Assembly: GCA_965219535.1 (NCBI GenBank)
Contig: CBDCNV010000002.1
Coordinates: forward strand, 2,154,981-2,218,980
Direction of reading: 5' to 3'
Origin: Opitutales bacterium
GTDB taxonomy: Bacteria; Verrucomicrobiota; Verrucomicrobiia; Opitutales; PNEW01
Length of the DNA stretch: 64,000 nucleotides
Under the pieces are notes generated by a model. That model was not told where the DNA came from. It was given only the letters and a program-made list of their open reading frames with translations, and made no database searches. The translations under genes were made by a program, and so were the position numbers. Within the stretch, counting starts at the first letter, position 1. Each line of letters opens with the position of its first letter. Positions 1 to 64,000 of the stretch are shown here, piece after piece.

Positions 1-2
1 AA

Positions 3-467
3 GTTATCGAAGAATCAGAGCTCGGGGAACCCGATCGCAGTCTACTCGCACATTGCAGCGATATGACGACAAAACTCGAGACCTTTCACCACGGCACTAT
101 TGAACTCCTGGTGTTACAGTGCTCGATGGAAAGTGATTCGCACCGTCGCGAAGTTGTCCTACGAATTAAAGGAAGTGAAAAACCGGTAGAATATGGTGCA
201 ATCGATATAAATCTCGCAGCATTTAATGAACAGGTTCGTGAGATAATTATTCGGGGTCAGCGCCCGTTGGGAGGAATCTTAACTGACTTTAATATAAATT
301 ACAAAAGCGAGCCGATGGCATTCATCAAAGTTACCTCTAATGCCAACATTAATAAGGCACTTGGGCTCACTGAATCGCGGGTCCTTTATGGGAGGCGCAA
401 TGTGTTGAAAGGAGACTTGGGAATAGACATAGCGCATATTATTGAGATTTTACCTCCTTCTCAGTGA
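3..467 (+). CDS. chorismate pyruvate-lyase-like (UbiC/DUF98-type) protein; 5' end probably outside the window
   Basis: The frame is open from base 3 through the listed ATG at 63. The pattern REVvL...PLGgIL...LYGRRnvL...IIEILP resembles UbiC-type lyases. Recognised by eye only. Confidence 0.5.
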   Translation, partial: VIEESELGEPDRSLLAHCSDMTTKLETFHHGTIELLVLQCSMESDSHRREVVLRIKGSEKPVEYGAIDINLAAFNEQVREIIIRGQRPLGGILTDFNINYKSEPMAFIKVTSNANINKALGLTESRVLYGRRNVLKGDLGIDIAHIIEILPPSQ

Positions 468-486
468 GGAGTATAAACTAGAGCTG

Positions 487-1746
487 ATGGATGGAAAACA
501 CCGATATGATGTTCTTATCATAGGGGGTGGTCCCGCTGGATCGACCGCGGCGGCAATACTTGCGGAGAAAGGACATAAAGTTCTCATTCTTGAAAAAGAG
601 AAATTTCCGCGCTATCACATCGGTGAGTCTCTTATGCCCTTTTGCTATTTCACTCTTGAGCGGCTAGGTGTCGTCAATGAATTGAGAAAATCAGCTTATC
701 CAAAAAAATACAGTGTTCAATTTATTCGTGAGACCGGTGAAGTTTCGCAACCGTTTTACTTTTTTCAACATTTCGATCATGAAGCTTCAACCACTTGGCA
801 GGTTCCGCGTTCCGAATTTGACTTAATGCTGCTCAATAACGCGCGTGACCGGGGAGCGGAAGTCCGCGAGCAGACAACGGTGAAGCGATTGATTAAAGAA
901 GAGGGGGTTGTGGTTGGGGTAGAGGCAGTGACCGACAGTGGTGAACAATTGGACTTAAAAGCACCAGTAACTATCGATGCCTCCGGACGTGATTGTGTAT
1001 GTGCGGCCAAAGAAGGATGGCGTGTTCGCGATCCGGAGCTGAATAAAATATCGATTTGGACCTATTACAGTGGAGCAAAGCGTGATCCGGGCCTTGATGC
1101 CGGTGCAACGACGATTGCATATATCGCAGAGAAGGGTTGGTTCTGGTATATCCCACTGCCAGATGATAGGGTGAGTGTGGGAGTCGTTGCGGATCAAAAA
1201 TACCTCTATAACGAATCCCGAGATCGAAAGACGATATTTGAACGTGAGATTAAGTGTAACCCCTGGATAAAAGACCACCTCGATGGCGGTAATCAATTCG
1301 GGGCGTACTACGTAACCGGAGAATACTCTTATCGATCACGCTATTGTGCTGCAGATGGCCTCGTCCTTGTAGGCGATGCCTTTGCTTTTCTAGATCCGGT
1401 TTTTTCTTCGGGCGTGTTTCTCGCTCTCTGGAGCGGCGAGAAAGCGGCAGATGCGGTTGATAACGCTTTGACTGAGGGAGATTGTACGAGCGCACGCTTT
1501 GCTGATTATGGTGAAGAACTCTGTCACGGTATTGAAGCTATGCGAAAACTTGTTTATGCCTTTTATGATTTGAATTTCAGCTTTGGAAAGCTTCTTCATA
1601 AAAATCCTCACCTGCGAGGAAAACTTACCGATGGTTTGATCGGTGATCTCTTCAAAAAAGACTTTGATGAGCTGTTCTCCGCCATCGGTCAATCGGCAAC
1701 CCTTCCCGAACCGCTCAGTTATGGCCGCCCAACACTTAATAAATGA
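487..1746 (+). CDS. FAD-dependent halogenase-like oxidoreductase
   Basis: N-terminal GGGPAGS dinucleotide fold, a WxWxIP motif (GWFWYIPL) and FxxPxxSxG (AFLDPVFSSGV), all typical of flavin-dependent halogenases. The ATG at 487 (MDGKHRYDVLIIGGGPAG) is preferred over the ORF-track start at 442. Confidence 0.7.
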   Translation: MDGKHRYDVLIIGGGPAGSTAAAILAEKGHKVLILEKEKFPRYHIGESLMPFCYFTLERLGVVNELRKSAYPKKYSVQFIRETGEVSQPFYFFQHFDHEASTTWQVPRSEFDLMLLNNARDRGAEVREQTTVKRLIKEEGVVVGVEAVTDSGEQLDLKAPVTIDASGRDCVCAAKEGWRVRDPELNKISIWTYYSGAKRDPGLDAGATTIAYIAEKGWFWYIPLPDDRVSVGVVADQKYLYNESRDRKTIFEREIKCNPWIKDHLDGGNQFGAYYVTGEYSYRSRYCAADGLVLVGDAFAFLDPVFSSGVFLALWSGEKAADAVDNALTEGDCTSARFADYGEELCHGIEAMRKLVYAFYDLNFSFGKLLHKNPHLRGKLTDGLIGDLFKKDFDELFSAIGQSATLPEPLSYGRPTLNK

Positions 1747-3041
1747 ATATTTTATTTATAACACCGGGGACAGGAAGTTATTATTGTGGTGTTTGCATGC
1801 GAGATAACGCGTTGGTCACGGCACTGCGTCAACTGGGTCACAATGCTAAAATGCTGCCGATTTATTTACCGATTGTGACTGACGAACAATCAGTGAGTGA
1901 TGAAATGCCTATTTTTTTTGGGGGTATAAATGTGTATCTACAGCAAAAACTCTCTTTTTTCCGGCATACACCGACCTGGATGGACAATATCTTTAATAAC
2001 CGGAGTCTACTTCGATTAGCCAGTCACCGCAGCAGTATGACTGAGGGTGCTGAATTGGGCTCTATGACTGTATCCATGCTGGAAGGTGAAACTGGATTGC
2101 AAGCTAAAGAGATAACGAAACTTGTAAATTGGCTCTGCAATGAGGAGCCACCGGATATTATTTGTCTCTCAACTGCACTGCAAGTTGGGATGGCGCGTCG
2201 CATTAAAGAGGCAATGCATGTCCCCGTCGTCTGCTTTTTCCAGGGAGAGGATAGTTTTCTCGATGCGCTCGATAATCCCTATAGTGACAAGGCCTGGATG
2301 ACGCTTCGCGAACGGGTTGTGGATATTGATGTCTTCATCGCGCCGAGCGCTTATTTCGCAAACCTAATGAAGCAGCGGCTCCAATTGGATGAGAATAAAA
2401 TGCGGGTTATTCCTAACGGGATTAATCTGGAGGGATACTCGCCGTCTTCGAAAATCCCCAATCCGCCGGTGATTGGGTTTTTATCGCGAATGATGGAAAA
2501 TAAGGGAATGGATTTACTTGTTAACGCCTTTATTTTATTAAAAAGACGTGAGACTGCCAGGCAATATAAATTAAGTATTGCCGGGGTGGTGACAGCGAAA
2601 GATAAACAATTTATCGAAGAACAAAAAGCTAAATTAAAAAGCGCTGGATTAAGTTCGGAGGTGGAATTCCTTCCCAATCTCAATCGAGAGGATAAATTAG
2701 AATTTCTAAAAAAGCTCTCTCTCTTTTCTGTTCCAGCCAGGTATGGAGAAGCTTTTGGGCTCTATTTATTAGAAGCAATGGCTGCAGGTGTTCCCGTGGT
2801 TCAACCCCGTCATGCGGCTTTTCCAGAACTAATCGAAGCTACGAGTGGGGGTAGACTTTGCGAACCGAATGATCCTCAATCTTTGGCTGACAGTTGGGAG
2901 GACATTTTGGCGAATCCTGAAGAGGCTCGTTCGATCGGGCTGCGCGGTCGTCAATCGGTGATTGAAAAATTTTCAATTCACGACATGGCTAAAACAATCG
3001 AACTGACTTGTCGGAAATTAGTGCAATCAATTGAGAGTTGA
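1743..3041 (+). CDS. GT-B fold glycosyltransferase (group 1 / GT4-like)
   Basis: 432-aa ORF whose start overlaps the upstream stop (ATGA). C-terminal EAFGLYLLEAMAAGVPVV motif of group-1 glycosyltransferases. Confidence 0.75.
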   Translation: MNILFITPGTGSYYCGVCMRDNALVTALRQLGHNAKMLPIYLPIVTDEQSVSDEMPIFFGGINVYLQQKLSFFRHTPTWMDNIFNNRSLLRLASHRSSMTEGAELGSMTVSMLEGETGLQAKEITKLVNWLCNEEPPDIICLSTALQVGMARRIKEAMHVPVVCFFQGEDSFLDALDNPYSDKAWMTLRERVVDIDVFIAPSAYFANLMKQRLQLDENKMRVIPNGINLEGYSPSSKIPNPPVIGFLSRMMENKGMDLLVNAFILLKRRETARQYKLSIAGVVTAKDKQFIEEQKAKLKSAGLSSEVEFLPNLNREDKLEFLKKLSLFSVPARYGEAFGLYLLEAMAAGVPVVQPRHAAFPELIEATSGGRLCEPNDPQSLADSWEDILANPEEARSIGLRGRQSVIEKFSIHDMAKTIELTCRKLVQSIES

Positions 3042-3059
3042 TGTAATAGATTAATAATA

Positions 3060-3515
3060 ATGGCACACGAATTTAAATTAACAAGAATTGTAGAGTTTGC
3101 CGAGACAGACATGGCAGGCATTATGCACTTTTCAAACTTCTTTCGTTTGATGGAGGAAACCGAGCACGTGTTCTTTCGTTCACTCGGAATCTCTGTGCAC
3201 CAGGAAATAGGTAATCAGCTAATCGGATGGCCGCGTGTGAACGCCACCTGCGAATATTCACATCCGTTAAAGTTCGAAGATAAAGTGGAAATTCATCTCC
3301 TGGTTAAGGAAATCCGAGAAAAATCGATAACTTATCAATACCAGTTCCGAAATATTGACGGTGATGACACGTTTGCTGTTGCGCGGGGAGAGATCACGAC
3401 GATCTGTGTCCAATTAAATGTGAAAAATGGTGATATGGAATCGATTGCGATTCCTTCTCAGATACTCGATAAGATTGATTCCGCACCTCCTGAAATGCTA
3501 AAGGTGCAAGACTGA
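3060..3515 (+). CDS. 4HBT/YbgC-type acyl-CoA thioesterase
   Basis: 151-aa hot-dog-sized ORF. N-terminal pattern VEFAETDMAGIMHFSNFFRLMEE resembles the YbgC/4-hydroxybenzoyl-CoA thioesterase family. Confidence 0.65.
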   Translation: MAHEFKLTRIVEFAETDMAGIMHFSNFFRLMEETEHVFFRSLGISVHQEIGNQLIGWPRVNATCEYSHPLKFEDKVEIHLLVKEIREKSITYQYQFRNIDGDDTFAVARGEITTICVQLNVKNGDMESIAIPSQILDKIDSAPPEMLKVQD

Positions 3516-3541
3516 ACAATCAGTATTTTTCAGTTAATAGT

Positions 3542-4084
3542 ATGAAACACAAAAAAGGAGCTAAACCGAATATGAATTGGTTATTTTTTGCATTAATGAC
3601 TGTCCTCTTTTGGGGGGTATACGGAGTTTTTTTACACTCCGGTCAAATGGGTATGGCAGATCCTGAAAACGGGCGTTACAAAGCGTTTTTGTTTGTCGGG
3701 ATAGCGTATTTCTTTACCGCAATCGTGGCCCCGTTGATATTATTGATGATTCATGGTGCCTCATGGTCTTTTCCCGGTAAGGGAGTATTCTGGTCATTGA
3801 TAGCAGGGGTAACAGGTGCAGTTGGCGCTTTTGGCGTCCTTCTCGCTTTTGGAGCAAAAGGTTCACCGAGTGTTGTCATGGCTATTGTTTTTGCGGGGGC
3901 GCCCATTGTGAATGCACTCGTAGCATTGCTCTGGCACCCACCGGCGGGTGGATGGGGAGTCATCCGTTGGCCTTTTTACCTTGGTATTTTACTGGCTGCA
4001 TTGGGTGGTTGCCTCGTGACTTTATATAAACCCGCACCGACCGTGCATGTGAACAGGGGTGTTGTTGAGCAAGGGCATAAGTGA
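3542..4084 (+). CDS. small polytopic membrane protein (DMT/EamA-like)
   Basis: 180-aa ORF with about 5 hydrophobic segments, in an operon context. Confidence 0.5.
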   Translation: MKHKKGAKPNMNWLFFALMTVLFWGVYGVFLHSGQMGMADPENGRYKAFLFVGIAYFFTAIVAPLILLMIHGASWSFPGKGVFWSLIAGVTGAVGAFGVLLAFGAKGSPSVVMAIVFAGAPIVNALVALLWHPPAGGWGVIRWPFYLGILLAALGGCLVTLYKPAPTVHVNRGVVEQGHK

Positions 4085-5337
4085 TCGTAGAGGATAGTCA
4101 ACTTAAGCAGCTCCAGACGTTGCTAAAGGGGTTGGTCCCCACAAACAGTTTTTATTCTCAACGCCTGCGTGAGGCTGGTATTGATGAGTCGATTGGCAGC
4201 CTCGAAGTATTTACTAAAAATCTACCTTTTACTTTTAAGTCAGAATTAATAGATGACCAGGCGGAGCATTCCCCCTATGGATCCAATCTTACGTTTCCCC
4301 TCAATCAATACACCCGGTTTAACCAAACGAGCGCGACAAAGGGGAGGCCGATGATTTGGCTGGATACTCCGGAGAGTTGGGAATGGATGTTAGATAATTG
4401 GGCAGTAGTCTATGAGAATGCCGGTGTTATACCGGGAGATAAATTATATTTTGCTTTTTCATTTGGGCCTTTTTTAGGATTTTGGACCGCATTTGAATCG
4501 GCTACCCGGCTCGGCTGCTTATGTATTCCAGGAGGGGGACTGAGCAGTGTCGCAAGGTTAAGGGCGATTATTCAACATAAGGTAAAGTTTCTCTGTTGTA
4601 CTCCCACCTATGCTTTGTATCTGGCGGAAGTAGCGTCAGAGGAGAATATAGATCTCAATACGTCAGCAGTTGAAACGATCATCGTTGCGGGGGAACCGGG
4701 CGGCAGTTTGTCTCATGTTCGCAATCGAATCACTGAATTATGGAATGGCGCACAATTGTTTGATCATTACGGGATGACCGAGGTCGGACCTGTTGCCTAT
4801 CAGGATCCCAACGAGAAGGATATTATGCGCATCATAGAAAGCAGTTATTTTGCCGAAGTTGTAAATTCTCAATCCGGTGAACCTGTACGTTCGGGGGAAG
4901 TAGGGGAACTTGTCTTGACTACCTTGGGGCGATCGGGATCGCCATTATTGCGTTATCGAACGGGTGATTTAGTTAAACCGATAGAAATTGGTGAAAATAC
5001 AAATGTTAGAATGGGATTAGAGAAAGGAATCCTCGGGAGGTCAGATGATATGATAGTGGTGCGAGGGGTAAACCTATACCCCAGTGCCGTGGATGATGTT
5101 GTCAGATCTTGTCAAGGAATTGCTGAGTACCGCGTGCGCGTCAACAATCTTCAATCTCTGATCGAGGTATCCATCGAAATAGAAGTGAAGAATGAAATTT
5201 CTAATGAAGATATAGCGCACAAATTAGAGAGTGCGTTGAATTCTGTTTTTTCCCTGCGCATTCCGGTATCAATTATGGAGCGCGGTTCGCTTCCCAGATT
5301 TGAGATGAAGGCAAAGCGCTGGCACACCTCGGATTAG
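4081..5337 (+). CDS. phenylacetate-CoA ligase / coenzyme F390 synthetase-like adenylating enzyme
   Basis: 418-aa ORF with a GTG start overlapping the upstream stop. TSATKGRP in place of the SSGTTG P-loop, YGMTE, and the RYRTGD...GRSDDMIVVRGVNLYP motifs of the PaaK family. Confidence 0.75.
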   Translation: MIVEDSQLKQLQTLLKGLVPTNSFYSQRLREAGIDESIGSLEVFTKNLPFTFKSELIDDQAEHSPYGSNLTFPLNQYTRFNQTSATKGRPMIWLDTPESWEWMLDNWAVVYENAGVIPGDKLYFAFSFGPFLGFWTAFESATRLGCLCIPGGGLSSVARLRAIIQHKVKFLCCTPTYALYLAEVASEENIDLNTSAVETIIVAGEPGGSLSHVRNRITELWNGAQLFDHYGMTEVGPVAYQDPNEKDIMRIIESSYFAEVVNSQSGEPVRSGEVGELVLTTLGRSGSPLLRYRTGDLVKPIEIGENTNVRMGLEKGILGRSDDMIVVRGVNLYPSAVDDVVRSCQGIAEYRVRVNNLQSLIEVSIEIEVKNEISNEDIAHKLESALNSVFSLRIPVSIMERGSLPRFEMKAKRWHTSD

Positions 5338-5358
5338 AATAAAAGAGGATCATAAATA

Positions 5359-6054
5359 ATGCTGCTGGAGTTAAAAAAGGTTGATAAAAGTTATCCTGCA
5401 CCAGAAGGAGACGACCGCATCGAAGTATTGAAAGGTGTTAATCTGACCGTAGAAGCTGGTGAAGGTATCGCCATAGTCGGACCATCAGGATCCGGGAAGA
5501 GCACTTTATTAAATATTATAGGCGGATTAGATCGGCAGACCGCCGGAAAAATACTGATCGATGACCAGGATATTTTAGGTTTCGACGAAAAGGAATTAGC
5601 CTCTTTTCGCAATACAACGGTGGGATTTGTTTTTCAATTACACCACTTATTACCGCAATGCAGTATCCTGGAAAACGTTTTAATTCCTTCGATTGTAAAT
5701 AAAGATTCCAGCAAACGGGCGGAAGTGAAACAGCGCGCGGAACATTTGCTTGAAACGGTAAACTTGCAGCATCGTTTGACTCATCGTCCAGGTGAGATTT
5801 CGGGCGGTGAGCGCCAGCGCGCAGCGGTTGCGCGCGCGCTGATTAATAAACCTAAATTAATTCTCGCTGATGAGCCTACCGGTTCTCTTGACCGGGATTC
5901 ATCAGACGGCATGGCAGAACTTCTTGCGGATATAAACCAACGTTTAGGAGTGACCTTAATTGTCGTTACCCATGCATCTGAGGTGGCTGCGCGCATGAAA
6001 CGCGTTTTTACTTTGCAGGATGGTGAATTAAATTTGCAAAAGAAATCCCCATGA
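5359..6054 (+). CDS. ABC transporter ATP-binding protein (LolD/MacB-type)
   Basis: Walker A GPSGSGKST, signature ISGGERQR, Walker B LILADEPT. Confidence 0.9.
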   Translation: MLLELKKVDKSYPAPEGDDRIEVLKGVNLTVEAGEGIAIVGPSGSGKSTLLNIIGGLDRQTAGKILIDDQDILGFDEKELASFRNTTVGFVFQLHHLLPQCSILENVLIPSIVNKDSSKRAEVKQRAEHLLETVNLQHRLTHRPGEISGGERQRAAVARALINKPKLILADEPTGSLDRDSSDGMAELLADINQRLGVTLIVVTHASEVAARMKRVFTLQDGELNLQKKSP

Positions 6055-9000
6055 CGGCATGGAAGATTGTTTGGCGTAGTTTGCGCTACTATTGGCGTAC
6101 ACACCTCGGTGTAGTGTTGGGTACTGCGATTGGCGCGATGGTGCTCATCGGCGCATTGCTGATTGGAGACTCCGTGAAATACACGCTTAAGGAACTTGCT
6201 CTGCTACGTATCGGTAAGATCGATGTGTCACTCTATTCACCGGAACACTTTTTTCGCGAAGCATTGGCAGAAGACCTCAAGCGGGAAGAGAAGGGTGAGC
6301 TTGCGATTGCACCTGTAATTTTACTGCGGGGAAATGTCGTTACTCCTGACCGATCTCATCGTGCTAACAATGTGCAAGTACTCGGGGTAGATGATCAGTA
6401 TTGGCCGCTTTCATTTTCTGGTAGCACAAAAGAAGATCTACAAGCGAATAAAATGTACATTAATGAAAGTCTGGCTAATAAACTGGGTGTAAGCTCTGGA
6501 GAGACTTTAGTCCTTCGTATCGAAAAACCGGGATTTCTTTCACGCGATGCTCCTTTGTCAGGTAGCCATGATGATGCCGTTGCCATACGCGGTGTGGTGA
6601 AATCAGTTCTTACTGATAATGATCATGGACGTTTCGGTCTGCAAGCCACCCAGATCCCGTCAAATAATATCTATTTACCGCTTGCATTGATTCAAGAACG
6701 CCTGGAATTAAAAGATAAAGTAAACCTGTTGTTAGTGGGGAGTGAGGGTAGTCATCCTGTCACCGCAGAGCGCGCAAATGCGCTGCTTCAAAAGGAATGG
6801 CAGCTGGAGGATTTGGGTTTAAGTATAAAAACTCTAACTCCAGATAATGTTTGGGAGCTTCGTTCACAAAGCGTTTTTATCAATCCTTATATTGCCGATT
6901 ATGCAAAATCCATACTTCCCAGTTCCTCGGGTGTTTTGACTTACTTTGTAAATGGAATACGTGCAGGAGAGAGAGAGACTCCTTATTCTATAGTCTCTGC
7001 CATAAATCCATCCGTGCACGGTGATTTACCCAACAGTTTGCAGGTAGAGGAAATTGTCATTAACCAGTGGTTGGCTAAAGACCTTAAAGTAAAAAAAGGA
7101 GATTCTGTTGAATTAATTTATTATGTAGTTAGCGAAAGACGAAAGTTGGAAGAACAGACCAGTAATTTTCGGGTAGTGGACATCCTACCCATGACTCATC
7201 CCGGCTTTGATCGCAGTTCGATACCCGATTTTCCCGGATTGACTGACGCAGAAAATTGCCGCGATTGGGAACCGGGAATGCCTATTATCTTAGATCGAAT
7301 ACGCGATAAAGATGAAGCTTACTGGGATCAATACCGCGCTACACCGAAAGCCCTGGTTAGTCTTTCGGCTGGCCAGGAAATGTGGTCCAATCGGTGGGGG
7401 AATTTAACTGCTCTTCGAAACTCAGATCCGTCAATTTCACCTGAAGCATTTGAAGATACACTTCACGATCAATTTGCTGTCACTCAAGGTGGACTCTATT
7501 TTTATCCTCTCTGGGGAGTAACACTTGCGGCTACCGATTCACCGATTGATTTCGGCCAACTTTTTATTGGCTTCAGTCTATTTTTAATCGCGGCTTCAAT
7601 GATGCTGACTGGTCTATTATTTGTCTTCTCTGTCGAGCAGCGAAATCACGAGGCGGGTATATTGCTTGCAGTAGGGATACAACCAAAAATGGTTAGCTCA
7701 CTTCTCATATGTGAAGGCACACTTTTAGCTATCGTCGGCAGTATACTGGGTTCAGTTTTAGCCGTTTTTTATACCCGGATTGTCTTATATGCACTATCGA
7801 CCATTTGGAGTGACGCCGTGGGTATGGGATCTTTTTCTTTTTATGCGATGCCGACGACGATTGGAAGTGGGATTTTTCTCAGCGTTATCCTTGCGGTTAC
7901 TGTAATGTGGTTTACCAGTCGCAAACAGCTGCGTCTTTCTGTGAGCCAATTGCTCGGGGTAGAGGGAGTGCTTGAGTCAATCGAATGGGTCAAAATAAAT
8001 CATCGAAGCAAGAAAGCGATTGGGGTAAGCATAATCAGTTTCTTGATCGCAATCCTATTGATTGGAGGTGCCCATTTTTTGGGGAATAAAAATGAATCAG
8101 CGACATTTTTTAGCGCCGGAAGTTTGTTATTATTGAGTGGCTTCGGGTTTTTCTATGTATGGTCAGGCAGGAAATTTAAAAGAAGTGAAGACCTGCCGGA
8201 CCTCGCTTATCTCAGCGCCTTAAATGTGGGGAGAAAGCGCGGCCGTAGTCTGACTACAGCTGCAGTTTTAGCCTGTGGTGTTTTCATGGTTGTTGCGGTT
8301 AATGCTTTTCGTCATAGCTCCTCAACAACAGCTCCCAATCGCCAGTTGGGAACGGGTGGATTTGCTTTGGTTGGGGAATCGACAATGCCCATATACCACG
8401 ACTTGAATAAAGCATCGGGACGCCAGGCATTCGCGTTAAATGATGAAATTATGAAAGACGTCCAGGTAGTTCCCTTTCGGGTAATCGAAGGTGATGATGC
8501 GAGCTGTTTAAATTTGAATCGCGCACTTAAACCTCGCCTTCTAGGAATAGATTCAAACGAGTTATTTGATCGCGAGGCCTTTCGTTTTTCATCTTTCAGT
8601 GACAACATAAATTCTGCTGATCGTTGGCACCTTCTCAAAGCGGAATTAACTGAAGGATTAATTCCAGCAATCGCCGACGAAGCAACGGTTGTGTGGGCAT
8701 TAGGTAAGAGCGTGGGTGACACCCTGTCTTTTAAGGATGAACACGGACAGGTGTTTGATGTTTTTATAGCGGGGCTTGTCGCTGGCTCAATTTTGCAGGG
8801 TAATCTCATTGTCGCGGAAAATCGGTTAATCGAGAAGTATCCCTCACTGGGAGGTTACCGCTACTTTTTAATTGATGCGCCGAAGGAAAATGCCAAGTCA
8901 GTCGCGACACACCTTACGCAATCCCTGGAGATTCAAGGTTTGGAATTAATACCTGCCGGCGTTCGTCTCGCAGAATTCCAAAGTGTAGAGCATGCCTACA

Positions 9001-9374
9001 TTTCTATCTTTCAGGTCCTCGGTGGACTTGGACTCGTCCTGGGTAGCGCCGGGTTAGGTGTTGTCGTGGCGCGAAACATGTTAGAACGCCGACGTGAGTT
9101 TGCCTTACTCGAAGCCGTAGGTTTTCGCAAAAACCTTCTTAGGAGGTTAGTTTTTATTGAGCATCGCTGGCTTTTTATTTGGGGTCTGACGATCGGAATA
9201 TTGAGCGCTTTGGTCGCGATATGGCCGACCTTGCAATCCCGGAGTGCGAGTTTCCCCTTGGCTGAAATGAGCTTATTAATTTTTGTATTAGTAATAGGTT
9301 GCTATTTCTGGACTTGGTTTGCCGCGTTTGTAACCCTGCGAGGTGACCTGATCGCAACTTTGAGATCTGAATAG
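6051..9374 (+). CDS. large FtsX-family ABC transporter permease with two permease modules
   Basis: 1107-aa ORF translationally coupled to the ATPase. Two clusters of TM helices separated by large soluble loops, as in MacB/LolE-like double FtsX proteins. Confidence 0.75.
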   Translation: MTAWKIVWRSLRYYWRTHLGVVLGTAIGAMVLIGALLIGDSVKYTLKELALLRIGKIDVSLYSPEHFFREALAEDLKREEKGELAIAPVILLRGNVVTPDRSHRANNVQVLGVDDQYWPLSFSGSTKEDLQANKMYINESLANKLGVSSGETLVLRIEKPGFLSRDAPLSGSHDDAVAIRGVVKSVLTDNDHGRFGLQATQIPSNNIYLPLALIQERLELKDKVNLLLVGSEGSHPVTAERANALLQKEWQLEDLGLSIKTLTPDNVWELRSQSVFINPYIADYAKSILPSSSGVLTYFVNGIRAGERETPYSIVSAINPSVHGDLPNSLQVEEIVINQWLAKDLKVKKGDSVELIYYVVSERRKLEEQTSNFRVVDILPMTHPGFDRSSIPDFPGLTDAENCRDWEPGMPIILDRIRDKDEAYWDQYRATPKALVSLSAGQEMWSNRWGNLTALRNSDPSISPEAFEDTLHDQFAVTQGGLYFYPLWGVTLAATDSPIDFGQLFIGFSLFLIAASMMLTGLLFVFSVEQRNHEAGILLAVGIQPKMVSSLLICEGTLLAIVGSILGSVLAVFYTRIVLYALSTIWSDAVGMGSFSFYAMPTTIGSGIFLSVILAVTVMWFTSRKQLRLSVSQLLGVEGVLESIEWVKINHRSKKAIGVSIISFLIAILLIGGAHFLGNKNESATFFSAGSLLLLSGFGFFYVWSGRKFKRSEDLPDLAYLSALNVGRKRGRSLTTAAVLACGVFMVVAVNAFRHSSSTTAPNRQLGTGGFALVGESTMPIYHDLNKASGRQAFALNDEIMKDVQVVPFRVIEGDDASCLNLNRALKPRLLGIDSNELFDREAFRFSSFSDNINSADRWHLLKAELTEGLIPAIADEATVVWALGKSVGDTLSFKDEHGQVFDVFIAGLVAGSILQGNLIVAENRLIEKYPSLGGYRYFLIDAPKENAKSVATHLTQSLEIQGLELIPAGVRLAEFQSVEHAYISIFQVLGGLGLVLGSAGLGVVVARNMLERRREFALLEAVGFRKNLLRRLVFIEHRWLFIWGLTIGILSALVAIWPTLQSRSASFPLAEMSLLIFVLVIGCYFWTWFAAFVTLRGDLIATLRSE

Positions 9375-9381
9375 ATGAATA

Positions 9382-10092
9382 ATGATCGGTAGTTCGATAA
9401 ATAATCCATACACCACACTGTTTTTGGTTATCTCTTTTTCCCTCTTTACAGTATTCGGTCTAAATGGAGAAGGGATTATAAAACAGGATGCGTTGAGAGC
9501 CGGAAGTTGGGAGGAAATTTATAAGAATGATTTTTCAACGACCCCTTCGGGAGAAGAGCCGGAGGGAATGTTTGTTCTCGCGGGCGATTTCAAGGTTAGG
9601 GAAAGAGAGTCTAATTTTTTACTTATTTTACCAGGCGAACCTTTAGGTGATTTCGGTATCCTTTTCGGTTCACGGCGCCAGGACAATGTTGCTGTCCGCG
9701 CGCGCATCTCCTCCGACTTGCGAGGGAGACGGATGCCAACTTTTAGTATTGGACTGAATGGGCGCTCTGGTTACCGGCTTCGCGTCAATGCCGCCGCAAG
9801 ATCGGTTCAACTTTTAAAAGGTGGTGATGTTTTTTCAGAAGCCCACTTCGAATGGTTGCCAAATACTTGGATATGGTTGCATTTGCAGGTCGAGAATACG
9901 AATGACAAGCTCTGGATTATAACAGGTAAAGCTTGGCTCGGTGGCAGTCTTGAACCCGTGGATGCGAATGTTCGTATGGAAGATAACAAGATTTCCGCGA
10001 AGGGCAGGGCATCTGTCTGGGGTACGCCTTACTCGGGTAAAGCTATCCTTTTTGACGACCTGAGTATTTTTGTTAAGCGGGTGGAGGAATAA
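9382..10092 (+). CDS. hypothetical secreted protein (possible LamG/jelly-roll fold)
   Basis: 236-aa ORF with an N-terminal hydrophobic signal-like segment. No motif recognised with certainty. Confidence 0.4.
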   Translation: MIGSSINNPYTTLFLVISFSLFTVFGLNGEGIIKQDALRAGSWEEIYKNDFSTTPSGEEPEGMFVLAGDFKVRERESNFLLILPGEPLGDFGILFGSRRQDNVAVRARISSDLRGRRMPTFSIGLNGRSGYRLRVNAAARSVQLLKGGDVFSEAHFEWLPNTWIWLHLQVENTNDKLWIITGKAWLGGSLEPVDANVRMEDNKISAKGRASVWGTPYSGKAILFDDLSIFVKRVEE

Positions 10093-10109
10093 AAATCCAT
10101 AAGGAAGGC

Positions 10110-10134
10110 GGCCACGACGGAGCATGGCCCTCCA
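10110..10134 (+). repeat. short hairpin repeat (ggccacgacggagcatggccctcca)
   Basis: A near-identical copy lies in reverse orientation at 50083-50107. Both sit next to copies of the aaggtggaacgcgg repeat family. Confidence 0.7.
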
Positions 10135-10158
10135 TTTGAGTTTATTTTCATAAAATAA

Positions 10159-10354
10159 AGCTTCGTCTTCGTCTGCCTCGATCTCTTCGTCCACCCAGTT
10201 GATTATAATATTAAGGTGGAACGCGGTGTCCCTACCGCGTTAGAGAGTTGTAATTGAAAAAGCGTGCTAGGGACAGCCCGCTCCACCTTAGATTACAAGA
10301 TTTTATCGCATTAATTTATAAAAATTAACTGTGTCAAAGACGCATACGAAGATT
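10159..10354 (+). repeat. composite MITE-like repeat, copy 1 (cttcgtcttcgtc ends plus central hairpin)
   Basis: The central arms aaggtggaacgcggtgtccctaccgcg (10213-10239) and cgtgctagggacagcccgctccacctt (10263-10289) are an imperfect inverted repeat. cttcgtcttcgtc lies at 10161 and a degenerate gacgcatacgaagatt at about 10339. Related copies lie at 13938 and 50144. Confidence 0.75.
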
Positions 10355-10436
10355 AATACAAATTAATGGCTGGTGTAGATTACACCTTAATCTTTGCCCC
10401 TTTATAACAGCACGATAATCAGCAGGTTCATACCAT

Positions 10437-11708
10437 CTAACGCAAATCGAGGCATTTCATCTCTGTTTGACTGCGCAGGATAAGTTTGCCGTCGCTAAAA
10501 GCCATCGGTCCCCACATAGTTCCTTTTTCATCATCAAACACTTTAGTACGCGCCAGTTCTTTGTAGGCATGAGGATTGGGATCGATCATAGCCAGTTCAC
10601 CAATCTTTCCATCGAGAATAAGAAGCAACCCCCCGGTAATAATCAAATTCCCTCTTTCGAAATTCGGTGAGGTTCGAGTCTGCCATTTAATTTTGCCATC
10701 GAGGTCTAGACATACCAACCCATCCGGGTTGTCACCGCGTAAGTTTTCGTTGGTGTTAAAGTTTGCATAAAGATAATTATTAAACAAAAGAACCGGTTGA
10801 ATCTGTGAACCTTGTTCTTCCATACGGAATAGTTCAGCCACCTCGAATTGCTTACCCTTAGCAGTAACCTTAATCATTACGGAACCTGCACCGTAACCAC
10901 CGGAAACAAATATCCTGCCGTCCCCAATGGATGTTACTGAGGGGATGGGAATCCTATTAAAATATCCTTTATACTTCCAAAGGATTTCACCGGATCCTGG
11001 ATCTATTGCTGTTAGCTGATCTTTCGTTAACATCACAACAGCTTCAACACCTGAAATCTTTCGTAAGACAGGTGAAACATAGCTGCCGCCTCCGATAGGT
11101 TCAGATTCCCACACGACTTTTCCCGTCGCTCGATCTAATCCTGCTAAGCCGGCACTTTTACTCATTGGTGCGACAATGAGTAAGTTTTTATAAATCAATG
11201 GCGACTGGCTAAAACCCCAGCGGGGAGGTTCAGAATCAAATGTATCGAATAGATTTATGGTCCAAACTTCTTTCCGTGAATTCCGGTCAACACAGTAGAT
11301 ATTTCCAAAGGGGCTGACCGCGTATATCAGGTTTTTACCAATCGAAGGTGTGGATCGTGATCCATTGTAGCCGACTCTGCCGGGAGCTTTATAGGAGACC
11401 CTCCACAATTCTTCGCCGGTTTCCAGATTCAGACAGCGAAGAATATCGTTTTCGTCGTTCATACGATCCAGTAAATATACTTCGCCTTTTCTAATACTTG
11501 CTCCGCCGAAACCTTCACCCACTTCTTTTGCCCATAGAACCCTGGGCCCGTTTGCAGGCCATGAACGTGCGATTCGCCCTTTCTTTATTATTCCATCCTG
11601 ATTGGGACCGAGAAATCGTGACCAATCAGCTGCTAAAGAGCGAGAATCGCAAACAGAAAGCAAAATACTGATTGCACCTAACAAAGAATAAATAAAACAT
11701 CTTTTCAT
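10437..11708 (-). CDS. PQQ-like (BamB-type) beta-propeller repeat protein, secreted
   Basis: 423-aa ORF with a signal peptide and repeated G-x-V/I-Y..d..G.l.a.D..tG...W blades. Confidence 0.7.
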   Translation of the reverse strand: MKRCFIYSLLGAISILLSVCDSRSLAADWSRFLGPNQDGIIKKGRIARSWPANGPRVLWAKEVGEGFGGASIRKGEVYLLDRMNDENDILRCLNLETGEELWRVSYKAPGRVGYNGSRSTPSIGKNLIYAVSPFGNIYCVDRNSRKEVWTINLFDTFDSEPPRWGFSQSPLIYKNLLIVAPMSKSAGLAGLDRATGKVVWESEPIGGGSYVSPVLRKISGVEAVVMLTKDQLTAIDPGSGEILWKYKGYFNRIPIPSVTSIGDGRIFVSGGYGAGSVMIKVTAKGKQFEVAELFRMEEQGSQIQPVLLFNNYLYANFNTNENLRGDNPDGLVCLDLDGKIKWQTRTSPNFERGNLIITGGLLLILDGKIGELAMIDPNPHAYKELARTKVFDDEKGTMWGPMAFSDGKLILRSQTEMKCLDLR

Positions 11709-11838
11709 GTTACTGATTTTACTGTTAAGGCATAATTCCAGTTTTGTCGAGAGTGTCTAAATAGAAAAATGGATCTGACTTCTACGAGAAGTTATTGCCC
11801 TCACAAAAATTTGCGCCCTGTTGAGCCCTGGTTTTTAT

Positions 11839-13908
11839 ATGATTAATCCTATTTCGATAAGTAATTTTAAATCTGGGTGCTTCGTAATAATTTCATTGGC
11901 CTTGTTTTTCGCTTCTGATGCGATAGGGGAAGATGAAAGATCGGGAGAGTCAATTACGGAACTCCCAGAGTTAGTGACTGAAACTCAACCTTTTTTATTT
12001 CAAAAAGGAGTCGCGTCCAGTTTGTCATTTATTGATACCGAAAAGTTGGATCGTTCAGGATTAGATTCAATTTCTCAATTGTCCGCCCAGTCGCCAAACC
12101 TGAATATCAGCAATAATTCACTGCGCTCTTTTGGCGATGTTTACACGATCCGTGGAATAGGGAACACCGCTTTTTTTAGTGATCCGGGAGTTGTCCTTTA
12201 CATTGATGATGCGCCTTTTGGAAACGCCTTCGCCTACGCGCTCGATCTATATGACGTTGAGGAACTGGAAATTCGGAGAGGACCTCAGGGTACATTTTTC
12301 GGTCGTAACAGTGAAGCAGGTGTCATTGAGGTTAGGACCAGGCAACCGGACAATACTTTGCGGACGAGCGCGGCTGCAATCTTTGGCAATTATGATCGTC
12401 AGGAATACAGGGTTTCCTTCTCAGGGCCTCTCGTAAGCGATCGGCTATTTATCAGTTTGAATGGAGGGTATGCTCAGCACGACGGCTTCGTGCACAACAC
12501 ATTTTTAAATAAGAATACGGACACACGGGATTCATGGATTGGCCGTATGGCCCTGCGTTGGGTGCCAAGCGAGGAATGGGCAATAAGTTTCGGACTCAAT
12601 GGTGAAATGTTCGATGACGGTGATCAACGAATCGTCTCTTTAAGTGGCGATCCATTTCAAGTAAGCTCAGATTTTGAGGGTAACACACAAATAGATCGCA
12701 ATACACAGTCGCTTAAGGTGGCTCGCTCTTTCGATTGGGGTGTAATCACCTCCATTACAACACGCCAGGATTGGAGCCTCAATCCCAACACTCTCGATCT
12801 CGATCTTTCGTCCGATCCTTTTTTTACTTCTACGATAACGCAATTTCAGGATTTATGGACTGAGGAATTGCGTGTGGAATCGAAAGAGAGTGATGAGAGT
12901 ACCTGGCATTGGCGGACTGGATTATTCTTTCTCGATAGTGAGAACAACGGTGACTCGGTTCGCACTTTCTTTGGTGCCCCAGAGAGAACGGTCTATACTA
13001 TCAAGGAGAGTAACTACTCATTCTTTGGAAGCGTAATACATAAGCTGTCTGATGATTTTGAAGTTGTCGGTGGTATCCGTTACGATTACACGGAGAAGAC
13101 TATAGACCGGGTAAAGGCTAGCGTTCAGGGGCAAAATCTGGAAGTAATCCGCGATGTTGATGATTCGAATTTTATCCCCACACTCGGTTTGAGTTATCAA
13201 CTTACTAAGGAATTAAATGTTTATGGCTCAACCGGATTAGGTTTTAAATCCGGTGGGTTTTCGGCTTTCTCCGATGATCCCATTGTTTCTCAATACAATA
13301 CGGAGACAGTCTGGAGCAATGAATTCGGAATAAAAATGCTGGCGTTTAACGATAACATGCAACTTTCTCTCTCAGCCTTTTATAACGATATCGACGATTA
13401 CCAGGTTGAACGGTCGTTCACTTTAACGGATTATATTATTGTCAATGCACCGAAATCCCACTCGAGCGGGATAGAGCTGGAAATGGTAAGCAACCCTGTT
13501 GAGCCATTAGAAATTGGGGTCACATTTGGTTACACGAATTTTGAATTTGATGAATACCTGGATCCATTTTCCGGAAATGATTTTAAAGGAAAGCGAGCAC
13601 CCTTTACACCTGAGTTTACCCTAAATATCTCCGCTCTGTATGAACATAAAAACGGGTTCTTTGCCTGGATCCAATTTAATGCTTTAGGAGATGTCTATTT
13701 CGACGAAGCGAATACCCCCCGCTATAGGCAATCTGATTATGGTTTGCTAAACGCCAGGTTCGGCTATCAGCGCGATTGGTTCAGCGTGGTTCTTTTCGGG
13801 CGCAATCTCACGGATACAAATTATTTCACGAACAAAATCATCGACCTCGACGCCGGAGTCCCCGGCGAACCCCAAACGTTTGGCTTTAAGACATCGATCA
13901 GCTTTTGA
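11839..13908 (+). CDS. TonB-dependent receptor
   Basis: Plug-domain motifs (IRGIGN, EELEIRRGPQGTFFGRNS), a long beta-barrel region and a C-terminal aromatic residue (SISF). The ATG at 11839 is preferred over the TTG at 11821. Confidence 0.85.
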   Translation: MINPISISNFKSGCFVIISLALFFASDAIGEDERSGESITELPELVTETQPFLFQKGVASSLSFIDTEKLDRSGLDSISQLSAQSPNLNISNNSLRSFGDVYTIRGIGNTAFFSDPGVVLYIDDAPFGNAFAYALDLYDVEELEIRRGPQGTFFGRNSEAGVIEVRTRQPDNTLRTSAAAIFGNYDRQEYRVSFSGPLVSDRLFISLNGGYAQHDGFVHNTFLNKNTDTRDSWIGRMALRWVPSEEWAISFGLNGEMFDDGDQRIVSLSGDPFQVSSDFEGNTQIDRNTQSLKVARSFDWGVITSITTRQDWSLNPNTLDLDLSSDPFFTSTITQFQDLWTEELRVESKESDESTWHWRTGLFFLDSENNGDSVRTFFGAPERTVYTIKESNYSFFGSVIHKLSDDFEVVGGIRYDYTEKTIDRVKASVQGQNLEVIRDVDDSNFIPTLGLSYQLTKELNVYGSTGLGFKSGGFSAFSDDPIVSQYNTETVWSNEFGIKMLAFNDNMQLSLSAFYNDIDDYQVERSFTLTDYIIVNAPKSHSSGIELEMVSNPVEPLEIGVTFGYTNFEFDEYLDPFSGNDFKGKRAPFTPEFTLNISALYEHKNGFFAWIQFNALGDVYFDEANTPRYRQSDYGLLNARFGYQRDWFSVVLFGRNLTDTNYFTNKIIDLDAGVPGEPQTFGFKTSISF

Positions 13909-13937
13909 ATGCTGTTTAATAATGGGTATTAATAACT

Positions 13938-14102
13938 AATCTTCGTCTTCGTCTGCCTCTTCGTCTTGGTCCCCTGTAATCAATTACTGCAATATTAAGG
14001 TGGAACGCGGTGTCCCTACCGCGTTTAAGGTAGCAAATGAAGAAGCGTGCTAGGGACCAACCTTCGCCAAGGCTATGGCTGGCAGGCAGCCCGCTCCACC
14101 CT
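13938..14102 (+). repeat. composite MITE-like repeat, copy 2
   Basis: Has aatcttcgtcttcgtc and the same hairpin arms as copy 1. The right arm carries an extra segment caaccttcgccaaggctatggctggcag, which is also present in copy 3. Confidence 0.75.
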
Positions 14103-14154
14103 GGAGTCCCCGGCGAACCCCAGACGTTTGGCTTTAAGACTTCGATCAGCTTTT
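14103..14154 (+). repeat. 52-bp duplicate of the TonB-dependent receptor 3' end, including a stop codon
   Basis: Matches 13855-13906 with 2 mismatches. Both copies end in an in-frame stop (TGA, TAA). Confidence 0.9.
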
Positions 14155-14217
14155 AAAACAAAAGTAAAAGGAGCAGCAGCCAATAAGCTTATAAATGATG
14201 GAGCTTTGTCTTCGTTT

Positions 14218-14416
14218 GTCATTGCGAGGAGCAACGCGACGCGGCAATCCAGGCAAATATTCAATGTGTTTACGAAAGCAAGTCTTCGTTAAGATTCACG
14301 AAAAAATGTAAATGAAAATGATATAGCGCTAGCATATTTAATGAGAAATATAGGAGATCGGTTAATTCAATATTCCTGGATTGCCGCGGTCGGCTTATAA
14401 CCTTCCTCGCAATGAC
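14218..14416. repeat. inverted pair of gtcattgcgagg...gcaatccagg arms enclosing an AT-rich core
   Basis: Left arm 14218-14253 and right arm 14375-14416 (cctggattgcc...cctcgcaatgac) belong to the same arm family as the GIY-YIG element at 59215. Confidence 0.8.
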
Positions 14417-14432
14417 AAACTAGGACGATGTC

Positions 14433-15110
14433 CTATCTACCCAGCACCTTTTCGAGCCAGTAGGCGATGACGTTGATCTCTTCCTCACAGACGGCATGCG
14501 CCATTGGATACTCTATCCATTTAACTTTATAATGCATGTTAATCAACATATCTCTAGATGCTTTAGCCAGCGGGAGAGGAATGATGGGATCGTGCTGGCC
14601 GTGTATCATTAACACAGGTGTGTTCTTATTGTTGAGGTGGAGAGGCGGTATTGATGAATCCTTAGCATCCGCAATATGCGTGGATAGCGCAAGGATACCG
14701 GCCAATGACTGGTGATAACGCAATCCCGTATGCAAAGCAATAGCGCCACCCTGAGAAAATCCGGCGAGGATAAGATTCTGTGAGAGAATACCTAATTGAA
14801 TCTCCCGTTCTATAAGCTGTTCAATTTTTACACGTGTATTTTCAATGCCAGTCCAATCCGTTTTTTCAGGATTGGCCAATTCTACAATGTCGAACCACGC
14901 GGGCATCATCATGCCCCCGTTAACCGTAACCGGGAGGGCGGGTGCATGCGGTAAAACAAACCGCGTGGGAAGCGATGCGTTTTCTGCTAATTGAATGGCG
15001 ACAGATTCAAAGTCGTGACCATCCGCACCCAATCCATGCAGCCATAATACCGAGACCTCCGGGGTTTTTGAGGGATTTATCTCAACACAGGGTAATAGGT
15101 CGTCGCTCAA
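14433..15110 (-). CDS. carboxylesterase / phospholipase family alpha/beta hydrolase
   Basis: 225 aa with the nucleophile elbow GFSQGG and a conserved His near the C-terminus. Confidence 0.8.
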   Translation of the reverse strand: MSDDLLPCVEINPSKTPEVSVLWLHGLGADGHDFESVAIQLAENASLPTRFVLPHAPALPVTVNGGMMMPAWFDIVELANPEKTDWTGIENTRVKIEQLIEREIQLGILSQNLILAGFSQGGAIALHTGLRYHQSLAGILALSTHIADAKDSSIPPLHLNNKNTPVLMIHGQHDPIIPLPLAKASRDMLINMHYKVKWIEYPMAHAVCEEEINVIAYWLEKVLGR

Positions 15111-15382
15111 ATCTATCTTAAATGGTGAAGCCAGAAGGCTTATTATTTTATAATAGCGTCCTCAAAAAAATATTAACCCGAGGACACTGAGGCCACAGAG
15201 TATAAGAATAATAGTCAGCGCTTTTTTTTCCTGCTGAGTCAGCTGCCAGGGCATGTGTGAAATAATTAATAGTTTATCTTAATCCGCAAGGTTTTCTTTA
15301 GGGGATACAGGTTGCCAGATGCGAGATGCAGAAGGAATTGGGAGTGAACAGTAATCAATTATCAGCTATTTTCGCTTATCTT

Positions 15383-15752
15383 GTCATTGCGAAAGAGGCG
15401 CAGCCGACTGCGGCTACCGAGCGCAGCGACATCTTCCATTCCAGGAGGGCGACAAAACGCTTTCGACATTCCCCTGGATCGCCACGGCTGAACAGCAGCC
15501 TCGCAATGACAAGACGAGAATTATTCTATGCGTGTTTTTCTGCCGGGCCTGGCCAGCGGGTCTCGCAATGACAAAGTAATGAACAGGAAGCGTGTTTTAT
15601 ATATCCTCTAATTGATTACCCTTTATTGTCATTGCGAGGAGTGAAGCGACGAAGCAATCCAGGGGGTTGACAATACGCATCAGGCATCTCCCTGGAATGG
15701 AAGGTGTCGCTCCGCGGCTGCGGGATTCGGTAGCGTCATCACCAACTCGCAA
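15383..15752. repeat. cluster of at least five arms of the gtcattgcgagg / ctaccgag...cgacatcttcc family
   Basis: Arms at 15383-15445 (+), 15473-15510 (-), about 15553-15572 (-, partial), 15628-15663 (+) and 15691-15752 (-). Confidence 0.8.
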
Positions 15753-15760
15753 AATTATTC

Positions 15761-16999
15761 CTAAATAAAATTCATCGGTTTATATTTTTTACCGAGAATA
15801 TTGGCTGGATCGCAATCGAACCACTTATTTAAGAGCGTAGAATATACCTGCCGAAAATCAACGCTGTGTGTAAGATCGGTCTTCAAATCAACATCTAGAT
15901 TGGGTGATCGCCCGATCAGAGACTGTTTTAAAGAATTCCCCATAACAAATAAGGGAGCGGCTGTACCGTGATCAGTTCCTCTTCCATTATTTTCAGCGGG
16001 TCGCCGACCGAATTCGGAAAAGGTCATCGTGAGTACCTGATCCTGTAGAGAATGACTTTCCAGATCCGATTGGAATGCAGCCATCGCCTGGGATAATGCG
16101 GCTAATAATTGAGCGTGAGTATTAAGCTGATTAGTGTGTGTATCAAATCCACGATGCGAAACAAAGTATACACGTGTTTCCATTCCCGCGGCGATCATCG
16201 AGGCAACCTGCTGCAAGGATCTCGCGAGGGGGGTCCGGGGATAATCCACAGCAGGGCGATAGCGAGTGGTAATTTTTTTCACCTCTTTCTCCGTGACAAG
16301 GGCATCCATCATTGTGTGCTTTAAAAAACCGGCGGTATTATCACTTGAAGTGTGAGTAATTAACTCTTCCAGTAAATTCTGATTAGTGGGCTGGCGTCTA
16401 TTATTCCTCTGTAAACTGAGACCATATAAGTTGTGAGTCTGCTCCGAATGAAATGACTGGGGGAGTTGATTGCTTATATGAATTCCCGCTGGTTCATCAA
16501 TTGGCGGAGCGCCATCACATTTATTATCAAAGTATCGACCCAGCCAACCCGTCTGGAGGTATTCATCGCTATCACTACCCGTTTCCCAGATTTCCATGGA
16601 GCGAAAGTGGCTGCGATTGGGATTGGGGTAGCCCACATTCTGAATGATGGATAATTTACCCTCGCGATGAAGTTCTGCTAATTCACCACAGGATTTATGA
16701 AATCCCAGGGTATGAGTGATAGGAGTTACGGCATCTTTGCGAAGACCAAGTCGAGGGCGTAAACGGTAATAATTTGCGTCTTCAAAAGGGATGAGTGTGT
16801 TTAATCCGTCGTTACCACCCGCCAGTTGGATGAGAACTAAAATCGATCGATCCTTTTCAGGCGCCGGTAATTTTGCCAGTGTCGTCTGCGTGAGGAAAGC
16901 GGGCGCGAAGGAACTGAAAGCCACAAGCCCTATGCCCCCCAGTCCCGATTTTAGAAATTCACGGCGTGTGGTCGGAGTTTGTAAACTATCATTTTTCAT
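15761..16999 (-). CDS. DUF1501 family protein (sulfatase-like fold, Tat signal)
   Basis: Twin-arginine leader TRREFLKSGLGG, then LAGGNDGLNT and GFDTH motifs. Paired with a DUF1800 gene, as is usual. Confidence 0.85.
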   Translation of the reverse strand: MKNDSLQTPTTRREFLKSGLGGIGLVAFSSFAPAFLTQTTLAKLPAPEKDRSILVLIQLAGGNDGLNTLIPFEDANYYRLRPRLGLRKDAVTPITHTLGFHKSCGELAELHREGKLSIIQNVGYPNPNRSHFRSMEIWETGSDSDEYLQTGWLGRYFDNKCDGAPPIDEPAGIHISNQLPQSFHSEQTHNLYGLSLQRNNRRQPTNQNLLEELITHTSSDNTAGFLKHTMMDALVTEKEVKKITTRYRPAVDYPRTPLARSLQQVASMIAAGMETRVYFVSHRGFDTHTNQLNTHAQLLAALSQAMAAFQSDLESHSLQDQVLTMTFSEFGRRPAENNGRGTDHGTAAPLFVMGNSLKQSLIGRSPNLDVDLKTDLTHSVDFRQVYSTLLNKWFDCDPANILGKKYKPMNFI

Positions 17000-17000
17000 T

Positions 17001-18493
17001 TTAACTGAGCTGGTACTGTGGTGATTGGAGAAGAACTGCTACCAGGTTTCTAATCTTCTCTGTTCTATTAGCTGAACCTTGATTTAAGTATTTCATAAAA
17101 ACTAAATGAATTTCATCATTATCAAAGTCGGAGAGAAAATAATTAATAAAATGATCGACCATGGCTTCGTTTTTCATTCCTGCGATGCCTTGTATCATTT
17201 TTTCAGTTACGGTAATTTTACCCCTGTTTTCCCGATGCGCTCTTAACAAGGCTGTATAATCGTCCGCATTGAGGTTATCTTCTTCAAGGGGAGAGAACAG
17301 TGTTTCGATCAATTGACGTCGTGCAGCTAGCGTTGAAGCGTTAATCCAGTTTTTTCCACCGACCCATCCGCGAACATTGGGGGTGCGAAGAAGGGCTGTC
17401 CCATATTGCGAAGAGCATTCAGGGTGTGAGAAGGGAAGGGGGCCACATCGAGATTTAGATCCTGAAGCAATCCAAAATAAAAATGAGTGGGGCTCTTTAT
17501 CAAATTGCCCCTGAATTGCGGGTGAAAAAATATCCGGCTCTTAAAGACGGTTTTAATAAGAGAACCAAGATTGAAATGATTGCGTCGCCAGATATTACCG
17601 AGTGATTTGAGATAGGAATTTTCTAATGTGACATCGGTGGAGAGATAAAAGTGGAGGAATTCGTTTGGCAGGAATGTCCTTGCAGCTGATTGATCGAGCG
17701 CGAGATCAATGACATCGTCACCGCTCCATTTACCTTTTCGGTTGAATACAATTTTGCTTCCATCATCAAATTGGCGTCGATTGAAAAAGAACACATTATG
17801 GCGTATTTTATATCCGGTGAACGCGCGCGCGGCTTCCTTAATGTCTTTTTCCGTATAATTTCCCTCTCCTAAGATAAAGAGTTCAAAGAGTTCACGGGCA
17901 AAATTTTCATTCGGATGTCCTTTACGGTTTTGCTGTAAATCAAGGTAATTGATCATCGCCGGAGATCGGCTCACCGCCTTACAAAGTGTATCGAAATTAC
18001 TGTTTATATTTTCCCGTAAGAGCGATTGATGAAGATACAGCCAGTAAGGGTTGCGTGTTTTAGGTAGACCAACAACCAATACATCTTGTAGAAACATCAC
18101 CATCTTCTCATACGGTGCATTATAGTCTTCGCGTGCGAATTGAATCCAATTCAGCCCATATTCTCGATAAGCTTCATTAAATTTACGGCGTATTTCACGT
18201 CTGGCTTTTTTTTGTTCTTCGAGACTGCCACCCATCAATCTTTGGCCCATTTCACGTGTATTCTCACGCGCAAAATTAATCTTTGGAGGCATTGGCATCA
18301 CTCGTTGTTTTGCAAAGTAATGATCGATCGTTGCCGATAGGCCGCGTTCAAGTGCTTCTTTGGTTTTGTCTGGCGTCGCAGAAAAACCGATTCGCCGCAA
18401 TAAATGCGACGCTGATTGAGCGTTCCATTCTGAATGCGGCAGGGGATTCCATGCCACATAAGGGGTGAGTTCTTTGTATTCTTCAGGCATCAC
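17001..18493 (-). pseudogene. DUF1800 family protein, frameshifted at a homopolymer
   Basis: The two ORFs (17327-18493, 17001-17312) together form one DUF1800 protein. The conserved PPNVRGWVGGKNWI motif is read only after a 1-nt shift at the G5/C5 run 17378-17382. Confidence 0.75.
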
Positions 18494-18602
18494 AGGTACA
18501 CACTCTTAAACAGCGTGCACCTGGTAAAGTTGCAACGCGAATGGTTTTAATATTTTCCTGTTGACCGTAGGCTACCGCAATTATTGTACTCTATGCTTTT
18601 CA

Positions 18603-18692
<90 letters not shown>

Positions 18693-18944
18693 TTTTTATA
18701 AGTAATTTTATATTATAGCCTTATAAATATTTAGTTTTTCGTAGTTATGCCATACTGACAATAAACTGACAATAGACACGCCAATATCCAAGGATAACGT
18801 AGACTGAAATTTATTACTTTTCCCCTGATAATTTAGAGGGGCGGGGGGGTATTAAAATACACGTCTCCTCTCAATCGATTATCCATTAACCTGTATGCAG
18901 CGGAGGTGATTTTTCCGCGAGGGAACACAATACACCTTGAAGGA

Positions 18945-21155
18945 TTATTCAATCGTTACCTCATCAACCTCGACTGTAATGTCATTACCATCTTCGTTTG
19001 CGAAGGTAGCATTGATGCTCCTTGTGGGTTGAGGTGTGTTGTCCGATTTAAAATTGTTCTGCGTAATCAGTCGATCAAAGCCTCGTGTTGTCGATCCACT
19101 TTCCGCGACCACGATTGATGCTCCATTTGTCTGCGATAGGTCCCCACCGGTGATCCGCAATCCGGGGTTGCCGGCGGGCACAGTAAATGATCCCGTTCCG
19201 AATAAGAGGTGCGGAACCGCATCGCCACTCGCATCGATGTCACCTACCGTTAAGCGTACCGCGATGGGAACACCTCTAGCATCCACACCGACCTTGCCCG
19301 TGCTTCCCGAAAAAACAGTGTTCGACAGCTGTACCCCTCCCATTCCTGTGGAATTGACGACTTCCACGAGGGTCACGTCCGCTTGCGCGTCATAGACCTG
19401 TCCCTCGGGGAAGAGGGCCTGGTTAAACGCGTTGATCCTTCCCACAGTGAAGATACTGAAGAAAGTATTGGCGTCCGCTCCGTCGATGACCACGCTCGGT
19501 TTGCCCGTCACGTACTCAACCTGCTGGTTGTAGCGTGGGGGTATGGCCGGGGGGAGGAAGGTGGCTGGGTCCAGGGTTACGGTAAAGGTGCCATTACCTG
19601 AAAATTCTACCTGCACGATGTCCTCGTTTTCGTCCATGAAGGAAACGCGCGTGATCTGTCCCGGTTTGGCCTGGAGTTGAACGGACTCTCCGGTTAAGAG
19701 GATTTGATCAAATACATTTCCATTCGCGTGCTGAATGTTTTCACCGGCGATATCGCCCGAGCCGTCGAGGACGAGGGGCACGGCGGGAGCTGCCACGGTG
19801 ATGACCGCGGTGTCGCTGTCAGCGGTTCCGTCCGGGTTGCTTACCTGCACCCAGAAGTTTGTGCTCGCGGTGAGAGTACTGGTGGTAAAAGTACTGCCGG
19901 TGGCGCCTGCGATGGGACTCGCAGTGTCGCCGCTGTTGCCTTCATACCATTGGTAGCTCAAGTCATCGCCGCTGGCGGCGATGGTTAAGCTTGCTGAAGC
20001 GCCGGACTCGATCTCCTGGCTCTCGGGCTGGGTAGTGATGGAGGGCCCTTGCGCGGGAGGGGATATATCTTCAAAACCCGGAGCGCCGATCGGGGTAAAA
20101 CCAAAGTCGTCGATTACAGTAACGCTAAAATTTGGATTTACATTTACATCATCGGCTAAAGTAATTCTGGCAATACCGCCTACCGCACCCAATTCACTGG
20201 CTACGAATTTAACCTGAGGTGCAAGGGATCCGGGTCGAATGTCCGGCGGCAGATTTTCAATCGTTCTGAGCAAGTTATCTTCGGTATCAAATACCTGAAC
20301 GGTCCCGTCACTTTCGCCTGCCGCGGTTCTCGCTTCCACGGCGGCATAAAATTGAACCTTCGCTGCCGGTGTTTCGAAAGTGATCGTTCCGGTTCCACCA
20401 TTAAACATTTTCCAGTGCCATGCACCTGAGCGGTGCTGCGTGATACCGATATCTGACGTTGTTGCGACAAAGGCATTAGAAAAGGTGGCGGTAATAGGAG
20501 AGGTCCCAAGAGTAATGATATCCACTCCTACGGGTAAATCATCAAATGTGGTCCACACGGTATTATTCCTTGGCTCATCTGCTACGGTAAAACCAAGATC
20601 ATCGATGACTAATTTACCCGTGATATTAAAGAACTTAATTTCAGCGATACCGTCATAGTAGGTGGTTACGGTTTCCGGTATATATGCATAATCATCAGGA
20701 TAAGCGAGTATCCGCTGCAGAGGAGGATTGCTATCGGGGTTGATACTGGTCGGTAAGCCAGTTACTACATATTGCTCTAATAAGTATAAAAGATCACGTC
20801 CACTATCGTTTGTCGTAACACCTCGGGTCTCGATCTTACCCCCGCCCGTGGTCTCGGCGACATAGAATTGGATTTCAGCAATCCCCTGTGACCTGAAGAT
20901 TTTCCCCTCCTGACCGGGCTCCAGGGTTATCGCTTTGCTTCCCGAATGTAAAAGCGAAGGATCCTCTATAGTCTCCACCTTGAAGCCGATCAATTTCAAC
21001 CGGTTGGGCTCTTCGCCGATGAAAAATTCACCTTCCCCGCTAACGTTCTCAAAATCCGTGAAGCTCTCCAGATCTTGAGGAAGGGCCGACAGGCGCACCG
21101 GTAAATAGAGCAAGAGAAACAGAATTAGAATTATTTTTATGGGTTTTCGTTTCAT
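18945..21155 (-). CDS. secreted Ig-like domain protein with conserved C-terminal domain of unknown function (paralog A)
   Basis: Signal peptide MKRKPIKIILILFLLLYLPVRLSA from the ATG at 21155. Ig-like module ITTQPESQEIESGASASLTIAASGDDLSYQWYEGNSG. About 330 C-terminal residues are nearly identical to the gene at 36303. Confidence 0.8.
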   Translation of the reverse strand: MKRKPIKIILILFLLLYLPVRLSALPQDLESFTDFENVSGEGEFFIGEEPNRLKLIGFKVETIEDPSLLHSGSKAITLEPGQEGKIFRSQGIAEIQFYVAETTGGGKIETRGVTTNDSGRDLLYLLEQYVVTGLPTSINPDSNPPLQRILAYPDDYAYIPETVTTYYDGIAEIKFFNITGKLVIDDLGFTVADEPRNNTVWTTFDDLPVGVDIITLGTSPITATFSNAFVATTSDIGITQHRSGAWHWKMFNGGTGTITFETPAAKVQFYAAVEARTAAGESDGTVQVFDTEDNLLRTIENLPPDIRPGSLAPQVKFVASELGAVGGIARITLADDVNVNPNFSVTVIDDFGFTPIGAPGFEDISPPAQGPSITTQPESQEIESGASASLTIAASGDDLSYQWYEGNSGDTASPIAGATGSTFTTSTLTASTNFWVQVSNPDGTADSDTAVITVAAPAVPLVLDGSGDIAGENIQHANGNVFDQILLTGESVQLQAKPGQITRVSFMDENEDIVQVEFSGNGTFTVTLDPATFLPPAIPPRYNQQVEYVTGKPSVVIDGADANTFFSIFTVGRINAFNQALFPEGQVYDAQADVTLVEVVNSTGMGGVQLSNTVFSGSTGKVGVDARGVPIAVRLTVGDIDASGDAVPHLLFGTGSFTVPAGNPGLRITGGDLSQTNGASIVVAESGSTTRGFDRLITQNNFKSDNTPQPTRSINATFANEDGNDITVEVDEVTIE

Positions 21156-21238
21156 GCTGTTATAACGATAAGAGCGGTTGCCAAAGATGTAGCGAGGAAT
21201 TTTGCGCTCATGAAGCATTACTTGTCGGGTTAGTTTAG

Positions 21239-21280
21239 TAACCTAACCATAAATAAGGGATAGGCGAGGGCTATAGGTGG
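21239..21280 (-). promoter_or_regulatory. conserved 42-bp upstream motif, copy 1
   Basis: taacctaaccat-N10-taggcgagggctataggtgg. 36 of 42 positions are shared with 22559-22600. Lies just upstream of paralog A. Confidence 0.5.
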
Positions 21281-21299
21281 ATAATGTTCTGAATCACAA

Positions 21300-22511
21300 T
21301 TACAGACTTAAGAACACTCCCCGAATTCCACAAATCCTTACGACTTCGTGCTGAGGATGAGCTTTGGGTAATACCTGTTCTCCCTTATCGGAGCTGAAAG
21401 CGATGAATAACTTCTCCCCAAGGTTTACGGAACTAGAGTATCCTCCGTCAGTATAGTAATCTTCTATAATCTGCCTTGGCGACCAGCTTTTACCATAGTC
21501 ATGCGAATAGTGAAAGGTCATGTCTTGGGTGGGTGTGTGTCTTGCGTGAAGAATTAAAGTCTCGCCAATCCAGTTAAGGAAAGGTTTGCGGGCAGAAATT
21601 CCCTCTTCTAATTTAATTGGTCCCCAGCTTTTACCATCATCGACACTGATACGAGAGTAATTTCTTTCTTCCCCATCGGGCAAAAATGCCAGAGCCAGAA
21701 CATAAATGCTTTCATCGGGAAGAATAGTAAGTGTCGGATACCACAACGGTCCTGTCATAGTGTCTGGATACCATTTTCTAGGTGCATTCTTCGAGGGAAA
21801 TACGGGACTACGCATCTGCCATGTCTCACCATTATCAACACTGGTGTAGAGTAAAACTCCGACATCAAAACTTCCTGATACGAAATAGATAGTGCCGTTT
21901 TGTGTGATTACATTGGTGGTGATAGTGTCAATATATTTTGGGTGTAATGGATCGATGTAACCCTTGTAATCATAAGTCTTGCCACTATCAGAACTGATTA
22001 AATAGACACATCCGGCCATATGTTCCCCTCCAAACCTCAATTCAGGAGGACCGGCTTCGCCCTCTACAATGACCTCAGGGTTTGTCGTTTGAACAAACAT
22101 CACCAACGTCCCATCAGGGGACAAAGCGTAAGCAGGATTGTAGCAGCTTTCGTGGGGATTTCTTTTGCTTTGATCGTAAACTACTCCTTCATAGTTCCAA
22201 GTTACGCCGCCATCTGTGCTGCGTGATTGCACAATCACACCTATATCGTGCATGCGTCCCTGAGCACTAGCAACCAAGAGATCCCCGTTCTCGGCTACAA
22301 TAGTTGTGGGTCCATGAAAATAAGTGCCATAAGGTTCGGGATTACCCTTTATGTATGGAATTACATCAAAGGGTGTGCCGATTTTTGGTGTCCCTGATTG
22401 AAATACAATCGGTTTTGATGGCAGCTGTTGATAGCCAACGGTTGGCCAAAATAATAAAACTACAATGACTCCTTGGATCATCCAAACCAAATTACTGCAT
22501 AAATATTTCAT
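21300..22511 (-). CDS. BNR/Asp-box beta-propeller protein (sialidase-like)
   Basis: 403 aa with an N-terminal hydrophobic anchor and repeated Asp boxes SxDxGxTW (STDGGVTW, SVDNGETW, SVDDGKSW, SHDYGKSW). Confidence 0.8.
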   Translation of the reverse strand: MKYLCSNLVWMIQGVIVVLLFWPTVGYQQLPSKPIVFQSGTPKIGTPFDVIPYIKGNPEPYGTYFHGPTTIVAENGDLLVASAQGRMHDIGVIVQSRSTDGGVTWNYEGVVYDQSKRNPHESCYNPAYALSPDGTLVMFVQTTNPEVIVEGEAGPPELRFGGEHMAGCVYLISSDSGKTYDYKGYIDPLHPKYIDTITTNVITQNGTIYFVSGSFDVGVLLYTSVDNGETWQMRSPVFPSKNAPRKWYPDTMTGPLWYPTLTILPDESIYVLALAFLPDGEERNYSRISVDDGKSWGPIKLEEGISARKPFLNWIGETLILHARHTPTQDMTFHYSHDYGKSWSPRQIIEDYYTDGGYSSSVNLGEKLFIAFSSDKGEQVLPKAHPQHEVVRICGIRGVFLSL

Positions 22512-22558
22512 AATTGTTCCTAGTTAAGTGACATGGCCTACCAGATTGATTCGTAATC

Positions 22559-22600
22559 TAACCTAACCATTATTTATAGATAGGCGAGGGCTATAGGCGG
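22559..22600 (-). promoter_or_regulatory. conserved 42-bp upstream motif, copy 2
   Basis: taacctaaccat-N10-taggcgagggctataggcgg, about 45 nt upstream of the BNR gene start at 22511. Confidence 0.5.
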
Positions 22601-22643
22601 AATTATTTATGCCGTTAGTATATAATATAGCTGGGCCTATATT

Positions 22644-23039
22644 ATGAAAGTATACGTAGCCGAAGATGATGCACTTTTGCGCGCAACGCTCACTGAGCAA
22701 CTGTCAGAATTCTGCCCAGGAGTAGAAGTCATCGGGTCCAACGGTAATGGGCAGATAGCATAATCAGAGTGCATGGAACTCATTCCTGACCTTATCATCT
22801 TAGACATTCGCTTACCTGAATTAGGCGGATTAGAAATATTGTATCTTATAAAAGAGAAATTTCCTCAGATAAAGATACTGATATATTTAGGATTAGCAGA
22901 CCAGCAATCCATAGACTACGCCAAGTGCGCTAAAGCAGATGGCTACATTGTGAAAAATCACGGCCTGGAGGAAATTGCAAAAGCTATAAAAGCAATTGAA
23001 GCAGGGGGCACGTACTTTAGTTGCGAGATAGTAAGCTAA
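22644..23039 (+). pseudogene. NarL-type response regulator receiver domain with an in-frame stop and no output domain
   Basis: MKVYVAEDDALLR...NGNGQIA-TAA(22761-22763)-SECMELIPDLIILDIRLPELGG. Ends at AIEAGGTYFSCEIVS, where the LuxR-type HTH would begin. Confidence 0.75.
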
Positions 23040-23180
23040 TTATCTGTCGTGAGCTTTGGTTATTTTGTCGGACTTACCAATTTATTTTAAAGGAAATAAA
23101 GTGCCTGAGATCGGAAGCGTGGGTTCATGCGGGTCGCAAGCATCCTCGATTGTTTGCTGCGGCTTAGAATAAGCGGATTC

Positions 23181-23268
23181 TGCTAACACCGAAAATCACC
23201 GGCGTTAAAAAGCAGAGCGAGAAACGAGCAGCGATTTTTTGCGTCCGAGTGAATTTGTCTTGTTAGGT
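23181..23268 (-). other. 88-bp imperfect palindrome with attC-like termini (ACCTAAC ... GTTAGCA on the gene strand)
   Basis: Lies downstream of the O-methyltransferase gene. The arms ctaacaagacaaattcactcgg and ccggtgattttcggtgttag pair, with bulges. Confidence 0.35.
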
Positions 23269-23305
23269 GAGGTATTATCACTTGATAACGAATCAGCGTC
23301 AGCGA

Positions 23306-24343
23306 TTATTTATACGCAACTGCAGCGCTGGTGGGACCGGCAAGACTTATAACTTCGAAACGCTTGAATCCTGCATCAATACACCATTCGCGGAAATTTT
23401 CTCCTGTGTAATCGAAAGCATCGCCAAATTCGATGAGCATGTTGAGCGACATTAAAAGGCCAAACGCATTTTCCCGTCGGGCATCGTCGATCAAGTTTTC
23501 AATAGCAATAAAGGCGCCGCCCACCGGTAGTGCATCATAGGCATTCTTGATGAGAATTATCTTTTTCTCGAGGTTCCAGTCATGCAGAATATTACCCATT
23601 GTAACGACCTCGGCCTTTGGCAAATCGTCATTGAAGAAATCACCTGAAACCACCTTGATACGTTCGGACATATCCGCCGCATCTATCTGTTTCTGGGCAT
23701 GAGGCGCCACTGGTGAAAGGTCAAAGGTGCTAAACGTTAGATGTTCATGGCGCGCACCAACGATTCGTGACAACAGAGCTAGGGCGCCACCGATGTCGCT
23801 CACAGTCTTGTATTTGGAGAAGTCGAACTTCTCGGCCAATTGGGTGAAGTTTGCCGCTTGAAAACCGGTCATCGCATCAAGGAACTCTTCAAGTTTAACC
23901 TCGTTTGCGTATAGTTCTTCGAAAATTGTTTTACCATTGATCTTAACTTCGTTCTGTGGCTGTCCAGTCTTAAGTGCAGTGCCAAGATGGTTCCAAAATC
24001 CAAATAGGCGAGAGTTTAGCATCTCTGGCAAACCACCAATGTATGCTGGGCTGTTCTTGCCCAGGAACGCGGCTGTTTCGGGCGTGTTCTTATACTGACC
24101 TTCCGGACCATCCCCGTCACGGTCTAGAAATTTCAACGCCACCAGTGCGTCAAAGAAGTCATAGGTCCCACGCGGGTGAAGCCTGAGTTCCTTACCAAGT
24201 TGTTGTGCCGTCATTGACGCATCCCCAAGCGTGGTAAAGATATCCAGTTCGACGGCCGTGAGCAGTACCTTGGAACCCCAAAAAGCCGTTGCCGTTTGCA
24301 TTATGTGAGTCGCATCGAGTTGGTCCTTCATTTTTTCCTCCAT
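23306..24343 (-). CDS. class I SAM-dependent O-methyltransferase (family 2 OMT with dimerisation domain)
   Basis: 345 aa with the SAM-binding block VSDIGGALALL and a catalytic region ILHDW. Confidence 0.75.
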   Translation of the reverse strand: MEEKMKDQLDATHIMQTATAFWGSKVLLTAVELDIFTTLGDASMTAQQLGKELRLHPRGTYDFFDALVALKFLDRDGDGPEGQYKNTPETAAFLGKNSPAYIGGLPEMLNSRLFGFWNHLGTALKTGQPQNEVKINGKTIFEELYANEVKLEEFLDAMTGFQAANFTQLAEKFDFSKYKTVSDIGGALALLSRIVGARHEHLTFSTFDLSPVAPHAQKQIDAADMSERIKVVSGDFFNDDLPKAEVVTMGNILHDWNLEKKIILIKNAYDALPVGGAFIAIENLIDDARRENAFGLLMSLNMLIEFGDAFDYTGENFREWCIDAGFKRFEVISLAGPTSAAVAYK

Positions 24344-24354
24344 AAGAAATAGTT

Positions 24355-24429
24355 GCCTAATGCCTTAGCTGAGCCGCAAAATAAGTGGCGAAGCCACTTA
24401 TTATATCGGTCTCCAGCACATTGTTAGAT
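24355..24429 (-). other. 75-bp imperfect palindrome with attC-like termini (ATCTAAC ... ATTAGGC on the gene strand)
   Basis: Lies between the membrane-protein gene and the OMT gene. Contains a perfect 10-bp stem at 24380-24402. Confidence 0.35.
24380..24402 (-). terminator. perfect 10-bp stem, 3-nt loop hairpin (aataagtggc-gaa-gccacttatt)
   Basis: On the minus-strand RNA the stem runs into uuauuuug. Could act as an intrinsic terminator for the gene at 24442-24861. Confidence 0.4.
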
Positions 24430-24441
24430 TCCGACCCCTCT

Positions 24442-24861
24442 TCACTCACCAATGGGATATCCCATGATCCAAACAATGAAAATAACAAGAATTTGAACAA
24501 AGAGTAGGGGAATATACCAGGCGATTACAGAAATAAAATTGACCCACCATTTTGGCTTTGAAGATATTTGAATGAATTTTTCTAAATAAGTCCCAATCCC
24601 CAAAACCAAAAATAGGCCAACCAGAAAAACAATTGCAAATAAAAAAATCCCAGGTTTAGGAAACCAATTTTGTAAGGCTAGGATCAGTGGATATGGCCAT
24701 AAATAAGCTGTCATCATCAACAGATCGGCTGGTTCACCTAAAATGAGCTTGGTCGCTCGACCAATGAAAAAAAGAGAAGAGAAAACCAAATACAGAGCAG
24801 CCATTTTCGTGGCGAGTATATGCCGTTTGTAATAAGAGCGTGTGAAGAATGATATTTTCAT
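24442..24861 (-). CDS. hypothetical membrane protein
   Basis: 139-aa ORF with four hydrophobic helices. No recognisable family. Confidence 0.5.
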   Translation of the reverse strand: MKISFFTRSYYKRHILATKMAALYLVFSSLFFIGRATKLILGEPADLLMMTAYLWPYPLILALQNWFPKPGIFLFAIVFLVGLFLVLGIGTYLEKFIQISSKPKWWVNFISVIAWYIPLLFVQILVIFIVWIMGYPIGE

Positions 24862-24943
24862 ATTGCTAAGGAATCTAACGTTAAAGCTCTCAGACGTGGG
24901 CGCTAGCCGACGTTATGAGCAGCGTCTTGATATGCTCAGCCAC

Positions 24944-25976
24944 TCAATGTTTGATTGGCATTGTGTATCGAACTGATCGATCAACTTCCTCGAATCCAAT
25001 CGCTTGGTAAGCATTGATGGCTGGAATAGCGAAAGTTGCCGTTCTGACAATGGCCTTCGTCATCCCGGCCTTTTTCATGCGGGCCAATCCATCCAAAATA
25101 ACTGCTCTCGAAAATCCCTTTCTTTGAAATCGAGGAAGCGTTCCGACGGGATCGAACTCTCCAATCGAGTTTTCCTTGTCCAGGTCGAAAGCGGCAAATG
25201 AAATGACCAAGCCATCCTCGTCTATGGCTACTAAATCGGTACCACCTGTCAGGTTACGATATTCTGTCATCCTTTGAATATTTCTCATCACCCATGCTTT
25301 CGAGATCCTTGTCACTGAATGCACTACTCTGAGCGATCGCCCTACTTCTCATTTCGACTTCATTGAGCACGTCTAGATCTCGTATTGTAACCTCGTTCGG
25401 AACCGTACTAGATGGAATCTCGTCTCGTAGATCATACTCAAAGTAAACTCCGTCAGCTGAGTCTTCTACGAAACCGCATTTCCGTAAGAATGCTATGTAT
25501 TCTGTAAGCAAGGGCAATGCGCTCACGTATATAGATCTCAATGAATCTCTCTTTCTCACGATTCGAATCACTTCATCCACTATCTCTCTTAGGACATCTT
25601 CAGCAACTGCCTTTGAAGCTCTCTTAATTGTGAGACTTCCCTCGACTAACGAAAGATGGAACGCCGCGAGCAGCTGATTAGCACCGTCGCAGCACAGGCG
25701 AGCTAATGAATTCTTGCCATCGCAGTCGAGACAAGAAAGGTAAAAATGACAAGGTCCCTCTCCCATGAGGAGATGATCTCCATTGTCGAATTCCTGAGAC
25801 ATTGAGATCTTGATAAGTGGCGAGATATCGTCGGCAATTGGCTTGAACGATAGTTTCGGTGTATTGTATTGCATATCGATTGAAATCACCGGCGCGTTTA
25901 CGCGTCCGGTGCATTGATCTTGTTCAGGCCTAAGTCTGCTCATCGAAGTAAATACCCTCTCGAGTGATACTCGCAA
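24944..25976 (-). pseudogene. GNAT-family N-acetyltransferase, apparently frameshifted
   Basis: The C-terminal ORF (24944-25324) carries the GNAT core (VGTLPRFQRKGFSRAV). It overlaps the upstream ORF (25254-25976) in another frame, with the junction around 25290-25325. Confidence 0.55.
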
Positions 25977-26164
25977 TTAGAGCATCGAGATCCGGGACAT
26001 AGCAGGTCTGGATATTCCATTTCTTCACCGTTTTAGCAATAGGAATTCTCTCAGAGGATATAGCCCTCTGAGGTTCCCAGGAAACATATTCGCCTTTCCG
26101 AACCCACGTGAAACCATCTGAAGCGAATTTAAATATCGTTGGTATAAATGGTCACGACCAGACT

Positions 26165-27082
26165 CTATTCGTCAGCCGGGGTATCTCGAAAGGGATCAGA
26201 AAATGCTTTTACGGTTTGTAAGGTCGAATCGTCCGGGATTAGCGTGCCCTGGGCGATCTCTGTAAATCTCCACTTATGCAGCCAATCTATCCACCGCTGC
26301 CGCCTGGGATTCTGCTCAGGATTATCCAGCCATTCAAGCGGGTATTCCGGAGACGGAGAATCAAAAGTTTTTTTGGCTATCGATGTCCTGATTTCATTAG
26401 TGATATGCAAATATTCCGTTAGAGCCCTTCCTTCTTCTGCGTTCTTTGGATTTCTAGAATAAACGATGGAAAACGTGCGCCGATCCGTCGATCCGCCACA
26501 ACTGGCATGCCATACATGGGAATCAAAGATAAATCCATCACCCGGTTCTACGTCGCAAATATAGGCTGGTCCTTCTTTAATACGTTCTGTTCCAAGGCGG
26601 TTCTCTGCATCATCATAACCCGTGAGACCGTCATACTTTGCTATTTCTTTATGAAAGGCTTTCTTATGGGATCCGGGAATCACCCTCAAAGCGCCGCTAT
26701 CCCCATCAACCGGTTGGAGGTAGAAGAGGAATTTTAGATCGTGCATATGAAAATTATAATCATCGGCATGCCAGGCAGTATCATTGACGTAGCTGATCGA
26801 GTTGCAGGATATTCCAACGCAGTCTTCCCCCATTATCTGTTCTGCGATGCTTACAATGCGCGGGTCTTCGATCAAGGTGGCGAGAAGGGGCGTCTGCGCA
26901 CCCAAGTTGGTCCAGCTTATAACATGGGGAGGCGTGTCTTCAGGTTCTGTGTAGCGCCGGGTGGTTTCCAGCTTAGACTTGAATTCCTCCTTGAAGGTTT
27001 CAATTTCACCCGGGCTGAATAATCCTCGCAGGGGAAGGAAACCGAAAGTATTGAAGTACGTGAGTTGATGCGCGGTAAGCAT
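26165..27082 (-). CDS. phytanoyl-CoA dioxygenase (PhyH) family Fe(II)/2-oxoglutarate oxygenase
   Basis: N-terminal LTAHQLTYFNTFGFLPLRGLF, HxD (WHADD), RVIPGSH, and a distal His (VWHAS). Confidence 0.85.
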   Translation of the reverse strand: MLTAHQLTYFNTFGFLPLRGLFSPGEIETFKEEFKSKLETTRRYTEPEDTPPHVISWTNLGAQTPLLATLIEDPRIVSIAEQIMGEDCVGISCNSISYVNDTAWHADDYNFHMHDLKFLFYLQPVDGDSGALRVIPGSHKKAFHKEIAKYDGLTGYDDAENRLGTERIKEGPAYICDVEPGDGFIFDSHVWHASCGGSTDRRTFSIVYSRNPKNAEEGRALTEYLHITNEIRTSIAKKTFDSPSPEYPLEWLDNPEQNPRRQRWIDWLHKWRFTEIAQGTLIPDDSTLQTVKAFSDPFRDTPADE

Positions 27083-27324
27083 TTTTTACTTTAATTCACT
27101 GTTAATTATACCATATTTCGCAATTTATAAAGGGAAAGTCTATTAATTGATATTCCCCATATCAAAACCATAAGGCTAATAACTCCCAATAATATTGCAA
27201 CGATTTTCAATTTAAAGCCACACCGGCCAAGACTGATACGCAGAAAATTCTGGAAGCCCATCGCAAGTCTCAAGAGTCAGAAACTGCCGACCAGGGTGTT
27301 CACTGAATTATAATTATGGGGGGG

Positions 27325-28287
27325 TCACCTCAGTGGATTTACTAGATTGCGTGGGGATAAACCTTTCGCTAAGCGATCAATATTCTCCGCGGCGGCTTTA
27401 GCGCGTCGATGCCACGTCCCCTGTGTGAATCCAGCGACATGCGGCGTAGTTAAAACGTTATCTAACTTTAAAAGGGGATGTTCCGGGGCCAAAGGTTCCT
27501 CGGCGTATGCGTCGATACCCGCACCTTTAATGCGACCGCTTGTCAGGGCCTCAATCAGTGCATCATTGTCAACGATTTCTCCTCGCGCAACATTGATCAG
27601 GACCGCCTTTTCCTTCATTACGCTGAAAGCGTGCTGGTCAATCAGGTGTCGCGTTTGCTTGGTTAAAGGAACGTGCACAGAAAGGAAATCAGACTCGACC
27701 AGAATTTTTTCAAGATCTTCGGGGTATCCAAGAAAGGCGAGATGAAATTCGTCGAGTTCATGCTGCGGAATATCTCTATTATCAATGGCTATGATCCGTA
27801 ATCCCAGGGCCCGGGCCCGTCTTGCCAATTCTTTCGCGCTTGCTCCGAAGCCGACCAATCCCAAAGTCTTTCCTTCGAGCTCATCGTTCATCACCCGATG
27901 CCAGTCTTTGGTGCGATTGTGATTGAGGTTTTTTGCGAAATAGAGAATCATAAGAAGCGCATGCTCTGCAAGAGGGACAGCGGTTAGGGGCCCCGGAGAG
28001 TGGGTGAGGAGCAGACCTTTACCCAAGATATATTCCGTGTCGACATGGTCGAGACCGTTGGTCGTAACCTGCCATAGTTTAACTTCAGCTGCTTTAGCCG
28101 CGTCCATCATCTCATGGGTTCCTATGGCCCCTCCCGTATCGATGACTACCTCAATCTCCTTAAACTGATCAGCAGCCGGTTTGTTTGGATCGTAAATTTC
28201 AATGGGATAACGACCGTCAATAAATTCAACCAGATAACGATAAGAAAAATGTAACCTGTCTGCGTTGCGAAGAAAAAGAACTTTCAT
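27325..28287 (-). CDS. D-isomer-specific 2-hydroxyacid dehydrogenase
   Basis: NAD-binding GLVGFGASAKELARRA, then VARGEIVD and the TPHVAG catalytic His motif. Confidence 0.85.
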   Translation of the reverse strand: MKVLFLRNADRLHFSYRYLVEFIDGRYPIEIYDPNKPAADQFKEIEVVIDTGGAIGTHEMMDAAKAAEVKLWQVTTNGLDHVDTEYILGKGLLLTHSPGPLTAVPLAEHALLMILYFAKNLNHNRTKDWHRVMNDELEGKTLGLVGFGASAKELARRARALGLRIIAIDNRDIPQHELDEFHLAFLGYPEDLEKILVESDFLSVHVPLTKQTRHLIDQHAFSVMKEKAVLINVARGEIVDNDALIEALTSGRIKGAGIDAYAEEPLAPEHPLLKLDNVLTTPHVAGFTQGTWHRRAKAAAENIDRLAKGLSPRNLVNPLR

Positions 28288-28469
28288 GGCTGATAAAGAG
28301 ACTTAATGATAAAATAGTTATGGAGAAGGTGCAAATTTTTCCTGGGCATTATTTATCTTCAATGAGAATAAAAACAGGATGAGGGAAAAGCTCATACATA
28401 AAACCGCCGCAGCGTCATAGCTGTCAGTGTATTTATGGGAGAGACTGAAGACGATTGTCCCAAGTGCAG

Positions 28470-28534
28470 CTAAAACCATTAACACCCGGTAACTCTCTCA
28501 CTTAATAATTGGTACGAAAAACGGGGTCCAATCA
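28470..28534 (-). mobile_element. solo terminal fragment of the IS3-family element found at 38004
   Basis: ctaaaaccattaacacccggtaactctctcacttaataattggtacgaaaaacggggtccaatca is the reverse complement of 38004-38066, differing by a 2-nt insertion and one substitution. Confidence 0.8.
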
Positions 28535-28855
28535 GTTGTTTATAGAATAGGTTTAAGACGATTGTACCCTAACTATAGCTAAGCATTCTCGAGTGCTGTG
28601 GAGTCGTGTGAGGGTTTTAATGAGCGATCAAACATCCTTTGGCACAGCTTTTATTATATCTGGATCCTCTGACTTAACTGACTTAAACATGCGCACGAAC
28701 AAAAGGGTCAAAAGGTCAAAACATTGGATGATGCAGGAGGGTTAGATTGTAATCAGCCGCCTACGCTTCACTATGGCGTTCCAAGGTGGACAGTGATCAG
28801 TTGCCGTCGTCCTACAGTGGTGAATTTAAATCTGATCACATTTGCCTCTCCTCTT

Positions 28856-29040
28856 GTCATTACGAGGCGTGCGGGAATTCATTTGAATATCCTTCTTAAA
28901 TCCTCAGAATCCTTCTCGTGAACCCCTATTGGAAAGACTTGAGTGGAGATTGGTATGAGTAGGCACAATGAATATTCGTCTGGAATGGAAGATGTCTCCC
29001 GCGACCGCGGGATCGGTAGCTTCGCCTCGCTCGCAATGAC
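28856..29040 (+). repeat. gene-less derivative of the GIY-YIG element (degenerate left arm, last ~20 codons of the nuclease gene, long right arm)
   Basis: 28900-28962 reads ILRILLVNPYWKDLSGDWYE-stop, against IALIEAENPHWKDLSGDWYS-stop in the intact gene. The right arm is 28979-29040. Confidence 0.8.
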
Positions 29041-29051
29041 AATTTAAAAAA

Positions 29052-30290
29052 ATGCATTATGTATTAAATTACTTTCGACTCCTTATATTCATCGTGGGTA
29101 TTCTATTAGGATTAGGTATGGGCAGGAATGACGAGTCTAAGTCAGAGAATAATAGAGTAAATCCTTCTAATGCAGAGGACGATCTTACACCGGTCCACGC
29201 AAAAGTTCCCGGTGTCGTTATTAATTATTCTCCCGCGTCTACGAGAGAATTCATTGGTTCTCCCAGCATCGCAGTTCTTCCCAACGGCCATTATGTAGCA
29301 TCGCACGACTTCTTTTACCCACGCGAAAGGATGACCCGAACGAAGCGCCCGACAATCGTTATCTACGGGTCGGAAGACAGAGGTGAAACCTGGAAACAAC
29401 TATCCAGATTCAAAGGGCAGTTCTGGTCGACCTTATTTGTTTATGAAGAAGCGCTCTATCTTTTTGGCGCCAGTAGGGAATATGGTTACGTGGTAATCCA
29501 AAAATCTGAGAACGGAGGGAAAACTTGGACGAAGCCTAAAGATGGAAAGAGCGGTCTTATCAAAGACGATGCTAAACACCAAAGCACACCGTTCCCCCCT
29601 GTGATCCACGACGGAAGAATCTGGAAGGCATTTGAGCAGGTGGGGGATTTAAAGATGTCCCGTAAAGATATATTTGATAATAAAGGGGATTGGAGATCGT
29701 TCGTCATGTCCGCGCCCGTCGATGCGAACTTGCTCAACGCTGAGAATTGGCGTGTAAGCGAACTACTCCATCATGAGCAGCCAAATTTCATGTGGCTTGA
29801 AGGAAACATCGTAGTAACGCCTGAAGGCAGGTTAATAAACATCTTACGCATGAATGATCTTAAATGGGCCAGCTACGATAAGGCGGCGGTCGTGCACGTT
29901 TCGGATGACGGCATGGAGCTCTCGTTCGATCCCGAGACGGACATTATTAACTTCCCGGGTGGCGGAGCAAAATTCACACTTCATTATGATGAGAAAAGCA
30001 ATCGCTACTGGTCCATCGGCAATAAACAAACAAACCCCAAGGCGCGACGCAACGTCCTCGTGCTCACCTCTTCGTCCGATTTGAAGAACTGGAAAATAGA
30101 GAAGACTCTCCTGCAACATCACGATGAAGAAAAACACGCCTGGCAGTACGTAGACTGGTTGTTTGATGATGATGATATCATCGCAGTTTCAAGAACAGCT
30201 TATGACGATGGTCTCGGTGGCGCCTACAACCATCATGACGCAAACTATCTTACTTTTCATCGCATAAAAAACTTCCGTGAGAATGAATAA
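29052..30290 (+). CDS. BNR/Asp-box beta-propeller protein (sialidase-like), secreted
   Basis: 412 aa with a signal/anchor segment and Asp boxes SEDRGETW and SENGGKTW. Confidence 0.8.
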   Translation: MHYVLNYFRLLIFIVGILLGLGMGRNDESKSENNRVNPSNAEDDLTPVHAKVPGVVINYSPASTREFIGSPSIAVLPNGHYVASHDFFYPRERMTRTKRPTIVIYGSEDRGETWKQLSRFKGQFWSTLFVYEEALYLFGASREYGYVVIQKSENGGKTWTKPKDGKSGLIKDDAKHQSTPFPPVIHDGRIWKAFEQVGDLKMSRKDIFDNKGDWRSFVMSAPVDANLLNAENWRVSELLHHEQPNFMWLEGNIVVTPEGRLINILRMNDLKWASYDKAAVVHVSDDGMELSFDPETDIINFPGGGAKFTLHYDEKSNRYWSIGNKQTNPKARRNVLVLTSSSDLKNWKIEKTLLQHHDEEKHAWQYVDWLFDDDDIIAVSRTAYDDGLGGAYNHHDANYLTFHRIKNFRENE

Positions 30291-30570
30291 GATTCATCAC
30301 GAAACTGAAAATAGATCACTAATCAATAGGATTTGCCCTATAGAAGAATTAAAACATGACAGACTGCAGAGCAAATCGCTGAAGCCGAACGAAGAGCCGA
30401 GGATTGGCTGAGTAAGCACCAGTGATCGGACCCCGTTATTCGAACCAGTTTAAGTGAGAGAAGTACCAAGTGTTAACGGATTATTGACCTGTCCCCATAA
30501 AACTGGACCAGCAAAGATTTAGTCTGGCATGGGTGGAAAACCTAATAAAAAATAGGAGAAAGAACCACCC

Positions 30571-30871
30571 ATGAAAAGCAAAGGTTCACGAGGCATAGCC
30601 GAGAAGGCCTGACAAACGATATAATAAAGAACAAATCATCTATGCCCTAAGGCAGGTAGAAGGCGGACGAAGGATTGCCGAAGTGTGCCGAGAGTTAGGC
30701 GTGAGCGAACAGACCTACCACCGATGGAAGGGTAAATACGCGGGCATGGGAATGAGCGAATTAAGACGGCTGAAGCAACTCGATGAAGAGAACGCCAGTT
30801 TGAAGAAGCTGGTAGCTGATCTGAGCCTGGACAAGCACATGCTGCAGGAAGTAATCGCAAAAAAATTATAA
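30571..30871 (+). pseudogene. IS3-family transposase OrfA (HTH), interrupted after codon 2 by a 37-nt segment
   Basis: A Shine-Dalgarno sequence (aggag) and the ATG at 30571 lead to a TGA at 30610. The conserved frame KRYNKEQIIYALRQVEGG... starts at 30614 with no start codon of its own. Confidence 0.7.
30859..30865 (+). promoter_or_regulatory. A7 programmed -1 frameshift site between OrfA and OrfB
   Basis: In gcAAAAAAAtta the -1 frame continues as KKIIKPVRKKVIADWL into OrfB. Confidence 0.75.
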
Positions 30872-30876
30872 AGCCT

Positions 30877-31743
30877 GTGCGCAAGAAGGTGATTGCTGAC
30901 TGGTTAGTGGAAGCTTATGAGGTGAGCAAACGCCGCGCGTGCAGGCTGATGAAGTTGTATTGGTCGAGTTATAACTACCAGCCGGTGAAGAAGGACGAAC
31001 GTGCGCTGATCATGCGCATCCGTGACCTCGCCGCAGCGCGCGTGCGCTACGGGTATCGGCGAATCACGGTGTTATTAAAGCGGGAAGGCTGGACGGTAGG
31101 AAAGAAACGCGTTTATCGTATCTACAAGGCCGAAGGGCTGGAAGTGCGCACGAAGAAACGAAAGAAGCGTGCCGCGCAAAGACGGGTCTCACTGCCCGCG
31201 GCTTCAGCAGCCCAGGAGCGCTGGTCGATGGACTTTATGAGCGATCGGCTGACCAACGGCCGCCCCTTCCGCATACTCACCGTTGTCGATCAATACACCC
31301 GAGCTTGCCCACTGCTTTTGGTCGATACGTCCATCGGTGGGCACAAAGTCGCTGCAGCACTTATGAAAGCCGCTGCAGGAATCGGTCTTCCCCAAACCAT
31401 TACCGTCGATAATGGGCCCGAGTTTTCCGGCAAAGTACTGGATGAATGGGCTTATGGCCATGACATCAAGCTGGATTTTATCCGGCCAGGTAAACCCGTA
31501 GAGAATGGTTATATTGAGAGTTTCAATGGACGCTTACGAGATGAACTTCTTAACACCGAGCTATTTTGTACGCTCGCTGAAGCGAAAGAAAAACTTGAAG
31601 CCTGGCGGCTTGATTATAATACTCAAAGACCACACAGTTCTCTGGGCTATCGGCCTCCGGCCGAATACGCCCAGAGAGCCATGTCTAAGAAAATTAAAAC
31701 CCATACCACCCTGCCGGAACTAACACTTGCTCTGGTACAGTAA
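30877..31743 (+). CDS. IS3-family transposase OrfB (DDE/rve integrase core)
   Basis: WSMDF...DNGPEF...NGYIESFNGRLRDE catalytic-core motifs. Confidence 0.9.
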   Translation: MRKKVIADWLVEAYEVSKRRACRLMKLYWSSYNYQPVKKDERALIMRIRDLAAARVRYGYRRITVLLKREGWTVGKKRVYRIYKAEGLEVRTKKRKKRAAQRRVSLPAASAAQERWSMDFMSDRLTNGRPFRILTVVDQYTRACPLLLVDTSIGGHKVAAALMKAAAGIGLPQTITVDNGPEFSGKVLDEWAYGHDIKLDFIRPGKPVENGYIESFNGRLRDELLNTELFCTLAEAKEKLEAWRLDYNTQRPHSSLGYRPPAEYAQRAMSKKIKTHTTLPELTLALVQ

Positions 31744-31811
31744 ACGGGAGCAGGTCATTATCCCGATAACCTTTCACTGTAAATGATACGATTTTTGGGG
31801 TCACTCCACAG

Positions 31812-32672
31812 CTAATTCGATGGTAGATCGATGGCCCCTTTTTCCTGAAGCCAGTTAATCCACTGTTGTCGTTTCGGGCTTTTCTCAGGATTTGCTAACC
31901 AGTGAGGGTGATACTGCGGATCGTCAGGTTCGTTTCTGATTCTTATATTTCTATTCGCTTCCAGCATCTTTTGCATCGACTTTTTTTCTTCCGTAGTCCT
32001 GGGATTTCCTTGGAAGGTGCAGCCGACAACCCGGCGGTCTTTTGATCCTTTCCATGTGGCATGCCAAAGTCTTCCGTGAAAGAGAATGACATCGCCCGGT
32101 TCTGATTTACACACATGGGCGGGAATATCATTTAATCCCAGACCGGATTTTTTCAAATAGGAATTATCCGACCCCGGTCCTTCATTGGATCCTTTCAACC
32201 CGATTCTGTGGAGTTCATCGTGAAAAGGGCTTAAGTGAGAACCGGGGATAACACGCAGCGCTCCGCTGTTTTCATCTAGTGGCTGCAAATATAAATGAAA
32301 TTTAGCTGATCGACAATTAGGATCATCGGTATCTGGATGCCAGGGAGTGCGGTCACCCGAGAAGTGATTGGCCGTTGAAAACAAAGCGACTGCATCCTCG
32401 GCCAGGAGTTGCTCAGCTGTACCGCATATTCGTGGATCTTCTGGTAATTTTGCGAGGTAAGGAGTTTCAGGACCCAGGTTAGACCAATTTAATTGTCCGC
32501 GTGCGCCTCGTGGTTTGTTATCTTTTTCTAATTTAATCTTAAAGCCTATTTCATATTCATCGTTAATTATATTAAGATCATCGGAGCCGAACGCACCTCG
32601 TAGAAGAAGAAATCCAAAGGTTTTAAAATGTTCTATCTGTTGCTCTGTCAAAATTTTCTTTTCCTTTATCAT
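31812..32672 (-). CDS. PhyH family Fe(II)/2-oxoglutarate oxygenase
   Basis: The start MIKEKKILTEQQIEHFKTFGFLLLRGAF at 32672 is preferred. Motifs WHPDTDD, RVIPGSH, LWHAT. The stop lies immediately next to the CAG target duplication of the adjacent MITE. Confidence 0.85.
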   Translation of the reverse strand: MIKEKKILTEQQIEHFKTFGFLLLRGAFGSDDLNIINDEYEIGFKIKLEKDNKPRGARGQLNWSNLGPETPYLAKLPEDPRICGTAEQLLAEDAVALFSTANHFSGDRTPWHPDTDDPNCRSAKFHLYLQPLDENSGALRVIPGSHLSPFHDELHRIGLKGSNEGPGSDNSYLKKSGLGLNDIPAHVCKSEPGDVILFHGRLWHATWKGSKDRRVVGCTFQGNPRTTEEKKSMQKMLEANRNIRIRNEPDDPQYHPHWLANPEKSPKRQQWINWLQEKGAIDLPSN

Positions 32673-32773
32673 CAATAGATAAGTTAGAAATAGGTGCCTT
32701 CTTAGTCGAGTACTTTCTATAATGAAGAGTCTGGCCACCGCACTGAGCTTAGTCGAAGGGAACCCTCTTCTCC

Positions 32774-32805
32774 TTTTTACCTTTTGACTTTTTTACCTTT
32801 TGACT
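32774..32805. repeat. perfect 16-bp tandem duplication (tttttaccttttgact x2)
   Basis: Read directly. Lies in the divergent region between the PhyH genes at 32672 and 32867. Confidence 0.9.
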
Positions 32806-32824
32806 CTAATCAATCCGCAATCGA

Positions 32825-32852
32825 CTACCGAGGGCAAAGCCCGACATCTCCC
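32825..32852 (+). repeat. core fragment of the arm family (ctaccgagggcaaagcccgacatctccc)
   Basis: Matches the ctaccgag...cgacatcttcc core of the long arms. Ends 15 nt upstream of the PhyH start codon. Confidence 0.65.
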
Positions 32853-32866
32853 AATCTGAAATCGAT

Positions 32867-33718
32867 ATGTCTCAGCGTTTTGAATCCAACTACCCACTCG
32901 ATCCCGAACAGATTAAGGAATGGGTGGACACCTTTAACCGCCAGGGGTTTCTTTTCCTGGAAAATGTTCTGACCGAGGATCATGTAGCCCAGTTGAAAGC
33001 TGATCTCGACTGGTCAATTGACAATATCACTTCAGTCGACGACGACCCCTATGGCAAACTCAGCAGTCGAAATTCAGTAAAAAATATCTGCCTCTGCCAT
33101 CGAATGTTTGAACATAGTCAGGCCAACCTTAACCTCTTCGACCTCGAGCCTATTGTCAGCTTTGCTGAAGCCTTGGTTGCTACCAACAGCCATGTCATTC
33201 ACAACAACTCATGCCATGTCATTAACAATAACTCATTTATCACATATCCGGGTGGTGGTATCACAAGCTGGCACCAGGATGATCCTCCACATATGATCGT
33301 TACCGATGGAGAACCGCCAACGAATATTCAGCTGCCTGTTCTCGCTTTTACCTGCAATTACTATTTAACAGATGTCACTGAAGTTGAACAAGGCGGGACT
33401 GAACTCATTCCAGGTTCTCACCTCTTTGGCGCTGATGCGCGCAAGGCGGATTTCAATGGAGAATGGAAGGACAAAATTCACTATAACTTGGGTAAAGCCG
33501 GAAGCGTGATCATGTTCAACAACCAGGTCTGGCACCGTGGAGGCCCCAATCGCACCAATAGAAAACGTTATATTACCCTAATTACATACGCCCGCCGCTT
33601 TACCGGACACAAATATTTCCCTTTCATGAATTATACGATGCCCGAGCATGTCTACAAGGACGCGAATCCTCGGCTCAAACGCCTCCTCGGCTTCCTCGAA
33701 CACGGCGCTTACGGGTAG
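32867..33718 (+). CDS. PhyH family Fe(II)/2-oxoglutarate oxygenase
   Basis: WHQDD, LIPGSH, VWHRGGPN. Contains an in-frame 24-bp tandem duplication at 33189-33236. Confidence 0.85.
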   Translation: MSQRFESNYPLDPEQIKEWVDTFNRQGFLFLENVLTEDHVAQLKADLDWSIDNITSVDDDPYGKLSSRNSVKNICLCHRMFEHSQANLNLFDLEPIVSFAEALVATNSHVIHNNSCHVINNNSFITYPGGGITSWHQDDPPHMIVTDGEPPTNIQLPVLAFTCNYYLTDVTEVEQGGTELIPGSHLFGADARKADFNGEWKDKIHYNLGKAGSVIMFNNQVWHRGGPNRTNRKRYITLITYARRFTGHKYFPFMNYTMPEHVYKDANPRLKRLLGFLEHGAYG

Positions 33719-33851
33719 GGAGAGAAAGCCGGAAGACCGGAAAGCCAGAGCGTTGGAGTGAAAAAGGTTCACCGTTCAAGGGTTCTTCACTGATTCTCCG
33801 ACACCTGACACCCAATGCACTCTCCTCACCTGAAATGGCATGGGGAAGTGG

Positions 33852-34640
33852 TTATATTTTCGCACCATGCTCAACGAGGCTTTCCACCAGTCCCCGGATT
33901 CGTGCACTGTCGCTTTTAATAAACGCTTGATGGGGCCGGAATATTCTTCTGTCTGATTTATAACGCAGCAATGTGGCGATGTCTTCATCATTCTTAATCC
34001 TCGCCCCGAATTTCAGTGCAATGTAGCGGCGTTCATTTTCTAAATTGTCAAACACCGAATGCAACAAACACTGATTGAAGAATATTACATCACCGGGATT
34101 GGATTCAAAAGGATAAGCGGGAATTGACGGCTCATCCACTCCGTAGGGTTTTCCCCTGACTTTATTTTCCCCGTAGTAAAGCGGTTTGAGCATCTCGTGA
34201 AAGGGCGCTCGATGAGAACCCGGAATTACACGCAGGGAACAGGTTTCTTTCGTCGTTGGATCGAGATATAAATGAACCTTGATTGTCATATAATTGAGTT
34301 CGTTGCGACCTTGTCTGTCCGCATGCCAGGAGGTTTGGCTGCGGCCACAAACCCCTTCGGACCCGGTCCAGATAAAACCTTGCCCGAGTAATTGTTCGAT
34401 CGTCTCGTAGATGCGGTCATCCTCAACCAGCTTAGTCAATTCGGGATCTTTCTCGATAAAATAATCGACGACCTTGGTCACATTTTTCCCATCGCCAGAA
34501 TCTATGATTCGACCATTTTCTCTCTCCGACATATACTCATAGCGGCTTATCATCTTCTCCATTTCCTCAGGTGAAAATGCCTGCCGCAATACGAGAAAAC
34601 CAAAGGTTTCGAAGTGCGCTATCTGTTCTGGAGTCAACAT
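33852..34640 (-). CDS. PhyH family Fe(II)/2-oxoglutarate oxygenase
   Basis: MLTPEQIAHFETFGFLVLRQAF, WHADRQG, RVIPGSH. Confidence 0.85.
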   Translation of the reverse strand: MLTPEQIAHFETFGFLVLRQAFSPEEMEKMISRYEYMSERENGRIIDSGDGKNVTKVVDYFIEKDPELTKLVEDDRIYETIEQLLGQGFIWTGSEGVCGRSQTSWHADRQGRNELNYMTIKVHLYLDPTTKETCSLRVIPGSHRAPFHEMLKPLYYGENKVRGKPYGVDEPSIPAYPFESNPGDVIFFNQCLLHSVFDNLENERRYIALKFGARIKNDEDIATLLRYKSDRRIFRPHQAFIKSDSARIRGLVESLVEHGAKI

Positions 34641-34709
34641 GATGAAATATTTATAAATATTTCAGTGTTAGGTGTTAAGTTTTAAGGGCACACATAATCA
34701 GGGTACAAC

Positions 34710-36066
34710 CAGGACATGGTTTACAGATTTAGATCAAGACATGGTTTACACTTTGTGAGGGATGCTGAACGGTAATCGGGTTATATAGTTAAGTTAATGT
34801 TATGCGGTTTTAGAGGTTTGGCTGGCATTGTTGGGGCCGCAAGCGGCCCCAATGAAAGCAGCCGTTGAAAGGTCAATCTGACCGATTCTGAGAGTGGCAA
34901 AGTAAACATCGAAGTGTACCGTGTCTAGTGGTTTTAGTCCAACGCTCCAACCGGCGAGGGCGGTGGAGATAGGAATCTGGAAGCCATCGAGTTTGATAGA
35001 CCCGCTTTTTGAGACCCGGCGAGTCATCAAATCATAGCTGATATCGGCAGGAGTGCCACCGTAAGGATGAGAGCTGTGCTGATAGATTTCAGAGGGCGTG
35101 CTCATGGCAAGAGCCGCATGGGGGCGTTCTTCATTGAAGGTCTTGCGCCACAGATCGAAGGCCACCTGTTGGGTGCGAAGATCGTCCTGGGCATGTTTTT
35201 GCAACTCCTCTTTGATATCGCGATGGAGACGCTCATGGGCACCGTTATCCTGGGGTTTACCCGGACGTCCACGCTCGAGATTGATCCCTAAGGCCAGCCA
35301 CCAGGCCGCCAGTTTGCTCAGGCCCAGGACCGCATTGGCACTGGCAAAGGGACTGCCGTTGTCGCTGCGGATGCAAGCGGGAAGTCCATAGCGTTCAAAG
35401 AGTTTTGTGAAGCATTCACGCACCGCTTCGCTACGGGCTGAACTGAGCACCCGCACCTCTAATACATAGCGGCTCCATTCATCCCGTACCGTCAAAGGTT
35501 CACAACGGTTGCCATCAACGGTGTGCCACCACCCTTTGAAGTCTACGCTCCACACTTCGTTACAGCCACTGGCCTTGACGCTGCGGTAAAGGCGTCCGCT
35601 TTTTTGAGCGCTTCTGCGCCGACGCTTTTGCACCAGTCCCGCACGTTCCAAGACCCGTTTCACGCTCGAGTCTGAGGGGGCCTTCCCGTAACGCCTCTGG
35701 TAAAGCTCGCGGATCTTGTAGGGGCCCCACGTCGGGTGATGATGCTTGAGTTTGATCAGCGTACATACTACTGATTCGGATAGTTCCTGAACACTTCCAT
35801 GCGGTCGGCGTGAGCGCTCGTGCAACCCCTCCATCCCTTCGCTCAGGAAGCGCTTCTTCCATTTATACCCTGTCGGTCGGCTGATCCCGTAGTCTTCACA
35901 CAGCTCGTTCATCTTTACTCCCGGTTGCATCGATTCCAGGGCGAATTGGTATCTTTGGTCCATTTTATTTGTTTCCTTCCATGACATCATACCCCTTACT
36001 TAGCATCCTTCTTTCTTTGGCAATCTGTAAAGGATGTCCTGAACCTTTTGTGTAAAGAATGTCTTG
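34710..36066 (-). mobile_element. IS481-family insertion sequence; exact ends ambiguous
   Basis: Single DDE transposase gene. 17-bp repeats caRgacatNNtttacaS occur twice at each end (34710, 34735, 36025, 36050). Confidence 0.75.
34800..35990 (-). CDS. IS481-family DDE transposase
   Basis: N-terminal HTH (ISRPTGYKWKKRF), rve core WSVDFKG...SDNGSPF...QDNGAHERLHRDIK. Confidence 0.85.
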   Translation of the reverse strand: MMSWKETNKMDQRYQFALESMQPGVKMNELCEDYGISRPTGYKWKKRFLSEGMEGLHERSRRPHGSVQELSESVVCTLIKLKHHHPTWGPYKIRELYQRRYGKAPSDSSVKRVLERAGLVQKRRRRSAQKSGRLYRSVKASGCNEVWSVDFKGWWHTVDGNRCEPLTVRDEWSRYVLEVRVLSSARSEAVRECFTKLFERYGLPACIRSDNGSPFASANAVLGLSKLAAWWLALGINLERGRPGKPQDNGAHERLHRDIKEELQKHAQDDLRTQQVAFDLWRKTFNEERPHAALAMSTPSEIYQHSSHPYGGTPADISYDLMTRRVSKSGSIKLDGFQIPISTALAGWSVGLKPLDTVHFDVYFATLRIGQIDLSTAAFIGAACGPNNASQTSKTA

Positions 36067-36210
36067 AACCTATACCTCAGGGTCAAACGTAGAATTTAAA
36101 TATACTCTGTAACGGGTCTCAGTAGTCGATTGATTCATGATGCATGCTGCAGTATTCAGGATGTCATGGGGTAGGGGGTCGGATTGCAGAATGTACGAAA
36201 CCGACATTCC

Positions 36211-36271
36211 CCTGGAGTGGAAGATGTCGCTGCGCTCGGTAGCCACGGCTGACAAGCAGCCTAGCGATGAC
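36211..36271 (-). repeat. solo long arm of the gtcattgcgagg family
   Basis: cctggagtggaagatgtcgctgcgctcggtagccacggctgacaagcagcctagcgatgac. Confidence 0.75.
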
Positions 36272-36302
36272 AAGGTATTTCAATCGAAAAACGGCAATCG
36301 TA

Positions 36303-38003
36303 TCATTCTATTGTCACTTCTTCAGTTGTCACCGCGATATCATCCCCATCCTCGTTGGAGAAGGTAGCGTCAATGCTCAGGGTCGGTTGAGGCGTTTCGT
36401 CAGACTTGAAATTGTTCTGTGTGATCAGAGTCTCAAATCCCGGTGTTGTCGATCCACTCTCCGCCACGACGATCGAAGCGCCATTCGTCTGCAACAGGTC
36501 TCCACCCGTGATGCGCAAACCGGGGTTGCCCGCCGGTACCGTGAAGGACCCGTTTCCGAACAGCAGGTGCGGCACCGCATCGCCGTCGGCGTCGATGTCG
36601 CCCACCGTTAATCGTACCGCGATCGGTACGCCACGCGCATCGAAGCCGACCTTGCCGGTGCTTCCACTGAACACGGCATTCGATAACTGTACCCCTCCCA
36701 GGCCCGTGGAGTTGACTACTTCCACGAGGGCCACATCGGCCTGGGCGTCATAGACCTGTCCTTCGGGGAACAGCGCCTGGTTAAAGGCGTTGATCCTGCC
36801 CACCGTGAAAATGCTGAAGAAGGTATTGGCGTCAGCTCCATCGATGACCACACTCGGCTTGCCCGTCACATACTCAACGGCCTGGTTGTAGCGTGGAGGG
36901 ACAGCCGGGGGCAGGAAGGTGGCCGGGTCCAGGGTTACGGTAAAGGTACCGTTACCTGAGAACTCTACCTGCACAATGTCCTCGTTTTCGTCCATGAAGG
37001 AAACACGGGTGATCTGTCCCGGTTTGGCCTGGAGTTGGACGGACTCTCCGGTGAGTAGTATCTGGTCGAAGACGTTGCCGTTGGCATGCTGAATGTCTTC
37101 ACCCGCGATATCGCCCGAGCCGTCGAGGACGAGGGGCACTGAAGGTGCTGCTACCGTGACGACGGCCGTATCGCTGTTGGCGCTCCCTCCGGCGTTCGTT
37201 ACCTGCACCCAGAAATTCGTGCTCGCGGTGAGTGCACCCGTGGTCAAGGTATTCGACGTAGCTCCGGCGATGGGATGATTAGCAGAGTCGCCGCTATTGC
37301 CTTCATACCACTGGTAAGTGAGATCGTCGCCGCTGGCTTCAACTGACAAAACGACAGCGGTCCCCGACTGCACTTCCTGGTTCGTGGGTTGGGTAGTGAT
37401 AGAGGGAGCATCCGCGGGTGGCGGTGCTGAGGTATCAGTGCCCGGTGCGCCAATAGGAGTAAAACCGAAATCATCGAAGACTGTTGCGCTTCTCGCTATA
37501 TTTACATTGGGATTGTCCTTAACAATCAGTCTGCCAATGCCGCCTGGAGCTCCCAACTCTACCGTATTGATTGTAGTTTGACGGGGTTTGAATAAAGCAT
37601 CAAGAGCCCCAGCACTTTCCAAGTCCGAAAAGGTAGCAAGAAGGTTATCATTAGTATCGTAAACTTCGATTGTTCCGTCGGGGTCAGTAGTGCCAGTCAA
37701 AACAATGGCTGCGGCGAAAACATCGATCTCAAATGCCGGGGTTTCAAAAGTGACCGTGAAGCTTTCTCCGTTAGCAATCCCATAGGATTGAAGTCCCGAT
37801 CGCGTTGGATTATTTGCGGCAGATAAAATCGAGCCCCCAACAAAAGTAGCTCTAATAGGTGATTCCCCAACAATAATGGGTGCCGTTATACCTGCACCCA
37901 CACTAAAATCCTCAAAAGTAGTGAATACGGTGTTATTGGACGGTCTTTTCGTTATGGTGAAACCCAGATCGTCAAGGGAGAATTTTCCTGAAACATTTTT
38001 GAT
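36303..38003 (-). pseudogene. Ig-like secreted protein paralog B, C-terminal part (separated from its 5' end by an IS)
   Basis: The frame is open up to the IS boundary at 38003 (IKNVSGKFSLDDLGFTI...). It is collinear with paralog A from about residue 187 onward. Confidence 0.8.
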
Positions 38004-38030
38004 TGATCGGACCCCGTTTTTCGTACCAAT

Positions 38031-38954
38031 TTAAGTGAGAGAGTTACCGGGTGTTAATGGTTTTAGGATTGATGTATATGAGAGATCTTGGCGAAGTGAG
38101 GGCGTAGCCCGAACGCGGCCAAGATCGGAAAGGAATCTGACAAACTCTTGTGGGCTTTTGAAGCCTAAACGACTGTGGGGATGTTCATGGTTATAGGTCT
38201 GACGCCATTGTTCGATTACCACTTGCGCTTCAGCCACGCTGAGTAACACTTCACGGTTCAAACACTCATCGCGTAAGCGGTTGTGAAACGACTCGATGAA
38301 ACCGTTTTGCCAGGGACTGCCCGGATCGATATAGATCGCCTTTATGTTATTACCGGACAACCACTGCTGCACTTGATGAGCAATGAACTCACTGCCGTTG
38401 TCACTACGGATATAGCTGGGAGGTCCCTCCTCTTCAATGGCCTCGCTAAGCACAGAGAGGACATCGGTTGAGGTGAGTTGACGAGCGACCCGGATATCCA
38501 GGCATTTACGCGTATATTCATCGATTAGAGTCATCATCTTTAATGGACCGCCGTTGTCTGTACGATCATGGACAAAGTCCCAGGACCAAACGTGATTGCG
38601 ACCCTTTGCTTTAGTAGGTGACCCCGTAGAGACTCCTTGACGGTGTCTGCCCTTTTTCGGGGGCTTTACCTGCAGCCCTTCTGAACGTCGTACCGCCTGG
38701 ACAAACTTCCTGCTTGTTGTCCAGCCTTCCTTTACCAGCAAGGCACGGATGCGCCGGTAACCGTAGCGGGGATGTTTCCAGGACAAGCTCACAATCCGCT
38801 CGACCAACCGCTGAGCTTTCTCACTGGCCTGTTTGGGCCGGTAACTGAACGTTGACCAACTCAGGCTGAGATAAGCACAAGCCCTCCGCAACGAGCACAA
38901 CCCTTTCTCAGCCGCAGCTTTTACTACTCGTTTCTTCTGCTTTGGGCTCACCAT
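38031..38954 (-). CDS. IS3-family transposase OrfB (DDE/rve core)
   Basis: WSWDF...SDNGSEF...NGFIESFHNRLRDE. The stop lies inside the terminal repeat. Confidence 0.9.
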   Translation of the reverse strand: MVSPKQKKRVVKAAAEKGLCSLRRACAYLSLSWSTFSYRPKQASEKAQRLVERIVSLSWKHPRYGYRRIRALLVKEGWTTSRKFVQAVRRSEGLQVKPPKKGRHRQGVSTGSPTKAKGRNHVWSWDFVHDRTDNGGPLKMMTLIDEYTRKCLDIRVARQLTSTDVLSVLSEAIEEEGPPSYIRSDNGSEFIAHQVQQWLSGNNIKAIYIDPGSPWQNGFIESFHNRLRDECLNREVLLSVAEAQVVIEQWRQTYNHEHPHSRLGFKSPQEFVRFLSDLGRVRATPSLRQDLSYTSILKPLTPGNSLT

Positions 38955-39241
38955 TTTTTTGACAGCGTTTCCTCCATTACCTGATTCTTGAGCATTTGAT
39001 CTGCGAGCAGCTTCTTCAGCTCGGTATGTCAGGCCTTCTCGCTTGCGCTCGTGAATTCTTTTTCCAGCTCTTTAAATCGCTTCGCATCGGCAAGTTCTAA
39101 ATTGCCATATTTTTTACGCCAGCGATAGAAAGTCTGTTCGCTCAGGTTGTTTCCACGGCAGATTTCCTGTACCGTTTTACCGGTATCGGCTTGCCGCAAT
39201 ATTGTTATAATCTGTTCTGTTGTGTATCTTTTTCTTTTCAT
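38948..39241 (-). pseudogene. IS3-family transposase OrfA with an in-frame TGA inside an extra 27-nt segment
   Basis: MKRKRYTTEQIITILRQ...RFKELEKE[FTSASEKA-TGA]HTELKKLLADQMLKNQVMEETLSKKW. The A7 slippery site is at 38954-38960. Confidence 0.7.
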
Positions 39242-39306
39242 TGAGGTTATCTGTTTATCCCGATAACCTCTCTCTGTAAATGATACGATTTTTGGGGGTC
39301 ACTCCA

Positions 39307-39541
39307 CGAGGGTTATCGCTTTGGTTCCCGAGTGTAAGAGCGCTGGATCTTCTAAAGTTTCTACTGTGAAACCGACTAATTTTACCCTGTTTGGCTCTTC
39401 CCCAATGAAAAATTCACCTTCCCCGCTGATATCCTCAAAATCCGTGAATACCTCGAGGTCTTGCGGTAGAGCTGAGAGCAGAAACGGTAAGATTAATGCA
39501 CTTAACAAGAGCAAAAAAGAAATGTGATTTCTAAAGTACAT
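39307..39541 (-). pseudogene. Ig-like secreted protein paralog B, N-terminal fragment
   Basis: Signal peptide plus LPQDLEVFTDFEDISGEGEFFIGEEPNRVKLVGFTVETLEDPALLHSGTKAITL, closely matching residues 25-97 of paralog A. Confidence 0.8.
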
Positions 39542-39606
39542 ATAAGATTCCTCAATGAATAAATTAAAGAGAAATCCGTTAGGGTCAAACGGGATTGAAC
39601 TTTCTT

Positions 39607-39853
39607 GTCATTGCGAGGAGCAACACGACGAAGCTACCGAGCGCAGCGACATCTTACACTCCAGGTGAATGTCTGTTGTATGAAGTAGGTCCCTTGGTGT
39701 TAGGATTAATTCTCAACCGATCGTATACTTAATTTTGAGACGAACCCTCATTGGATAGATTTGAGCGGAAATTGGTTTTCGTAGGCATAATGACTATTTG
39801 CCTGGAATGGAAGATGTCGCTGTGCTCGGTAGCCGCGCTTCGCTCGCAATGAC
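39607..39853 (+). repeat. gene-less derivative of the GIY-YIG element (two long arms plus last 13 codons)
   Basis: Arms at 39607-39665 and 39801-39853. 39743-39784 reads NPHWIDLSGNWFS-stop. Confidence 0.8.
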
Positions 39854-40010
39854 AAAAGGAATATTACGAAAATTAGTATTATTTATGATATCCGCTAGGA
39901 AAAATCGCTTCCTCCCACGAGTGATAAGGACCCACTCTCGGAAGCGTCTTTTCCACGAAACATATCACGGGATAACATACAAGGGCGAAGCCCGACATCT
40001 TCCAAATCAG

Positions 40011-41114
40011 CTACCGAGGCGAAGCTCGACATCCCTCATTGTCTATCTCCTGCAACTTGAACCGGACACTCACCACAGACTGCTTTTCCGGTCCCGGTCT
40101 GTACTTGATATAGGTCGTGGCTACCAAGGTGTCGTCGGGCAAGAGCTCCAACCCCGGGTATCCACAGTCGTGCGCCTTTTCTTCATCGTAACTGTGCAGT
40201 AGTTTGATGCGATACTGACCCTCCCGACAGTTGCGCAGGTCTTGATACGTACCCACCCAGGCTACAAAATGTCCCCAGGTCGGGCTATTGGCAGTCCTGT
40301 CTCGAAAGCAAATGACGAGACGACCGTCCGAGGCGTAGCGCGGTTGGTGGCGGTCGCCCGTGATCGTGCGGTTGAGCTCCACGGGGGGAGTCCACGATTC
40401 TCCTTCATCATCGCTGAACATAGCGAGCGAGCGGCATTTCATGCTGCCGTTAACCCGCAACACACAGGTAATTTCACTCCCCTCGGGTGAGCGTACGAAC
40501 GCAGGTTCGCACGGCTTTGAATCAGGAAATTCCCCGCCGCTCGTGAGAAGCAATCGCTCTGGTCCCCAGGTCAGCCCTCCATTCTCTGAGATGCTCAGAA
40601 AAGTTGAGCCATCTCGATTCCAGGCACCCAACAATCGGTCTTGAGAAATCTCTATAACCGTCGTGAAGGGCATGGTTGTTTTCAGCCCATTTTCTTCGAA
40701 TGGTGTCCATGTCTGACCCGCATCTACCGACATGGCTTGACGCATTTTACCCTCGCCCTCAAAAATGAAGAGCCGTTCAACATTGTCCGGTCCAACAAAA
40801 CGGTAGAGGGCAGGGCAATTGTTCGCAGTAATCCAGTTCTCCGGGACGGGCAGTGGATCTGTCCATATCATTCCGCCATCGTCACTGCGACAGAGCACAG
40901 CAGACGGTCTCCCGTGTCCTAATGGGTACACACAATAGATTGTCTTTCCATCTGGCATCAAAAGGGTAGTTGGATGTCCCTTGTAACTTTCACTCGTGCC
41001 CTGCGCTACTATTACGTGACGCCTCGTTTCATGGGAGATATCGATCATAGGAATATTGAAGGGTATAGTTTCCGTCATTTGAATCTCCTCTCTCTTAAAC
41101 AACTTCGGTTCCAA
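40011..41114 (-). CDS. BNR/Asp-box beta-propeller protein (sialidase-like), no signal peptide seen
   Basis: Asp boxes SDDGGMIW, SVDAGQTW, SENGGLTW, SDDEGESW. The last 8 codons (EGCRASPR) and the stop lie in a repeat core. Confidence 0.8.
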   Translation of the reverse strand: MEPKLFKREEIQMTETIPFNIPMIDISHETRRHVIVAQGTSESYKGHPTTLLMPDGKTIYCVYPLGHGRPSAVLCRSDDGGMIWTDPLPVPENWITANNCPALYRFVGPDNVERLFIFEGEGKMRQAMSVDAGQTWTPFEENGLKTTMPFTTVIEISQDRLLGAWNRDGSTFLSISENGGLTWGPERLLLTSGGEFPDSKPCEPAFVRSPEGSEITCVLRVNGSMKCRSLAMFSDDEGESWTPPVELNRTITGDRHQPRYASDGRLVICFRDRTANSPTWGHFVAWVGTYQDLRNCREGQYRIKLLHSYDEEKAHDCGYPGLELLPDDTLVATTYIKYRPGPEKQSVVSVRFKLQEIDNEGCRASPR

Positions 41115-41203
41115 TATTCAGTCTGCATAATATTGGGGAAAAGAAATTGAACCTTGAATCCGGTTGGGGCTTTCTCAGCATTTCATGCCAGTGGAAATTG
41201 CAC

Positions 41204-42040
41204 CTAATTCCCTTTGGGGGATTGAGCCACGAGATTGTAATAAACACTTTCGCCGCATTTAAGTTTTAAATAGGGGTAACTTCTCGTAGTACCTGCAAAG
41301 AATTCTGCGGCTTTTCTAAAAGGAGTGGGTACTGTCTCATTGATCTTGCGCATTTTACGTTCATCGTCCTGATGCATCGCAGCCATTACACGATCAGTTA
41401 TCATCTCCTCACTTTTAATCGTCATTCCCACCTCATCCAATAATTTCAGTATTATTTCGTAGACTACCTGTTCGATAACATCTGAAACGATAAAATAACC
41501 TCCGGGTTTGAGCACGCGCATCATTTCATGGATAAAGGCTATTCTATCGGGCAATGCGTGAAAAGATTCGACACTCATAACGACATCGAAACTGTGTTCT
41601 TCAAATGGCATCTCAAGCGCATTCCCGGTAATAAATTTTAAACCTGGAGCTTGGTAAATTCGATTACAAAAATTTACTCCGTTCCGCGTTAATTCAAGGC
41701 CAGTCATTGAATGCGGGTTGTGGTAGCGATGGACAAAGGAAGCTCCACCGCCACGGCCTGAACCCACTTCGAGAACATCTAAGCCTTGGAGCGTTAATTT
41801 AGAAGCTGTATAATGATAAAGAGAAAGCGCCAGTCGTTCACTTTCTTCTTCTGGTTCGAGGGGGGGTGAATCGGATTCGTTCAATGGAAGGTATCCATAA
41901 TTAATACACCTCCAATCCGAATGCTTCCGGTAGAGAAAATTGAGCATTTCGTAATAAATACGCGTGTAGTATCTCCATTTTCTTATCTTCCGATAACTGC
42001 GGACATAAAAGTTATTTCTTTTTAATTCGAGTTCCGTCAT
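41204..42040 (-). CDS. class I SAM-dependent methyltransferase
   Basis: Motif I VLEVGSGRGGGA, then LKPGGYFIVSD. Confidence 0.8.
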   Translation of the reverse strand: MTELELKRNNFYVRSYRKIRKWRYYTRIYYEMLNFLYRKHSDWRCINYGYLPLNESDSPPLEPEEESERLALSLYHYTASKLTLQGLDVLEVGSGRGGGASFVHRYHNPHSMTGLELTRNGVNFCNRIYQAPGLKFITGNALEMPFEEHSFDVVMSVESFHALPDRIAFIHEMMRVLKPGGYFIVSDVIEQVVYEIILKLLDEVGMTIKSEEMITDRVMAAMHQDDERKMRKINETVPTPFRKAAEFFAGTTRSYPYLKLKCGESVYYNLVAQSPKGN

Positions 42041-42309
42041 GAGCTATAAATATCAAATAATTTCCCTAAAGGATAAAGAATTCAGGATGCTTCAAGAGGA
42101 TTATTAATGATACATTAATTAGTCAGCCACCTGTCCGTAATAATTTATGTGAGAAAGGTTTTATCTATCAATTGCTTGTTGTAATTATGCAGACGGGGTG
42201 GTGCAGTGATAGCCCTGGTATTTTTTAAATAGGGGTCAGACCTTAAGTGCACGCTCTCTAGTGGGCCGATCAGAGAGACAATAATTATCGATCGCAATCA
42301 CTATGCTGC

Positions 42310-42498
42310 TCAGACCCGATCTTGTTCCAGGCAAACCGGACTTGCTTCCTTTTTTTCTTCACTGTCATTTCCACAAATTGCACAATTTCCGACTCCGCCA
42401 CAACTACCTTTAAGGCGGCGTTTACCAAAGATAACACCGACCGCCATAGCGATAAAAAAGAAGCCAAAGAAAGCCAGAGTAATGAAGAAAAGATTCAT
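42310..42498 (-). CDS. nqrM: Na+-NQR maturation protein NqrM
   Basis: 62 aa with one TM helix followed by GSCGGVGNCAICG. Sits at the end of the nqr-apbE operon. Confidence 0.8.
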   Translation of the reverse strand: MNLFFITLAFFGFFFIAMAVGVIFGKRRLKGSCGGVGNCAICGNDSEEKKEASPVCLEQDRV

Positions 42499-42504
42499 TA
42501 GTTT

Positions 42505-43569
42505 TTATTCCTTATCGTAATATTCTCTTTTGAATTTTGTTGTTTCTTTTTCAAAAAATCCGTCTTCACCCTTAATAATAAATAGAGCGGCTTTGCTCTC
42601 TCTTTCAGCTAGTTGGTATCCTTCCTCAGGGCCAAGAACAATAAGGGCCGTAGCCAAAGCGTCTGCCCGCATACAGGAGGAGTCAAGCACCGTAACTGAA
42701 GCGAGGCGATGCTGGATGGGATAACCTGTTCTAGGATTAATTTCATGTGAGTATCGTTTACTATCTTTTTCAAAATAATTTCTATAATCACCAGAAGTGG
42801 CAATAGCCCGGTCATTAAGGTCAATGACCTTATGAATCTCCTTTTTATCTACGATAGGGCTTTCGATAGCAATTCTCCAGGGTGAATTATCTTTTTTTCT
42901 ACCCCTGGTCTTCATTTCTCCTCCTATATCGACAATATAGTTCATAATTCCCTGAGTTTCCAGAAGATTTGCAATTGAATCTACAGCAAATCCTTTAGCT
43001 ATCCCAGATAAATCAACATACAGATCAGCGCGATCTTTCTTAAGCGCAGGGGGGGAGAGGCGTGATTTCAAGTGATGGGAACCTACTTTCTTCAAGGATT
43101 CATTTATCTTTTCCGCGCTGGGGATTTCTTCCTTTCCACCTGGAGGGCCAAACCCCCATAAGTTAACCAGGGGGCCAACCGTGATATCGAACGCGCCTTC
43201 AGTTAACTGGTGAATCTCAATCCCTTCTGCGACAACCATTGCCGTTTCAAATGAAACAGGAAACCAATCGGTCATAGTGTAGTCATTAAAAAGCGACAGT
43301 TCAGAGTCCGAAATATAGGTGGACATTTGGGCATTGATCTCAATAAGGAGTTTATCGATCTCAGTCTTTAATTTCTCTGCCTCAAGGGAGGAGGAGGGAG
43401 AGGCGATGGTAACTCGATAATAAGTCCCCATCGTAGAACCCGATAGGGTAAGCGGACGATCATCAGTCGCATTCGATGAAGGTTTACTACAGTGAAAGAG
43501 GATTAAGCTAGAGAAAACTAATATCCCAATCACAAAAAAGGATTTTTTATTAGCTATGATAAAACCCAT
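42505..43569 (-). CDS. apbE: FAD:protein FMN transferase ApbE
   Basis: GTMGTYYRV, DITVGPLVNLWGFGP, DLSGIAKGFAVD, SGDYRNYFE. Positioned directly after nqrF. Confidence 0.9.
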   Translation of the reverse strand: MGFIIANKKSFFVIGILVFSSLILFHCSKPSSNATDDRPLTLSGSTMGTYYRVTIASPSSSLEAEKLKTEIDKLLIEINAQMSTYISDSELSLFNDYTMTDWFPVSFETAMVVAEGIEIHQLTEGAFDITVGPLVNLWGFGPPGGKEEIPSAEKINESLKKVGSHHLKSRLSPPALKKDRADLYVDLSGIAKGFAVDSIANLLETQGIMNYIVDIGGEMKTRGRKKDNSPWRIAIESPIVDKKEIHKVIDLNDRAIATSGDYRNYFEKDSKRYSHEINPRTGYPIQHRLASVTVLDSSCMRADALATALIVLGPEEGYQLAERESKAALFIIKGEDGFFEKETTKFKREYYDKE

Positions 43570-43660
43570 CCGTCGAAAGAAAGTTCCCGGTCACTTTTTA
43601 TTATATACAATATAATGGATATACGCCGAGTTGGGCCATCGGCTCAAATCCTGTAAAGAA

Positions 43661-44899
43661 CTAACCACCAAAGTCATCGAAGAGGATATTTTCCTCTTCA
43701 ACTCCGAGGTCAAAGAGCATATTTATGACCGCAGAATTCATCATGGGTGGCCCGCAGATATAAAATTCGCAATCTTCGGGTGCGGGGTGATCTTTAAGGT
43801 AATTATCGTAGAGTACCTGGTGAATGAATCCCGTATAACCTTCCCAATTATCTTCAGGTAAGGGTTCAGATAAAGCAACGTGCCAGGTAAAATTATCGTG
43901 TTTTTGCTGGAGCATGTCGTAGTCCTCAACGTAAAACATTTCCCGCAAACTTCGAGCCCCATACCAGAAGGTAATTTTTCTATTTGAATGTAATCGAGCG
44001 AGTTGATCAAAGATATGGGAGCGCATCGGAGCCATCCCTGCTCCACCACCAACAAATATCATTTCAGCGTCCGTCTCCTTGGCAAAGAATTCACCAAAGG
44101 GTCCGGATATCGTGACTTCATCTCCGGGTTTAAGATTGTATATATAAGAAGACATCATACCCGGAGGAATTCCCTCGGGTGCACGGGGGGGAGGGGTGGC
44201 GATCCGAACATTGAGCATAATAATTCCTTTTTCTTCCGGAAAATTAGCCATCGAATAGGCTCTAAACACTTCTTCATCGACTTTTGAAGTAAAGCGCCAA
44301 ATATTGTGCTGATCCCAGTCCGGCCTGTATTGTTCGTCGATTACGAAGTCTTTGAAATCTACGACATGGGGTGGACACTCGATCTGGATAAAACCACCTG
44401 CGCGAAAATCAACATTTTCTCCTGCTGGAAGCTCAAGTATAAGTTCCTTAATAAAGGTGGCGACATCATCGTTGGAGCGAACTTTGCATTTCCACTTTTT
44501 GACTTCAAATACTTCAGCCGGGACCTCAATTTTCATATCCTGCTTTACTGCTACCTGGCAGGATAGCCGCATACCTTCGCGCGCATCTTTTTTGGTAATT
44601 TGTGAAAGCTCTGTAGAAAGGATGTCACCCCCACCTTCCATAATTTTTACCGTGCACTGACCACAGGTTCCACCGCCCCCGCAGGCAGAGGAGACAAATA
44701 TTTTTTCTGTCGCAAGGGCGTTAAGTAGTTTCCCACCGGCGGGAACGGTGATTGCTTTGTCCGGATCGTCGTTAATGAGAATACTTATATTACCGGCTTG
44801 GACGAGCCTCGCCTTGGCCATAAGGATGAACACGACTAGAAAAAGGACGACGACAGTAAACATCGTAACGCCTAAAAGGATTTGAAAAATTTCAGACAC
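43661..44899 (-). CDS. nqrF: Na+-translocating NADH:quinone oxidoreductase subunit F
   Basis: N-terminal TM helix, 2Fe-2S motif [10 protein letters not shown], and a FAD/NADH-binding domain. Confidence 0.95.
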
Positions 44900-44927
44900 T
44901 GTTATTTCGATCCTATTTGCTAATCAT

Positions 44928-45539
44928 CTAAAGTTGAATACCCGAAAAGGCCATAAAGGCCAAAGACATCAGTCCAACTATAATAAAGGTGATTCCCAGT
45001 CCTTTGAGTCCATCTGGGATATCACTATATTTCAATTTTTCTCGTATCCCCGCTAAACCAGCGATTGCAATAGCCCAGCCGAATCCAGTGCCAAAACCAA
45101 AAACGGCACTTTCGGAAAAGTTATAGTCTCGCTCTACCATAAATAGAGATCCGCCGAGGATGGCACAATTTACGGTAATGAGCGGGAGAAAAATACCCAG
45201 GGCATTGTAGAGGGCAGGGACATACTTATCTAATATCATTTCCAGAACTTGTATCATCGCTGCGATAACACCGATGTAGGAAATGAATCCGAGAAAGGAT
45301 AAATCTACGCCATGAATTCCGGCCCAAACTAAGGCATCTTCTTTGAGAAGATACTGATAGATTAAATTATTCACGGGAATCGTAATTGTCTGAACGACGA
45401 TCACTGCGATTCCCAAACCAATGGCAGTACTGACTTGCTTGGAGACGGCGAGAAAAGTACACATGCCGAGAAAGAAGGCCAGTGCCATATTTTCGACAAA
45501 GACCGAAGTGAGAAAGATACTAAGGTAGTTTTCAAGCAT
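44928..45539 (-). CDS. nqrE: Na+-NQR subunit E
   Basis: 203-aa polytopic protein between nqrD and nqrF. Typical [15 protein letters not shown] start region. Confidence 0.9.
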
Positions 45540-45544
45540 TGAGA

Positions 45545-46168
45545 TTAAGCTTCTTCAACTTGTTCTTTTTTCCAACATCTCAAAATCCAGATAAAGAGAC
45601 CAATGATAAAGAATGCGCTGGGAGGCAGTAGCATCATTCCATTTGAAACATACCAGCCTCCTTCATTAGAGAGGGGTAGGATAATATGTCCGAATAATCG
45701 GCCTGAACCAAATAGCTCACGAAAGACACCGACTATTATAAGAATCAAACTGTACCCTAATCCATTCCCAATTCCGTCCATGAAACTTAGAAAGACTGAC
45801 TCTTTCATCGCGAATGCCTCTGCTCTTCCCATGACGATGCAGTTGGTAATGATTAATCCGACAAAGATTGAGAGTTGTTTGCTGATGTCAAAGGCGTAAG
45901 CTTTGAGAATCTGATCAACAACGATGACGAGCGAAGCGATAATCGTCATCTGTACGATAATGCGAATACTATTGGGAATATGATTGCGAATAAAGCTGAC
46001 GCTTGCATTCGATAAGCCCAAGACACATATCACCGCGATAGACATGACAAATACGGTTTCCAATTTTGTGGTAATTGCCAAAGCGGAGCAAATACCAAGC
46101 ACTTGAAGACCAATGGGATTGTTATTAAATAAAGGATCGAGCAGAACTTTTGTCGGTTTACTAGCCAT
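45545..46168 (-). CDS. nqrD: Na+-NQR subunit D
   Basis: 207-aa polytopic protein, [21 protein letters not shown]. Confidence 0.9.
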
Positions 46169-46171
46169 AAT

Positions 46172-46945
46172 TTATCCTTCAAAGTTGCGTATGTTATTTA
46201 AAAAAGGACCGAACCCATTTTCTCCCAGCCAGTATCGCAGAAGATCCCTGACGCCACGAGATGTAATCGTCGCTCCTGATAAACCATCTACCTGGTATTG
46301 AAGATCTGTACTGTTGGGGTTCACTTTTCCTTTAAGGACTTCTATGCGGGTGTTCCAACTTTCGTCAAACGCTTTTTTCCCAACCCACTGGGCTTTCCAG
46401 AGCGGGTTATCCACTTCACCTCCGAGTCCCGGTGTTTCACCATGTTCATAAAAAGCAAAACCATTAATTGTTGTCATATCAGCATCGAGTGCGAGAAAAC
46501 CATAGAGCGTAGACCAGAGCCCCTTACCATGGACGGGGAGAATCAGTTGTTGTAAATCTCCATTTTCATTAGAGGCGATATAAACTAAAGCATATTTAGA
46601 CCGTCTCTTATTCCCGCCCAAATCATGATCTTTGGCAATAGCAATACCATATTCATCGCTTTTGGCTGCCTTCCTTTGATCAAAGGTTGCCGCATCAAAC
46701 GCGTCGCTATATTCACCGGTGGAAAGATCAACGACGCGCGTGTCGAATTTTGCAAAAAGTTCTTCAATTGATTTCCCTTCTTCCAAGAGACCAGCCGCCA
46801 TAAGGATGTTCTTTTTCCGGTCTAAATCTTTATTTCTTACCTGATTAGATTTTAAAAAGACAGCTGCACTGGAGACAATTACAGAGCAGATAATAGAAAG
46901 CAGTCCTGCGACAATCAGTGTTTTTATAATCGTATCGTTACCCAT
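46172..46945 (-). CDS. nqrC: Na+-NQR subunit C
   Basis: Single TM helix and the FMN attachment region [13 protein letters not shown]. The ATG at 46945 overlaps the nqrB stop (ATGGGTAA). Confidence 0.9.
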
Positions 46946-48145
46946 AACGCAGCTTTCTTTTTTTAAGGTGCGCATTGACGACAAAATAGTCTATGACGGG
47001 AGCAAATACATTACCGAAAAGAATCGAGAGCATCATCCCTTCTGGAAATGCGGGATTAATGACACGAACAAGAATAACAAGGAATCCTATAAGGAGTCCG
47101 TAGATCCATTTCCCTGTATCGGTCATTGAGGCAGAAACGGGATCGGTTGCCATAAAGACTAAGCCGAAGGCAAATCCACCGAGGACTAAATGCCATGCCG
47201 GACTCATATCGAACATCGAGTTCGTCTCGCTCCCAACCGCATAAAGGAGACTGGACGTTGCGAGAGCGCCAATGAGCACAGCCAACATAATGCGCCAGGA
47301 CCCTACACCGGTAAAAACAAGTAAGGCGGCGCCAATCAAACAGGCAAGGGTAGAGGTTTCACCCATGGAACCTTGAATCTGTCCGAGAAAGGCCTGGTTC
47401 CAAGTTACGGTTGTGGTGAGATCACTCATGCTTTCAGCAGCTACCAGCCCGAGGGGAGTAGCTCCACTGAAACCATCAACGGCAGTCCAGACAAAATCTC
47501 CAGACATTTGCGCCGGGTATGCGAAAAAGACGAACGCGCGTGCAGTGAGCGCGGGGTTGAGGAAATTCTTTCCGGTACCACCGAAGATTTCTTTTCCAAT
47601 GACCACTCCGAAGGAAATACCGATTGCTACCTGCCATAAGGGAATAGTGGGGGGAAGAGTAAGAGGGAAAAGCAGGCCGGTGACAAGGAAACCTTCATTA
47701 ACTTCGTGTTTTCTTATACTCGCAAAAAGCACCTCCCATAATCCACCTGTAATATTGCAAACAAGAAAAACGGGGATGAAGTAAAGGGCTCCATGAATGA
47801 GATTCGAAAATATATTCTCGTGATCATAAGCCAGACCCAGTAACTCCATGACCTGGCCACGCCACCCTGGCGCGGTTACCACACCCATCTCGGCCATCGC
47901 AGCATTAGCTTGAAACCCGGTGTTATACAGTGCCATCACGATACAGGGGGCGAGTGCGATCGCAACGGTGATCATCATGCGCTTTAGATCCATCCCGTCA
48001 CGGACGTGAGTCATCCCTTTGTTTACGTGTCCGGGAGAGTAAAGAAATGTATCAATAGCTTCGTAAAGGGGGAAGAGCTTTTCTAATTTACCCCCCTTCG
48101 CAAAGTAAGGGTGCAGACTATCGAGAGATTTTCGTAAAAACTTCA

Positions 48146-48146
<1 letters not shown>
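46938..48146 (-). CDS. nqrB: Na+-NQR subunit B
   Basis: 402-aa polytopic protein with the FMN site [10 protein letters not shown]. Confidence 0.9.
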
Positions 48147-49498
<1,352 letters not shown>

Positions 49499-49762
49499 TT
49501 ATCCTTATTATTTATATTTTCAGGTTTATAGCTGAATTACTTATTCAATTCCAGGGCCGTTGCCTCTACGGTGGTCGAATTCAAGGGTATTACTGATAGA
49601 TAGGAAATTAAAAGCGTGAATTTATATTTTCTAATACTAAATGCAAGCAAGTTGCCAAAAAATTCATGAAGAGGAGTTACCTATAAGTAAAAACGAAAAC
49701 TTCGATCAGAATAACTTTAACTACACAACAGCTATAAAGGTATAAATCTCTTCGTCTGAATT

Positions 49763-50031
49763 GTCATTGCGAGGGAGGCTATCAGCTGACCGCGGCTACC
49801 GAGTCCCGCAACTACGGGACGACATCTTCCATTCTAGGCGAATAGTCATTGTGCTTACTCTTACCAGTCACATGGTAAATCTTTCCAATGAAGGTTCGAC
49901 TTTTAATCAAAACATTACTCATCTGAGGATTAACCTTAACATCTGCGGGTCTACATAACGAAACAGACATCCCCCCGAGTGGAAGATGTCGCTGCGCTCG
50001 GTAGCTTCGTCGCTTTACTCCTCGCAATGAC
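49763..50031 (-). repeat. gene-less derivative of the GIY-YIG element (two long arms plus last ~11 codons, reverse orientation)
   Basis: Arms at 49763-49838 and 49975-50031. 49861-49896 (minus strand) reads NLHWKDLPCDW-stop. Confidence 0.8.
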
Positions 50032-50082
50032 AATTGTGACGATGACTATGATAACCGTGATCCACCCTTTTTATATTTTCTC

Positions 50083-50107
50083 TGGAGGGCCACGCTCCGT
50101 CGTGGCC
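50083..50107 (-). repeat. short hairpin repeat, second copy
   Basis: tggagggccacgctccgtcgtggcc is the reverse complement of 10110-10134 with 1 mismatch. Confidence 0.7.
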
Positions 50108-50143
50108 ACGGAGAAGCACGAAATATAATTTTAAAGTTATTCA

Positions 50144-50357
50144 GAGACGAAGACGAAGAGTGATTCGATTTATCTCTAATTTAAATCTTTTAATGCAAGG
50201 TGGAGCGGGCTGTCCCTAGCACGCTTCTTCTATTACGACTAAATCAAACGCGCTAGGGATCAGCCGTCGCCAAGGCTATGTCGGACAGACACCGCGTTCC
50301 ACCCTGATATTGTATTAATTAACTGACGAAGACACAGACGTGGACGAAGACGAAGAT
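50144..50357 (-). repeat. composite MITE-like repeat, copy 3 (both gacgaagacgaag termini present)
   Basis: agagacgaagacgaagag at the left, gacgaagacgaagatt at the right, central arms at 50198-50225 and 50250-50304. Confidence 0.75.
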
Positions 50358-50378
50358 TATTATTATCCATCCCTTATA

Positions 50379-51665
50379 TCAATAAACACCCTTTGCTTTT
50401 TTAATAGCTTCTGTCGTTAAATCCGGTTCCCAGGGCCACAGACAATAGCCGTCAAATCCATTATCCCTGAAAGCTTGAAGTTTTTCCCCAAGGCTTTTCA
50501 AGTCATGATTATATATCCAGGCATAGGGATACATGGGGAGTTTCCCTTTCAGTTTTTGGAGATGTTTCATCTGACGGTTGACAGTAGAGAGGTTAAAGGT
50601 ATCTGAATAAAACATATCTTCATCTTTGGGGTCGCATGATTGATAGACTTCTGGTCCCGGACCGAGATCCGTGAGTTCATGAATTACTTTTCTTAACTTT
50701 ATGGTGTCCCCTCGCTTGGAGGCATCAGTTATTTCGTCGGCAACAAGGGGTATGATGGAACCCGTGAGGTATTCGGGAAACTTGGGAGCTACCCAGTCGT
50801 AAAGCGAATAAAGTTTGTCGTAATCCGTGCCGAACGACTTCGACAATGAGGGTAGATAAAACTCCAACCCGATCTTAAGATCAGGCAGGTGATCTTCTGC
50901 AGCTGCCCGGCATGCTTTAGTTACTTTTTCAATGAACTGTGTTAATGCATTCATGCGAAAAGTAATCCATAGTTTCAAATAGGGTCTTTCCGTGATAAAA
51001 TTTAAAATACCAGTGGATGTATAATCGAATGGTTGGCTGGAGCCATTGCCAGTTGAAGTCAGACTCTGATATAATGTCCCCACTTCTTGTTTCATTTTAT
51101 CAAAGTCGATGCCTTCAGCTTCTGCTTTATCTCGACAGTGGTCACAGAAACATACGAAGAGGTCCTTGAGCCCATTGCGCGGCCACACCGGATATTCGAC
51201 ATGATTCAAATGTACGCTATCAAGCGATGACCATGAAGCTACGGTTTCACGCATCATCGTCTCGCCCCATTGCAGGACAGCGGGATTATTTGGACAACCA
51301 TGCATTATCATGGAATTCGACTCTCTGTTACTTTTGGTAACATCAACCATTCTGAGTTTACTGAGGTCCGGGCTTAAGGGATGAAGGGGGCAAATATTAC
51401 AAGTGACATGGAACCCTTTTTCTTTTGCCAGACTGAGAAAACGCATTATCGACGCATAGTCTTCGGGCGAGACCTTCTGAAAGCCCGTGCCTTCAGATGC
51501 ATTGACGGAGGGAAGGATTAATGGGGAGCCTTTTTGTCCCCATTTCCAGTAGTTATTACTAAGGATGAGAGTATTAATAGCGGTCCACGAATTGAGATCG
51601 TCGAGGACGCGCTCCGGCTCTTTTAGAGCGACCGGCCAATGCATGAACAAAGCTTTTACCGACAT
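50379..51665 (-). CDS. hypothetical protein (possibly a TIM-barrel glycoside-hydrolase-like fold)
   Basis: 428-aa ORF in an operon with the MetE-like and PHP genes. The CFCDHCRDKAEAEG segment resembles GH-like family 10 proteins, but the assignment is weak. Confidence 0.4.
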   Translation of the reverse strand: MSVKALFMHWPVALKEPERVLDDLNSWTAINTLILSNNYWKWGQKGSPLILPSVNASEGTGFQKVSPEDYASIMRFLSLAKEKGFHVTCNICPLHPLSPDLSKLRMVDVTKSNRESNSMIMHGCPNNPAVLQWGETMMRETVASWSSLDSVHLNHVEYPVWPRNGLKDLFVCFCDHCRDKAEAEGIDFDKMKQEVGTLYQSLTSTGNGSSQPFDYTSTGILNFITERPYLKLWITFRMNALTQFIEKVTKACRAAAEDHLPDLKIGLEFYLPSLSKSFGTDYDKLYSLYDWVAPKFPEYLTGSIIPLVADEITDASKRGDTIKLRKVIHELTDLGPGPEVYQSCDPKDEDMFYSDTFNLSTVNRQMKHLQKLKGKLPMYPYAWIYNHDLKSLGEKLQAFRDNGFDGYCLWPWEPDLTTEAIKKAKGVY

Positions 51666-51709
51666 GACCGCATTATTTTTCTGAACAACCTCTATCGCGG
51701 TTGAATTAA

Positions 51710-52903
51710 TTAAATATCTTCACTGATTTTCTCTTTGGGTACTTCAGTGAAACTAAATCGTTCATCCGCTGCCCGGCATGGTGTCTCGGGTAAACCGAGT
51801 TCGCGTTTTACGGTATTCGCTCCCATCACCGTTGAGACACATTTATAAAATGCGATTCTTCGGGAAATACCTTCGCGACCAAAACCGCAATCAGAGGAGA
51901 GAATCAATCGCTCGGGAGGAATGTATTCCAAAGCTTTTCGGATGAGATCGGCTACCAGATCTGGGGGTTCAACGACGGTATTAGTATGATTAACGACACC
52001 GATCCCAATCTTTTTGGGTGTATCATGCTTTGCGATATGTTCGAGATCTTTCCCAAAAGTACTGGCACACTCAAAAGTAATAACATCTGCATTCATGTTA
52101 TAAAAATGCGGTATCGCATTTTCGTAAGATGGCGGCACCCAGGAACCACGCTGCTGATTAGGATTTCCCCAACAGGTATGGACCCATATCTCGGCATCCA
52201 GTCCTTCAACTTCACGATTGAAAGCCTCGGTAAAGAATTCCAAATCTTTATCTTTAATATTATCCCTCAGGGCGAGGAAATGATGCATCGGTTCTTCAAC
52301 TTGAATGAGCGTGCAACCGGATGCCACCATCGCCTTGTACTCTTCATTCATTATCGCGCTGAGTTCCATGATGAGTTCCCTGTCAGACGGGTAAAATTTA
52401 TTCCAGATCATCGCATTAAGACTCTGGGCACAGACAGCACCAAATTTAACTGGTTTATGCGTCAATTTCTGGGCGGTTTTCCAAATAGCATCATAGTGGA
52501 GAGGACCGCGGGTTACCTTATCTACGAGGTAAGGCGCCTGATAAGCTTCCTGTACCTCCCACATGATTCGGCCGGGTGCGATTCCGTGGCTGGACATGAA
52601 TCCTTTTGCCAAATCGGAGAAGCCACTAAAACCGCCCAATCGTTCAAGGACATAGAAGAACCAGGATTTCCCACCCACCTGGAGATCAAAGCGAGTGTCC
52701 CCATCAGTCAGAATATCCAGACCTGCTGTATCCTGATCGGTTAAGATTGTAGCGACAGCATCGAGGTACTGTTCACGATAGAGGCTGTCACCCATCGCCT
52801 CTTTGAAAGTGCGTCCACGTAAAGACTGGTTAAACCAGTTCGGTTTAGGATAAGAACCGGTCGTAGTAGTGGGAAGGACAATGTCCTGAGTCACTTTAAT
52901 CAT
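51710..52903 (-). CDS. cobalamin-independent methionine synthase (MetE C-terminal domain)-like methyltransferase
   Basis: LPTTTTGSYPKPNWF start, later HTCWGN and SDCGFG zinc-ligand-type motifs. The ATG at 52903 is preferred over the TTG at 52933. Confidence 0.7.
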   Translation of the reverse strand: MIKVTQDIVLPTTTTGSYPKPNWFNQSLRGRTFKEAMGDSLYREQYLDAVATILTDQDTAGLDILTDGDTRFDLQVGGKSWFFYVLERLGGFSGFSDLAKGFMSSHGIAPGRIMWEVQEAYQAPYLVDKVTRGPLHYDAIWKTAQKLTHKPVKFGAVCAQSLNAMIWNKFYPSDRELIMELSAIMNEEYKAMVASGCTLIQVEEPMHHFLALRDNIKDKDLEFFTEAFNREVEGLDAEIWVHTCWGNPNQQRGSWVPPSYENAIPHFYNMNADVITFECASTFGKDLEHIAKHDTPKKIGIGVVNHTNTVVEPPDLVADLIRKALEYIPPERLILSSDCGFGREGISRRIAFYKCVSTVMGANTVKRELGLPETPCRAADERFSFTEVPKEKISEDI

Positions 52904-52976
52904 TACAGTTACTTTTACCAAGCGACCACTCAAGGGTCTGAATCAATATTACCCTAAATCAAAGCCGGGGTATTGA

Positions 52977-53855
52977 TTATTCAAGGAAAAAGGGTTGGGT
53001 CCATGCATTTCTCTCTCCCTCACCCCAACACTCAAACCGCAGATAACGGGTGAATTCGGATACATCCACTTTAATCGAACCGCTATCACTCCAGGCTACG
53101 CGTTGTCCATTTAGAGTTATTCCCACGATTCTGCTGGCATTTTCACATTCGATGACAATTTCGGTTCCTTCCACTTGTATGGTATTAATGACAACGCCGG
53201 TAGAACAATAAAAGCGACCATTTTGCAATGAACCCAAAATGTTTTCCGGGCTGGATGAATCGACATAAACGACATTCCATCCTACGCCGACATCAACATT
53301 TCCCGGCATGAAATGAGCATCATCATGGGCATATCCCCATAGGTGACGTCCTTCCGAGAGGAGCATGTCCCATTTGTTTGTAGCGTAAGGGCTGCCAGTG
53401 CATCTCCCTACCGTTGCGTTAAAAATTTCAAGGCCCACATAATCCGTCCATTGCTGCAAAAGTTCGAGTGGACAAAAATTAAAATTATAATCCAGGTTCG
53501 GATGGGCAACGACGACGAAACCCTGGGTAGATTTTGCTTCATCGAAGACTAACTGTCGGTCGGCATGTGGTTCAATTCGGCGGTCACCATTTACATGCAC
53601 TAAATGCGGGCCATCCTTTGAAATTTCATTTCCAGGTAGGAGCACGAGACCTTTATTGTCGATCTTTTCGTAGGTTTCATGTCCGGTGAAAATATCATGA
53701 TCGGATATTGAGAGAAACTGGTAACCGAGATTAGCGTAAGTATTAATTACCTCCTGCATCTCGCAGGTGCCATCACTGTTGGTTGTGTGGGTGTGCAAAT
53801 TTCCTCGAATCCAAGTGCCCCCTTTTAATTTTTCATAGGGATGTGTTATCTGCAT
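52977..53855 (-). CDS. PHP-domain metal-dependent phosphoesterase
   Basis: NLHTHTTNSDG, SISDHD, VAHP and HDDAH metal-ligand motifs. Confidence 0.8.
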   Translation of the reverse strand: MQITHPYEKLKGGTWIRGNLHTHTTNSDGTCEMQEVINTYANLGYQFLSISDHDIFTGHETYEKIDNKGLVLLPGNEISKDGPHLVHVNGDRRIEPHADRQLVFDEAKSTQGFVVVAHPNLDYNFNFCPLELLQQWTDYVGLEIFNATVGRCTGSPYATNKWDMLLSEGRHLWGYAHDDAHFMPGNVDVGVGWNVVYVDSSSPENILGSLQNGRFYCSTGVVINTIQVEGTEIVIECENASRIVGITLNGQRVAWSDSGSIKVDVSEFTRYLRFECWGEGERNAWTQPFFLE

Positions 53856-54130
53856 AATAGGTAATTTTCGATATTAATATAACTCAATTAATCGCTTTTA
53901 AGCCCAGTTTGTTTATAGATAAGAAGTCATCGTTGTAGTGGGAAGCATCATCTCACGGGTTATTTTTATTTTCTCTAACCCTAATGCCAAAAGGAATACA
54001 ATGATTATTCAAGGAAAAACTAATGCGAGGAACAATCGACATTCGCATATCGCCAATCGTAAATTGCATTGATCCCCATTGACTTAAAAATTTAACAGCC
54101 ACATAAATTAACGCAGAGGTATTAGTTAAG

Positions 54131-54994
54131 ATGAAATTAACTGAAGCGCAGATGGATTTTTACCGTGTTTTTGGGTTCTTAATCTTTCGGCAGCTCTTAT
54201 CACCTGATGAAATGGTTATCTACAATCGCGAGTTTAATTCAGGCATAGAGGAGTGGCTCAAGCATTATAAGGGGAAGCAAGTGAAAGGGCATAGGCGTAA
54301 AGTCTATTTAAACGAGTATGGTTTGGATTATCAATTATGTGTGCCTCTAATGGATCATGACACCCCGTTCATATGTTCTCTTCTGGATGACCACCGTCTT
54401 GTCGATGCTGCCGAACAACTCTTAGGCACTGATGTTCTTGGAATATGGTCTGATGCGGCCTGGTTTTATGGTGACACGCAATGGCACACGGACCAGGTTA
54501 CCTCGAAATACCGGGCTGTGAAATTCGCAATTTACCCGGATCCCCTCAATGAAAGTAATGGGGCATTGCGTGTGATTCCCGGGTCCCATCACGATTCTTT
54601 CTCAAAACAAATAAACGATGAGACAGCCGGAATAGATACTTGTGAAAAGTACGGAATACACCCCGATGAAATGCCGGCCTATGTCTTCAGATTAGAACCC
54701 GGGGATGTTGTCGCTTTTGGCAATCCTCTTTGGCATGCTTCATATAATGGGGGTAAACGTCGAAGACTGGGAGTTGTCATGTTTACGGAGGATCCAAAGA
54801 CACCCTATGCGTTAGATAATATTCAACGCATTATGCATAATATGCATAAACGTCAGGCCGTTCATTTTGGTGGCCAGTTCTACCCCGACTACTGGCGTAC
54901 TATCGACAATCCACGTCATCAGTACTGGGTGCGTCGCCTCAAAGAACTGGATATGCTCGAGACCGCAGAGGCGTCTGCATATAAGGAAGATTAA
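54131..54994 (+). CDS. PhyH family Fe(II)/2-oxoglutarate oxygenase
   Basis: LTEAQMDFYRVFGFLIFRQLL, WHTDQ, RVIPGSHH, LWHAS. Confidence 0.85.
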   Translation: MKLTEAQMDFYRVFGFLIFRQLLSPDEMVIYNREFNSGIEEWLKHYKGKQVKGHRRKVYLNEYGLDYQLCVPLMDHDTPFICSLLDDHRLVDAAEQLLGTDVLGIWSDAAWFYGDTQWHTDQVTSKYRAVKFAIYPDPLNESNGALRVIPGSHHDSFSKQINDETAGIDTCEKYGIHPDEMPAYVFRLEPGDVVAFGNPLWHASYNGGKRRRLGVVMFTEDPKTPYALDNIQRIMHNMHKRQAVHFGGQFYPDYWRTIDNPRHQYWVRRLKELDMLETAEASAYKED

Positions 54995-55041
54995 ATTCTT
55001 TGTATCTAAGAAACTAATATACTATCAAGGATAGGATCGGA

Positions 55042-55821
55042 ATGACACTGAAAGAAAAAGTAGCTATCGTCACGGGGGCAGCGAGCGGGATCGGTCGGGC
55101 CACCGCGCATAAATTTACTGAGGAAGGGGCCAGGGTCGTGGCGGTTGATATTAATGAAGGGGGTTTAAAAGAAACTGTAAATACAGGGTCAGAAAAAGGG
55201 AAAGGCTCATTACAATCTATAACCACCGATGTTAGTTCTTCGGAACAGGTTAAAGCACTCGTGGAATCTGTAGCATCCCAGTATGGACGCATCGATGTTA
55301 TTTTCAGCAACGCGGCGATCATGAAAGATGGTTCAGTTATTAATTTAACGGAAGAGAATTGGGACGCGTTGTTTGCGGTTAATGTGAAAGGTGCATTCCT
55401 TTTAGGGAAATATGGAATTCCCATAATGATAGAATCAGGGGGTGGGTCTTTTATTATCACCGCGTCGGTGAACAGTTTTTATGCGGAATCAGACATCGCC
55501 GGGTACTGCGCTACTAAAGGCGCAACCTTGCAATTGACGCGGGCGATGGCTGTTGATCACGGTCCGGATAAGGTGAGGGTGAACTGTATCTGCCCCGGTT
55601 GGATTGAAACGCCGATGTCGATGCCGTATTTAACTGAAAATCCTGAGGGACGTGAGTTCGCGGGTAAAATTGCTCCAGCCGGTCGAATAGGACAGCCGGA
55701 AGACGTCGCCGCAGTAGCCTTGTTCCTGGCCAGTGATGAAGCTGCTTTTGTCACCGGTGCTGCCTACAATGTTGATGGGGGATGGACGGTAGGCATGACG
55801 AAGGCGCTCGCGCTAATTTAG
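55042..55821 (+). CDS. short-chain dehydrogenase/reductase (SDR)
   Basis: TGAASGIGRA, NAAI, YCATKGA catalytic YxxxK. Confidence 0.9.
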   Translation: MTLKEKVAIVTGAASGIGRATAHKFTEEGARVVAVDINEGGLKETVNTGSEKGKGSLQSITTDVSSSEQVKALVESVASQYGRIDVIFSNAAIMKDGSVINLTEENWDALFAVNVKGAFLLGKYGIPIMIESGGGSFIITASVNSFYAESDIAGYCATKGATLQLTRAMAVDHGPDKVRVNCICPGWIETPMSMPYLTENPEGREFAGKIAPAGRIGQPEDVAAVALFLASDEAAFVTGAAYNVDGGWTVGMTKALALI

Positions 55822-55861
55822 AGTTTAATTCGATTTTTTAGTTTTCGAACCTAAAACAATT

Positions 55862-56593
55862 ATGAGACGCGGCTGGTTAATTGGGTGTTTTATTTTATTC
55901 GTCGTTTCTCTCTCGTTATTCGTTGCACGCGATTATTCGACCTCCGATGGAGAGGCAGATACTTATACTAAAGCGCGTCATCAGATGGTAGAGACGCAAA
56001 TGGAGCGACGAGGGATATTGAATCCCGAGGTTTTAAGAATAATGGGAAAAGTTCCCCGTCACGAGTTCGTCCCCTTACTCTATCGATGGCAGTCATACGA
56101 TGACCACCCCTTACCGATTGAGAAAGGGCAAACGATCTCGCAACCGTATATTGTTGCTTTAATGACCGAATTGTTAGATCCAGAACCCGCAGATCGAATT
56201 CTTGAAATTGGCACGGGGTCGGGATACCAGGCTGCAATACTCGCTGAATTAGTCGATACGGTCTACACGATTGAAATTATTCCCGCCCTTGCCAAAAGCG
56301 CGGCGGAAACTTTTAAGCGCTTAGATTATAGTAATATTCAAGTAAAAGCAGGGGATGGTTATCTCGGATGGCCGGAAGCGGCACCTTTTGATGGGATCAT
56401 CGTAACCGCTGCGCCTCCCTACCTTCCTCAACCCCTGGTTGAACAGTTAAAAACGGGTGGAAAGCTGGTAATTCCTGTCGGCGATATTTATCAGGAATTA
56501 AAAGTTTATACCAAAACAGATGAAGGGTTAGAAACTAAAGATATAATTCCCGTTCGATTCGTTCCCATGACCGGTAGAGCACAGGAAAAGTGA
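55862..56593 (+). CDS. pcm: protein-L-isoaspartate O-methyltransferase
   Basis: VPRHEFVP, QTISQPYIVALM, ILEIGTGSGYQAA, VTAAPP. Has an N-terminal hydrophobic segment. Confidence 0.85.
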   Translation: MRRGWLIGCFILFVVSLSLFVARDYSTSDGEADTYTKARHQMVETQMERRGILNPEVLRIMGKVPRHEFVPLLYRWQSYDDHPLPIEKGQTISQPYIVALMTELLDPEPADRILEIGTGSGYQAAILAELVDTVYTIEIIPALAKSAAETFKRLDYSNIQVKAGDGYLGWPEAAPFDGIIVTAAPPYLPQPLVEQLKTGGKLVIPVGDIYQELKVYTKTDEGLETKDIIPVRFVPMTGRAQEK

Positions 56594-56647
56594 TATATTG
56601 TAATTCTATTATTGCCCAATTGCGATAGTTCATATGATTAGACTTAA

Positions 56648-57829
56648 GTGAGTGATAGTTTACAGGATCAGTTAAATGCGGCAATACAGGTAGAGCGCTT
56701 AGTCGATACGGCGGTAAAAATCATTGGAATTCCCAGTCCCACATTAAGTGCAAAGTCCGCAGCTGATAAACTGGCAGAAATACTGGAGAAGGATGGATTT
56801 AAAGTCGAGCGGCCCGATGCCAATTGGCCTGAGTCTCCGGCGGTGTTTGTGAGTTACGATTCTGGTCAACCCGGTAAAACTCTACAGTTTAATGGTCATC
56901 TGGATACCGTTCATTTGCCGTTTGTTGAGCCCCGGGTAGATGACGGTATGTTGTACGGAAGTGGCGCTTCGGATATGAAAGGGGGAGTTGCCGCGATGTG
57001 TGAAGCACTGCGTATCCTTCGCGACACGGGATTGTTGAAATCAGGAAAAATACTATTGACTGCCCATGACCACCATGAAGCCCCCTGGGGGGATGGCCGA
57101 CAGGTTAAAGCCCTGATTGAAGAAGGTTATGTCGGGGACGGTGTTCTGATCCCAGAATACCTTGCACATTGTTTGCCCGTCCTGGGGCGAGGCATGGCGA
57201 TTTTCGAAGTCAGTATCACGCGAGAAGGAAAACCGGTGCACGAAGTCCAGGGAGGTTTGGAGCAGCCCTCTGTCATAGCAGCAGGTGCGGATCTCATCAC
57301 CCGGTTTATGGAATTAGATAAGCAATTAACAAAATTGACGCACCCGTTAGGTGCACGTGAAAGTATTTTTATCGGGCAGGTAAGTTCAGGAGAAATTTAT
57401 AATCAATCACCGACTGAATTTAAACTCCATGGCACCCGTCGTTGGCTCCCCGGTACTTTAAGGGATAATGTTGAAAAGCAATTTCAAGATATACTTAACG
57501 AAGTAGGGAAAGAAAAAGGTATAAAAGTGAAGGGTGAATTTAATTCCCTCTTAGATCCTTATGAACTCAATGAGGATCATCCGTTGTTGCCGGCTTTTCA
57601 GTCAGCTTACGAGGAAATTGCAGGCCAATCTCTTCCGCTGGGGGCCAAACCATTTTTGGATGATGGGAATAACTTTATCGCGAAAGCAGGGATTCCGGCG
57701 ATAACCCATGGGCCCGATGCAATAGGGGCACACACCGTAAATGAAGAAGTTTCGATTGACGAGTTGAAGAGGGTGGCACTTACTTATGCTTTAACGGCTA
57801 TTCTATTTTGTGGTAACGGCGATGAGTGA
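56648..57829 (+). CDS. M20-family metallopeptidase / deacylase (ArgE/DapE-like)
   Basis: GHLDTV, GSGASDMKGG, HGPD...AHTVNE motifs. GTG start. Confidence 0.8.
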   Translation: MSDSLQDQLNAAIQVERLVDTAVKIIGIPSPTLSAKSAADKLAEILEKDGFKVERPDANWPESPAVFVSYDSGQPGKTLQFNGHLDTVHLPFVEPRVDDGMLYGSGASDMKGGVAAMCEALRILRDTGLLKSGKILLTAHDHHEAPWGDGRQVKALIEEGYVGDGVLIPEYLAHCLPVLGRGMAIFEVSITREGKPVHEVQGGLEQPSVIAAGADLITRFMELDKQLTKLTHPLGARESIFIGQVSSGEIYNQSPTEFKLHGTRRWLPGTLRDNVEKQFQDILNEVGKEKGIKVKGEFNSLLDPYELNEDHPLLPAFQSAYEEIAGQSLPLGAKPFLDDGNNFIAKAGIPAITHGPDAIGAHTVNEEVSIDELKRVALTYALTAILFCGNGDE

Positions 57830-59189
57830 TATAATTACTGAAAAACAAACCCTCGAAGAAAGATATCTAAAGCAGATTTTTGTCCGCTCTCAGATGACGG
57901 AATTTGTAAAGGACCCTTTCGTAATGAGTAGTTCAGATGGGGTTTATTATACGGATATTGATGGAAAACGTTACCTTGATGCCATAGCAGGAATTTTTGT
58001 CGCTTCGGTTGGCCATAATAACCGACGGGTGATTGAAGCGATTAACGACCAGTTGGACAAAATGTCCTTTTCCCCGATCATACACGGCACGAATGCATTA
58101 GCTGTTCAATTAGCCAATTTACTGGCAGAAATTGCCCCCGGTGATTTAAGCGCGGTCAAATTCTGCTGTGGGGGATCGGAGGCAAACGAAACCGCTTTTA
58201 AAATGGCGCGCCAGTATCATAAACTTAACGGTAATCCTAACAAGTATAAGGTAATCTCGCGCTACCAGTCCTGGCATGGGTGCACAATGGGGTCCCTGTC
58301 CGCGTCCGGACTAACTTCACGTCGTGTTGACTCCGAGCCGCTGGCGGCAGGATTTGTTCATGTATTCCCTCCCTATTGCTATCGCTGTCCTTTTGGTAAG
58401 GAATACCCCAGTTGTAATATCACCTGTGCCGGCTTGATTGAAGATACGATTATGATGGAAGATCCTGAGACCGTCGCCGCGGTCATTGTTGAGCCGATCG
58501 GGCATACCGGTGGCATCATTGATCCTCCCCCTGAATATCTTCCCCAATTACGAGAATTTTGTGACCGACATAACGTGCTTTTGATTTTTGATGAAATTAT
58601 TACCGGAATGGGGCGCACGGGAGAAATGTTTGCTGCTGAAACATTCGGAGTGATTCCTGATGTGATTTGCCTGGGCAAGGGTTTATCTGGTGGATACATG
58701 CCACTATCCGCGGTGCTATGTCGAAGACACATTGCGGATAAATTCTGGGGAGATGAGGAGACAAATCCGGGCTTGGTGTCGGGTCATACATATGAAGGTA
58801 ACCCCATCGCCTGCGCGGCTGGATTGGCGACGATAGCGGAGATTATCGAAAAGGATTTGTGCGCAAATACCCGTAAAGTGGGCAGCCATTTGCGCGATGG
58901 TCTGGAGGGGCTTCGCAAGCACGAAATTATCGGCGACATTCGAGGGAAGGGATTGTTTTTTGGTGTCGAGTTTGTTCGTGATCGGGTGACAAAAGAAAAG
59001 TTTTCGGATGATATTCCGATTGCCACATTAATTGGAAAACGCGCCTTAGAAAAAGGACTCTTGCTACGCTACGATCCTCATTGGTTATCAATCGGCCCCC
59101 CTCTAATCCTGACTGAAAGTCAGGCCGATGATATTGTTTCTATTTTGGATGCTAGTATAACAGAAGTGCTGCAGGAGATTAAAAGCTAG
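57822..59189 (+). CDS. class III (omega) aminotransferase
   Basis: GSEANE, DEIITGMGRTG, LGKGLSGGYMPLSA (PLP lysine region). The ATG at 57822 overlaps the upstream stop (ATGAGTGA). Confidence 0.85.
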   Translation: MSDIITEKQTLEERYLKQIFVRSQMTEFVKDPFVMSSSDGVYYTDIDGKRYLDAIAGIFVASVGHNNRRVIEAINDQLDKMSFSPIIHGTNALAVQLANLLAEIAPGDLSAVKFCCGGSEANETAFKMARQYHKLNGNPNKYKVISRYQSWHGCTMGSLSASGLTSRRVDSEPLAAGFVHVFPPYCYRCPFGKEYPSCNITCAGLIEDTIMMEDPETVAAVIVEPIGHTGGIIDPPPEYLPQLREFCDRHNVLLIFDEIITGMGRTGEMFAAETFGVIPDVICLGKGLSGGYMPLSAVLCRRHIADKFWGDEETNPGLVSGHTYEGNPIACAAGLATIAEIIEKDLCANTRKVGSHLRDGLEGLRKHEIIGDIRGKGLFFGVEFVRDRVTKEKFSDDIPIATLIGKRALEKGLLLRYDPHWLSIGPPLILTESQADDIVSILDASITEVLQEIKS

Positions 59190-59214
59190 AGTGTAATTGC
59201 ATCGCGCCCCTATT

Positions 59215-59639
59215 GTCATTGCGAGGAGCAACGCGACGCGGCAATCCAGAAATTTTGGATTAACCATTGCCACATATAAACCGATTTAATACATGTGCGC
59301 AATGTGTATTACGTTTACATCCTCACCAGTAAGCGTAATGGAACACTTTACACTGGTGTCACCTGTAGTTTATTTCGTCGCTTATGGGAACATAAAAATA
59401 AATTTAAGGAAGGGTTTACCAAGAAATACAATATACAAAGGCTGGTATATCACGAATCCTTTTATGATATTCAAAATGCTATCGTACGTGAAAAGCAAAT
59501 TAAAGCCGGATCGAGAAAAAAGAAGATTGCTTTAATTGAAGCAGAGAACCCCCATTGGAAAGATCTGAGCGGAGACTGGTATTCGTAAAACAATGACGAT
59601 TCGCCTGGATTGCTTCGTCGTGATGCTCCTCGCAATGAC
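59215..59639 (+). mobile_element. candidate GIY-YIG nuclease element: single gene bracketed by 35-bp inverted arms
   Basis: The left arm 59215-59249 and the reverse complement of the right arm 59604-59639 agree at 31 of 35 positions. The arm family is dispersed across the window. Confidence 0.6.
59295..59588 (+). CDS. GIY-YIG nuclease family protein (small UPF0213/COG2827-like)
   Basis: 97 codons with a GTG start. YVYILTSKRNGTLYTGVT...RRLWEH...E.AIVREKQIK are typical GIY-YIG motifs. Confidence 0.85.
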   Translation: MRNVYYVYILTSKRNGTLYTGVTCSLFRRLWEHKNKFKEGFTKKYNIQRLVYHESFYDIQNAIVREKQIKAGSRKKKIALIEAENPHWKDLSGDWYS

Positions 59640-59666
59640 AAATGGGGAGGCACGTGCCCTCCATTA

Positions 59667-60506
59667 TCAGGTGCGAACAGCATGTCTGAAGAGTGGTTTA
59701 GCTATATCTGGAAGACTTTCAAAAACTTCCAGAGGCATCGGGGGGTATTGGATAACCCTTTGCTTGGGGTCATCATTAACAATTTTCATTTCTGTCGATC
59801 CTGGTAGGTATATATTCTGATTCATCCACCAGGGCGCGTATCGGGCAACCATGGAGACACGGGACTTATCCGTTTTATTCGCTCCGCCCGCATGCCACAT
59901 ACGACTGTCAAAAGCGAGGACGCTACCCGCAGACCCGGTCACCTGTATTTCATCGGGAAAAGGTTCAAAATTTGGTTCTTCACCATAGGAAGGATTTGTA
60001 TTTCGTTTATGGCTGCGCGGCACGAGGTGGGTCGCGCCGTTTTCCTCTTTAAAGGGGTCAATCATCCAGATTGTGGTAATGGTCATTAAAATTGTATTAA
60101 GGTATGGACTTTCAATATGCCCCGCATAGTTTCCCGCGAACGGTTGATCCCCATGCCACTCCCTACGATCGCTATGGGGTATATTATTCGTGGTAGAAGT
60201 GGCACAAACGCGAAAATGAGGGCCGAATAAATTTTCTATCAAGGTGGTCATTCGGGTGTCAGCGAGATATTCGGCAAAAGACGGAATATAATTTATGGAA
60301 GAAGCGCAATAATTGGTAATTCCATCAGTGACTCGAGTGAAAGGTTTGTTTTCGGGTTCACCTTGTCCGATAGTGATTAATTCGTCTCTGATAGGAGCAA
60401 TACGCTCTTCTGGCACTACATCCTCAATTAAACACCACCCCTCATCACGGATCTCTGCTGCCAATGACTCCGTCGATTTTACCGCTTTGGTTTTTGTTTC
60501 CATCAC
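59667..60506 (-). CDS. PhyH family Fe(II)/2-oxoglutarate oxygenase
   Basis: WHGDQ, HLVPRSH, MWHAGGAN. Confidence 0.8.
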   Translation of the reverse strand: MMETKTKAVKSTESLAAEIRDEGWCLIEDVVPEERIAPIRDELITIGQGEPENKPFTRVTDGITNYCASSINYIPSFAEYLADTRMTTLIENLFGPHFRVCATSTTNNIPHSDRREWHGDQPFAGNYAGHIESPYLNTILMTITTIWMIDPFKEENGATHLVPRSHKRNTNPSYGEEPNFEPFPDEIQVTGSAGSVLAFDSRMWHAGGANKTDKSRVSMVARYAPWWMNQNIYLPGSTEMKIVNDDPKQRVIQYPPMPLEVFESLPDIAKPLFRHAVRT

Positions 60507-60721
60507 TGCATCCTCATATTTATGCGTTTTGCTCTTTGATCAAGATAATACACAGGGACGAAATTATACCCATCTTCAAATTTTACAAGTCCTCAAAATG
60601 CGAGATATTAGTGTAATAAACCCTTTGTTGAGGTTAAAGTTTATTGATGGGTATAGTTTAATGGAGAAGTAATTATGCTATCGACATGGCGAGAGTTTAA
60701 GGTATACTAATAATTGATTAT

Positions 60722-61456
60722 GGGTCATGCCTAGAATAGACACATATCAGATGTGTAAGCTATTCTAGACAAATGAGAAATAAGTATGTACATCGTTCAA
60801 AAATTTCTGAGGCCAAATTTCGGCAGTTAGTAAAGTGTTTTAGCTTGGATATGGAAGCGTTGAAGATAGCCCAATTGACAGGATTGAATCGTAACACGGT
60901 CAACCGTTATTTGCGCTTGTTGCGGGAGCGTTTGTTGCAGCAATGTGCGCAGGCCTCGCCTTTTAGGGGGTCGGTGGAAATGGATGAGTCCTACTTTGGA
61001 GGCAAAAGAATTCCAGGGCAAAGAGGTCGGGGTGCATTCAAGAAAGTGCCCGTCTTCGGGTTGCTCAAGCGTAATGGGAAAGTCTATACCCAGGTTGTAC
61101 GCAATGTCTCCAGAGCCGCTCTGCATGCGGTGATCCAAGGGAGAGTTACTTTTGACAGTGTGCTTTATTCTGACGGGTGGCGTGCTTACAACGGCCTCGT
61201 GGATCTGGGCTATAAGAAGCATTACCGTGTCAATCACAACGACAACGAGTTTGCCCAGGGACACTCCCACATTAACGGGATTGAATCTTTTTGGGCTTTT
61301 GCTAAACTTCGATTGGCTAAGTTCAAAGGTCTTTCTCGTAGGACCTTCCAACTGCACCTCAAAGAAACTGAATATCGCTTTAACCATCGTCATCAAAACC
61401 TCCATCGTAACATCCTTAATATGTGCTTAAGATACCCTCTGTTCTAGGCATGACCC
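60722..61456 (+). mobile_element. IS1595-family insertion sequence (ISXO2-like), 735 bp
   Basis: Inverted repeats gggtcatgcctagaa (60722) and ttctaggcatgaccc (ending 61456). 8-bp direct repeat TTGATTAT at 60714-60721 and 61457-61464. Confidence 0.9.
60773..61447 (+). CDS. IS1595-family (ISXO2-like) transposase
   Basis: DESYFGGKR...GRG...VFGLLKRNGKVYT...SDGWRAYNGL...HINGIESFW. The stop codon lies inside the right inverted repeat. Confidence 0.9.
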   Translation: MRNKYVHRSKISEAKFRQLVKCFSLDMEALKIAQLTGLNRNTVNRYLRLLRERLLQQCAQASPFRGSVEMDESYFGGKRIPGQRGRGAFKKVPVFGLLKRNGKVYTQVVRNVSRAALHAVIQGRVTFDSVLYSDGWRAYNGLVDLGYKKHYRVNHNDNEFAQGHSHINGIESFWAFAKLRLAKFKGLSRRTFQLHLKETEYRFNHRHQNLHRNILNMCLRYPLF

Positions 61457-61494
61457 TTGATTATTATACTTAATTAATTGATATTTCAGCATAT

Positions 61495-61971
61495 ATGAAA
61501 AAGAGACAAGATTTTGAATCACAGGGGTTTACTTTGGTCGAGTTGATGATCGTTGTCGTTATCATCGGTCTCTTAGCCTCATTTGCCATCCCCGCTTTTA
61601 ATAGAACGAGAGTTGTTTCGCGAGGAACCGCCTTTCTAAATGATCTACGTGTATTCTCGGATGCGGCAGATACCTATATGATAGAAACTGGAGATTATCT
61701 CGAAGATTCAGGCAGTGGTTCTGTTCCCACGGGTTGGGATGCTTACATTAGCACCGCGAAGTGGACCGGGGCTACGCCAATAGGTGGGGTCTGGGATGTG
61801 GAATTGGACTCTTTTGGTATAAAATCAGGATTAGGCGTACATGGCCCTGACTTTACCTCTCAGCAGATGCAGGATATTGAAGACAGTTACGATGATGGCG
61901 ATCTTTCGACGGGGAAATTCCGGAAAATTGCCGCTGACCGTTACTATTTTATTCTGGAGGACAATCCTTAA
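61495..61971 (+). CDS. prepilin-type N-terminal cleavage/methylation domain protein (type II secretion / type IV pilin-like pseudopilin)
   Basis: QGFTLVELMIVVVIIGLLA leader motif. Confidence 0.85.
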   Translation: MKKRQDFESQGFTLVELMIVVVIIGLLASFAIPAFNRTRVVSRGTAFLNDLRVFSDAADTYMIETGDYLEDSGSGSVPTGWDAYISTAKWTGATPIGGVWDVELDSFGIKSGLGVHGPDFTSQQMQDIEDSYDDGDLSTGKFRKIAADRYYFILEDNP

Positions 61972-62122
61972 TAGGCTGATCCAACAGGCCTTGGTATAGC
62001 TGAAGCGTAACTAAGCTATCCATATTCTCACTCTTGACGGGTGTGAGATGTCTCTACATACAACAGCTAACTCCATCTTATGGGGAGCAAGTAATGGATT
62101 TTAGAGCAATTGGGAAAGATAA

Positions 62123-63388
62123 ATGTCATTGAAGAGAGCACCTGAAACCGATTTCGAAAAGGTATCTTCCTATCTGAGGAGACAAGAAGGAAAGTGTGTT
62201 AAATTCCTTCAAGGATTAATTCAGATTCCAACCGTGAATCCCCCTGGAGACTGCTATAAGCAGTGTGTGTCCTATCTCGATACAAAACTTAAATCGATGG
62301 GTATGAAAACCCAGGTCATTCGTGTCCCAATAAATGAGCAGAAAAAAGTGACACCCCACTTAATGAATTACCCCCGGTATAACTTAATTGGGAGATGGAA
62401 TACCGGAGCTGCGAAGACACTACATTTTAATGCACACTATGATGTGGTTCCTGTCTCGGGTGAATGGAAATATGGACCTTTTGTGCCGAGAGTTAAAGAC
62501 GAGTGGATTTACGGACGAGGGACAGCGGACATGAAAGGTGCAATTGCCGCTTGTTGTTTTGCCATTCAAGCGGTGAAGCAATGTAAACAATTACCACGGG
62601 TAAATTTAGAAGTGTCTTTCACTGCGGATGAAGAAACAGGCGGTGAACTGGGGGCCGGATATATTGTCGAGAAGAAGCTGGTTAATCCCGACTATGCCGT
62701 AGTCTGTGAAGGGGGTAGTGGAAGAACTGTAGGTTGCGGACATAATGGTGTGCTCTGGCTGGAGTCGGTGATTACCGGCAAATCTGCTCACGCCGCGCAT
62801 CCACATAATGGGATTAACGCCTTTGAAAAAATGTCGGCTCTGGTAGTCCACTTAAACCGTTGGAAAAAAACTCTGAAAAATCGAAGCTATGTATCACCTA
62901 ACGGACGTAAAATGCATCCCACGATAAATATAGGGGGTGTATTTGATGTCGGATTGGGGGCTAAAGTGAATACCGTTCCATCTCATGCGAGTTTTTCAAT
63001 CGATAGACGCATTATTCCCAGCGATTCCTTGCGCGATGGGGAGAGGGAAATAAAAAGAGTGATCAATGAAGCGAGGAGACAAATACCGGATCTGCGTGTA
63101 AAAACAGCAAGCCTCTTAGAAATCAAACCCTGTCTTGTTGATCACAGCAGTTACTTTCCCCAAACATTTTCACGCGTTGTTAGTTCGGTGCTGGGCGGTC
63201 GTACTCAATTCAATGTTTGTGACGGGTTTACCGATATGAATCGCTTTGTGAACAGCAAAATAATAACCGTGGGTTACGGTCCGGGGGGTAAATTAAACCA
63301 CGGGGTAGATGAGCGGGCAAAAATTCGCAGCATATTGCAAACAGCCAGGGTATATGCGAAACTGATGCTCTCGCTTGAAGAGAAATAA
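62123..63388 (+). CDS. M20-family metallopeptidase (ArgE/DapE/ACY1-like)
   Basis: NAHYDVVP, GRGTADMKGA, ADEETGG, GHNG motifs. Confidence 0.8.
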   Translation: MSLKRAPETDFEKVSSYLRRQEGKCVKFLQGLIQIPTVNPPGDCYKQCVSYLDTKLKSMGMKTQVIRVPINEQKKVTPHLMNYPRYNLIGRWNTGAAKTLHFNAHYDVVPVSGEWKYGPFVPRVKDEWIYGRGTADMKGAIAACCFAIQAVKQCKQLPRVNLEVSFTADEETGGELGAGYIVEKKLVNPDYAVVCEGGSGRTVGCGHNGVLWLESVITGKSAHAAHPHNGINAFEKMSALVVHLNRWKKTLKNRSYVSPNGRKMHPTINIGGVFDVGLGAKVNTVPSHASFSIDRRIIPSDSLRDGEREIKRVINEARRQIPDLRVKTASLLEIKPCLVDHSSYFPQTFSRVVSSVLGGRTQFNVCDGFTDMNRFVNSKIITVGYGPGGKLNHGVDERAKIRSILQTARVYAKLMLSLEEK

Positions 63389-63445
63389 TAAATGAAAAGA
63401 AGAGTTGAGCGCGGGCGCTTGTCCGATTAGCTCCGCCTATGAAAT

Positions 63446-63991
63446 TCAATTGCTGAAATCTACGGTCTTCATTAATTCGCGGACATAGCCGTTTGTTACC
63501 GAAGCATGGTTATTATCAGCCGCGTTTATTTCATTTTCGATTGCCTTAAAATCTTCATTGCAGAGTGTATCCAGAGAATCGAGCAAATTATCAAAAGTCT
63601 GTTGTATATCAGCTATACTTGATCCTTCTTGTTGTTGTATGATTTCTCTATAGTAGGATTTTAAATTCAGGCGTGGTATGGTAATTGCATGGTACCGCGT
63701 GCCGCGGACGCTGGCACTATGTCTCTCCGCAATTGAATTATAAATCTGTTCTTCATCTTGAAGCGCTTCTGCCGCCCTGAAAGCACGATCCATTTCATGC
63801 TGAGCGGTATCTGAAAACGTTTTATTTTTCTGGTCATAATCTGAGGTCATCGTATTGCGGGCGCTTCCGATAAGTCGGCTCAGATTAGCGACTTTGGATT
63901 TAACATTATCAAAACTGGACTGTATATCTTTATAATTCGCTTTAATGGACTCCGATTCCTGGTACTCCTCATCGGAATCTGATAAAATCAT
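63446..63991 (-). CDS. hypothetical protein; start may lie beyond the window end
   Basis: 181-aa ORF predicted to be mostly helical. The frame is still open from 63991 to the window edge at 64000. Confidence 0.4.
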   Translation of the reverse strand: MILSDSDEEYQESESIKANYKDIQSSFDNVKSKVANLSRLIGSARNTMTSDYDQKNKTFSDTAQHEMDRAFRAAEALQDEEQIYNSIAERHSASVRGTRYHAITIPRLNLKSYYREIIQQQEGSSIADIQQTFDNLLDSLDTLCNEDFKAIENEINAADNNHASVTNGYVRELMKTVDFSN

Positions 63992-64000
63992 CCCAACTTC

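Follow-up and report, generated by a model that had tools for sequence, protein, structure and literature searches.

A probable gene-less derivative of an Ssn-type nuclease cassette at the 5′ flank of a BNR gene

What is the 189-bp repeat that lies just 5′ of a BNR gene (positions 28854–29042) in the 64 kb stretch of DNA analysed here (the window), and how did it come to be there? An earlier note had described it as a gene-less derivative of a GIY-YIG element. This description is borne out by alignment: the candidate is collinear with an intact cassette at 59213–59641 in the order arm, gene tail, spacer and arm, the similarity is significant and the body of the nuclease gene is indeed missing. 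We consider it likely that the candidate derives from an SRM-ssn-SRM cassette and is a decayed copy without autonomy; in such a cassette a single-domain GIY-YIG gene of about 95 amino acids (aa) is flanked by hairpins with their heads facing outward. The note had recognised the GIY-YIG element but missed its identity with the published Ssn/SRM system.

The candidate opens on the plus strand with a degenerate short left hairpin arm, or left SRM unit (TTGTCATTACGAGGCGTGCGGGAATTCAT, 28854–28882), which consists of a TTGTC head, an ATTAC half-stem, GAGG, a loop, a GGAAT half-stem and a TCAT tail. A degenerate arm had been described here at 28856–28883, and only its coordinates needed correction. 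The TTGTC head and GAGG are conserved, one stem pair is mutated in both partners (ATTAC/GGAAT versus ATTGC/GCAAT) and the arm gave no fold as single-stranded DNA (ssDNA); in its mutated form it is probably dead. The segment that follows (28883–28919, plus strand) is a probable, if only suggestive, remnant of the ssn leader and first codons, in which TTAAATCCTCAGAATCC resembles TTTACATCCTCACCAGTAAGC of the GIY-motif region. The stretch 28900–28962 translates as ILRILLVNPYWKDLSGDWYE-stop and had been read as the nuclease 3′ end over its whole length. Translation and stop are correct, but significant similarity begins only at 28920 (GAACCC), so that homology to ssn is confined to the last 13 codons plus the stop (NPYWKDLSGDWYE and stop, 28920–28962, plus strand); the similarity of the ILRILLV / IALIEAE part to the intact gene was not significant. 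Next comes a 16-nt post-stop spacer (28963–28978, plus strand), found where it had been reported and conserved by alignment in all family copies as well as in the related metagenomic genome L002 and the Opitutales locus L004. The long right hairpin arm, an SRM unit on the minus strand, starts at 28979 as described but ends at 29042 rather than 29040; it reads TTGTC-ATTGC-GAGCGAGGCGAA-GC, a 34-nt block and ATTCCAGA, matches six other long arms and points its head towards the BNR gene. Between this arm and the ATG of that gene at 29052 lie 9 nt, where 11 nt had been given before.

Might so short an intergenic stretch resemble the end of a nuclease gene by chance? The short length of the match is all that speaks for this reading, and we regard it as refuted, with a probability close to nil. 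Within the window, blastn aligned 28920–28987 to 59546–59612 with 79% identity over 68 nt and an E value of about 1e-10 (7.6e-11 to 1.7e-10); the local score of the gene tail was 64, against a maximum of 27 among 2,000 shuffles, and tail, spacer and arm recur in this order in four copies. A formal alignment had been named beforehand as the test that could overturn the gene-less derivative, and with the similarity to the nuclease 3′ end found significant the reading stands. A search of the whole 64 kb window with Rfam at gathering thresholds returned tRNA only, and a permissive scan of 28600–29150 returned nothing. Two small open reading frames (ORFs) overlap the candidate (28724–28921, plus strand, 65 aa; 28926–29057, minus strand, 43 aa); they had no family match where tested and are most likely artefacts of the repeat.

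The intact cassette, whose ssn gene lies 30 kb from the candidate, is on the plus strand and comprises a left arm (59213–59249, 37 nt), a 45-nt leader, the ssn ORF (59295–59588), a spacer and a right arm (59605–59641, 37 nt). Its 97-aa product matches a sole Pfam family, PF01541, over residues 5–77 (E = 5.5e-11). The catalytic residues Y8, Y19, R29 and E66 are invariant in an alignment of 24 sequences, with the numbering of Neisseria SsnA mapped by position only; Y6, Y17 and E64 are essential in SsnA of N. meningitidis (PMC11893778). The protein is 57–59% identical (E about 1e-32) to proteins at three loci (L046, L048 and L066), where matches to the published SRM motif lie on either side of the gene. 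It has >8,000 relatives, including proteins with 60–70% identity in candidate phyla radiation bacteria, Omnitrophota and Alphaproteobacteria, and a scan with one genome per species yielded 80 loci from Verrucomicrobiota, Chloroflexota, Cyanobacteria, Patescibacteria, Proteobacteria, Bacteroidota, Nitrospirota and others, among which the nearest named match was an Opitutales metagenome-assembled genome (MAG) at 81%. The solved structures related to it were distant UPF0213 proteins only. Judged on its sequence (size, single domain, catalytic residues and layout of the flanking hairpins), the parent is most probably an SRM-ssn-SRM cassette.

In L002, the same cassette lies between the same aminotransferase and PhyH genes, at 84% amino-acid identity. 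The dN/dS of ssn is 0.14–0.18, indicating purifying selection, and the L002 and window cassettes have identical arm heads and stems, whereas sequence immediately beyond the arms is unalignable. The low dN/dS and the identical heads and stems therefore indicate that gene and arms are constrained and vertically stable, as RAYT genes are.

The Ssn system was described by Chenal et al. (Nat Commun 2025), who reported SsnA as a 94-aa single-domain GIY-YIG protein encoded between repeats (NTS; generalised as SRM) (PMC11893778). SsnA binds NTS solely as ssDNA and on one strand only, cuts a few nucleotides 5′ of the head and limits transformation by DNA that carries the repeat; the NTS-ssnA-NTS layout was likened to an insertion sequence (IS), with mobility left as a hypothesis, and the text of the paper makes no mention of remnants, pseudogenes or MITEs (PMC11893778). 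Di Nocera et al. (BMC Genomics 2013) had earlier defined the CGTC-tagged REPs, among them dRS3 of Neisseria and RPE-4/6 of Rickettsia, by a head of CGTC or TGTC, a stem that opens with AT and a tail of CCA; most lie in inverted pairs, and no enzyme dedicated to them was found (PMC3733652). The SRMs of 2025 and the CGTC-tagged REPs of 2013 are the same repeats.

Window and published systems agree in much. As in Ssn/SRM, there is a single-domain GIY-YIG protein of about 94–97 aa with oriented hairpins on both sides that have an (H)GTC head, an AT stem and a C-Y-R-G tail, and the repeats are multi-copy, intergenic and very widely distributed. As in CGTC-tagged REPs, the CGTC/TGTC head lies outside the stem, the stem starts with AT, the tail is CCA(G), inverted pairs predominate and the units are intergenic, often just past gene ends. 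CGTC-tagged REPs differ in having stems of 8–9 bp and loops of 4–5 nt; they had been assigned no enzyme, whereas the window units flank a GIY-YIG gene. The window arms also differ from published SRMs: they miss the published motif, their outer stem has 5 bp (ATTGC/GCAAT), the GAGG / GA(C)GAA internal loop is conserved, the inner insert varies, and an extra block of 32–34 nt is present in many of them.

Are such arms hairpins of the same kind at all? Across the 80 loci, head-out units headed by GTC were found upstream of the gene in 54, downstream in 67 and on both sides in 50. Their 5-nt stems covary: ATTGC is paired with GCAATC in 183/197 cases and ATTCT with AGAATC in 36/37, and the rarer stems behave alike (ATGCT with AGCATC, 8/9; ACCCT with AGGGTC, 6/8; ATCCT with AGGATC, 9/12). 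Cross-combinations are mostly 0, the largest being ATTGC with the complement of ATCGC (14/197) and ATCGC with the complement of ATTGC (5/18). The Fisher p values (1e-32 to 1e-41) overstate independence because copies from the same genome are related, although the exclusivity is still clear. This compensatory change in the stem supports a hairpin in the arms; the ssDNA folding energies of the arms were no better than those of shuffles. A hammerhead-like reading of CTGAGGAG...GAA in some arm variants was ruled out by inspection because the positions covary as a stem and are not fixed as a catalytic core.

The published SRM pattern, HGTCWYN(0-2)YYVSBRHN(0-5)WNVSBRGN(0-2)RNCYNB, had 0 matches on either strand of the 64 kb window and matched in only five of the 80 loci. 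Since it is an operational search tool derived from 29 genomes and fails here, the arms are most suitably placed in an SRM class of their own. This class reads GTC-ATTGC-GAGG-(variable insert)-GA(C)GAA-GCAAT-CCAG and is the commonest among close homologues of the cassette protein. Searching the literature with the raw repeat sequence returned unrelated primers only, and a search for work linking GIY-YIG proteins (COG2827, YhbQ) to MITEs or terminal inverted repeats (TIRs) returned nothing relevant.

Arms occur in a short form and a long form, the latter with a block of 32–34 nt (GCTACCGAG...GACATCTTCC) at a fixed point in the 3′ half-stem. In the window the block is found at 15413–15435, 28985–29018, 36221–36243, 39633–39655, 39811–39833, 49795–49828 and 49983–50005, and in L002 at 1413–1446. 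It is polymorphic in two independent orthologous comparisons, one between the window and a 99%-identical copy in L084, which has 2 nt in place of the candidate's 34-nt block (28985–29018, plus strand), and the other between the intact cassette and L002. In some copies a TGTC-TCCCGCGACCGCGGGA-TCGG hairpin similar to the core of the Neisseria NTS lies within the block on the opposite strand; in the candidate this mini hairpin is on the plus strand at 28993–29016. The strict block pattern is confined to this lineage, being absent from the 76 loci of other phyla that were checked, and a one-base variant is present in L004. The long right arm has GCTAC and not GCAAT as its 3′ half-stem, which breaks the canonical hairpin, so that long arms may not be substrates of the nuclease and their activity is uncertain.

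How does the candidate relate to the other copies? The family in the window amounts to nine copies or fragments bounded by TTGTCATTGCGAGG ... CCTCGCAATGACAA, with about 15 arm units in nine places. Besides the candidate and the intact cassette, it includes two sister gene-less copies of the same deletion architecture, at 39605–39857 (plus strand, both arms long) and 49761–50034 (minus strand, 274 nt), and a gene-less copy at 14216–14419 (minus strand; blastn and alignment) that keeps the 5′ leader and 3′ tail with different breakpoints. There are also a solo long arm at 36199–36274 (minus strand) and an arm cluster at 15381–15740 that lacks the gene tail and consists of a pair (15381–15513), a solo end (15562–15575) and a second pair (15625–15740). 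This cluster packs three to four arm units into 360 bp, has a convergent gene on each side and is like the mosaic REP clusters (BIMEs) of enterobacteria. The copies are intergenic, with no overlap with an ORF of ≥120 aa except that between a 134-aa ORF (39798–40202) and the copy at 39605–39857. Several lie 14–29 nt beyond the 3′ ends of genes, and the candidate alone abuts a start codon. Similarity between copies ends at the TTGTC heads, beyond which the flanks are unrelated, and the ends of the seven copies read showed no direct repeats that would indicate a target-site duplication.

The window has repeats of other kinds as well. A second, unrelated family, MITE- or REP-like in appearance, forms inverted pairs whose core, AAGGTGGAGCGGGCTGTCCCTAGCACGC, stands between GACGAAGAC-type runs; its copies lie at about 10150–10310, 13937–14160 and 50146–50383, at about 1880–1960 in L002 and in an intergenic position in L095. 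Direct repeats of about 1.1 kb with 75–82% identity (18944–20060 and 36302–37421) are probably paralogous genes for surface proteins with Ig-like domains.

Aligning the copies to the intact element, as the earlier note had advised for mapping the breakpoints, brought out the deletion architecture that the sister copies have in common. In both, the distance from the left end to GAACC is 137 nt and the internal segments are homologous to each other (p about 0.001). When aligned to three reference cassettes, these segments run collinear with the beginning of the ssn ORF (YVYIL region), with shuffle p values of about 0.02–0.08 for the copy at 49761 and 0.3–0.6 (not significant) for that at 39605, so their homology to the ORF start is only suggestive. 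The candidate shares with both copies the GAACC boundary and AATCCTCAGA, the latter common to it and the copy at 49761 with p about 0.016, and differs from them by extra deletions that leave a shorter left side and a segment before GAACC that is 16 nt shorter. On sequence grounds, then, at least three gene-less copies at unrelated loci of the window have one deletion architecture. Remnants of the ssn 3′ end were also observed near a full-length ssn at two of the other loci, in a Coxiellaceae MAG (L049, about 1000–1140, minus strand), where a hairpin arm follows directly, and in a Calditrichota MAG (L014, about 230–300); gene-tail remnants are thus not peculiar to this genome.

Two histories could have left such a copy in front of the BNR gene. 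Under the first, a full cassette once located 5′ of that gene lost its gene body on the spot and never moved in gene-less form. The extra deletions of the candidate, unseen in its sisters, would fit this course, as would the copy at 14216, which shows that independent breakpoints do occur; however, one ancestral deletion explains the GAACC boundary and AATCCTCAGA common to the copies at 39605 and 49761 better than three deletions, and a copy of the same architecture appears to have been gained at a new locus. We therefore judge decay in place unlikely. The simplest reading is that a single internal deletion kept both ends of the gene, that the gene-less unit then spread and that local decay followed; the candidate would probably have been gene-less on arrival, much like a MITE or REPIN, with further losses on its left side coming later.

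The gain at a new locus concerns the copy at 49761, which lies between a conserved gene of 428 aa and nqrA. Four relatives, with NqrA 94, 89, 87 and 83% identical, keep the synteny of the 428-aa gene and nqrA, and the 274-nt element is missing from all four. Flanks could be aligned on both sides in the 94% and 83% relatives (L092 and L096) and on the nqrA side only in the 89% relative (L093), while for the 87% relative (L095) the comparison covered arm motifs alone. A single gain is likelier than independent precise deletions in several lineages, which points to an insertion, whose junction is blurred at the nucleotide level by variable GACGAAGAC repeats. Any transposition was not recent, because the sister copies are only about 70–80% identical. 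Neighbours of other copies gave same-strain hits only in exact-protein look-ups, and a metagenome scan with the hydrolase at 14433–15110 found no close relative (52% identity at most).

The pieces of ssn carried by the gene-less copies show that at least some of the dispersed repeats are descended from the cassette. The shared deletion, the ends at hairpin heads and the absence from four relatives together point to spread without the gene.

What does the candidate do beside the BNR gene? That gene (29052–30290, plus strand) encodes a 412-aa BNR/sialidase-like protein (BNR_2) with an N-terminal hydrophobic segment. Given a divergently oriented neighbour upstream and a gap of 9 nt, transcription of the BNR gene must start inside the candidate or pass through it, a statement of geometry and not evidence of regulation. 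The element might nevertheless have been exapted, its tail and right arm serving as a promoter or a structured 5′ leader that controls the BNR gene. The same geometry speaks for this, as does the preservation of 28891–30350, a segment that takes in the gene tail, the spacer, the right arm, the BNR gene and 60 nt past it. This segment is 99.2% identical to positions 2373–3799 of L084, a genome with an NqrA of only 83% identity, and there too tail and arm stand next to the BNR gene. But 99% identity reflects too little time for conservation to indicate selection, and a net difference of 32 nt in the arm is tolerated between the window and L084 copies. Moreover, no sigma-70-like promoter or terminator was found on the plus strand of 28250–29150, the predicted fold of the BNR leader RNA was no better than shuffles (z = −0.33), and all other copies in the window are at some distance from gene starts, several of them just past gene 3′ ends. 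Exaptation therefore seems improbable to us, and the element is most likely a passenger that forms the immediate 5′ flank of the BNR gene.

Gene tail, right arm and BNR gene travel together, since all three recur at 99.2% identity in the more distant L084 genome; set against the 83% of NqrA, that identity implies that this module, which in L084 is in a different neighbourhood, moved horizontally or by IS activity. On sequence comparison, this suggests a recent horizontal or IS-mediated transfer of the BNR module. The only other context found for the BNR gene is L084/L085 (protein 98% identical), where an IS4-like element with 29-nt terminal repeats abuts the equivalent of position 28891, and for that reason the left arm of the candidate cannot be compared there. 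A solo inverted IS3-type end (28470–28536) and an rve-type IS starting at 30423 lie on either side of the module in the window; IS elements nearby are rve-type (IS3-like; 30423–31800 and 38004–39297), together with an IS481-like transposase (34800–35990). A second BNR_2 gene (40011–41114, minus strand) is 23% identical to the first and has the repeat pair at 39605–39857 153 nt past its stop. Two of the four gene-tail copies, those at 28854 and 39605, thus adjoin BNR genes, which may be coincidence. A 412-aa ORF at 15761–16999, considered as a paralogue of the BNR gene, is not one.

A further role would be compatible with a decayed gene-less copy: by analogy with Neisseria, Ssn may cut incoming ssDNA at the arm and so alter how often the BNR surface-enzyme module is replaced by recombination or gene transfer. 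Control of this kind has been shown experimentally for SsnA of N. meningitidis and NTS repeats, which are clustered beside surface-protein genes (PMC11893778), and the BNR module is clearly mobile horizontally. The BNR gene, however, is flanked by a single arm, in contrast to the arm-gene-arm layout tested in Neisseria, and we regard such a role as quite improbable.

How might a decayed gene-less copy of this kind have been moved? By analogy with the characterised systems, the nuclease would recognise the hairpin repeats that flank its gene. Binding of the candidate's right arm by the resident Ssn would require a single-stranded minus strand, for example during replication or DNA uptake, and, going by the Neisseria and Wolbachia enzymes, the cut would then fall about 3 nt 5′ of the TTGTC head, within 29043–29051 and before the ATG of the BNR gene. 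In a complete pair with heads outward, two cuts, one per strand, would bracket the element, at the points where similarity between copies ends.

Similar behaviour is known from other element classes. As in the REPIN-RAYT system (Nunvar 2010; Bertels and Rainey 2011), one resident, vertically inherited gene of nuclease type lies between its own hairpin repeats, and inverted pairs are dispersed in intergenic DNA without target-site duplication; the enzyme in the window, however, is a GIY-YIG protein and not an HUH/Y1 (IS200-like) transposase, and the dispersed pairs carry pieces of the enzyme gene. With IS-derived MITEs the window copies have in common terminal inverted repeats, a size of <300 bp, one internal deletion in several copies, probable remnants of both gene ends and, for the copy at 49761, presence/absence polymorphism, but they lack a target-site duplication and a recognised transposase, and the parent gene encodes a 97-aa nuclease. 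IS200/IS605 elements likewise have hairpin ends recognised as ssDNA, strand-specific cleavage beside the hairpin and no target-site duplication, with an enzyme of another fold and chemistry; Ssn is not known to carry out strand transfer. Because the enzyme is of the GIY-YIG type and there is no target-site duplication, the family is a member of neither REPIN-RAYT nor IS/MITE, although it works like either.

It is possible, and we put this forward tentatively as something slightly less probable than its contrary, that SRM-ssn-SRM cassettes are genuinely transposable, encode no protein other than a 97-aa GIY-YIG ssDNA nuclease and shed gene-less, MITE-like derivatives mobilised in trans.

The candidate itself is probably an ordinary decayed repeat of a known system that matters little to the cell. 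Its value lies in the evidence it adds that Ssn cassettes yield mobile MITE-like derivatives, and the analysis goes beyond published work in three respects: a missed hairpin class, a shared deletion architecture and a sister copy absent in four relatives. Because the published motif misses a large hairpin class, censuses of SRMs and CGTC-tagged REPs have probably fallen short of the full number. Annotation is affected as well: copies like the candidate give rise to spurious small ORFs and sit within the 5′ regions of real genes. If the cassettes are indeed transposable, the first sequence-level evidence would consist of internal-deletion derivatives that keep both gene ends, copies that end exactly at the heads and a filled and empty site; this would supply the enzyme that was missing for CGTC-tagged REPs in 2013 and make the IS-like hypothesis of 2025 directly testable.

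Follow-up and report, generated by a model that had tools for sequence, protein, structure and literature searches.

What interrupts the OrfA genes of two distantly related insertion sequences, and what becomes of those genes, are the questions raised by a 64,000-nt stretch of DNA from an Opitutales bacterium, referred to here as the window. The first element, IS-A (30487..31757, + strand), belongs to the IS3 family, has the ends TGACCTG...CAGGTCA and is flanked by a TTAT target duplication. A Shine-Dalgarno sequence, AGGAG (30554-30558, + strand), precedes the original OrfA start codon, ATG 30571, which now opens a reading frame of only 13 codons (MKSKGSRGIAEKA*; 30571..30612, + strand) that stops at the TGA at 30610-30612. 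The remainder of OrfA (30614..30871, + strand), containing the HTH_Tnp_1 domain and beginning KRYNKEQII, is open from 30614, and no start codon lies between it and the TAG at 30596 upstream. The original prediction had described the ribosome binding site, the 13-codon frame and the startless remainder, and the sequence agrees with it on each. The element continues on the + strand with an A7 slippery run at 30859-30865 and an intact OrfB with an rve integrase core (30877..31743).

The second element, IS-B (~38004..39305, - strand), is also of the IS3 family, with an interrupted OrfA from 39241 to 38948 and an OrfB (rve) from 38954 to 38031. Both have the IS3 hallmarks of an HTH_Tnp_1 OrfA, an rve OrfB in -1 phase, an A-rich slippery site and TG...CA ends, and the two window OrfB proteins score 222.9 and 239.5 bits against NF033516. 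IS-A itself sits inside a ~110-bp deletion derivative of an IS-B-type element. The left part of this shell (30423..30486) matches 38004-38063 at 85% and the right part (31758..31805) matches 39255-39297 at 95%.

Both OrfA genes are interrupted by related segments consisting of TTCACGAG, a centre of 7-8 nt and GAGAAGGCCTGA. The copy in IS-A is 28 nt long (30585..30612, + strand; TTCACGAG GCATAGCC GAGAAGGCCTGA) and that in IS-B is 27 nt long (39029..39055, - strand; TTCACGAG CGCAAGC GAGAAGGCCTGA). With a spacer of 5-14 nt the window contains the motif exactly two times, where 100 shuffles gave an expectation of 0.00, bearing out the view that the shared gapped string is not a product of chance. 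A fuzzy search of the window found no further or degenerate copies.

Relatives of the two elements were gathered via their OrfB proteins, which makes the sampling independent of the motif. As close relatives of both have an uninterrupted OrfA, the inserts can be fixed at exactly 28 nt in IS-A and 27 nt in IS-B. In IS-A the insert appears as a 28-nt gap in alignments with the empty-site relatives L101, L089, L082 and L086, and lies in the Gly codon at position 5 of OrfA, between GG and the third base, where it shifts the frame. The empty copy L101 (~94% nucleotide identity) reads ATG AAA AGC AAA GGT AAA CGT TAT at this point, while L089 and L090 read ...GGA AAA CGT... and the more divergent L082-L088 (~68% identity) read ...GGC AAA CG.... 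The third base of the Gly codon thus differs among empty copies, being C, T or A. These alignments do not support a 37-nt segment at 30577-30613, whose removal had been expected to restore MKKRYNKEQII. Deletion of the 28 nt in silico instead gives the N-terminus MKSKGKRYNKEQII, and the restored OrfA is 100% identical to the database protein P0241 across all 90 residues.

For IS-B the boundaries put forward at the outset were right, as the insert is a 27-nt gap relative to L091-L098, eight copies from two genomes with 88-92% nucleotide identity, and to the more distant L100, each of which has an intact 88-aa OrfA. The empty relatives read ...GAA AAA GAA AAC ACC GAG..., encoding ELEKENTELKK. The insertion has struck Asn codon 63, the conserved Asn of ELEKE-N-TELKK, which is now CAT, and an in-frame TGA at 39031-39029 cuts the protein to 70 aa, before the leucine zipper. 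The intact relatives lack the segment, which places it outside normal OrfA, and the copies of both insertion sequences that were compared either contain the motif or have a cleanly empty site instead of unrelated sequence.

Alignment of filled and empty sites showed no target duplication at either insert. In IS-B and in two IS3 elements of Ruficoccus the change from AAY to CAY at the Asn codon amounts to the replacement of one A by the element plus C. Where it is readable, the context before insertion is R-A-A, and the base after the insert is C as opposed to the ancestral A. The alignments show that each window copy went precisely, and with no target duplication, into an OrfA of the IS3 family that had been intact until then, with one base apparently replaced by the mini-element in the process.

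The unit can be described from 87 distinct instances that were retrieved. In these it measures 25-29 nt, and it consists of TTCACGA, a mini-hairpin of 2-3 bp in the form G(C)-loop-(G)C, and GAGAAGGCCTGA. The base 5' of the unit is G in 80 of the 87, and the unit is followed by C in 82 and then by A in 82, so the ends read G-TTCA... and ...CCTGA-CA. The first pair of the mini-hairpin is Watson-Crick in 32 of 35 distinct centres and the second in 25 of 35, with C-G, G-C and T-A types all present. Examples of covarying centres are GC-GAA-GC, GGC-ATA-GCC and GT-GAA-AC. No stable fold is predicted for the mini-element, with folding energies no better than those of shuffled sequences (z of -0.8 to +1.8). 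Comparison by eye with the hammerhead, the twister, the k-turn and riboswitches was discarded, as the conserved positions fit none of them, and searches of Rfam matched no family to the motif at either gathering or permissive E-value thresholds.

Extending the motif search beyond the window, as the original prediction had proposed, found the motif elsewhere and nearly always in Opitutales. A scan with one genome per species yielded at least 81 loci, nearly all in this order of Verrucomicrobiota. Hosts among the matches listed are Opitutales, Opitutaceae, Ruficoccus, Pelagisphaera and Pelagicoccus, with about four chance-like exceptions in unrelated phyla and one metagenome-assembled genome labelled Planctomycetota whose copy has an Opitutales-type context. 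Dozens of the matches listed come from a single genome, Opitutales bacterium 685e4509. JGI metagenomes contributed 19 further loci, and the viral contigs scanned gave a single, chance-like match. Taken at the level of sequence, both window segments are members of a single family of dispersed, very short repeats that is specific to the Opitutales. The mini-element is real and apparently undescribed, no description having been found in the literature.

The majority of copies are intergenic, often amid other simple repeats. Single copies, inverted doublets and clusters are all seen, and some doublets are imperfect with a degenerate partner. Most copies outside insertion sequences also lie outside plausible genes, and the only non-IS genes found to be split by the mini-element were spurious ORFs. 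A recurrent context is the tRNA T-loop. At L050, in a related genome, a copy lies in the T-loop of a duplicated tRNA-Met 3' fragment, converting GGGTTC-A-AATCCC to GGGTTC-[27 nt]-C-AATCCC, and this 27-mer is identical to the window copy in IS-B. L022 and its orthologues in several genera carry a copy in the T-loop of a tRNA-Met-derived pseudo-tRNA, in the orientation opposite to that at L050. The flanks were also considered as tRNA or tmRNA genes in their own right and rejected as such, since ARAGORN detects neighbouring true tRNAs only and the flanks are tRNA-derived fragments that carry the insert.

A different pattern is found in two hosts. Among the matches listed, all copies retrieved in the window, in the representative genome of its species (L040, L046, L047 and L067) and in Ruficoccus (L001, L006, L030, L054 and L069) lie in IS3 OrfA genes in the sense orientation. 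Two different Ruficoccus OrfA genes are interrupted at the Asn codon that is hit in IS-B, here by the 26-nt variant of that genome. One of the Ruficoccus elements is present as three near-identical copies (99.5-99.9%), which also carry a G-run frameshift and two more small inserts in OrfB. Multicopy status therefore need not mean autonomy. For the window's species and Ruficoccus, tolerance alone may not suffice to account for the exclusive, sense-oriented location in IS3 OrfA among the matches listed.

Because identical variants occur in unrelated contexts within a lineage and the empty sites are clean, the mini-element is judged to be mobile, or to have been so recently. The suggestion of a very small mobile insertion is supported by the empty-site relatives of both insertion sequences and by a dispersed repeat family of more than 80 genome loci and 19 metagenome loci. 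A common scar, which had been offered as another explanation, is rejected in view of the precise ends and the size of the family.

The state of the filled copies bears on whether OrfA is still made. Filled IS-A copies occupy different loci, and the full-length ones retain an intact OrfA remainder and OrfB. Among full-length filled copies dN/dS of OrfB is ~0.2, rising to 0.27-0.37 in pairs that include the truncated L046, and OrfA pN/pS is 0.04-0.12. Purifying selection of this kind on full-length filled copies could mean that they continue to be expressed. Intact copies, however, far outnumber filled ones. More than 100 contigs encode an intact 90-aa OrfA with 93-100% identity to the restored sequence, in over 40 distinct variants, and one variant alone occurs on 13 contigs, the longest of them a 5-Mb chromosome. 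Recombination adds a further complication. The flanks of L040 and L102 are 99.2% identical to those of the window while their IS-A differs by 4-7%, and the empty L101 shares a 537-nt flank, 100% identical, with the filled L040, yet IS-A is inverted between the two. Filled and empty copies evidently coexist and recombine within one species. With so many intact copies in the same species, purifying selection was down-weighted as proof that filled copies are expressed; we attribute it to an active, empty master lineage together with recombination. Apparent signs of repair are seen in two filled copies. L123 has gained an ATG in the OrfA frame through a G-to-T change within the mini-element, and L124, which no longer has the old ATG, has an ORF that begins at an upstream GTG and runs through the mini-element. 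New start codons of this kind are what one would predict had the insert put an end to expression.

The remaining suggestion of the original prediction was a built-in off switch dependent on recoding or excision. Two ways in which ribosomes might overcome the insert were weighed against such a loss of expression. The mini-element could be an exapted recoding site, at which ribosomes starting at ATG 30571 shift +1 at GCC-UGA-C (30607-30613), read GAC AAA CGA... and produce MKSKGSRGIAEKA-DKRYNKEQII. Filled IS-A would then still make OrfA and OrfAB, with the mini-element as a translational throttle, and IS-B would do so through UGA-C readthrough. Parallels would be prfB, with its UGA-C shift site, and antizyme, with its UCC-UGA site. 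The insert is indeed 28 nt in all filled IS-A copies, so the zero frame stops at the TGA with OrfA in +1, a purine-rich, SD-like GAGAAGG lies just upstream of the site, termination at UGA is weak when C follows, and at several loci the ORFs of full-length filled copies are intact and under purifying selection. Nevertheless, re-pairing of the P-site GCC would be poor after a +1 shift, and the SD-like run, which should be ~3 nt upstream of the P-site codon, overlaps it. In IS-B, readthrough would insert nine residues that break the heptad register and turn the conserved Asn into His where the leucine zipper begins. Measured against the upstream frame, OrfA is in +1 in IS-A, 0 in IS-B and +2 in Ruficoccus, and the TGA of the mini-element is in the upstream frame in IS-A and IS-B and out of it in the Ruficoccus elements. 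The lengths of 26, 27 and 28 nt in IS3 genes would demand different events, and no one rule of frameshifting or readthrough can cover every copy carried by an insertion sequence. Given in addition the dominance of intact IS-A copies and the new start codons, which suggest that expression was lost, recoding is an unlikely account. Ribosomal bypassing of the T4 gene 60 or mitochondrial byp type, in which the ribosome hops over the insert and resumes in the OrfA frame, is scarcely credible, even though the insert falls in the size range of byps and similar codons can be found nearby. In IS-A, AAA occurs before (30580-30582) and after (30614-30616) the insert, and in IS-B, GAA precedes it and GAG lies 6 nt past it. 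At the insert boundaries themselves a matched codon pair is absent, with GGT against TGA or GAC in IS-A and GAA against TGA in IS-B. The codon after the putative take-off site is TCA in IS-A and TTC in IS-B and not a stop, no stable take-off hairpin is predicted and L054 lacks an in-frame downstream Glu codon for landing. The byp-like explanation in the original prediction is also at odds with the mainly intergenic family, its 26-, 27- and 28-nt versions, the minority status of filled copies and the compensatory start codons in two of them.

At the level of DNA, the insert could act as a reversible switch that is excised precisely to leave GGT or GGC and later re-inserted, with the insertion sequence toggling between the two states, off when filled and on when empty. 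The precise insertion without target duplication resembles that of 'peel and paste' transposons, single-strand elements that also excise precisely. The empty L101 (GGT AAA) nests within the filled IS-A copies with 85% bootstrap support, a position that would also fit precise excision, as its T could be a remnant of the mini-element, namely the first base. L102 and L123 share a hybrid 5' end, AAAACGAG, which may be read in the same way. But the tree of IS-A copies is unreliable because they recombine, having divergent or inverted elements within flanks that are 99-100% identical. The Gly third base varies between C, T and A among empty copies as synonymous drift predicts, and conversion within the ACG that filled and empty copies share accounts for the hybrid 5' end. 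A switch is accordingly considered quite unlikely. A host-directed form of silencing, in which a stop-bearing mini-element is delivered preferentially into IS3 transposase genes in the sense orientation as a genome defence, would fit the copies of the window's species and Ruficoccus, which among the matches listed are all in IS3 OrfA and all sense. It would also fit the repeated use of the same codon in three IS lineages and the two additional small inserts in a Ruficoccus element. Against this, copies in other genomes are mostly intergenic or in tRNA-derived fragments among the matches listed, enrichment in dispensable genes is explained by survival bias, and the purine-rich R-A-A context of the shared codon fits a simple target preference. 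Silencing directed by the host is very unlikely to be the reason for the pattern.

Compared with known systems, the family is closest to REP/REPIN-type repeats and its insertion behaviour is closest to single-strand IS200/IS605-like elements, while it lacks defining features of each. REPs are abundant and sometimes intragenic in Opitutus, with GTAG-type REPs described in Opitutus terrae (PMC3733652), the species reported to have the most intragenic REPs (PMC3733652). Criteria for REPs include a GTAG or CGTC tetranucleotide tag at one end (PMC3733652). Like the repeats of REP/REPIN systems, which RAYT transposases (Y1 HUH enzymes) mobilise, the mini-element is 20-40 nt in size, high-copy, lineage-specific and mostly extragenic, occurs as single, inverted-doublet and clustered copies and is occasionally found inside ORFs. 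A core of CGAGCG(A/C)AGCGA is common to the mini-element and the GTAG-ended repeats of the window. The mini-element differs in having a stem of 2-3 bp with no stable fold predicted, whereas REPs have an imperfect palindrome with a stem of 5-13 bp. About 20 nt of conserved single-stranded arms dominate it, its ends lack the GTAG/CGTC tag, and it has documented precise empty and filled sites. Apart from one degenerate RAYT-like ORF, no RAYT gene was found linked to the copies in the neighbourhoods of the loci or among the window ORFs tested.

The features shared with IS200/IS605 elements and their miniature derivatives, the PATEs, are the lack of target duplication, an orientation fixed to a short target, hairpin-containing ends and precise empty sites. 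As in PATEs, insertion is oriented at a short target, here R-A-A, whose first A is replaced or followed by the insert. In contrast, IS200/IS605 elements need two different subterminal hairpins and at least ~100 nt, and the mini-element has one mini-hairpin in 25-30 nt. The mitochondrial byps of Magnusiomyces and the gap of T4 gene 60 are likewise short (27-55 nt) non-coding inserts in protein-coding genes, and byps are mobile with a GC-cluster-like origin. The mini-element, however, lacks matched take-off and landing codons and a take-off stop, is mostly intergenic, and where it occurs in genes these are dispensable and apparently inactivated instead of rescued. Rickettsia palindromic elements are also small repeats that insert into ORFs, but they are 100-150 bp, in frame and translated, whereas the mini-element is 25-30 nt, stop-bearing and often frame-shifting. 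As to MITE features, the ends of the mini-element are not inverted repeats and no target-site duplication was seen in the filled and empty alignments.

A mobilising enzyme was sought in the vicinity of the copies. Clustering of neighbouring ORFs gave no recurrent candidate enzyme, recovering only IS110 transposase, IS3 genes and an IS200-type TnpA, and no RAYT was found among the window ORFs tested. At L004 a degenerate RAYT-like ORF, a pseudogene with no Pfam match, adjoins one copy and recurs in L005 and L070 only. A link to RAYT through this ORF was rejected, as it is without a Pfam match and is not generally adjacent to copies. The IS200-type TnpA of the copy-rich genome was also set aside, since it lies at varying distances from the copies and the ends do not match. 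The hairpins of the resident IS200-like element, CCCCGTAGC..GCGGGG and CCCCGACGC..GTCGGGG, bear no relation to the mini-element, and its target is T(C/G)AAC.

Overall, it is probable that a REP-like miniature mobile element has knocked out OrfA and is tolerated since the DNA it has hit is selfish too. The 28-nt insert of IS-A shifts the frame past codon 5, leaving the start codon to yield a 13-residue peptide and the HTH-bearing OrfA without a start. The 27-nt insert of IS-B is in frame, yet it supplies a TGA that ends OrfA ahead of the leucine zipper. Both insertions would abolish or strongly lower production of OrfA and the OrfAB transposase, rendering the copies defective, and as inserts in selfish IS genes they would not be purged and so could persist. 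Intact IS-A copies in the same species could provide transposase to the filled ones or recombine with them. Filled copies may retain some OrfA expression, or the insert may be precisely excised. As for the mobility of the mini-element itself, the favoured guess is an HUH/Y1 enzyme of the RAYT- or IS200-like kind that works in trans on hairpins in single-stranded DNA. More tentatively, and on balance doubtfully, the family could represent a new class of ultra-small (25-30 nt) site-specific mobile DNA that replaces a single A in R-A-A, for instance in hairpin loops like the tRNA T-loop and in purine-rich coding stretches, without target duplication. A candidate trans-acting enzyme would move it and perhaps excise it precisely, making it a reversible off switch in IS genes. 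At that length it would be, to our knowledge, the smallest transposable unit described.

In REP-like repeats mobility is for the most part deduced indirectly, and clear-cut insertion polymorphisms are seldom seen. The clean filled and empty sites described here, and a reproducible insertion rule with no target duplication and one base apparently replaced, provide such polymorphisms for an unusually small dispersed element and would permit a direct hunt for the mobilising enzyme. The analysis also removes, as unsupported, the tempting claim of byp-like bypassing in a bacterium. For the Opitutales, the finding means that insertion sequences are themselves riddled with still smaller inserts, that truncated 'OrfA' annotations are artefacts of insertion, and that these inserts matter when the number of active IS copies is estimated.

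IS-A, the IS3-family element on the plus strand at 30487-31757, is nested within a ~110-bp MITE-like deletion derivative of the type of IS-B, the distantly related IS3-family element at 38004-39305. The two parts of this derivative (30423-30486 and 31758-31805) flank IS-A on both sides, with a TTAT duplication bordering IS-A, and positions 28470-28534 hold a solo IS-B end. IS-B-type ends also house further IS-A copies at other loci of the same species (L046, L047, and L067), which suggests that these ends are preferred IS-A targets.

The sequence beside IS-A differs between strains. Two strains of the same species (loci L040 and L102) share 99.2% identity with the window over 26129-28487, and in both, position 28487 abuts IS-A directly. 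The 2-kb segment at 28488-30483, which includes a BNR-repeat gene (29052-30290), is absent. Judged from these alignments, 28488-30483 is therefore an indel polymorphism, with IS-B-type remnants at its borders.

Changes that appear compensatory occur in two filled IS-A copies, that is, copies with the 25-30-nt dispersed Opitutales element inside OrfA. In locus L123 (575-750), a G-to-T change inside the element creates an ATG (GAGAATGCCTGAC) in the OrfA frame, while in locus L124 (440-620) an ATG-to-ACG change together with an upstream GTG gives a 113-aa ORF reading through the element.

A 1370-bp IS3 of Ruficoccus carries several small inserts. Its three copies (L001:1206-2575, L006, and L030) are 99.5-99.9% identical, L069 is a diverged copy, and no target duplications are visible. 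Alongside a 26-nt version of the element, it contains a 38-nt insert after WAWD in OrfB with the 3' end GGTAG, a second OrfB insert of 25 nt after PWHNG, and a frameshift at a G-run in OrfA. A 'DLFSC.HVALRAR' insert is common to this IS3 and the unrelated IS of locus L054.

At L004:3492-5287, L008:5090-6883, and six further loci of Opitutales bacterium 685e4509, ~375 nt separate a copy of the element from a gene for an IS110-family transposase. These element copies are embedded in an identical composite repeat, which is either an IS110 target or part of the IS110 non-coding end. Alignment of L002, L005, L018, L034, L062, and L065 also revealed a nearly identical high-copy IS200-type element in this genome, inserted 3' of T(C/G)AAC and with end hairpins CCCCGTAGC..GCGGGG and CCCCGACGC..GTCGGGG.

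Other element copies are found near tRNA-Met. At L022:1239-1330, a pseudo-tRNA derived from tRNA-Met, with an altered anticodon arm, lies downstream of tRNA-Met and carries the element in its T-loop. This arrangement is kept across several genera (orthologues L007, L023, L103, L105, L111, L115, and L117), among which the element mini-stem shows compensatory or wobble changes (GGC/GCC vs. GGT/GCC). The pseudo-tRNA with its element may function as a small RNA, or it may be what is left of an old attachment site. On the minus strand of L050 (1230-1445), the octamer TTCACGAG, identical to the 5' arm of the element, lies directly downstream of tRNA-Met and recurs downstream of a duplicated tRNA 3' fragment carrying the element.

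The window also holds a second, larger repeat family with terminal inverted repeats TTGTCATTGCGAGGAGC...GCTACCGAGCGCAGCGACATCTTCC (39593-39855, 14204-14418, 15401-15662, 36199-36273, 49761-50041, and 59201-59647). It has in common with the element the core CGAGCG(A/C)AGCGA with a GCGNAGC mini-hairpin, and this core adjoins CTAC, which on the opposite strand reads as the GTAG tag known from GTAG-type REPs.

Separately, 18944-21218 is paralogous to 36302-37901 and 39309-39490, at 75-82% identity. Because these segments connect a 757-aa ORF with a 532-aa Ig-like-domain ORF and a fragment adjoining IS-B, they suggest a duplicated surface-protein gene family that would have been disrupted by IS activity.

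Follow-up and report, generated by a model that had tools for sequence, protein, structure and literature searches.

In a stretch of 64,000 nucleotides from the genome of an Opitutales bacterium, hereafter the window, an insertion sequence (IS) harbors an OrfA gene in which an in-frame TGA lies within sequence that seems to be extra. The question raised by this locus is what the extra segment is and what becomes of an IS that carries it. It could belong to a naturally longer OrfA hit by a nonsense mutation, it could be removed or hopped over during expression so that transposase is still made, it could be a patch copied from repeats elsewhere in the genome, or it could be a mobile element in its own right. 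The reading favored here, to which a probability of roughly 0.72 is attached, is that the insert belongs to a family of non-autonomous mobile repeats of only 26-30 nt, named F1, and that it inactivates this copy of the IS.

An insertion within OrfA of an IS3-family element

The features of the interrupted element are listed below; IS2-type is a label for this analysis only.

38004..39306, minus strand: whole IS3-family element (IS2-type), TGGAGTGACCCCC...GGGGTCCGATCA, its ends set by comparison with nine other copies
39056..39241, minus strand: OrfA native codons 1-62 (HTH_Tnp_1 DNA-binding part), with the ATG at 39241
39027..39055, minus strand: F1 element, TTCACGA-GCGCAAGC-GAGAAGGCCTGAC-A, a 28-nt block plus the nearly invariant next A, replacing one target A for a net +27 nt
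39041..39048, minus strand: mini-hairpin GC-GCAA-GC inside F1, the second stem pair of which covaries
39029..39031, minus strand: in-frame TGA from the CCTGAC part of F1, truncating OrfA to 70 aa upstream of the frameshift site
38948..39028, minus strand: remainder of OrfA, 26 codons of the leucine-zipper region plus the stop, now 3' of the TGA and aligning with 88-aa homologues
38954..38960, minus strand: A7 slippery site for a -1 frameshift into OrfB (sequence reading)
38031..38954, minus strand: OrfB, 307 aa, with an intact DDE (rve) transposase domain (NF033516, IS3 family)

With its OrfA HTH, its OrfB DDE (rve) domain and its A-rich slippery site, the host element is placed by sequence features in the IS3 family. 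Pfam matched the reconstructed OrfA to PF01527 (E = 8e-21) and the host IS also to PF00665 and PF13683, while the score for the NCBIfam model NF033516 (IS3 family) was 239 bits, well above the cut-off of 160. Read on the minus strand, the OrfA open reading frame runs from 39241 to 39029 and ends within the extra segment, ttcacgagcgcaagcgagaaggcctga (39055-39029), the TGA of which occupies 39031-39029. Beyond this TGA the frame is open for a further 26 codons (39028-38951), running through the A7 site, and its natural stop lies at 38950-38948. Both the in-frame TGA and the open frame behind it had been described in the initial annotation and are confirmed by this reading. The TGA is positioned so that ribosomes are halted 69 nt ahead of the A7 frameshift site. 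OrfB lies in the -1 frame and overlaps the end of OrfA, the frameshift being predicted from the sequence, and a fused gene call (P0012) spans the OrfA/OrfB junction, where it reads ...LSKKMVSPKQKK.

Apart from the insert, the element had been considered intact, and this view holds, since OrfB, the A7 site and both IS ends (TGGAGTGACCCC...GGGGTCCGATCA) are all preserved. OrfB is 91-94% identical to database proteins of 306-307 aa. The copy in the window has no target duplication and its flanks come from two paralogous genes, a sister strain being arranged differently; in the sister copy L096, CTAT is found on both sides of the IS.

A search with the reconstructed 88-aa OrfA retrieved dozens of close homologues that are themselves 88 aa long, lack the insert and read ...KELEKENTELKKLL. 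In-silico removal of 27 nt from the window copy yields an OrfA of exactly this length, as in over 30 homologues from the database (84-97% identity). At the DNA level, insert-free copies of the host IS are present in other assemblies (L089-L096, plus the degraded L066), with an empty junction that reads either GAAAAAGAA-A-ACACCGAG or GAA-A-ATACC. Where these copies have the codons GAA-AAT/AAC (KEN), the window has GAA-[28 nt ending in C]-AT; as one target A has been replaced, the protein obtained by removing 27 nt has His at the position of Asn in the homologues. The initial description as a plain 27-nt extra segment is thus right with regard to the net gain of 27 nt, but the event itself is the replacement of one A by a 28-nt block.

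On these sequence comparisons, the extra OrfA segment is an insertion and not a nonsense mutation, in keeping with the proposal that its nine codons had been inserted. A simple nonsense mutation in a naturally longer OrfA, or a recoded TGA (selenocysteine or a reassigned stop), would be consistent with one database ORF, P0107, which has the same nine residues but TGG instead of TGA and reads through the segment. P0107 is, however, a decayed insert-bearing copy and not the ancestral state, and it is the only case of a sense codon at this position, the ORFs P0100, P0099, P0106 and P0116 all ending inside the same OrfA insert. The comparison with database IS3-family OrfA proteins that had been suggested shows over 30 close homologues to be shorter by precisely 27 nt at this very point; moreover, the segment is a dispersed repeat and other copies of the insert shift the frame. 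TGA ends 9 of the 38 long ORFs in the window and is an ordinary stop in this organism. With insert-free homologues and a normal TGA, nonsense mutation and stop-codon reassignment are ruled out for practical purposes.

The F1 repeat and its distribution

The insert at 39055-39027 can be written as TTCACGA-[mini-hairpin]-GAGAAGGCCTGACA and matches an interruption in another IS of the window:

30585..30614, plus strand: second F1 copy, TTCACGA-GGCATAGCC-GAGAAGGCCTGAC-A, at OrfA codon 5 of the other IS, replacing one A, with the frame shifted
30485..31757, plus strand: the other IS3-family element (IS1-type), TGACCTGTCCCC...GGGAGCAGGTCA, delimited by an alignment of five copies, with Pfam and NCBIfam matches

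A resemblance between the two interruptions had been pointed out in the initial annotation, and they do belong to one repeat family with the common core TTCACGAG-N7/8-GAGAAGGCCTGACA. The dimensions first given for the second one, 37 nt at 30577-30613, have to be corrected, as its orthologous empty site together with insert-free 90-aa homologues reading MKSKGKRYNKEQ delimits a 29-nt block at 30585-30613 that replaces one A, for a net +28 nt.

In its general form, F1 is 5'-TTCACGA-[2-3-bp mini-hairpin]-GAGAAGGCCTGAC-3', 26-30 nt in length and nearly always followed by A. Both arms are invariant, and the center, of which 26 distinct variants were collected, is the mini-hairpin. Among these variants the first hairpin pair is always G-C, and the second (alignment columns 9-16) is CG in 13, GC in 5, UG in 3, UA in 1 and unpaired or other in the remaining 4. 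The covariation score of the hairpin is 0.366 against a shuffled mean of 0.125, a value reached by 0 of 500 shuffles; support from compensatory changes is modest, the stem comprising only two pairs. In every wobble pair the T is the 5' partner and the G the 3' partner, as would fit a single functional strand. Thermodynamic folding of F1 was no better than that of shuffles, and it should be considered that nearest-neighbour rules may miss such mini-hairpins. Another possibility considered was a kink-turn-like fold with a UUC/GAA stem and tandem G·A pairs, although its bulge would have 2 nt and not 3. When the window repeats and 13 loci were compared with Rfam, no match was obtained at gathering or permissive E-values. 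A sequence resembling F1 but devoid of the hairpin terminates one intergenic composite repeat of the window, at 28905-28923.

The distribution of F1 was examined by scanning one genome per species (596 Gb) with the pattern TTCACGAG-N5-10-AGAAGGCCTGAC, which has 20 specified bases. At least 86 matches in at least 80 loci were found, where about 6 would be expected by chance in 596 Gb according to our own calculation. With six exceptions, the matches listed belong to Opitutales, Opitutaceae, Ruficoccus, Pelagicoccus, Pelagisphaera or unclassified Verrucomicrobiota, and one further match comes from a metagenome-assembled genome (MAG) labelled Planctomycetota. The six exceptions among the matches listed, five from unrelated phyla and one from a Chthoniobacteraceae MAG, are all located in long ORFs and look like chance matches. 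An additional 25 F1 loci were present in JGI metagenomes, and no F1 was found in the viral contigs covered by that scan. As far as the pattern defines it, the F1 family is shown by these scans to be restricted to one clade. No paper containing the F1 motif was found in a literature search.

In Opitutales (Verrucomicrobiota), F1 can reach dozens of copies per genome, as it does in one MAG. Most copies are intergenic, and removing them in silico leaves a long open frame across the site in almost no case. In the copy-rich MAG, F1 is embedded in mosaic repeats of about 200 nt and in runs of ACCTGAA/ACCTGAC heptamers. The possibility that it constitutes the end of a larger IS there was rejected, as only about 200 nt are conserved around F1 and the mosaic repeat has no ORF. 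CRISPR repeats were likewise rejected, since arrays with unique spacers are lacking and the sequence between tandem F1 copies consists of heptamer repeats. No orientation bias of intergenic F1 relative to neighbouring genes was found, so that a transcription-linked mechanism is unsupported for the intergenic copies.

Junctions, target sites and related inserts in OrfB

Wherever an empty counterpart is available, F1 obeys one junction rule: its first base is T and its last is C, it takes the place of one A, and the base behind it is almost always A, the target x-A-A/G-y becoming x-[T...C]-A-y. In the filled/empty comparisons, neither terminal inverted repeats nor a target duplication were found at the junctions, and the ends of F1 are constant whatever the flanks. 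The sites compared are as follows.

IS1-type OrfA: empty AAAGG-A-AAACGA, filled AAAGG-[F1]-AAACGA
Host OrfA: empty AAGAA-A-ATACC, filled AAGAA-[F1]-ATACC
T-loop of a duplicated tRNA-Met 3' fragment: empty GGGTTC-A-AATCCC (intact gene 60 nt away), filled GGGTTC-[F1]-AATCCC
T-loop of another tRNA fragment, opposite orientation: empty GGGATTTG-A-ACCC (intact tRNA, reverse strand), filled GGGATTTA-[F1]-ACCC (upstream G now A)
IS66-family transposase, inside the Glu codon of D-E-T: empty site inferred (the restored frame has Ala for the expected Glu), filled gtcgatg-[F1]-aacgccc

The recurrence of the same rule in unrelated targets shows F1 to be a discrete unit. It is not a MITE, because its ends (TTCACGA.../...CCTGACA) are not inverted repeats and one target base is lost with none duplicated. 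Net insert lengths vary between 26, 27 and 28 nt. Regarding protein-coding genes, F1 is found, among the matches listed, only in transposase genes (IS3 OrfA, the IS1-type N-terminus and the IS66 DET motif), and all nine insertion sites in protein-coding genes are sense-oriented. This enrichment may reflect survivorship, these genes being dispensable and multi-copy, or real targeting. At the homologous OrfA codon (...KE↓N/H...LK..., the arrow marking the insert), F1 is also present in Ruficoccus L001 and L069 and in L053, whose IS3 elements share 37-55% protein identity with the host IS and whose F1 differs by one or two loop bases. Similarity between the element and its flanks was assessed by local alignment, with scores equal to those of cross-site controls and shuffles. 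The idea that the 3' half of F1 is a copy of, or is guided by, the upstream flank was discarded on the same alignments, whose scores were no higher than the cross-site controls.

Sister copies of the host IS carry four further inserts in OrfB, of 31, 35, 42 and 42 nt, with the form T[A/T]CCGAG-hairpin-GCGAC...C, at the fixed sites LID↓E, NGS↓E, PW↓Q and LRD↓E. Their combinations differ between copies: the copy in the window has the OrfA insert only, L087 has the OrfA insert together with two OrfB inserts, L089 and L096 have one OrfB insert each, and L090-L095 have all four OrfB inserts and no OrfA insert. The IS with four inserts is found at at least six loci with 99.4-99.9% identity; in-silico removal of its inserts restores one continuous frame, and the lineage also has a nonsense codon. 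Versions of two of the OrfB insert variants, 97% identical to them, are also found at the corresponding codon in further IS3 elements; of these elements, L081 is 66% identical in OrfB and L086 about 40%. The intergenic composite repeats of the window contain five copies of a module, TACCGAGCGCAGCGACATC, to which the PW↓Q insert is closely similar over its first half; the TACCGAG...GCGAC frame of this module is shared by the remaining three OrfB inserts.

A broader reading, which we consider doubtful, is that F1 and the 31-42-nt OrfB inserts would form one system of tiny single-stranded elements (5'-T[T/A]C...C-3', then A) that replace an A or an A-purine pair by an undescribed insertion chemistry and are directed, variant by variant, to conserved transposase codons on the sense strand. 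The codons concerned are KE↓N in IS3 OrfA, LID↓E, NGS↓E, PW↓Q and LRD↓E in OrfB, and D↓ET in IS66. If this reading were true, the elements would represent a new class of homing micro-element parasitising insertion sequences or, alternatively, host silencing of ISs through stop-bearing oligonucleotides written into the non-template strand.

Fate of insert-bearing ISs, origin of F1 and comparison with known systems

The presence of F1 can differ between nearly identical strains. Contig ctg256139 (ENA assembly ERZ25072670; L084) contains the ortholog of window 28071-33371 with 99.9% identity over 5.3 kb, and its IS1-type copy at the orthologous locus has no F1 insert, whereas that of the window is filled. 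The other differences over the 5.3 kb are two SNPs and two substitutions (AT vs GC) situated 6-7 nt upstream of the insert. Considering these clustered substitutions, the pair is better explained by short-tract gene conversion from another IS copy than by a fresh insertion or excision. It shows that presence and absence turn over very fast, and it is no proof of de novo insertion or of current mobility. The same contig also has the host IS, 100% identical across 788 nt including F1, in a different arrangement and with two extra OrfB inserts.

Whether insert-bearing ISs remain functional is the main point on which the readings diverge. A mini-intron, an IES-like element or a translational bypass would imply that the insert is removed or hopped over and that the ISs stay functional, with regulated 'switches' in their transposase genes. 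Removal of 27 nt does restore the OrfA frame, the insert-bearing ISs are multi-copy at different loci, identical inserts occupy fixed conserved codons in divergent ISs in the manner of homing introns, and every insert in a protein-coding gene is sense-oriented. In addition, five IS1-type copies at separate loci carry the insert, and in these the part of OrfA downstream of it has a dN/dS of 0.04-0.11 and no stops. However, frame effects differ (net 26, 27 and 28 nt for F1; 31, 35 and 42 for the OrfB inserts), so that no single recoding event fits, and the lost A could not be restored by any one excision, which at best would leave C-A. Such a best-case excision would turn one Asn into His, three Glu residues into Ala and, in PWQNG beside the FIESF glutamate, Gln into Pro; this glutamate is presumably the conserved catalytic one of IS3 transposases. 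The expanded lineage with four inserts bears a nonsense codon, and no Rfam ribozyme or intron family matches. Intact insert-free genes coexist with the interrupted ones in the same genomes, a 306-aa OrfB and 88- or 90-aa OrfA proteins being encoded on the same large contigs, and old F1 copies within OrfA decay freely (P0106, P0107, P0116 and L088). The reading in which the ISs stay functional is thus regarded as highly improbable.

More specific forms of it were also set aside. Ribosomal bypass with matching codons finds GAA/GAG landing sites in two ISs, whereas L053 has no matching take-off and landing codons; bypass or recoding as a class would need -1, 0 and +1 events for the net lengths of 26, 27 and 28 nt. 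A prfB-type +1 frameshift at GCC-UGA-C would fit the IS1-type copy only and not the host OrfA. Regarding self-splicing introns or ribozymes, besides the lack of an Rfam match, 28 nt is far below intron size. The inference of a functional IS from dN/dS is weakened by the abundant insert-free copies, by the evidence for gene conversion and by the nonsense codon of the four-insert lineage. The low dN/dS is explicable by inheritance from recently active insert-free progenitors or by recent conversion, and insert-bearing ISs would then be defective copies mobilised in trans.

With regard to origin, it is also possible, albeit unlikely, that F1 is not a mobile unit and that the insert is a patch copied from intergenic mosaic repeats or other IS copies through microhomology-mediated template switching or gene conversion, its recurrence at given codons reflecting conserved microhomologies. 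The two substitutions 6-7 nt upstream that distinguish the window from L084 are as in a conversion tract, templated indels typically replace target bases, the OrfB inserts are similar to the TACCGAGCGCAGCGACATC module of the intergenic composites in the window, where it occurs five times, and the hairpin-less F1-like sequence stands at a composite end (28905-28923). Against this, the same two F1 ends are found in IS3 OrfA, the IS1-type N-terminus, IS66, tRNA T-loops in both orientations and heptamer arrays; no shared microhomology is visible at the junctions among the unrelated flanks, the flanks of divergent ISs are only about 60% identical beside identical inserts, and the element-flank scores are those of cross-site controls. 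The mobile-repeat reading is preferred.

In the window, F1 has cut OrfA after codon 62 in an otherwise intact IS, bringing in the in-frame TGA. According to the mobile-repeat reading, full OrfA and the OrfAB transposase would presumably no longer be made, apart from rare read-through at UGA-C, leaving a defective IS that could move only with transposase from intact sister copies. F1 itself would be moved in trans by an enzyme, encoded by the host or by an element, that works on single-stranded DNA or RNA, and inside the IS it would spread passively through transposition of the defective IS and short-tract gene conversion. Several points count against the mobile-repeat reading: no de novo insertion was observed, the one filled/empty orthologous pair looks like gene conversion, the specificity for given codons in ISs that are 34-60% divergent in protein is not obviously encodable by a 30-45-nt element, the dN/dS of 0.04-0.11, taken at face value, suggests function despite the insert, and the intergenic copies lack an orientation bias.

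The closest analogue appears to be the family of small dispersed repeats (SDR1-8) of Nostocaceae cyanobacteria, reportedly described by Elhai and colleagues in 2008 as numerous dispersed sequences of 21-27 nt. They are said to have a hairpin backed by compensatory changes and to be often located within tandem heptamers or small transposons; reportedly, they are confined to one coherent clade and absent from the orthologous sites of relatives, with no enzyme or mechanism known. The SDRs of Nostocaceae are cited in two further papers (PMC5861425 and PMC3116915), and no SDR-like repeat was reported outside Nostocaceae among HIP1-rich cyanobacteria (PMC5861425). By comparison with this description, F1 is alike in its size (26-30 nt), its dispersed copies, its covarying hairpin, its heptamer and IS contexts and its restriction to one clade. 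It differs in being found in Opitutales, within Verrucomicrobiota, and membership in the SDRs at the sequence level is very unlikely given the phylum. Replacement of one A, strict sense orientation in genes, fixed IS3/IS66 codons and insertion in tRNA T-loops are features not known to be described for SDRs. The likeness is therefore one of analogy and not of membership.

Other short repeats resemble F1 in part. The REP/BIME literature (PMC3116915; PMC2817692, PMC3733652) describes short (20-40 nt) hairpin repeats, mostly extragenic and in mosaic arrays, which are non-autonomous, mobilised by RAYT (Y1 HUH) proteins and presumed to act as single strands. Like REP, BIME and REPIN sequences, F1 is short, hairpin-forming, highly repeated, mostly extragenic, organized in mosaic arrays and non-autonomous. 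Unlike REPs, it has a stem of only 2-3 bp between long conserved single-stranded arms and is found as single units inside genes, and no GTAG or CGTC tag is present beside the hairpin in F1 or its reverse complement, which led to rejection of the REP/RAYT class. With IS200/IS605 elements and their miniatures, F1 shares the absence of target duplication, asymmetric ends, a hairpin on one strand and strand-specific insertion. However, these elements insert 3' of a fixed tetra- or pentanucleotide without losing a target base and have two hairpin ends (>100 nt), whereas F1 is a single 28-nt unit with diverse left flanks. Bypass elements, as in T4 gene 60 or the 'byps' of Magnusiomyces mitochondria, are similar in being stop-bearing segments of 27-55 nt in otherwise intact coding sequences. 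F1 differs from them by the lack of matched take-off and landing codons, its variable frame effects, the decay of its host copies and the great majority of non-coding copies.

The knock-out of an IS by insertion is ordinary; the unusual part is the inserting agent, a structured element of 28 nt and of an essentially unstudied kind. To our knowledge, mobile DNA shorter than 30 nt has been reported essentially once, in Nostocaceae cyanobacteria, where the mechanism is unsolved. F1 would be an independent case of tiny mobile DNA in another phylum, with an unusually informative anatomy, and its occurrence in cultured genera (Ruficoccus and Pelagicoccus, the latter with P. mobilis KCTC 13126, locus L074) makes the movement of such elements experimentally approachable. 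For the annotation of Opitutales genomes, F1-type inserts matter in that they break transposase ORFs and will be mistaken for pseudogenes or frameshifts. For the ISs themselves, they would constitute a hidden route to non-autonomous copies.

Remnants and rearrangement of the second IS3-family element

The IS1-type element, one of the two IS3-family elements considered here, is itself enclosed by a copy of the other, the IS2-type element, of which only the ends are left, the entire coding region being absent, and a further end fragment of the latter is found elsewhere in the window:
30423-30484 and 31758-31808, the two IS2-type ends flanking the IS1-type element (30485-31757)
28470-28505, third IS2-type end fragment, 36 nt, 100 % identical to 38031-38066
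28470-28534, region with this third fragment
In related genomes as well (loci L045 and L066), IS2-type ends directly adjoin IS1-type copies. Among the IS1-type copies themselves, those of L066 and L045 carry an 18-nt in-frame tandem duplication (ttaaagcgggagggctgg) in OrfB, and that of L044 has lost 7 nt and is truncated at its 3' end.

Compared with window 35499-39541, the corresponding locus of a sister strain (L087; ENA ERZ25072670 ctg256139) has approximately 4.2 kb (1272 + 2950 nt) of extra sequence around the same IS2-type element, which is oppositely oriented. The sister strain harbors an unbroken 742-aa Ig_7-domain gene, whereas in the window the initial 80 codons of this gene (39541-39299) are linked via the IS2-type element to a paralogue (36303-37901). 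The window arrangement is the product of an IS-mediated deletion or inversion.

The large surface-protein paralogues of the window, Ig_7-type according to the annotation of the sister strain, are 75-82 % identical (18945-21218 vs 36303-37901 and 39309-39490), and one of them is interrupted by the IS2-type element.

Small inserts in transposase and tRNA sequences

OrfB of the IS2-type element can carry four more small inserts (42, 31, 42, and 35 nt), located at fixed codons and present in differing combinations:
L087, 16069-16272
L088-L096, about 2697-3100
L066, 4077-4483
The form with all four inserts occurs at no fewer than six loci (99.4-99.9 % identity) and also carries a nonsense codon.

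F1, the hairpin-bearing dispersed repeat starting TTCACGA, is found in other targets. In L108 (JAAUXZ010031438.1), a sense-oriented copy (minus strand, about 1237-1263) interrupts the D-E-T motif of an IS66-family transposase, inside the Glu codon; with F1 taken out, this transposase matches PF03050 (E = 1e-59). Duplicated 3' fragments of tRNAs, lying next to the intact tRNA gene, carry F1 in their T-loop (L048 1150-1500; L097 7450-7906), and so do such fragments at L006, L022, L099, L107, L113, and L117. These F1-bearing fragments resemble what is left of the att sites of integrated elements. In L048, ATTTCACGAGG, the initial bases of F1 with the remainder absent, follows both the tRNA and the tRNA fragment.

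Composite intergenic repeats

A further repeat family in the window is unrelated to F1 in sequence:
10207-10241 and 13991-14025, 35-nt unit at two sites 3.8 kb apart, 100 % identical
13846-14157, same family
50183-50366, inverted copies around 50.2 kb, longer and diverged

The intergenic gaps of the window are full of composite repeats made up of the modules TTGTCATTGCGAG-hairpin, GCTACCGAG-hairpin-GACATCTTCCATTCCAGG, and ...CCAATGAGGGTTC, whose hairpins differ from copy to copy:
13909-14432
15111-15760
28900-29057
36199-36273
39593-39860
49760-50040
59200-59650
Rfam gave no match to these composite repeats of the window. The small inserts in the IS genes resemble individual modules of the intergenic composite repeats.

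Follow-up and report, generated by a model that had tools for sequence, protein, structure and literature searches.

Can a nuclease gene of 97 codons, together with the inverted arms on either side of it, make up a mobile DNA unit? The question is raised by a locus in the window, by which we mean the whole stretch of 64,000 nucleotides analysed here. A sequence-only reading had taken this locus for a candidate autonomous member of a dispersed repeat family, related to its gene-less copies as an autonomous element is to its MITEs.

Organization of the focal unit

The repeat finder delimited two inverted arms of 43 nt (59207-59249 and 59605-59647) with 86% complementarity. The earlier count of 31 matching positions out of 35 between the left arm (59215-59249) and the reverse complement of 59605-59639 was reproduced, and the single gene enclosed by the arms is, as had been described, a GIY-YIG ORF of 97 codons. 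The whole unit spans TTGTCATT...AATGACAA and consists of the following features:

59207..59249, + strand: left arm, a short-type SRM-like hairpin module (from the sequence, the inverted-repeat search and stem covariation across loci)
59250..59294, + strand: 5' spacer from the left arm to the GTG start, kept in part by deletion derivatives
59295..59588, + strand: ssn gene for a 97-aa single-domain GIY-YIG nuclease of the Ssn family (from Pfam, homologues and the SsnA alignment)
59605..59647, - strand: right arm, the same module as the left arm, forward on the minus strand (from the inverted-repeat search)

On the sense strand of the gene, the left arm reads forward as (TT)GTC-ATTGC-GAGGAGCAACGCGACGCG-GCAAT-CCAG. 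Its 35-mer occurs exactly twice in the window, compared with zero occurrences expected from 100 shuffles, the second exact copy being located at 14218. DNA folding of single arms showed that the window arms are thermodynamically weak hairpins (-6.1 and -2.7 kcal/mol) and no better than shuffled sequences, so their hairpin structure is supported by covariation, described below, and not by energy. Scanning of the locus revealed promoter-like matches at background level and no terminator-like site in 59100-59750; the arms are accordingly not terminators. Rfam at the gathering threshold reported only tRNA in the whole window, placing the arms in no described RNA family, and a search of the locus at E<=10 returned a chance match only.

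The locus very probably belongs to the Ssn family of nucleases

The sequence-only reading held that no such mobility system had been characterised; the nuclease-repeat pair has in fact been published by Chenal et al. (Nat Commun 2025) as Ssn with its NTS/SRM repeats (PMC11893778). In that work, the Ssn family is equated with CDD cd10448, which comprises single-domain GIY-YIG proteins of about 94 aa, and is treated as a clade separate from UPF0213; the Neisseria repeat is named NTS (CGTCATTCCCGCGMAVGCGGGAATCYRG), with Ssn-related motif (SRM) as the general name (PMC11893778). Biochemical analysis showed that hairpin binding by SsnA requires ssDNA and is confined to one strand, and that the enzyme cuts a few nucleotides 5' of the motif, about 3 nt 5' of NTS, with the trinucleotide GTC that directly precedes the palindrome being important for cutting and the C after the palindrome for binding; neither dsDNA nor RNA is a substrate (PMC11893778). 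In N. meningitidis, SsnA lowers natural transformation by NTS-bearing DNA (PMC11893778). A nearby SRM was reported for 71% of homologues and SRMs on both sides for 42%, and the NTS-ssnA-NTS arrangement was likened to an insertion sequence, the parallel with IS200/IS605 and RAYT/REP/BIME being offered as a domestication hypothesis; dRS3/NTS repeats were further proposed as recombination substrates in Neisseria (PMC11893778).

The window protein fits this family in domain content, sequence and catalytic residues. Translation from the GTG start gives 97 aa, in which Pfam places GIY-YIG (PF01541, E=5.5e-11) at residues 5-77 and detects no second domain, as in the single-domain Ssn proteins. The N. 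gonorrhoeae SsnA orthologue (L093 589-873; 94 aa, with canonical NTS on its flanks), which came from a chromosome mislabelled as a plasmid, is 48% identical to the window protein over 88 aa without a gap (pairwise E=4e-29), and the two are linked by tblastn at E=5e-19 in a 7.3-Gb database, well within the homology threshold of E<1e-10 used in the paper. Alignment revealed that the catalytic residues are kept, with Y8, Y19, and E66 of the window protein corresponding to Y6, Y17, and E64 of the N. meningitidis SsnA, and R29, H33, and N85 are likewise invariant across 21 homologues. The gene is under purifying selection (dN/dS of 0.14-0.18 against orthologues). Homologues number at least 8000 matches, typically of 60-70% identity and mostly 93-100 aa long, and those that are named come from very different phyla. 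NCBIfam gave only a sub-threshold match to a group I intron endonuclease, PHROGs and PADLOC did not place the protein in phage or known defence families, and the sole solved-structure relative found by sequence is PDB 1ZG2 (E=3.8e-5).

The arrangement around the gene is also that of Ssn, since an oriented hairpin repeat flanks it both 5' (59207-59249, +) and 3' (59605-59647, -), with the conserved edges (C/T)GTCAT...AATC(C/T)(A/G)G. Further features common to the two systems are the dispersal of the repeat in intergenic DNA and the IS-like layout of a gene between repeats. In contrast to the Neisseria arm with its 9-bp ATTCCCGCG stem, the window arm (ATTGC-GAGGAGC..GACG-GCAAT) has a 5-bp outer stem and a purine-rich interior, occurs in addition as a lineage-specific long form, and belongs to an Opitutales-like verrucomicrobium. 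It is also missed by the published SRM pattern, HGTCWYN(0-2)YYVSBRHN(0-5)WNVSBRGN(0-2)RNCYNB (PMC11893778), which fits canonical NTS and not ATTGCGAG..GCAAT-type arms and has 0 matches in the window. We assign the locus to the Ssn family despite this, because the pattern is a search heuristic and not a definition, and the conserved edges and a covarying stem are present. It is therefore highly probable that the locus is an Ssn/SRM unit. The Ssn/SRM system itself is already known; what is new here is the lineage-specific arm variant and the comparative evidence on mobility, as the remnant-bearing derivatives and polymorphic sites of the window lineage are not described in PMC11893778.

The arms accompany homologous genes and covary as hairpins

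The comparison covered 80 homologous loci, drawn from more than 15 phyla; for each gene, the flank upstream was set against the reverse complement of the flank downstream. For the majority of loci the top-scoring inverted repeat was one and the same module, of the form GTCATTGCGAG-[variable]-GAAGCAATC(C/T), with the variants GTCATTCTGAG..GAAGAATC, GTCATCCTGAG..GAAGGATC, and GTCATTCCCGCG..CGGGAATCC, and the median inverted-repeat score was 34.5, compared with 18 in shuffled flanks. Arms near the gene were counted in the 73 loci that have 300 bp or more of flank on either side: an arm lies within 300 bp of the gene in 69 of them, and 46 share the layout of the window, with a forward arm upstream of the gene and a reverse one downstream. 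Arm density in these loci is 5.7/kb close to the gene and 0.63/kb farther off, an enrichment of about 9-fold. The supposition that the arms belong to the gene is thus borne out, the same module bracketing homologous genes in many phyla, and further GIY-YIG paralogs with arms were found in copy B of the related genome L084 and in L086. The locus L009 forms a tandem array with a period of 426 bp, from which the unit ends are not readable.

For the stem covariation test, sites were anchored on the 5' GTC-N5-G only, giving 674 anchored sites. At these sites the 5-mer predicts its own downstream reverse complement, with ATTGC followed by GCAAT in 93% of cases, ATTCT by AGAAT in 97%, ATCCT by AGGAT in 83%, ATGCT by AGCAT in 89%, and ACCCT by AGGGT in 75%; off-diagonal pairings are mostly at or below 10%. 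The covarying outer stem indicates that each arm is a hairpin with conserved unpaired edges. Near-canonical NTS arms (GTCATTCCCGCG..CGGGAATCCAG) are found at three loci (L046, L048, and L066), the proteins of which share 57-59% identity with the window protein; the arm types thus intergrade within one protein family. Arms of the ATTGCGAG..GCAAT type are the commonest in the sample, making up about 202 of the 674 sites so anchored. Because this commonest type of the 80-locus sample is invisible to the published pattern, the reported SRM association rates of 71% and 42% are probably underestimates.

Gene-less arm pairs in the window

A search of the whole window with the core (T)GTCATTGCGAGG, combined with inspection of degenerate copies, yielded 16 arms including the focal two; there are hence 14 further copies, and not the approximately 17 counted earlier. 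All copies sit between ORFs, as had been noted. The elements and their arms are as follows (arms from the census, ssn remnants from tblastn):

14216..14419, - strand: E14k, deletion derivative with two short arms, at 14217 (+) and 14417 (-), and unit positions 1-59 and 357-441
15381..15512, + strand: arm doublet of ~130 bp without gene remnant, left arm long (15382, +) and right arm short (15511, -)
15561..15575, - strand: solo arm fragment (15573, -)
15624..15755, + strand: second arm doublet of ~130 bp, left arm short (15627, +) and right arm of degenerate long type (about 15755, -)
28854..29043, + strand: E28k, non-autonomous derivative with truncated left arm (28855, +), the last 12 ssn codons (28921-28956, NPYWKDLSGDWY) and long right arm (29041, -)
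36208..36273, - strand: solo long-type arm (36272, -)
39605..39856, + strand: E39k, non-autonomous derivative with two long-type arms (39606, +; 39854, -) and the last 13 ssn codons (39743-39781, NPHWIDLSGNWFS)
49762..50033, - strand: E49k, non-autonomous derivative with two long-type arms (49762, +; 50032, -) and the last 11 ssn codons (49896-49864, NLHWKDLPCDW)

The longer arm variant proposed earlier, containing CTACCGAG...GACATCTTCCATTCCAG, does exist, with 7 and 9 matches compared with 0.2 expected. This long arm is specific to the lineage and carries a block of 23-34 nt that removes half of the stem, so that long-type arms are without the GCAAT half, yet the copied derivatives have arms of this type. 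The three remnant-bearing arm pairs reported by the sequence-only reading were recovered by tblastn, with remnants of 11-13 codons each in place of the 11-20 stated. A fourth derivative pair, E14k, was identified by tblastn and alignment and keeps the last ~5 codons of ssn. In E14k, E28k, E39k, and E49k, both termini are retained together with parts of the 5' spacer, the final 5-13 ssn codons, or both; judged by these alignments, the four gene-less pairs arose from the full unit by internal deletion.

Alignment to the full unit further revealed that E28k, E39k, and E49k have one breakpoint in common (codon ~84/85) and a homologous interior. Because the breakpoint is common to the three, one gene-less derivative has itself been copied to at least three loci. 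As in MITEs, termini held in common with the full element are combined with an internal deletion, and the same breakpoint recurs at several loci. Inspection of six elements showed neither a target-site duplication nor a conserved target motif.

Comparison with related genomes

L084/L085, a related genome, has about 80% identity to the window and is syntenic with positions 49240-63880. It carries the orthologue of the focal unit (copy A) at the same syntenic site, which indicates that the focal copy is old and not a recent insertion; with this synteny and its dN/dS of 0.14-0.18, the focal copy is by all appearances both old and functional. A second unit in L084 (copy B) lies inverted, 3.2 kb from copy A, after an M20 peptidase gene. 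A single amino acid separates the proteins of copies A and B (dS=0), and the copies are near-identical from TTGTCATTGCGAGG to CTCGCAATGACAAGAG, with a difference in the inner loop of the left arm. At either end the match between them is lost 2-6 nt to the outside of GTCATT, and these limits bracket the position at which SsnA cuts, about 3 nt 5' of NTS. At the site of copy B, the window has only an intergenic stretch of 57 bp with no arm.

The gene-less derivatives are polymorphic as well. E49k is found in the closer relatives L090 (92.5% identity) and L091 (88%) and is absent from the orthologous spacer of L084. L090 has nothing at the position that E49k takes up in the window; its own E49k is found about 370 bp off, in a spacer that has been rearranged. 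L090 also lacks E39k, and homology of 98% identity breaks off exactly at the left end of that element. The presence/absence polymorphism that the earlier reading called for is accordingly seen at three sites (copy B, E49k, and E39k). The empty-site junctions are exact on one side only, the flanking intergenic DNA being diverged or rearranged. At 39603/39605 and 28831/28854, elements lie where synteny is broken, and the long or short state of the arm differs at orthologous arms. The homologues L088 and L089 are not syntenic with the window at the elements of 14-16 kb and 28.9 kb.

Proposed mechanism of copying and its alternatives

Comparison of the loci within and between genomes provides good support for the view that the unit and its derivatives were copied as discrete arm-bounded modules. 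The reading as an autonomous element with its MITEs has thus held for the deletion derivatives, the association of arms with the gene and the polymorphism, and has failed for the novelty of the system; it had named three findings as damaging, namely arm-less paralogs, a lack of polymorphism, and arms that are terminators, and none of these was made. The best overall explanation, which we consider very probably correct, is an Ssn unit with cognate NTS/SRM-variant repeats that forms a module of variable copy number; its copying may depend on host repair.

Judging from its characterised homologues in Neisseria and Wolbachia, the protein would bind the folded arm only as single-stranded DNA and only in the GTCATT...AATCCAG orientation. 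It would cut a few nucleotides 5' of GTCATT, that is, in the top strand just left of 59214 and in the bottom strand just right of 59640, and at these predicted positions both cuts fall just outside the unit. We infer from this homology that the enzyme cuts the window arms and that the cuts define the ends of the unit. As for the copying itself, we infer a nuclease-initiated process completed by host repair, as opposed to classical transposase chemistry. Interrupted repair synthesis may yield internally deleted derivatives; gene-less versions of this kind have been copied on to several intergenic sites, a relationship like that of MITEs or REPINs. Compared with a cut-and-paste reaction like that of IS200/IS605, performed by the enzyme unaided, host-repair-dependent copying by homing or conversion fits better. 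It agrees with the patchy differences between copies A and B, the long and short arm states, and the elements at synteny breaks; cut-and-paste by the enzyme alone is disfavoured by the predicted cuts on opposite strands, the lack of a joining chemistry, and the long arms without half of the stem.

In its specific form, copying by host repair would resemble homing: Ssn would cut arms that have become single-stranded, such as at replication forks or in DNA entering the cell, and repair would be templated by other arm-bearing copies, whereby the sequence between the arms, with or without the gene, is copied or lost. GIY-YIG homing endonucleases spread in this way, through cleavage followed by host repair, and the arms would offer 35-70 nt of dispersed homology. 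Patchy conversion predicts what is seen in L084, where copies A and B have the same gene and one arm differs in its inner loop; differing arm states at orthologous arms and the synteny breaks at 39603/39605 and 28831/28854 are in line with it, as is the proposal that dRS3/NTS repeats serve as recombination substrates in Neisseria (PMC11893778). However, E49k and copy B of L084 stand at sites that are arm-less in the other genome, and such arrivals are not easily explained by homing or conversion. We therefore hold this homing-like form as a plausible but still doubtful account.

A second alternative is an autonomous transposon of a new class, in which Ssn itself would excise and re-insert the unit, and the derivatives in trans, through ssDNA intermediates, like TnpA or the RAYT/REPIN systems. 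The ends of the duplicated unit coincide with the predicted Ssn cut sites, a gene-less family with a shared breakpoint occupies at least three loci, filled and empty sites occur among relatives, and target-site duplications were not seen, as in ssDNA transposons; the IS-like layout had been noted previously (PMC11893778). Against this stand the orientation of the arms, which read forward on opposite strands so that one strand would be cut once and not twice, the absence of a conserved target motif at the elements inspected, and the long arms, which lack the hairpin that the enzyme reportedly needs. The chemistry argues in the same direction. The GIY-YIG domain is a hydrolase, for which strand transfer, a covalent intermediate, or a joining activity is not known. 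The only role demonstrated in vivo is, moreover, the restriction of transforming ssDNA (PMC11893778). Transposition by Ssn itself is consequently unlikely. A more general proposition is possible, though we rather doubt it: arm-ssn-arm would be an autonomous and active mobile element of a class not proven before, with ends set by the cuts of its only protein, a 97-aa ssDNA-specific nuclease, and the arm doublets would be its MITE-like non-autonomous derivatives. If it were true, Ssn/SRM systems across bacteria would constitute a new superfamily of ssDNA-dependent mobile DNA and not merely a means of ssDNA restriction.

A fully domesticated host system would need no mobility at all: the unit would have lost, or never possessed, mobility as such, the arms would label sites across the genome for ssDNA restriction or some other task of the host, and their turnover would be the noise of indels and recombination. 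Synteny of the focal gene at ~80% identity and its purifying selection suit such a role, as do the modulation of transformation shown in Neisseria (PMC11893778) and the failure of both PHROGs and PADLOC to put the protein in phage or known defence families. Noise of this kind would scarcely be expected, however, to produce a unit-exact duplicate with dS=0, derivatives with a shared breakpoint at three loci, and several presence/absence differences within the approximately 25 kb compared, and we regard domestication with incidental turnover as improbable.

Generic REP-like or terminator palindromes that flank the gene by chance have a negligible probability and are effectively refuted by the stem covariation and the cross-phylum association of gene and arm, for although the arms are intergenic, often at gene ends, and contain a short palindrome, the locus has no terminator-like site or Rfam family, homologous genes of more than 15 phyla are accompanied by the module in the same orientation, with about 9-fold local enrichment, and the Neisseria counterpart is a demonstrated binding site of the enzyme (PMC11893778).

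Relation to other mobile and repeat systems

Earlier work characterised the Ssn/NTS pair as an enzyme and a modulator of transformation and left the mobility of NTS-ssn-NTS units as a hypothesis, and our literature search found no later paper on Ssn mobility. As a natural setting for testing this hypothesis, the Opitutales-like lineage combines a functional gene with a recent duplicate that is exact to the unit, a gene-less family with a shared breakpoint, and filled and empty sites among genomes of 80-92% identity. Should the nuclease drive the turnover, a GIY-YIG ssDNA nuclease would join the few enzymes that build REP- or MITE-like repeat populations in bacteria.

Among known systems, RAYT/REP/REPIN resembles the window unit in having a nuclease gene of single or low copy number between its own hairpin repeats, inverted doublets dispersed in intergenic DNA, and recognition of folded ssDNA, which for the window enzyme is predicted by homology. 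The enzymes are unrelated in fold and chemistry, RAYT being an HUH tyrosine transesterase and the window protein a GIY-YIG hydrolase, and REPINs are without remnants of the RAYT gene, whereas doublets in the window carry ssn remnants. Membership in RAYT/REP, which requires an HUH Y1 enzyme, is ruled out by GIY-YIG being the only domain, and the likeness is one of analogy only. The IS200/IS605 elements (TnpA Y1, 'peel and paste') have in common with the unit a small enzyme, subterminal hairpins at both ends, an ssDNA substrate, which for the window enzyme is predicted, and no target-site duplication, none being visible at the six window elements inspected. In IS200/IS605, a single strand receives both cleavages and the DNA is rejoined covalently by the enzyme, whereas the window unit has inverted arms, predicted cuts on opposite strands, and no known joining activity; because the predicted cuts are on opposite strands, same-strand excision of the IS200/IS605 type is not expected.

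GIY-YIG homing endonucleases such as I-TevI and the Seg proteins are alike in the catalytic domain, in the logic of a selfish gene, and in spreading via host repair after cleavage. They are two-domain proteins that cut dsDNA at intron-less or gene-less alleles, whereas Ssn lacks a separate DNA-binding domain, and its cuts are restricted to ssDNA beside a hairpin. UPF0213 (PDB 1ZG2, B. halodurans BH0048) is likewise a small stand-alone GIY-YIG domain, but a much more distant relative of the window protein.

Length and sequence variation of the repeat arms

Comparison of the hairpin repeat arms that flank the GIY-YIG nuclease gene ssn and its gene-less derivatives revealed that long-type arms are set apart from short-type arms by an extra block of 23–34 nt, CTACCGAG..(variable mini-hairpin)..CGACATCTTC. 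The block is located between GCGG and CA(A/T)TCCAG, and the GCAAT stem half is thereby lost. Long-type arms are present in the window and in L084, a locus from a related genome (~80% identical) that carries two ssn units, at the following positions.

Positions for the long-type arms
15413-15444, window
28980-29020, window
36212-36243, window
39633-39664, window
39802-39833, window
49795-49837, window
49974-50005, window
9915-9955, L084
13944-13984, L084

The long or short state varies between orthologous arms: to the left of ssn, the window has a short arm and L084 a long one; for the gene-less derivative E49k, the left arm is of the long type in the window and in the closer relative L090 and of the short type in another close relative, L091. 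Among all fetched loci, the long-arm block is confined to the clade of the window. The two ssn units of L084 are otherwise near-identical, with approximately 5 of 8 inner-loop positions of the left arm differing between them (9885-9915 versus 14017-13985; GAGTAATACGACG versus GAGCATCGTGACG), a pattern that resembles local hypervariability or patchy conversion.

Arm geometry and protein predictions

In Neisseria (N. gonorrhoeae, L093 380-1060), the first NTS past ssnA begins 1 nt past the stop codon and is forward, sharing the strand of the gene. Downstream of the gene in the window and at most loci, the arm is instead in reverse orientation, so the geometry of the arms varies within the family. 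The ssn units of an uncultured bacterium (L009 1296-2350) are arrayed in tandem with a period of 426 bp; the order arm(-), arm(+), gene is repeated and the copies are 99% identical to one another. In some database proteins, the predicted coding sequence runs on too far and takes in the arms, as seen in alignment A1 at the N-terminus of P0022 and the C-terminus of P0116, with peptide tails such as LLDCFVAETLRNDG and GLLRRFAPRNDG; protein predictions are thus contaminated by arm translations.

Synteny breakpoints and other repeats

Comparison of the window with its relatives revealed that breakpoints of synteny or homology are located at arm-pair elements, or no more than about 25 nt from them.

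Breakpoints and breakpoint regions
39603/39605, window
28831/28854, window
about 11068-15022, L090
2137-3770, L088 (ERZ28669063 ctg27034, another Opitutales assembly)

Adjoining the site of the gene-less derivative E39k, L090 carries ~3.9 kb of different content, and a block common to the window and L088 (96.5% identical) stops 23 nt from a further derivative, E28k. Window positions 21275-22600 and 28831-30495 are 96–97% identical to L088 in a non-syntenic context, and most genes common to the two are far more diverged; together, these sequence comparisons suggest that the genes of the blocks, including a BNR/sialidase-like gene, were recently transferred or rearranged.

Other elements and repeats
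60773-61447, window: IS1595-family transposase ORF (224 aa, PF12762), flanked by the PhyH gene and the pseudopilin-like gene
10110-10287 (-), window: composite repeat block
50082-50224 (+), window: composite repeat block
about 9766-9790, 10382-10409, 13453-13476 and 14052-14076, L084: composite-block repeats around the ssn copies
49745-49760, 50140-50160 and 50320-50360, window: CTTCGTC / GACGAAGAC tracts
510-545 and 645-670, L084: CTTCGTC / GACGAAGAC tracts

The IS1595-family ORF is not present at the orthologous position in L084/L085 and is an independent IS insertion polymorphism adjoining the ssn unit. Two more repeat families, CTGGAGGGCCACGCTCCGTCGTGGCC and GGTGGAGCGGGCTGTCCCTAGCACGC, are joined as a composite block of ~200 bp, for which no accompanying gene was identified; CTGGAGGGCCACGCTCCGTCGTGGCC is a hairpin, and its inverted doublets also occur in L090. 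The microsatellite-like tracts lie on both sides of E49k, and such tracts also occupy the site in L084 from which E49k is absent. Their sequence is similar to that of the arm's own CGACGAAGC segment, and they could be decayed arms, reflect a preferred target or represent microhomology.
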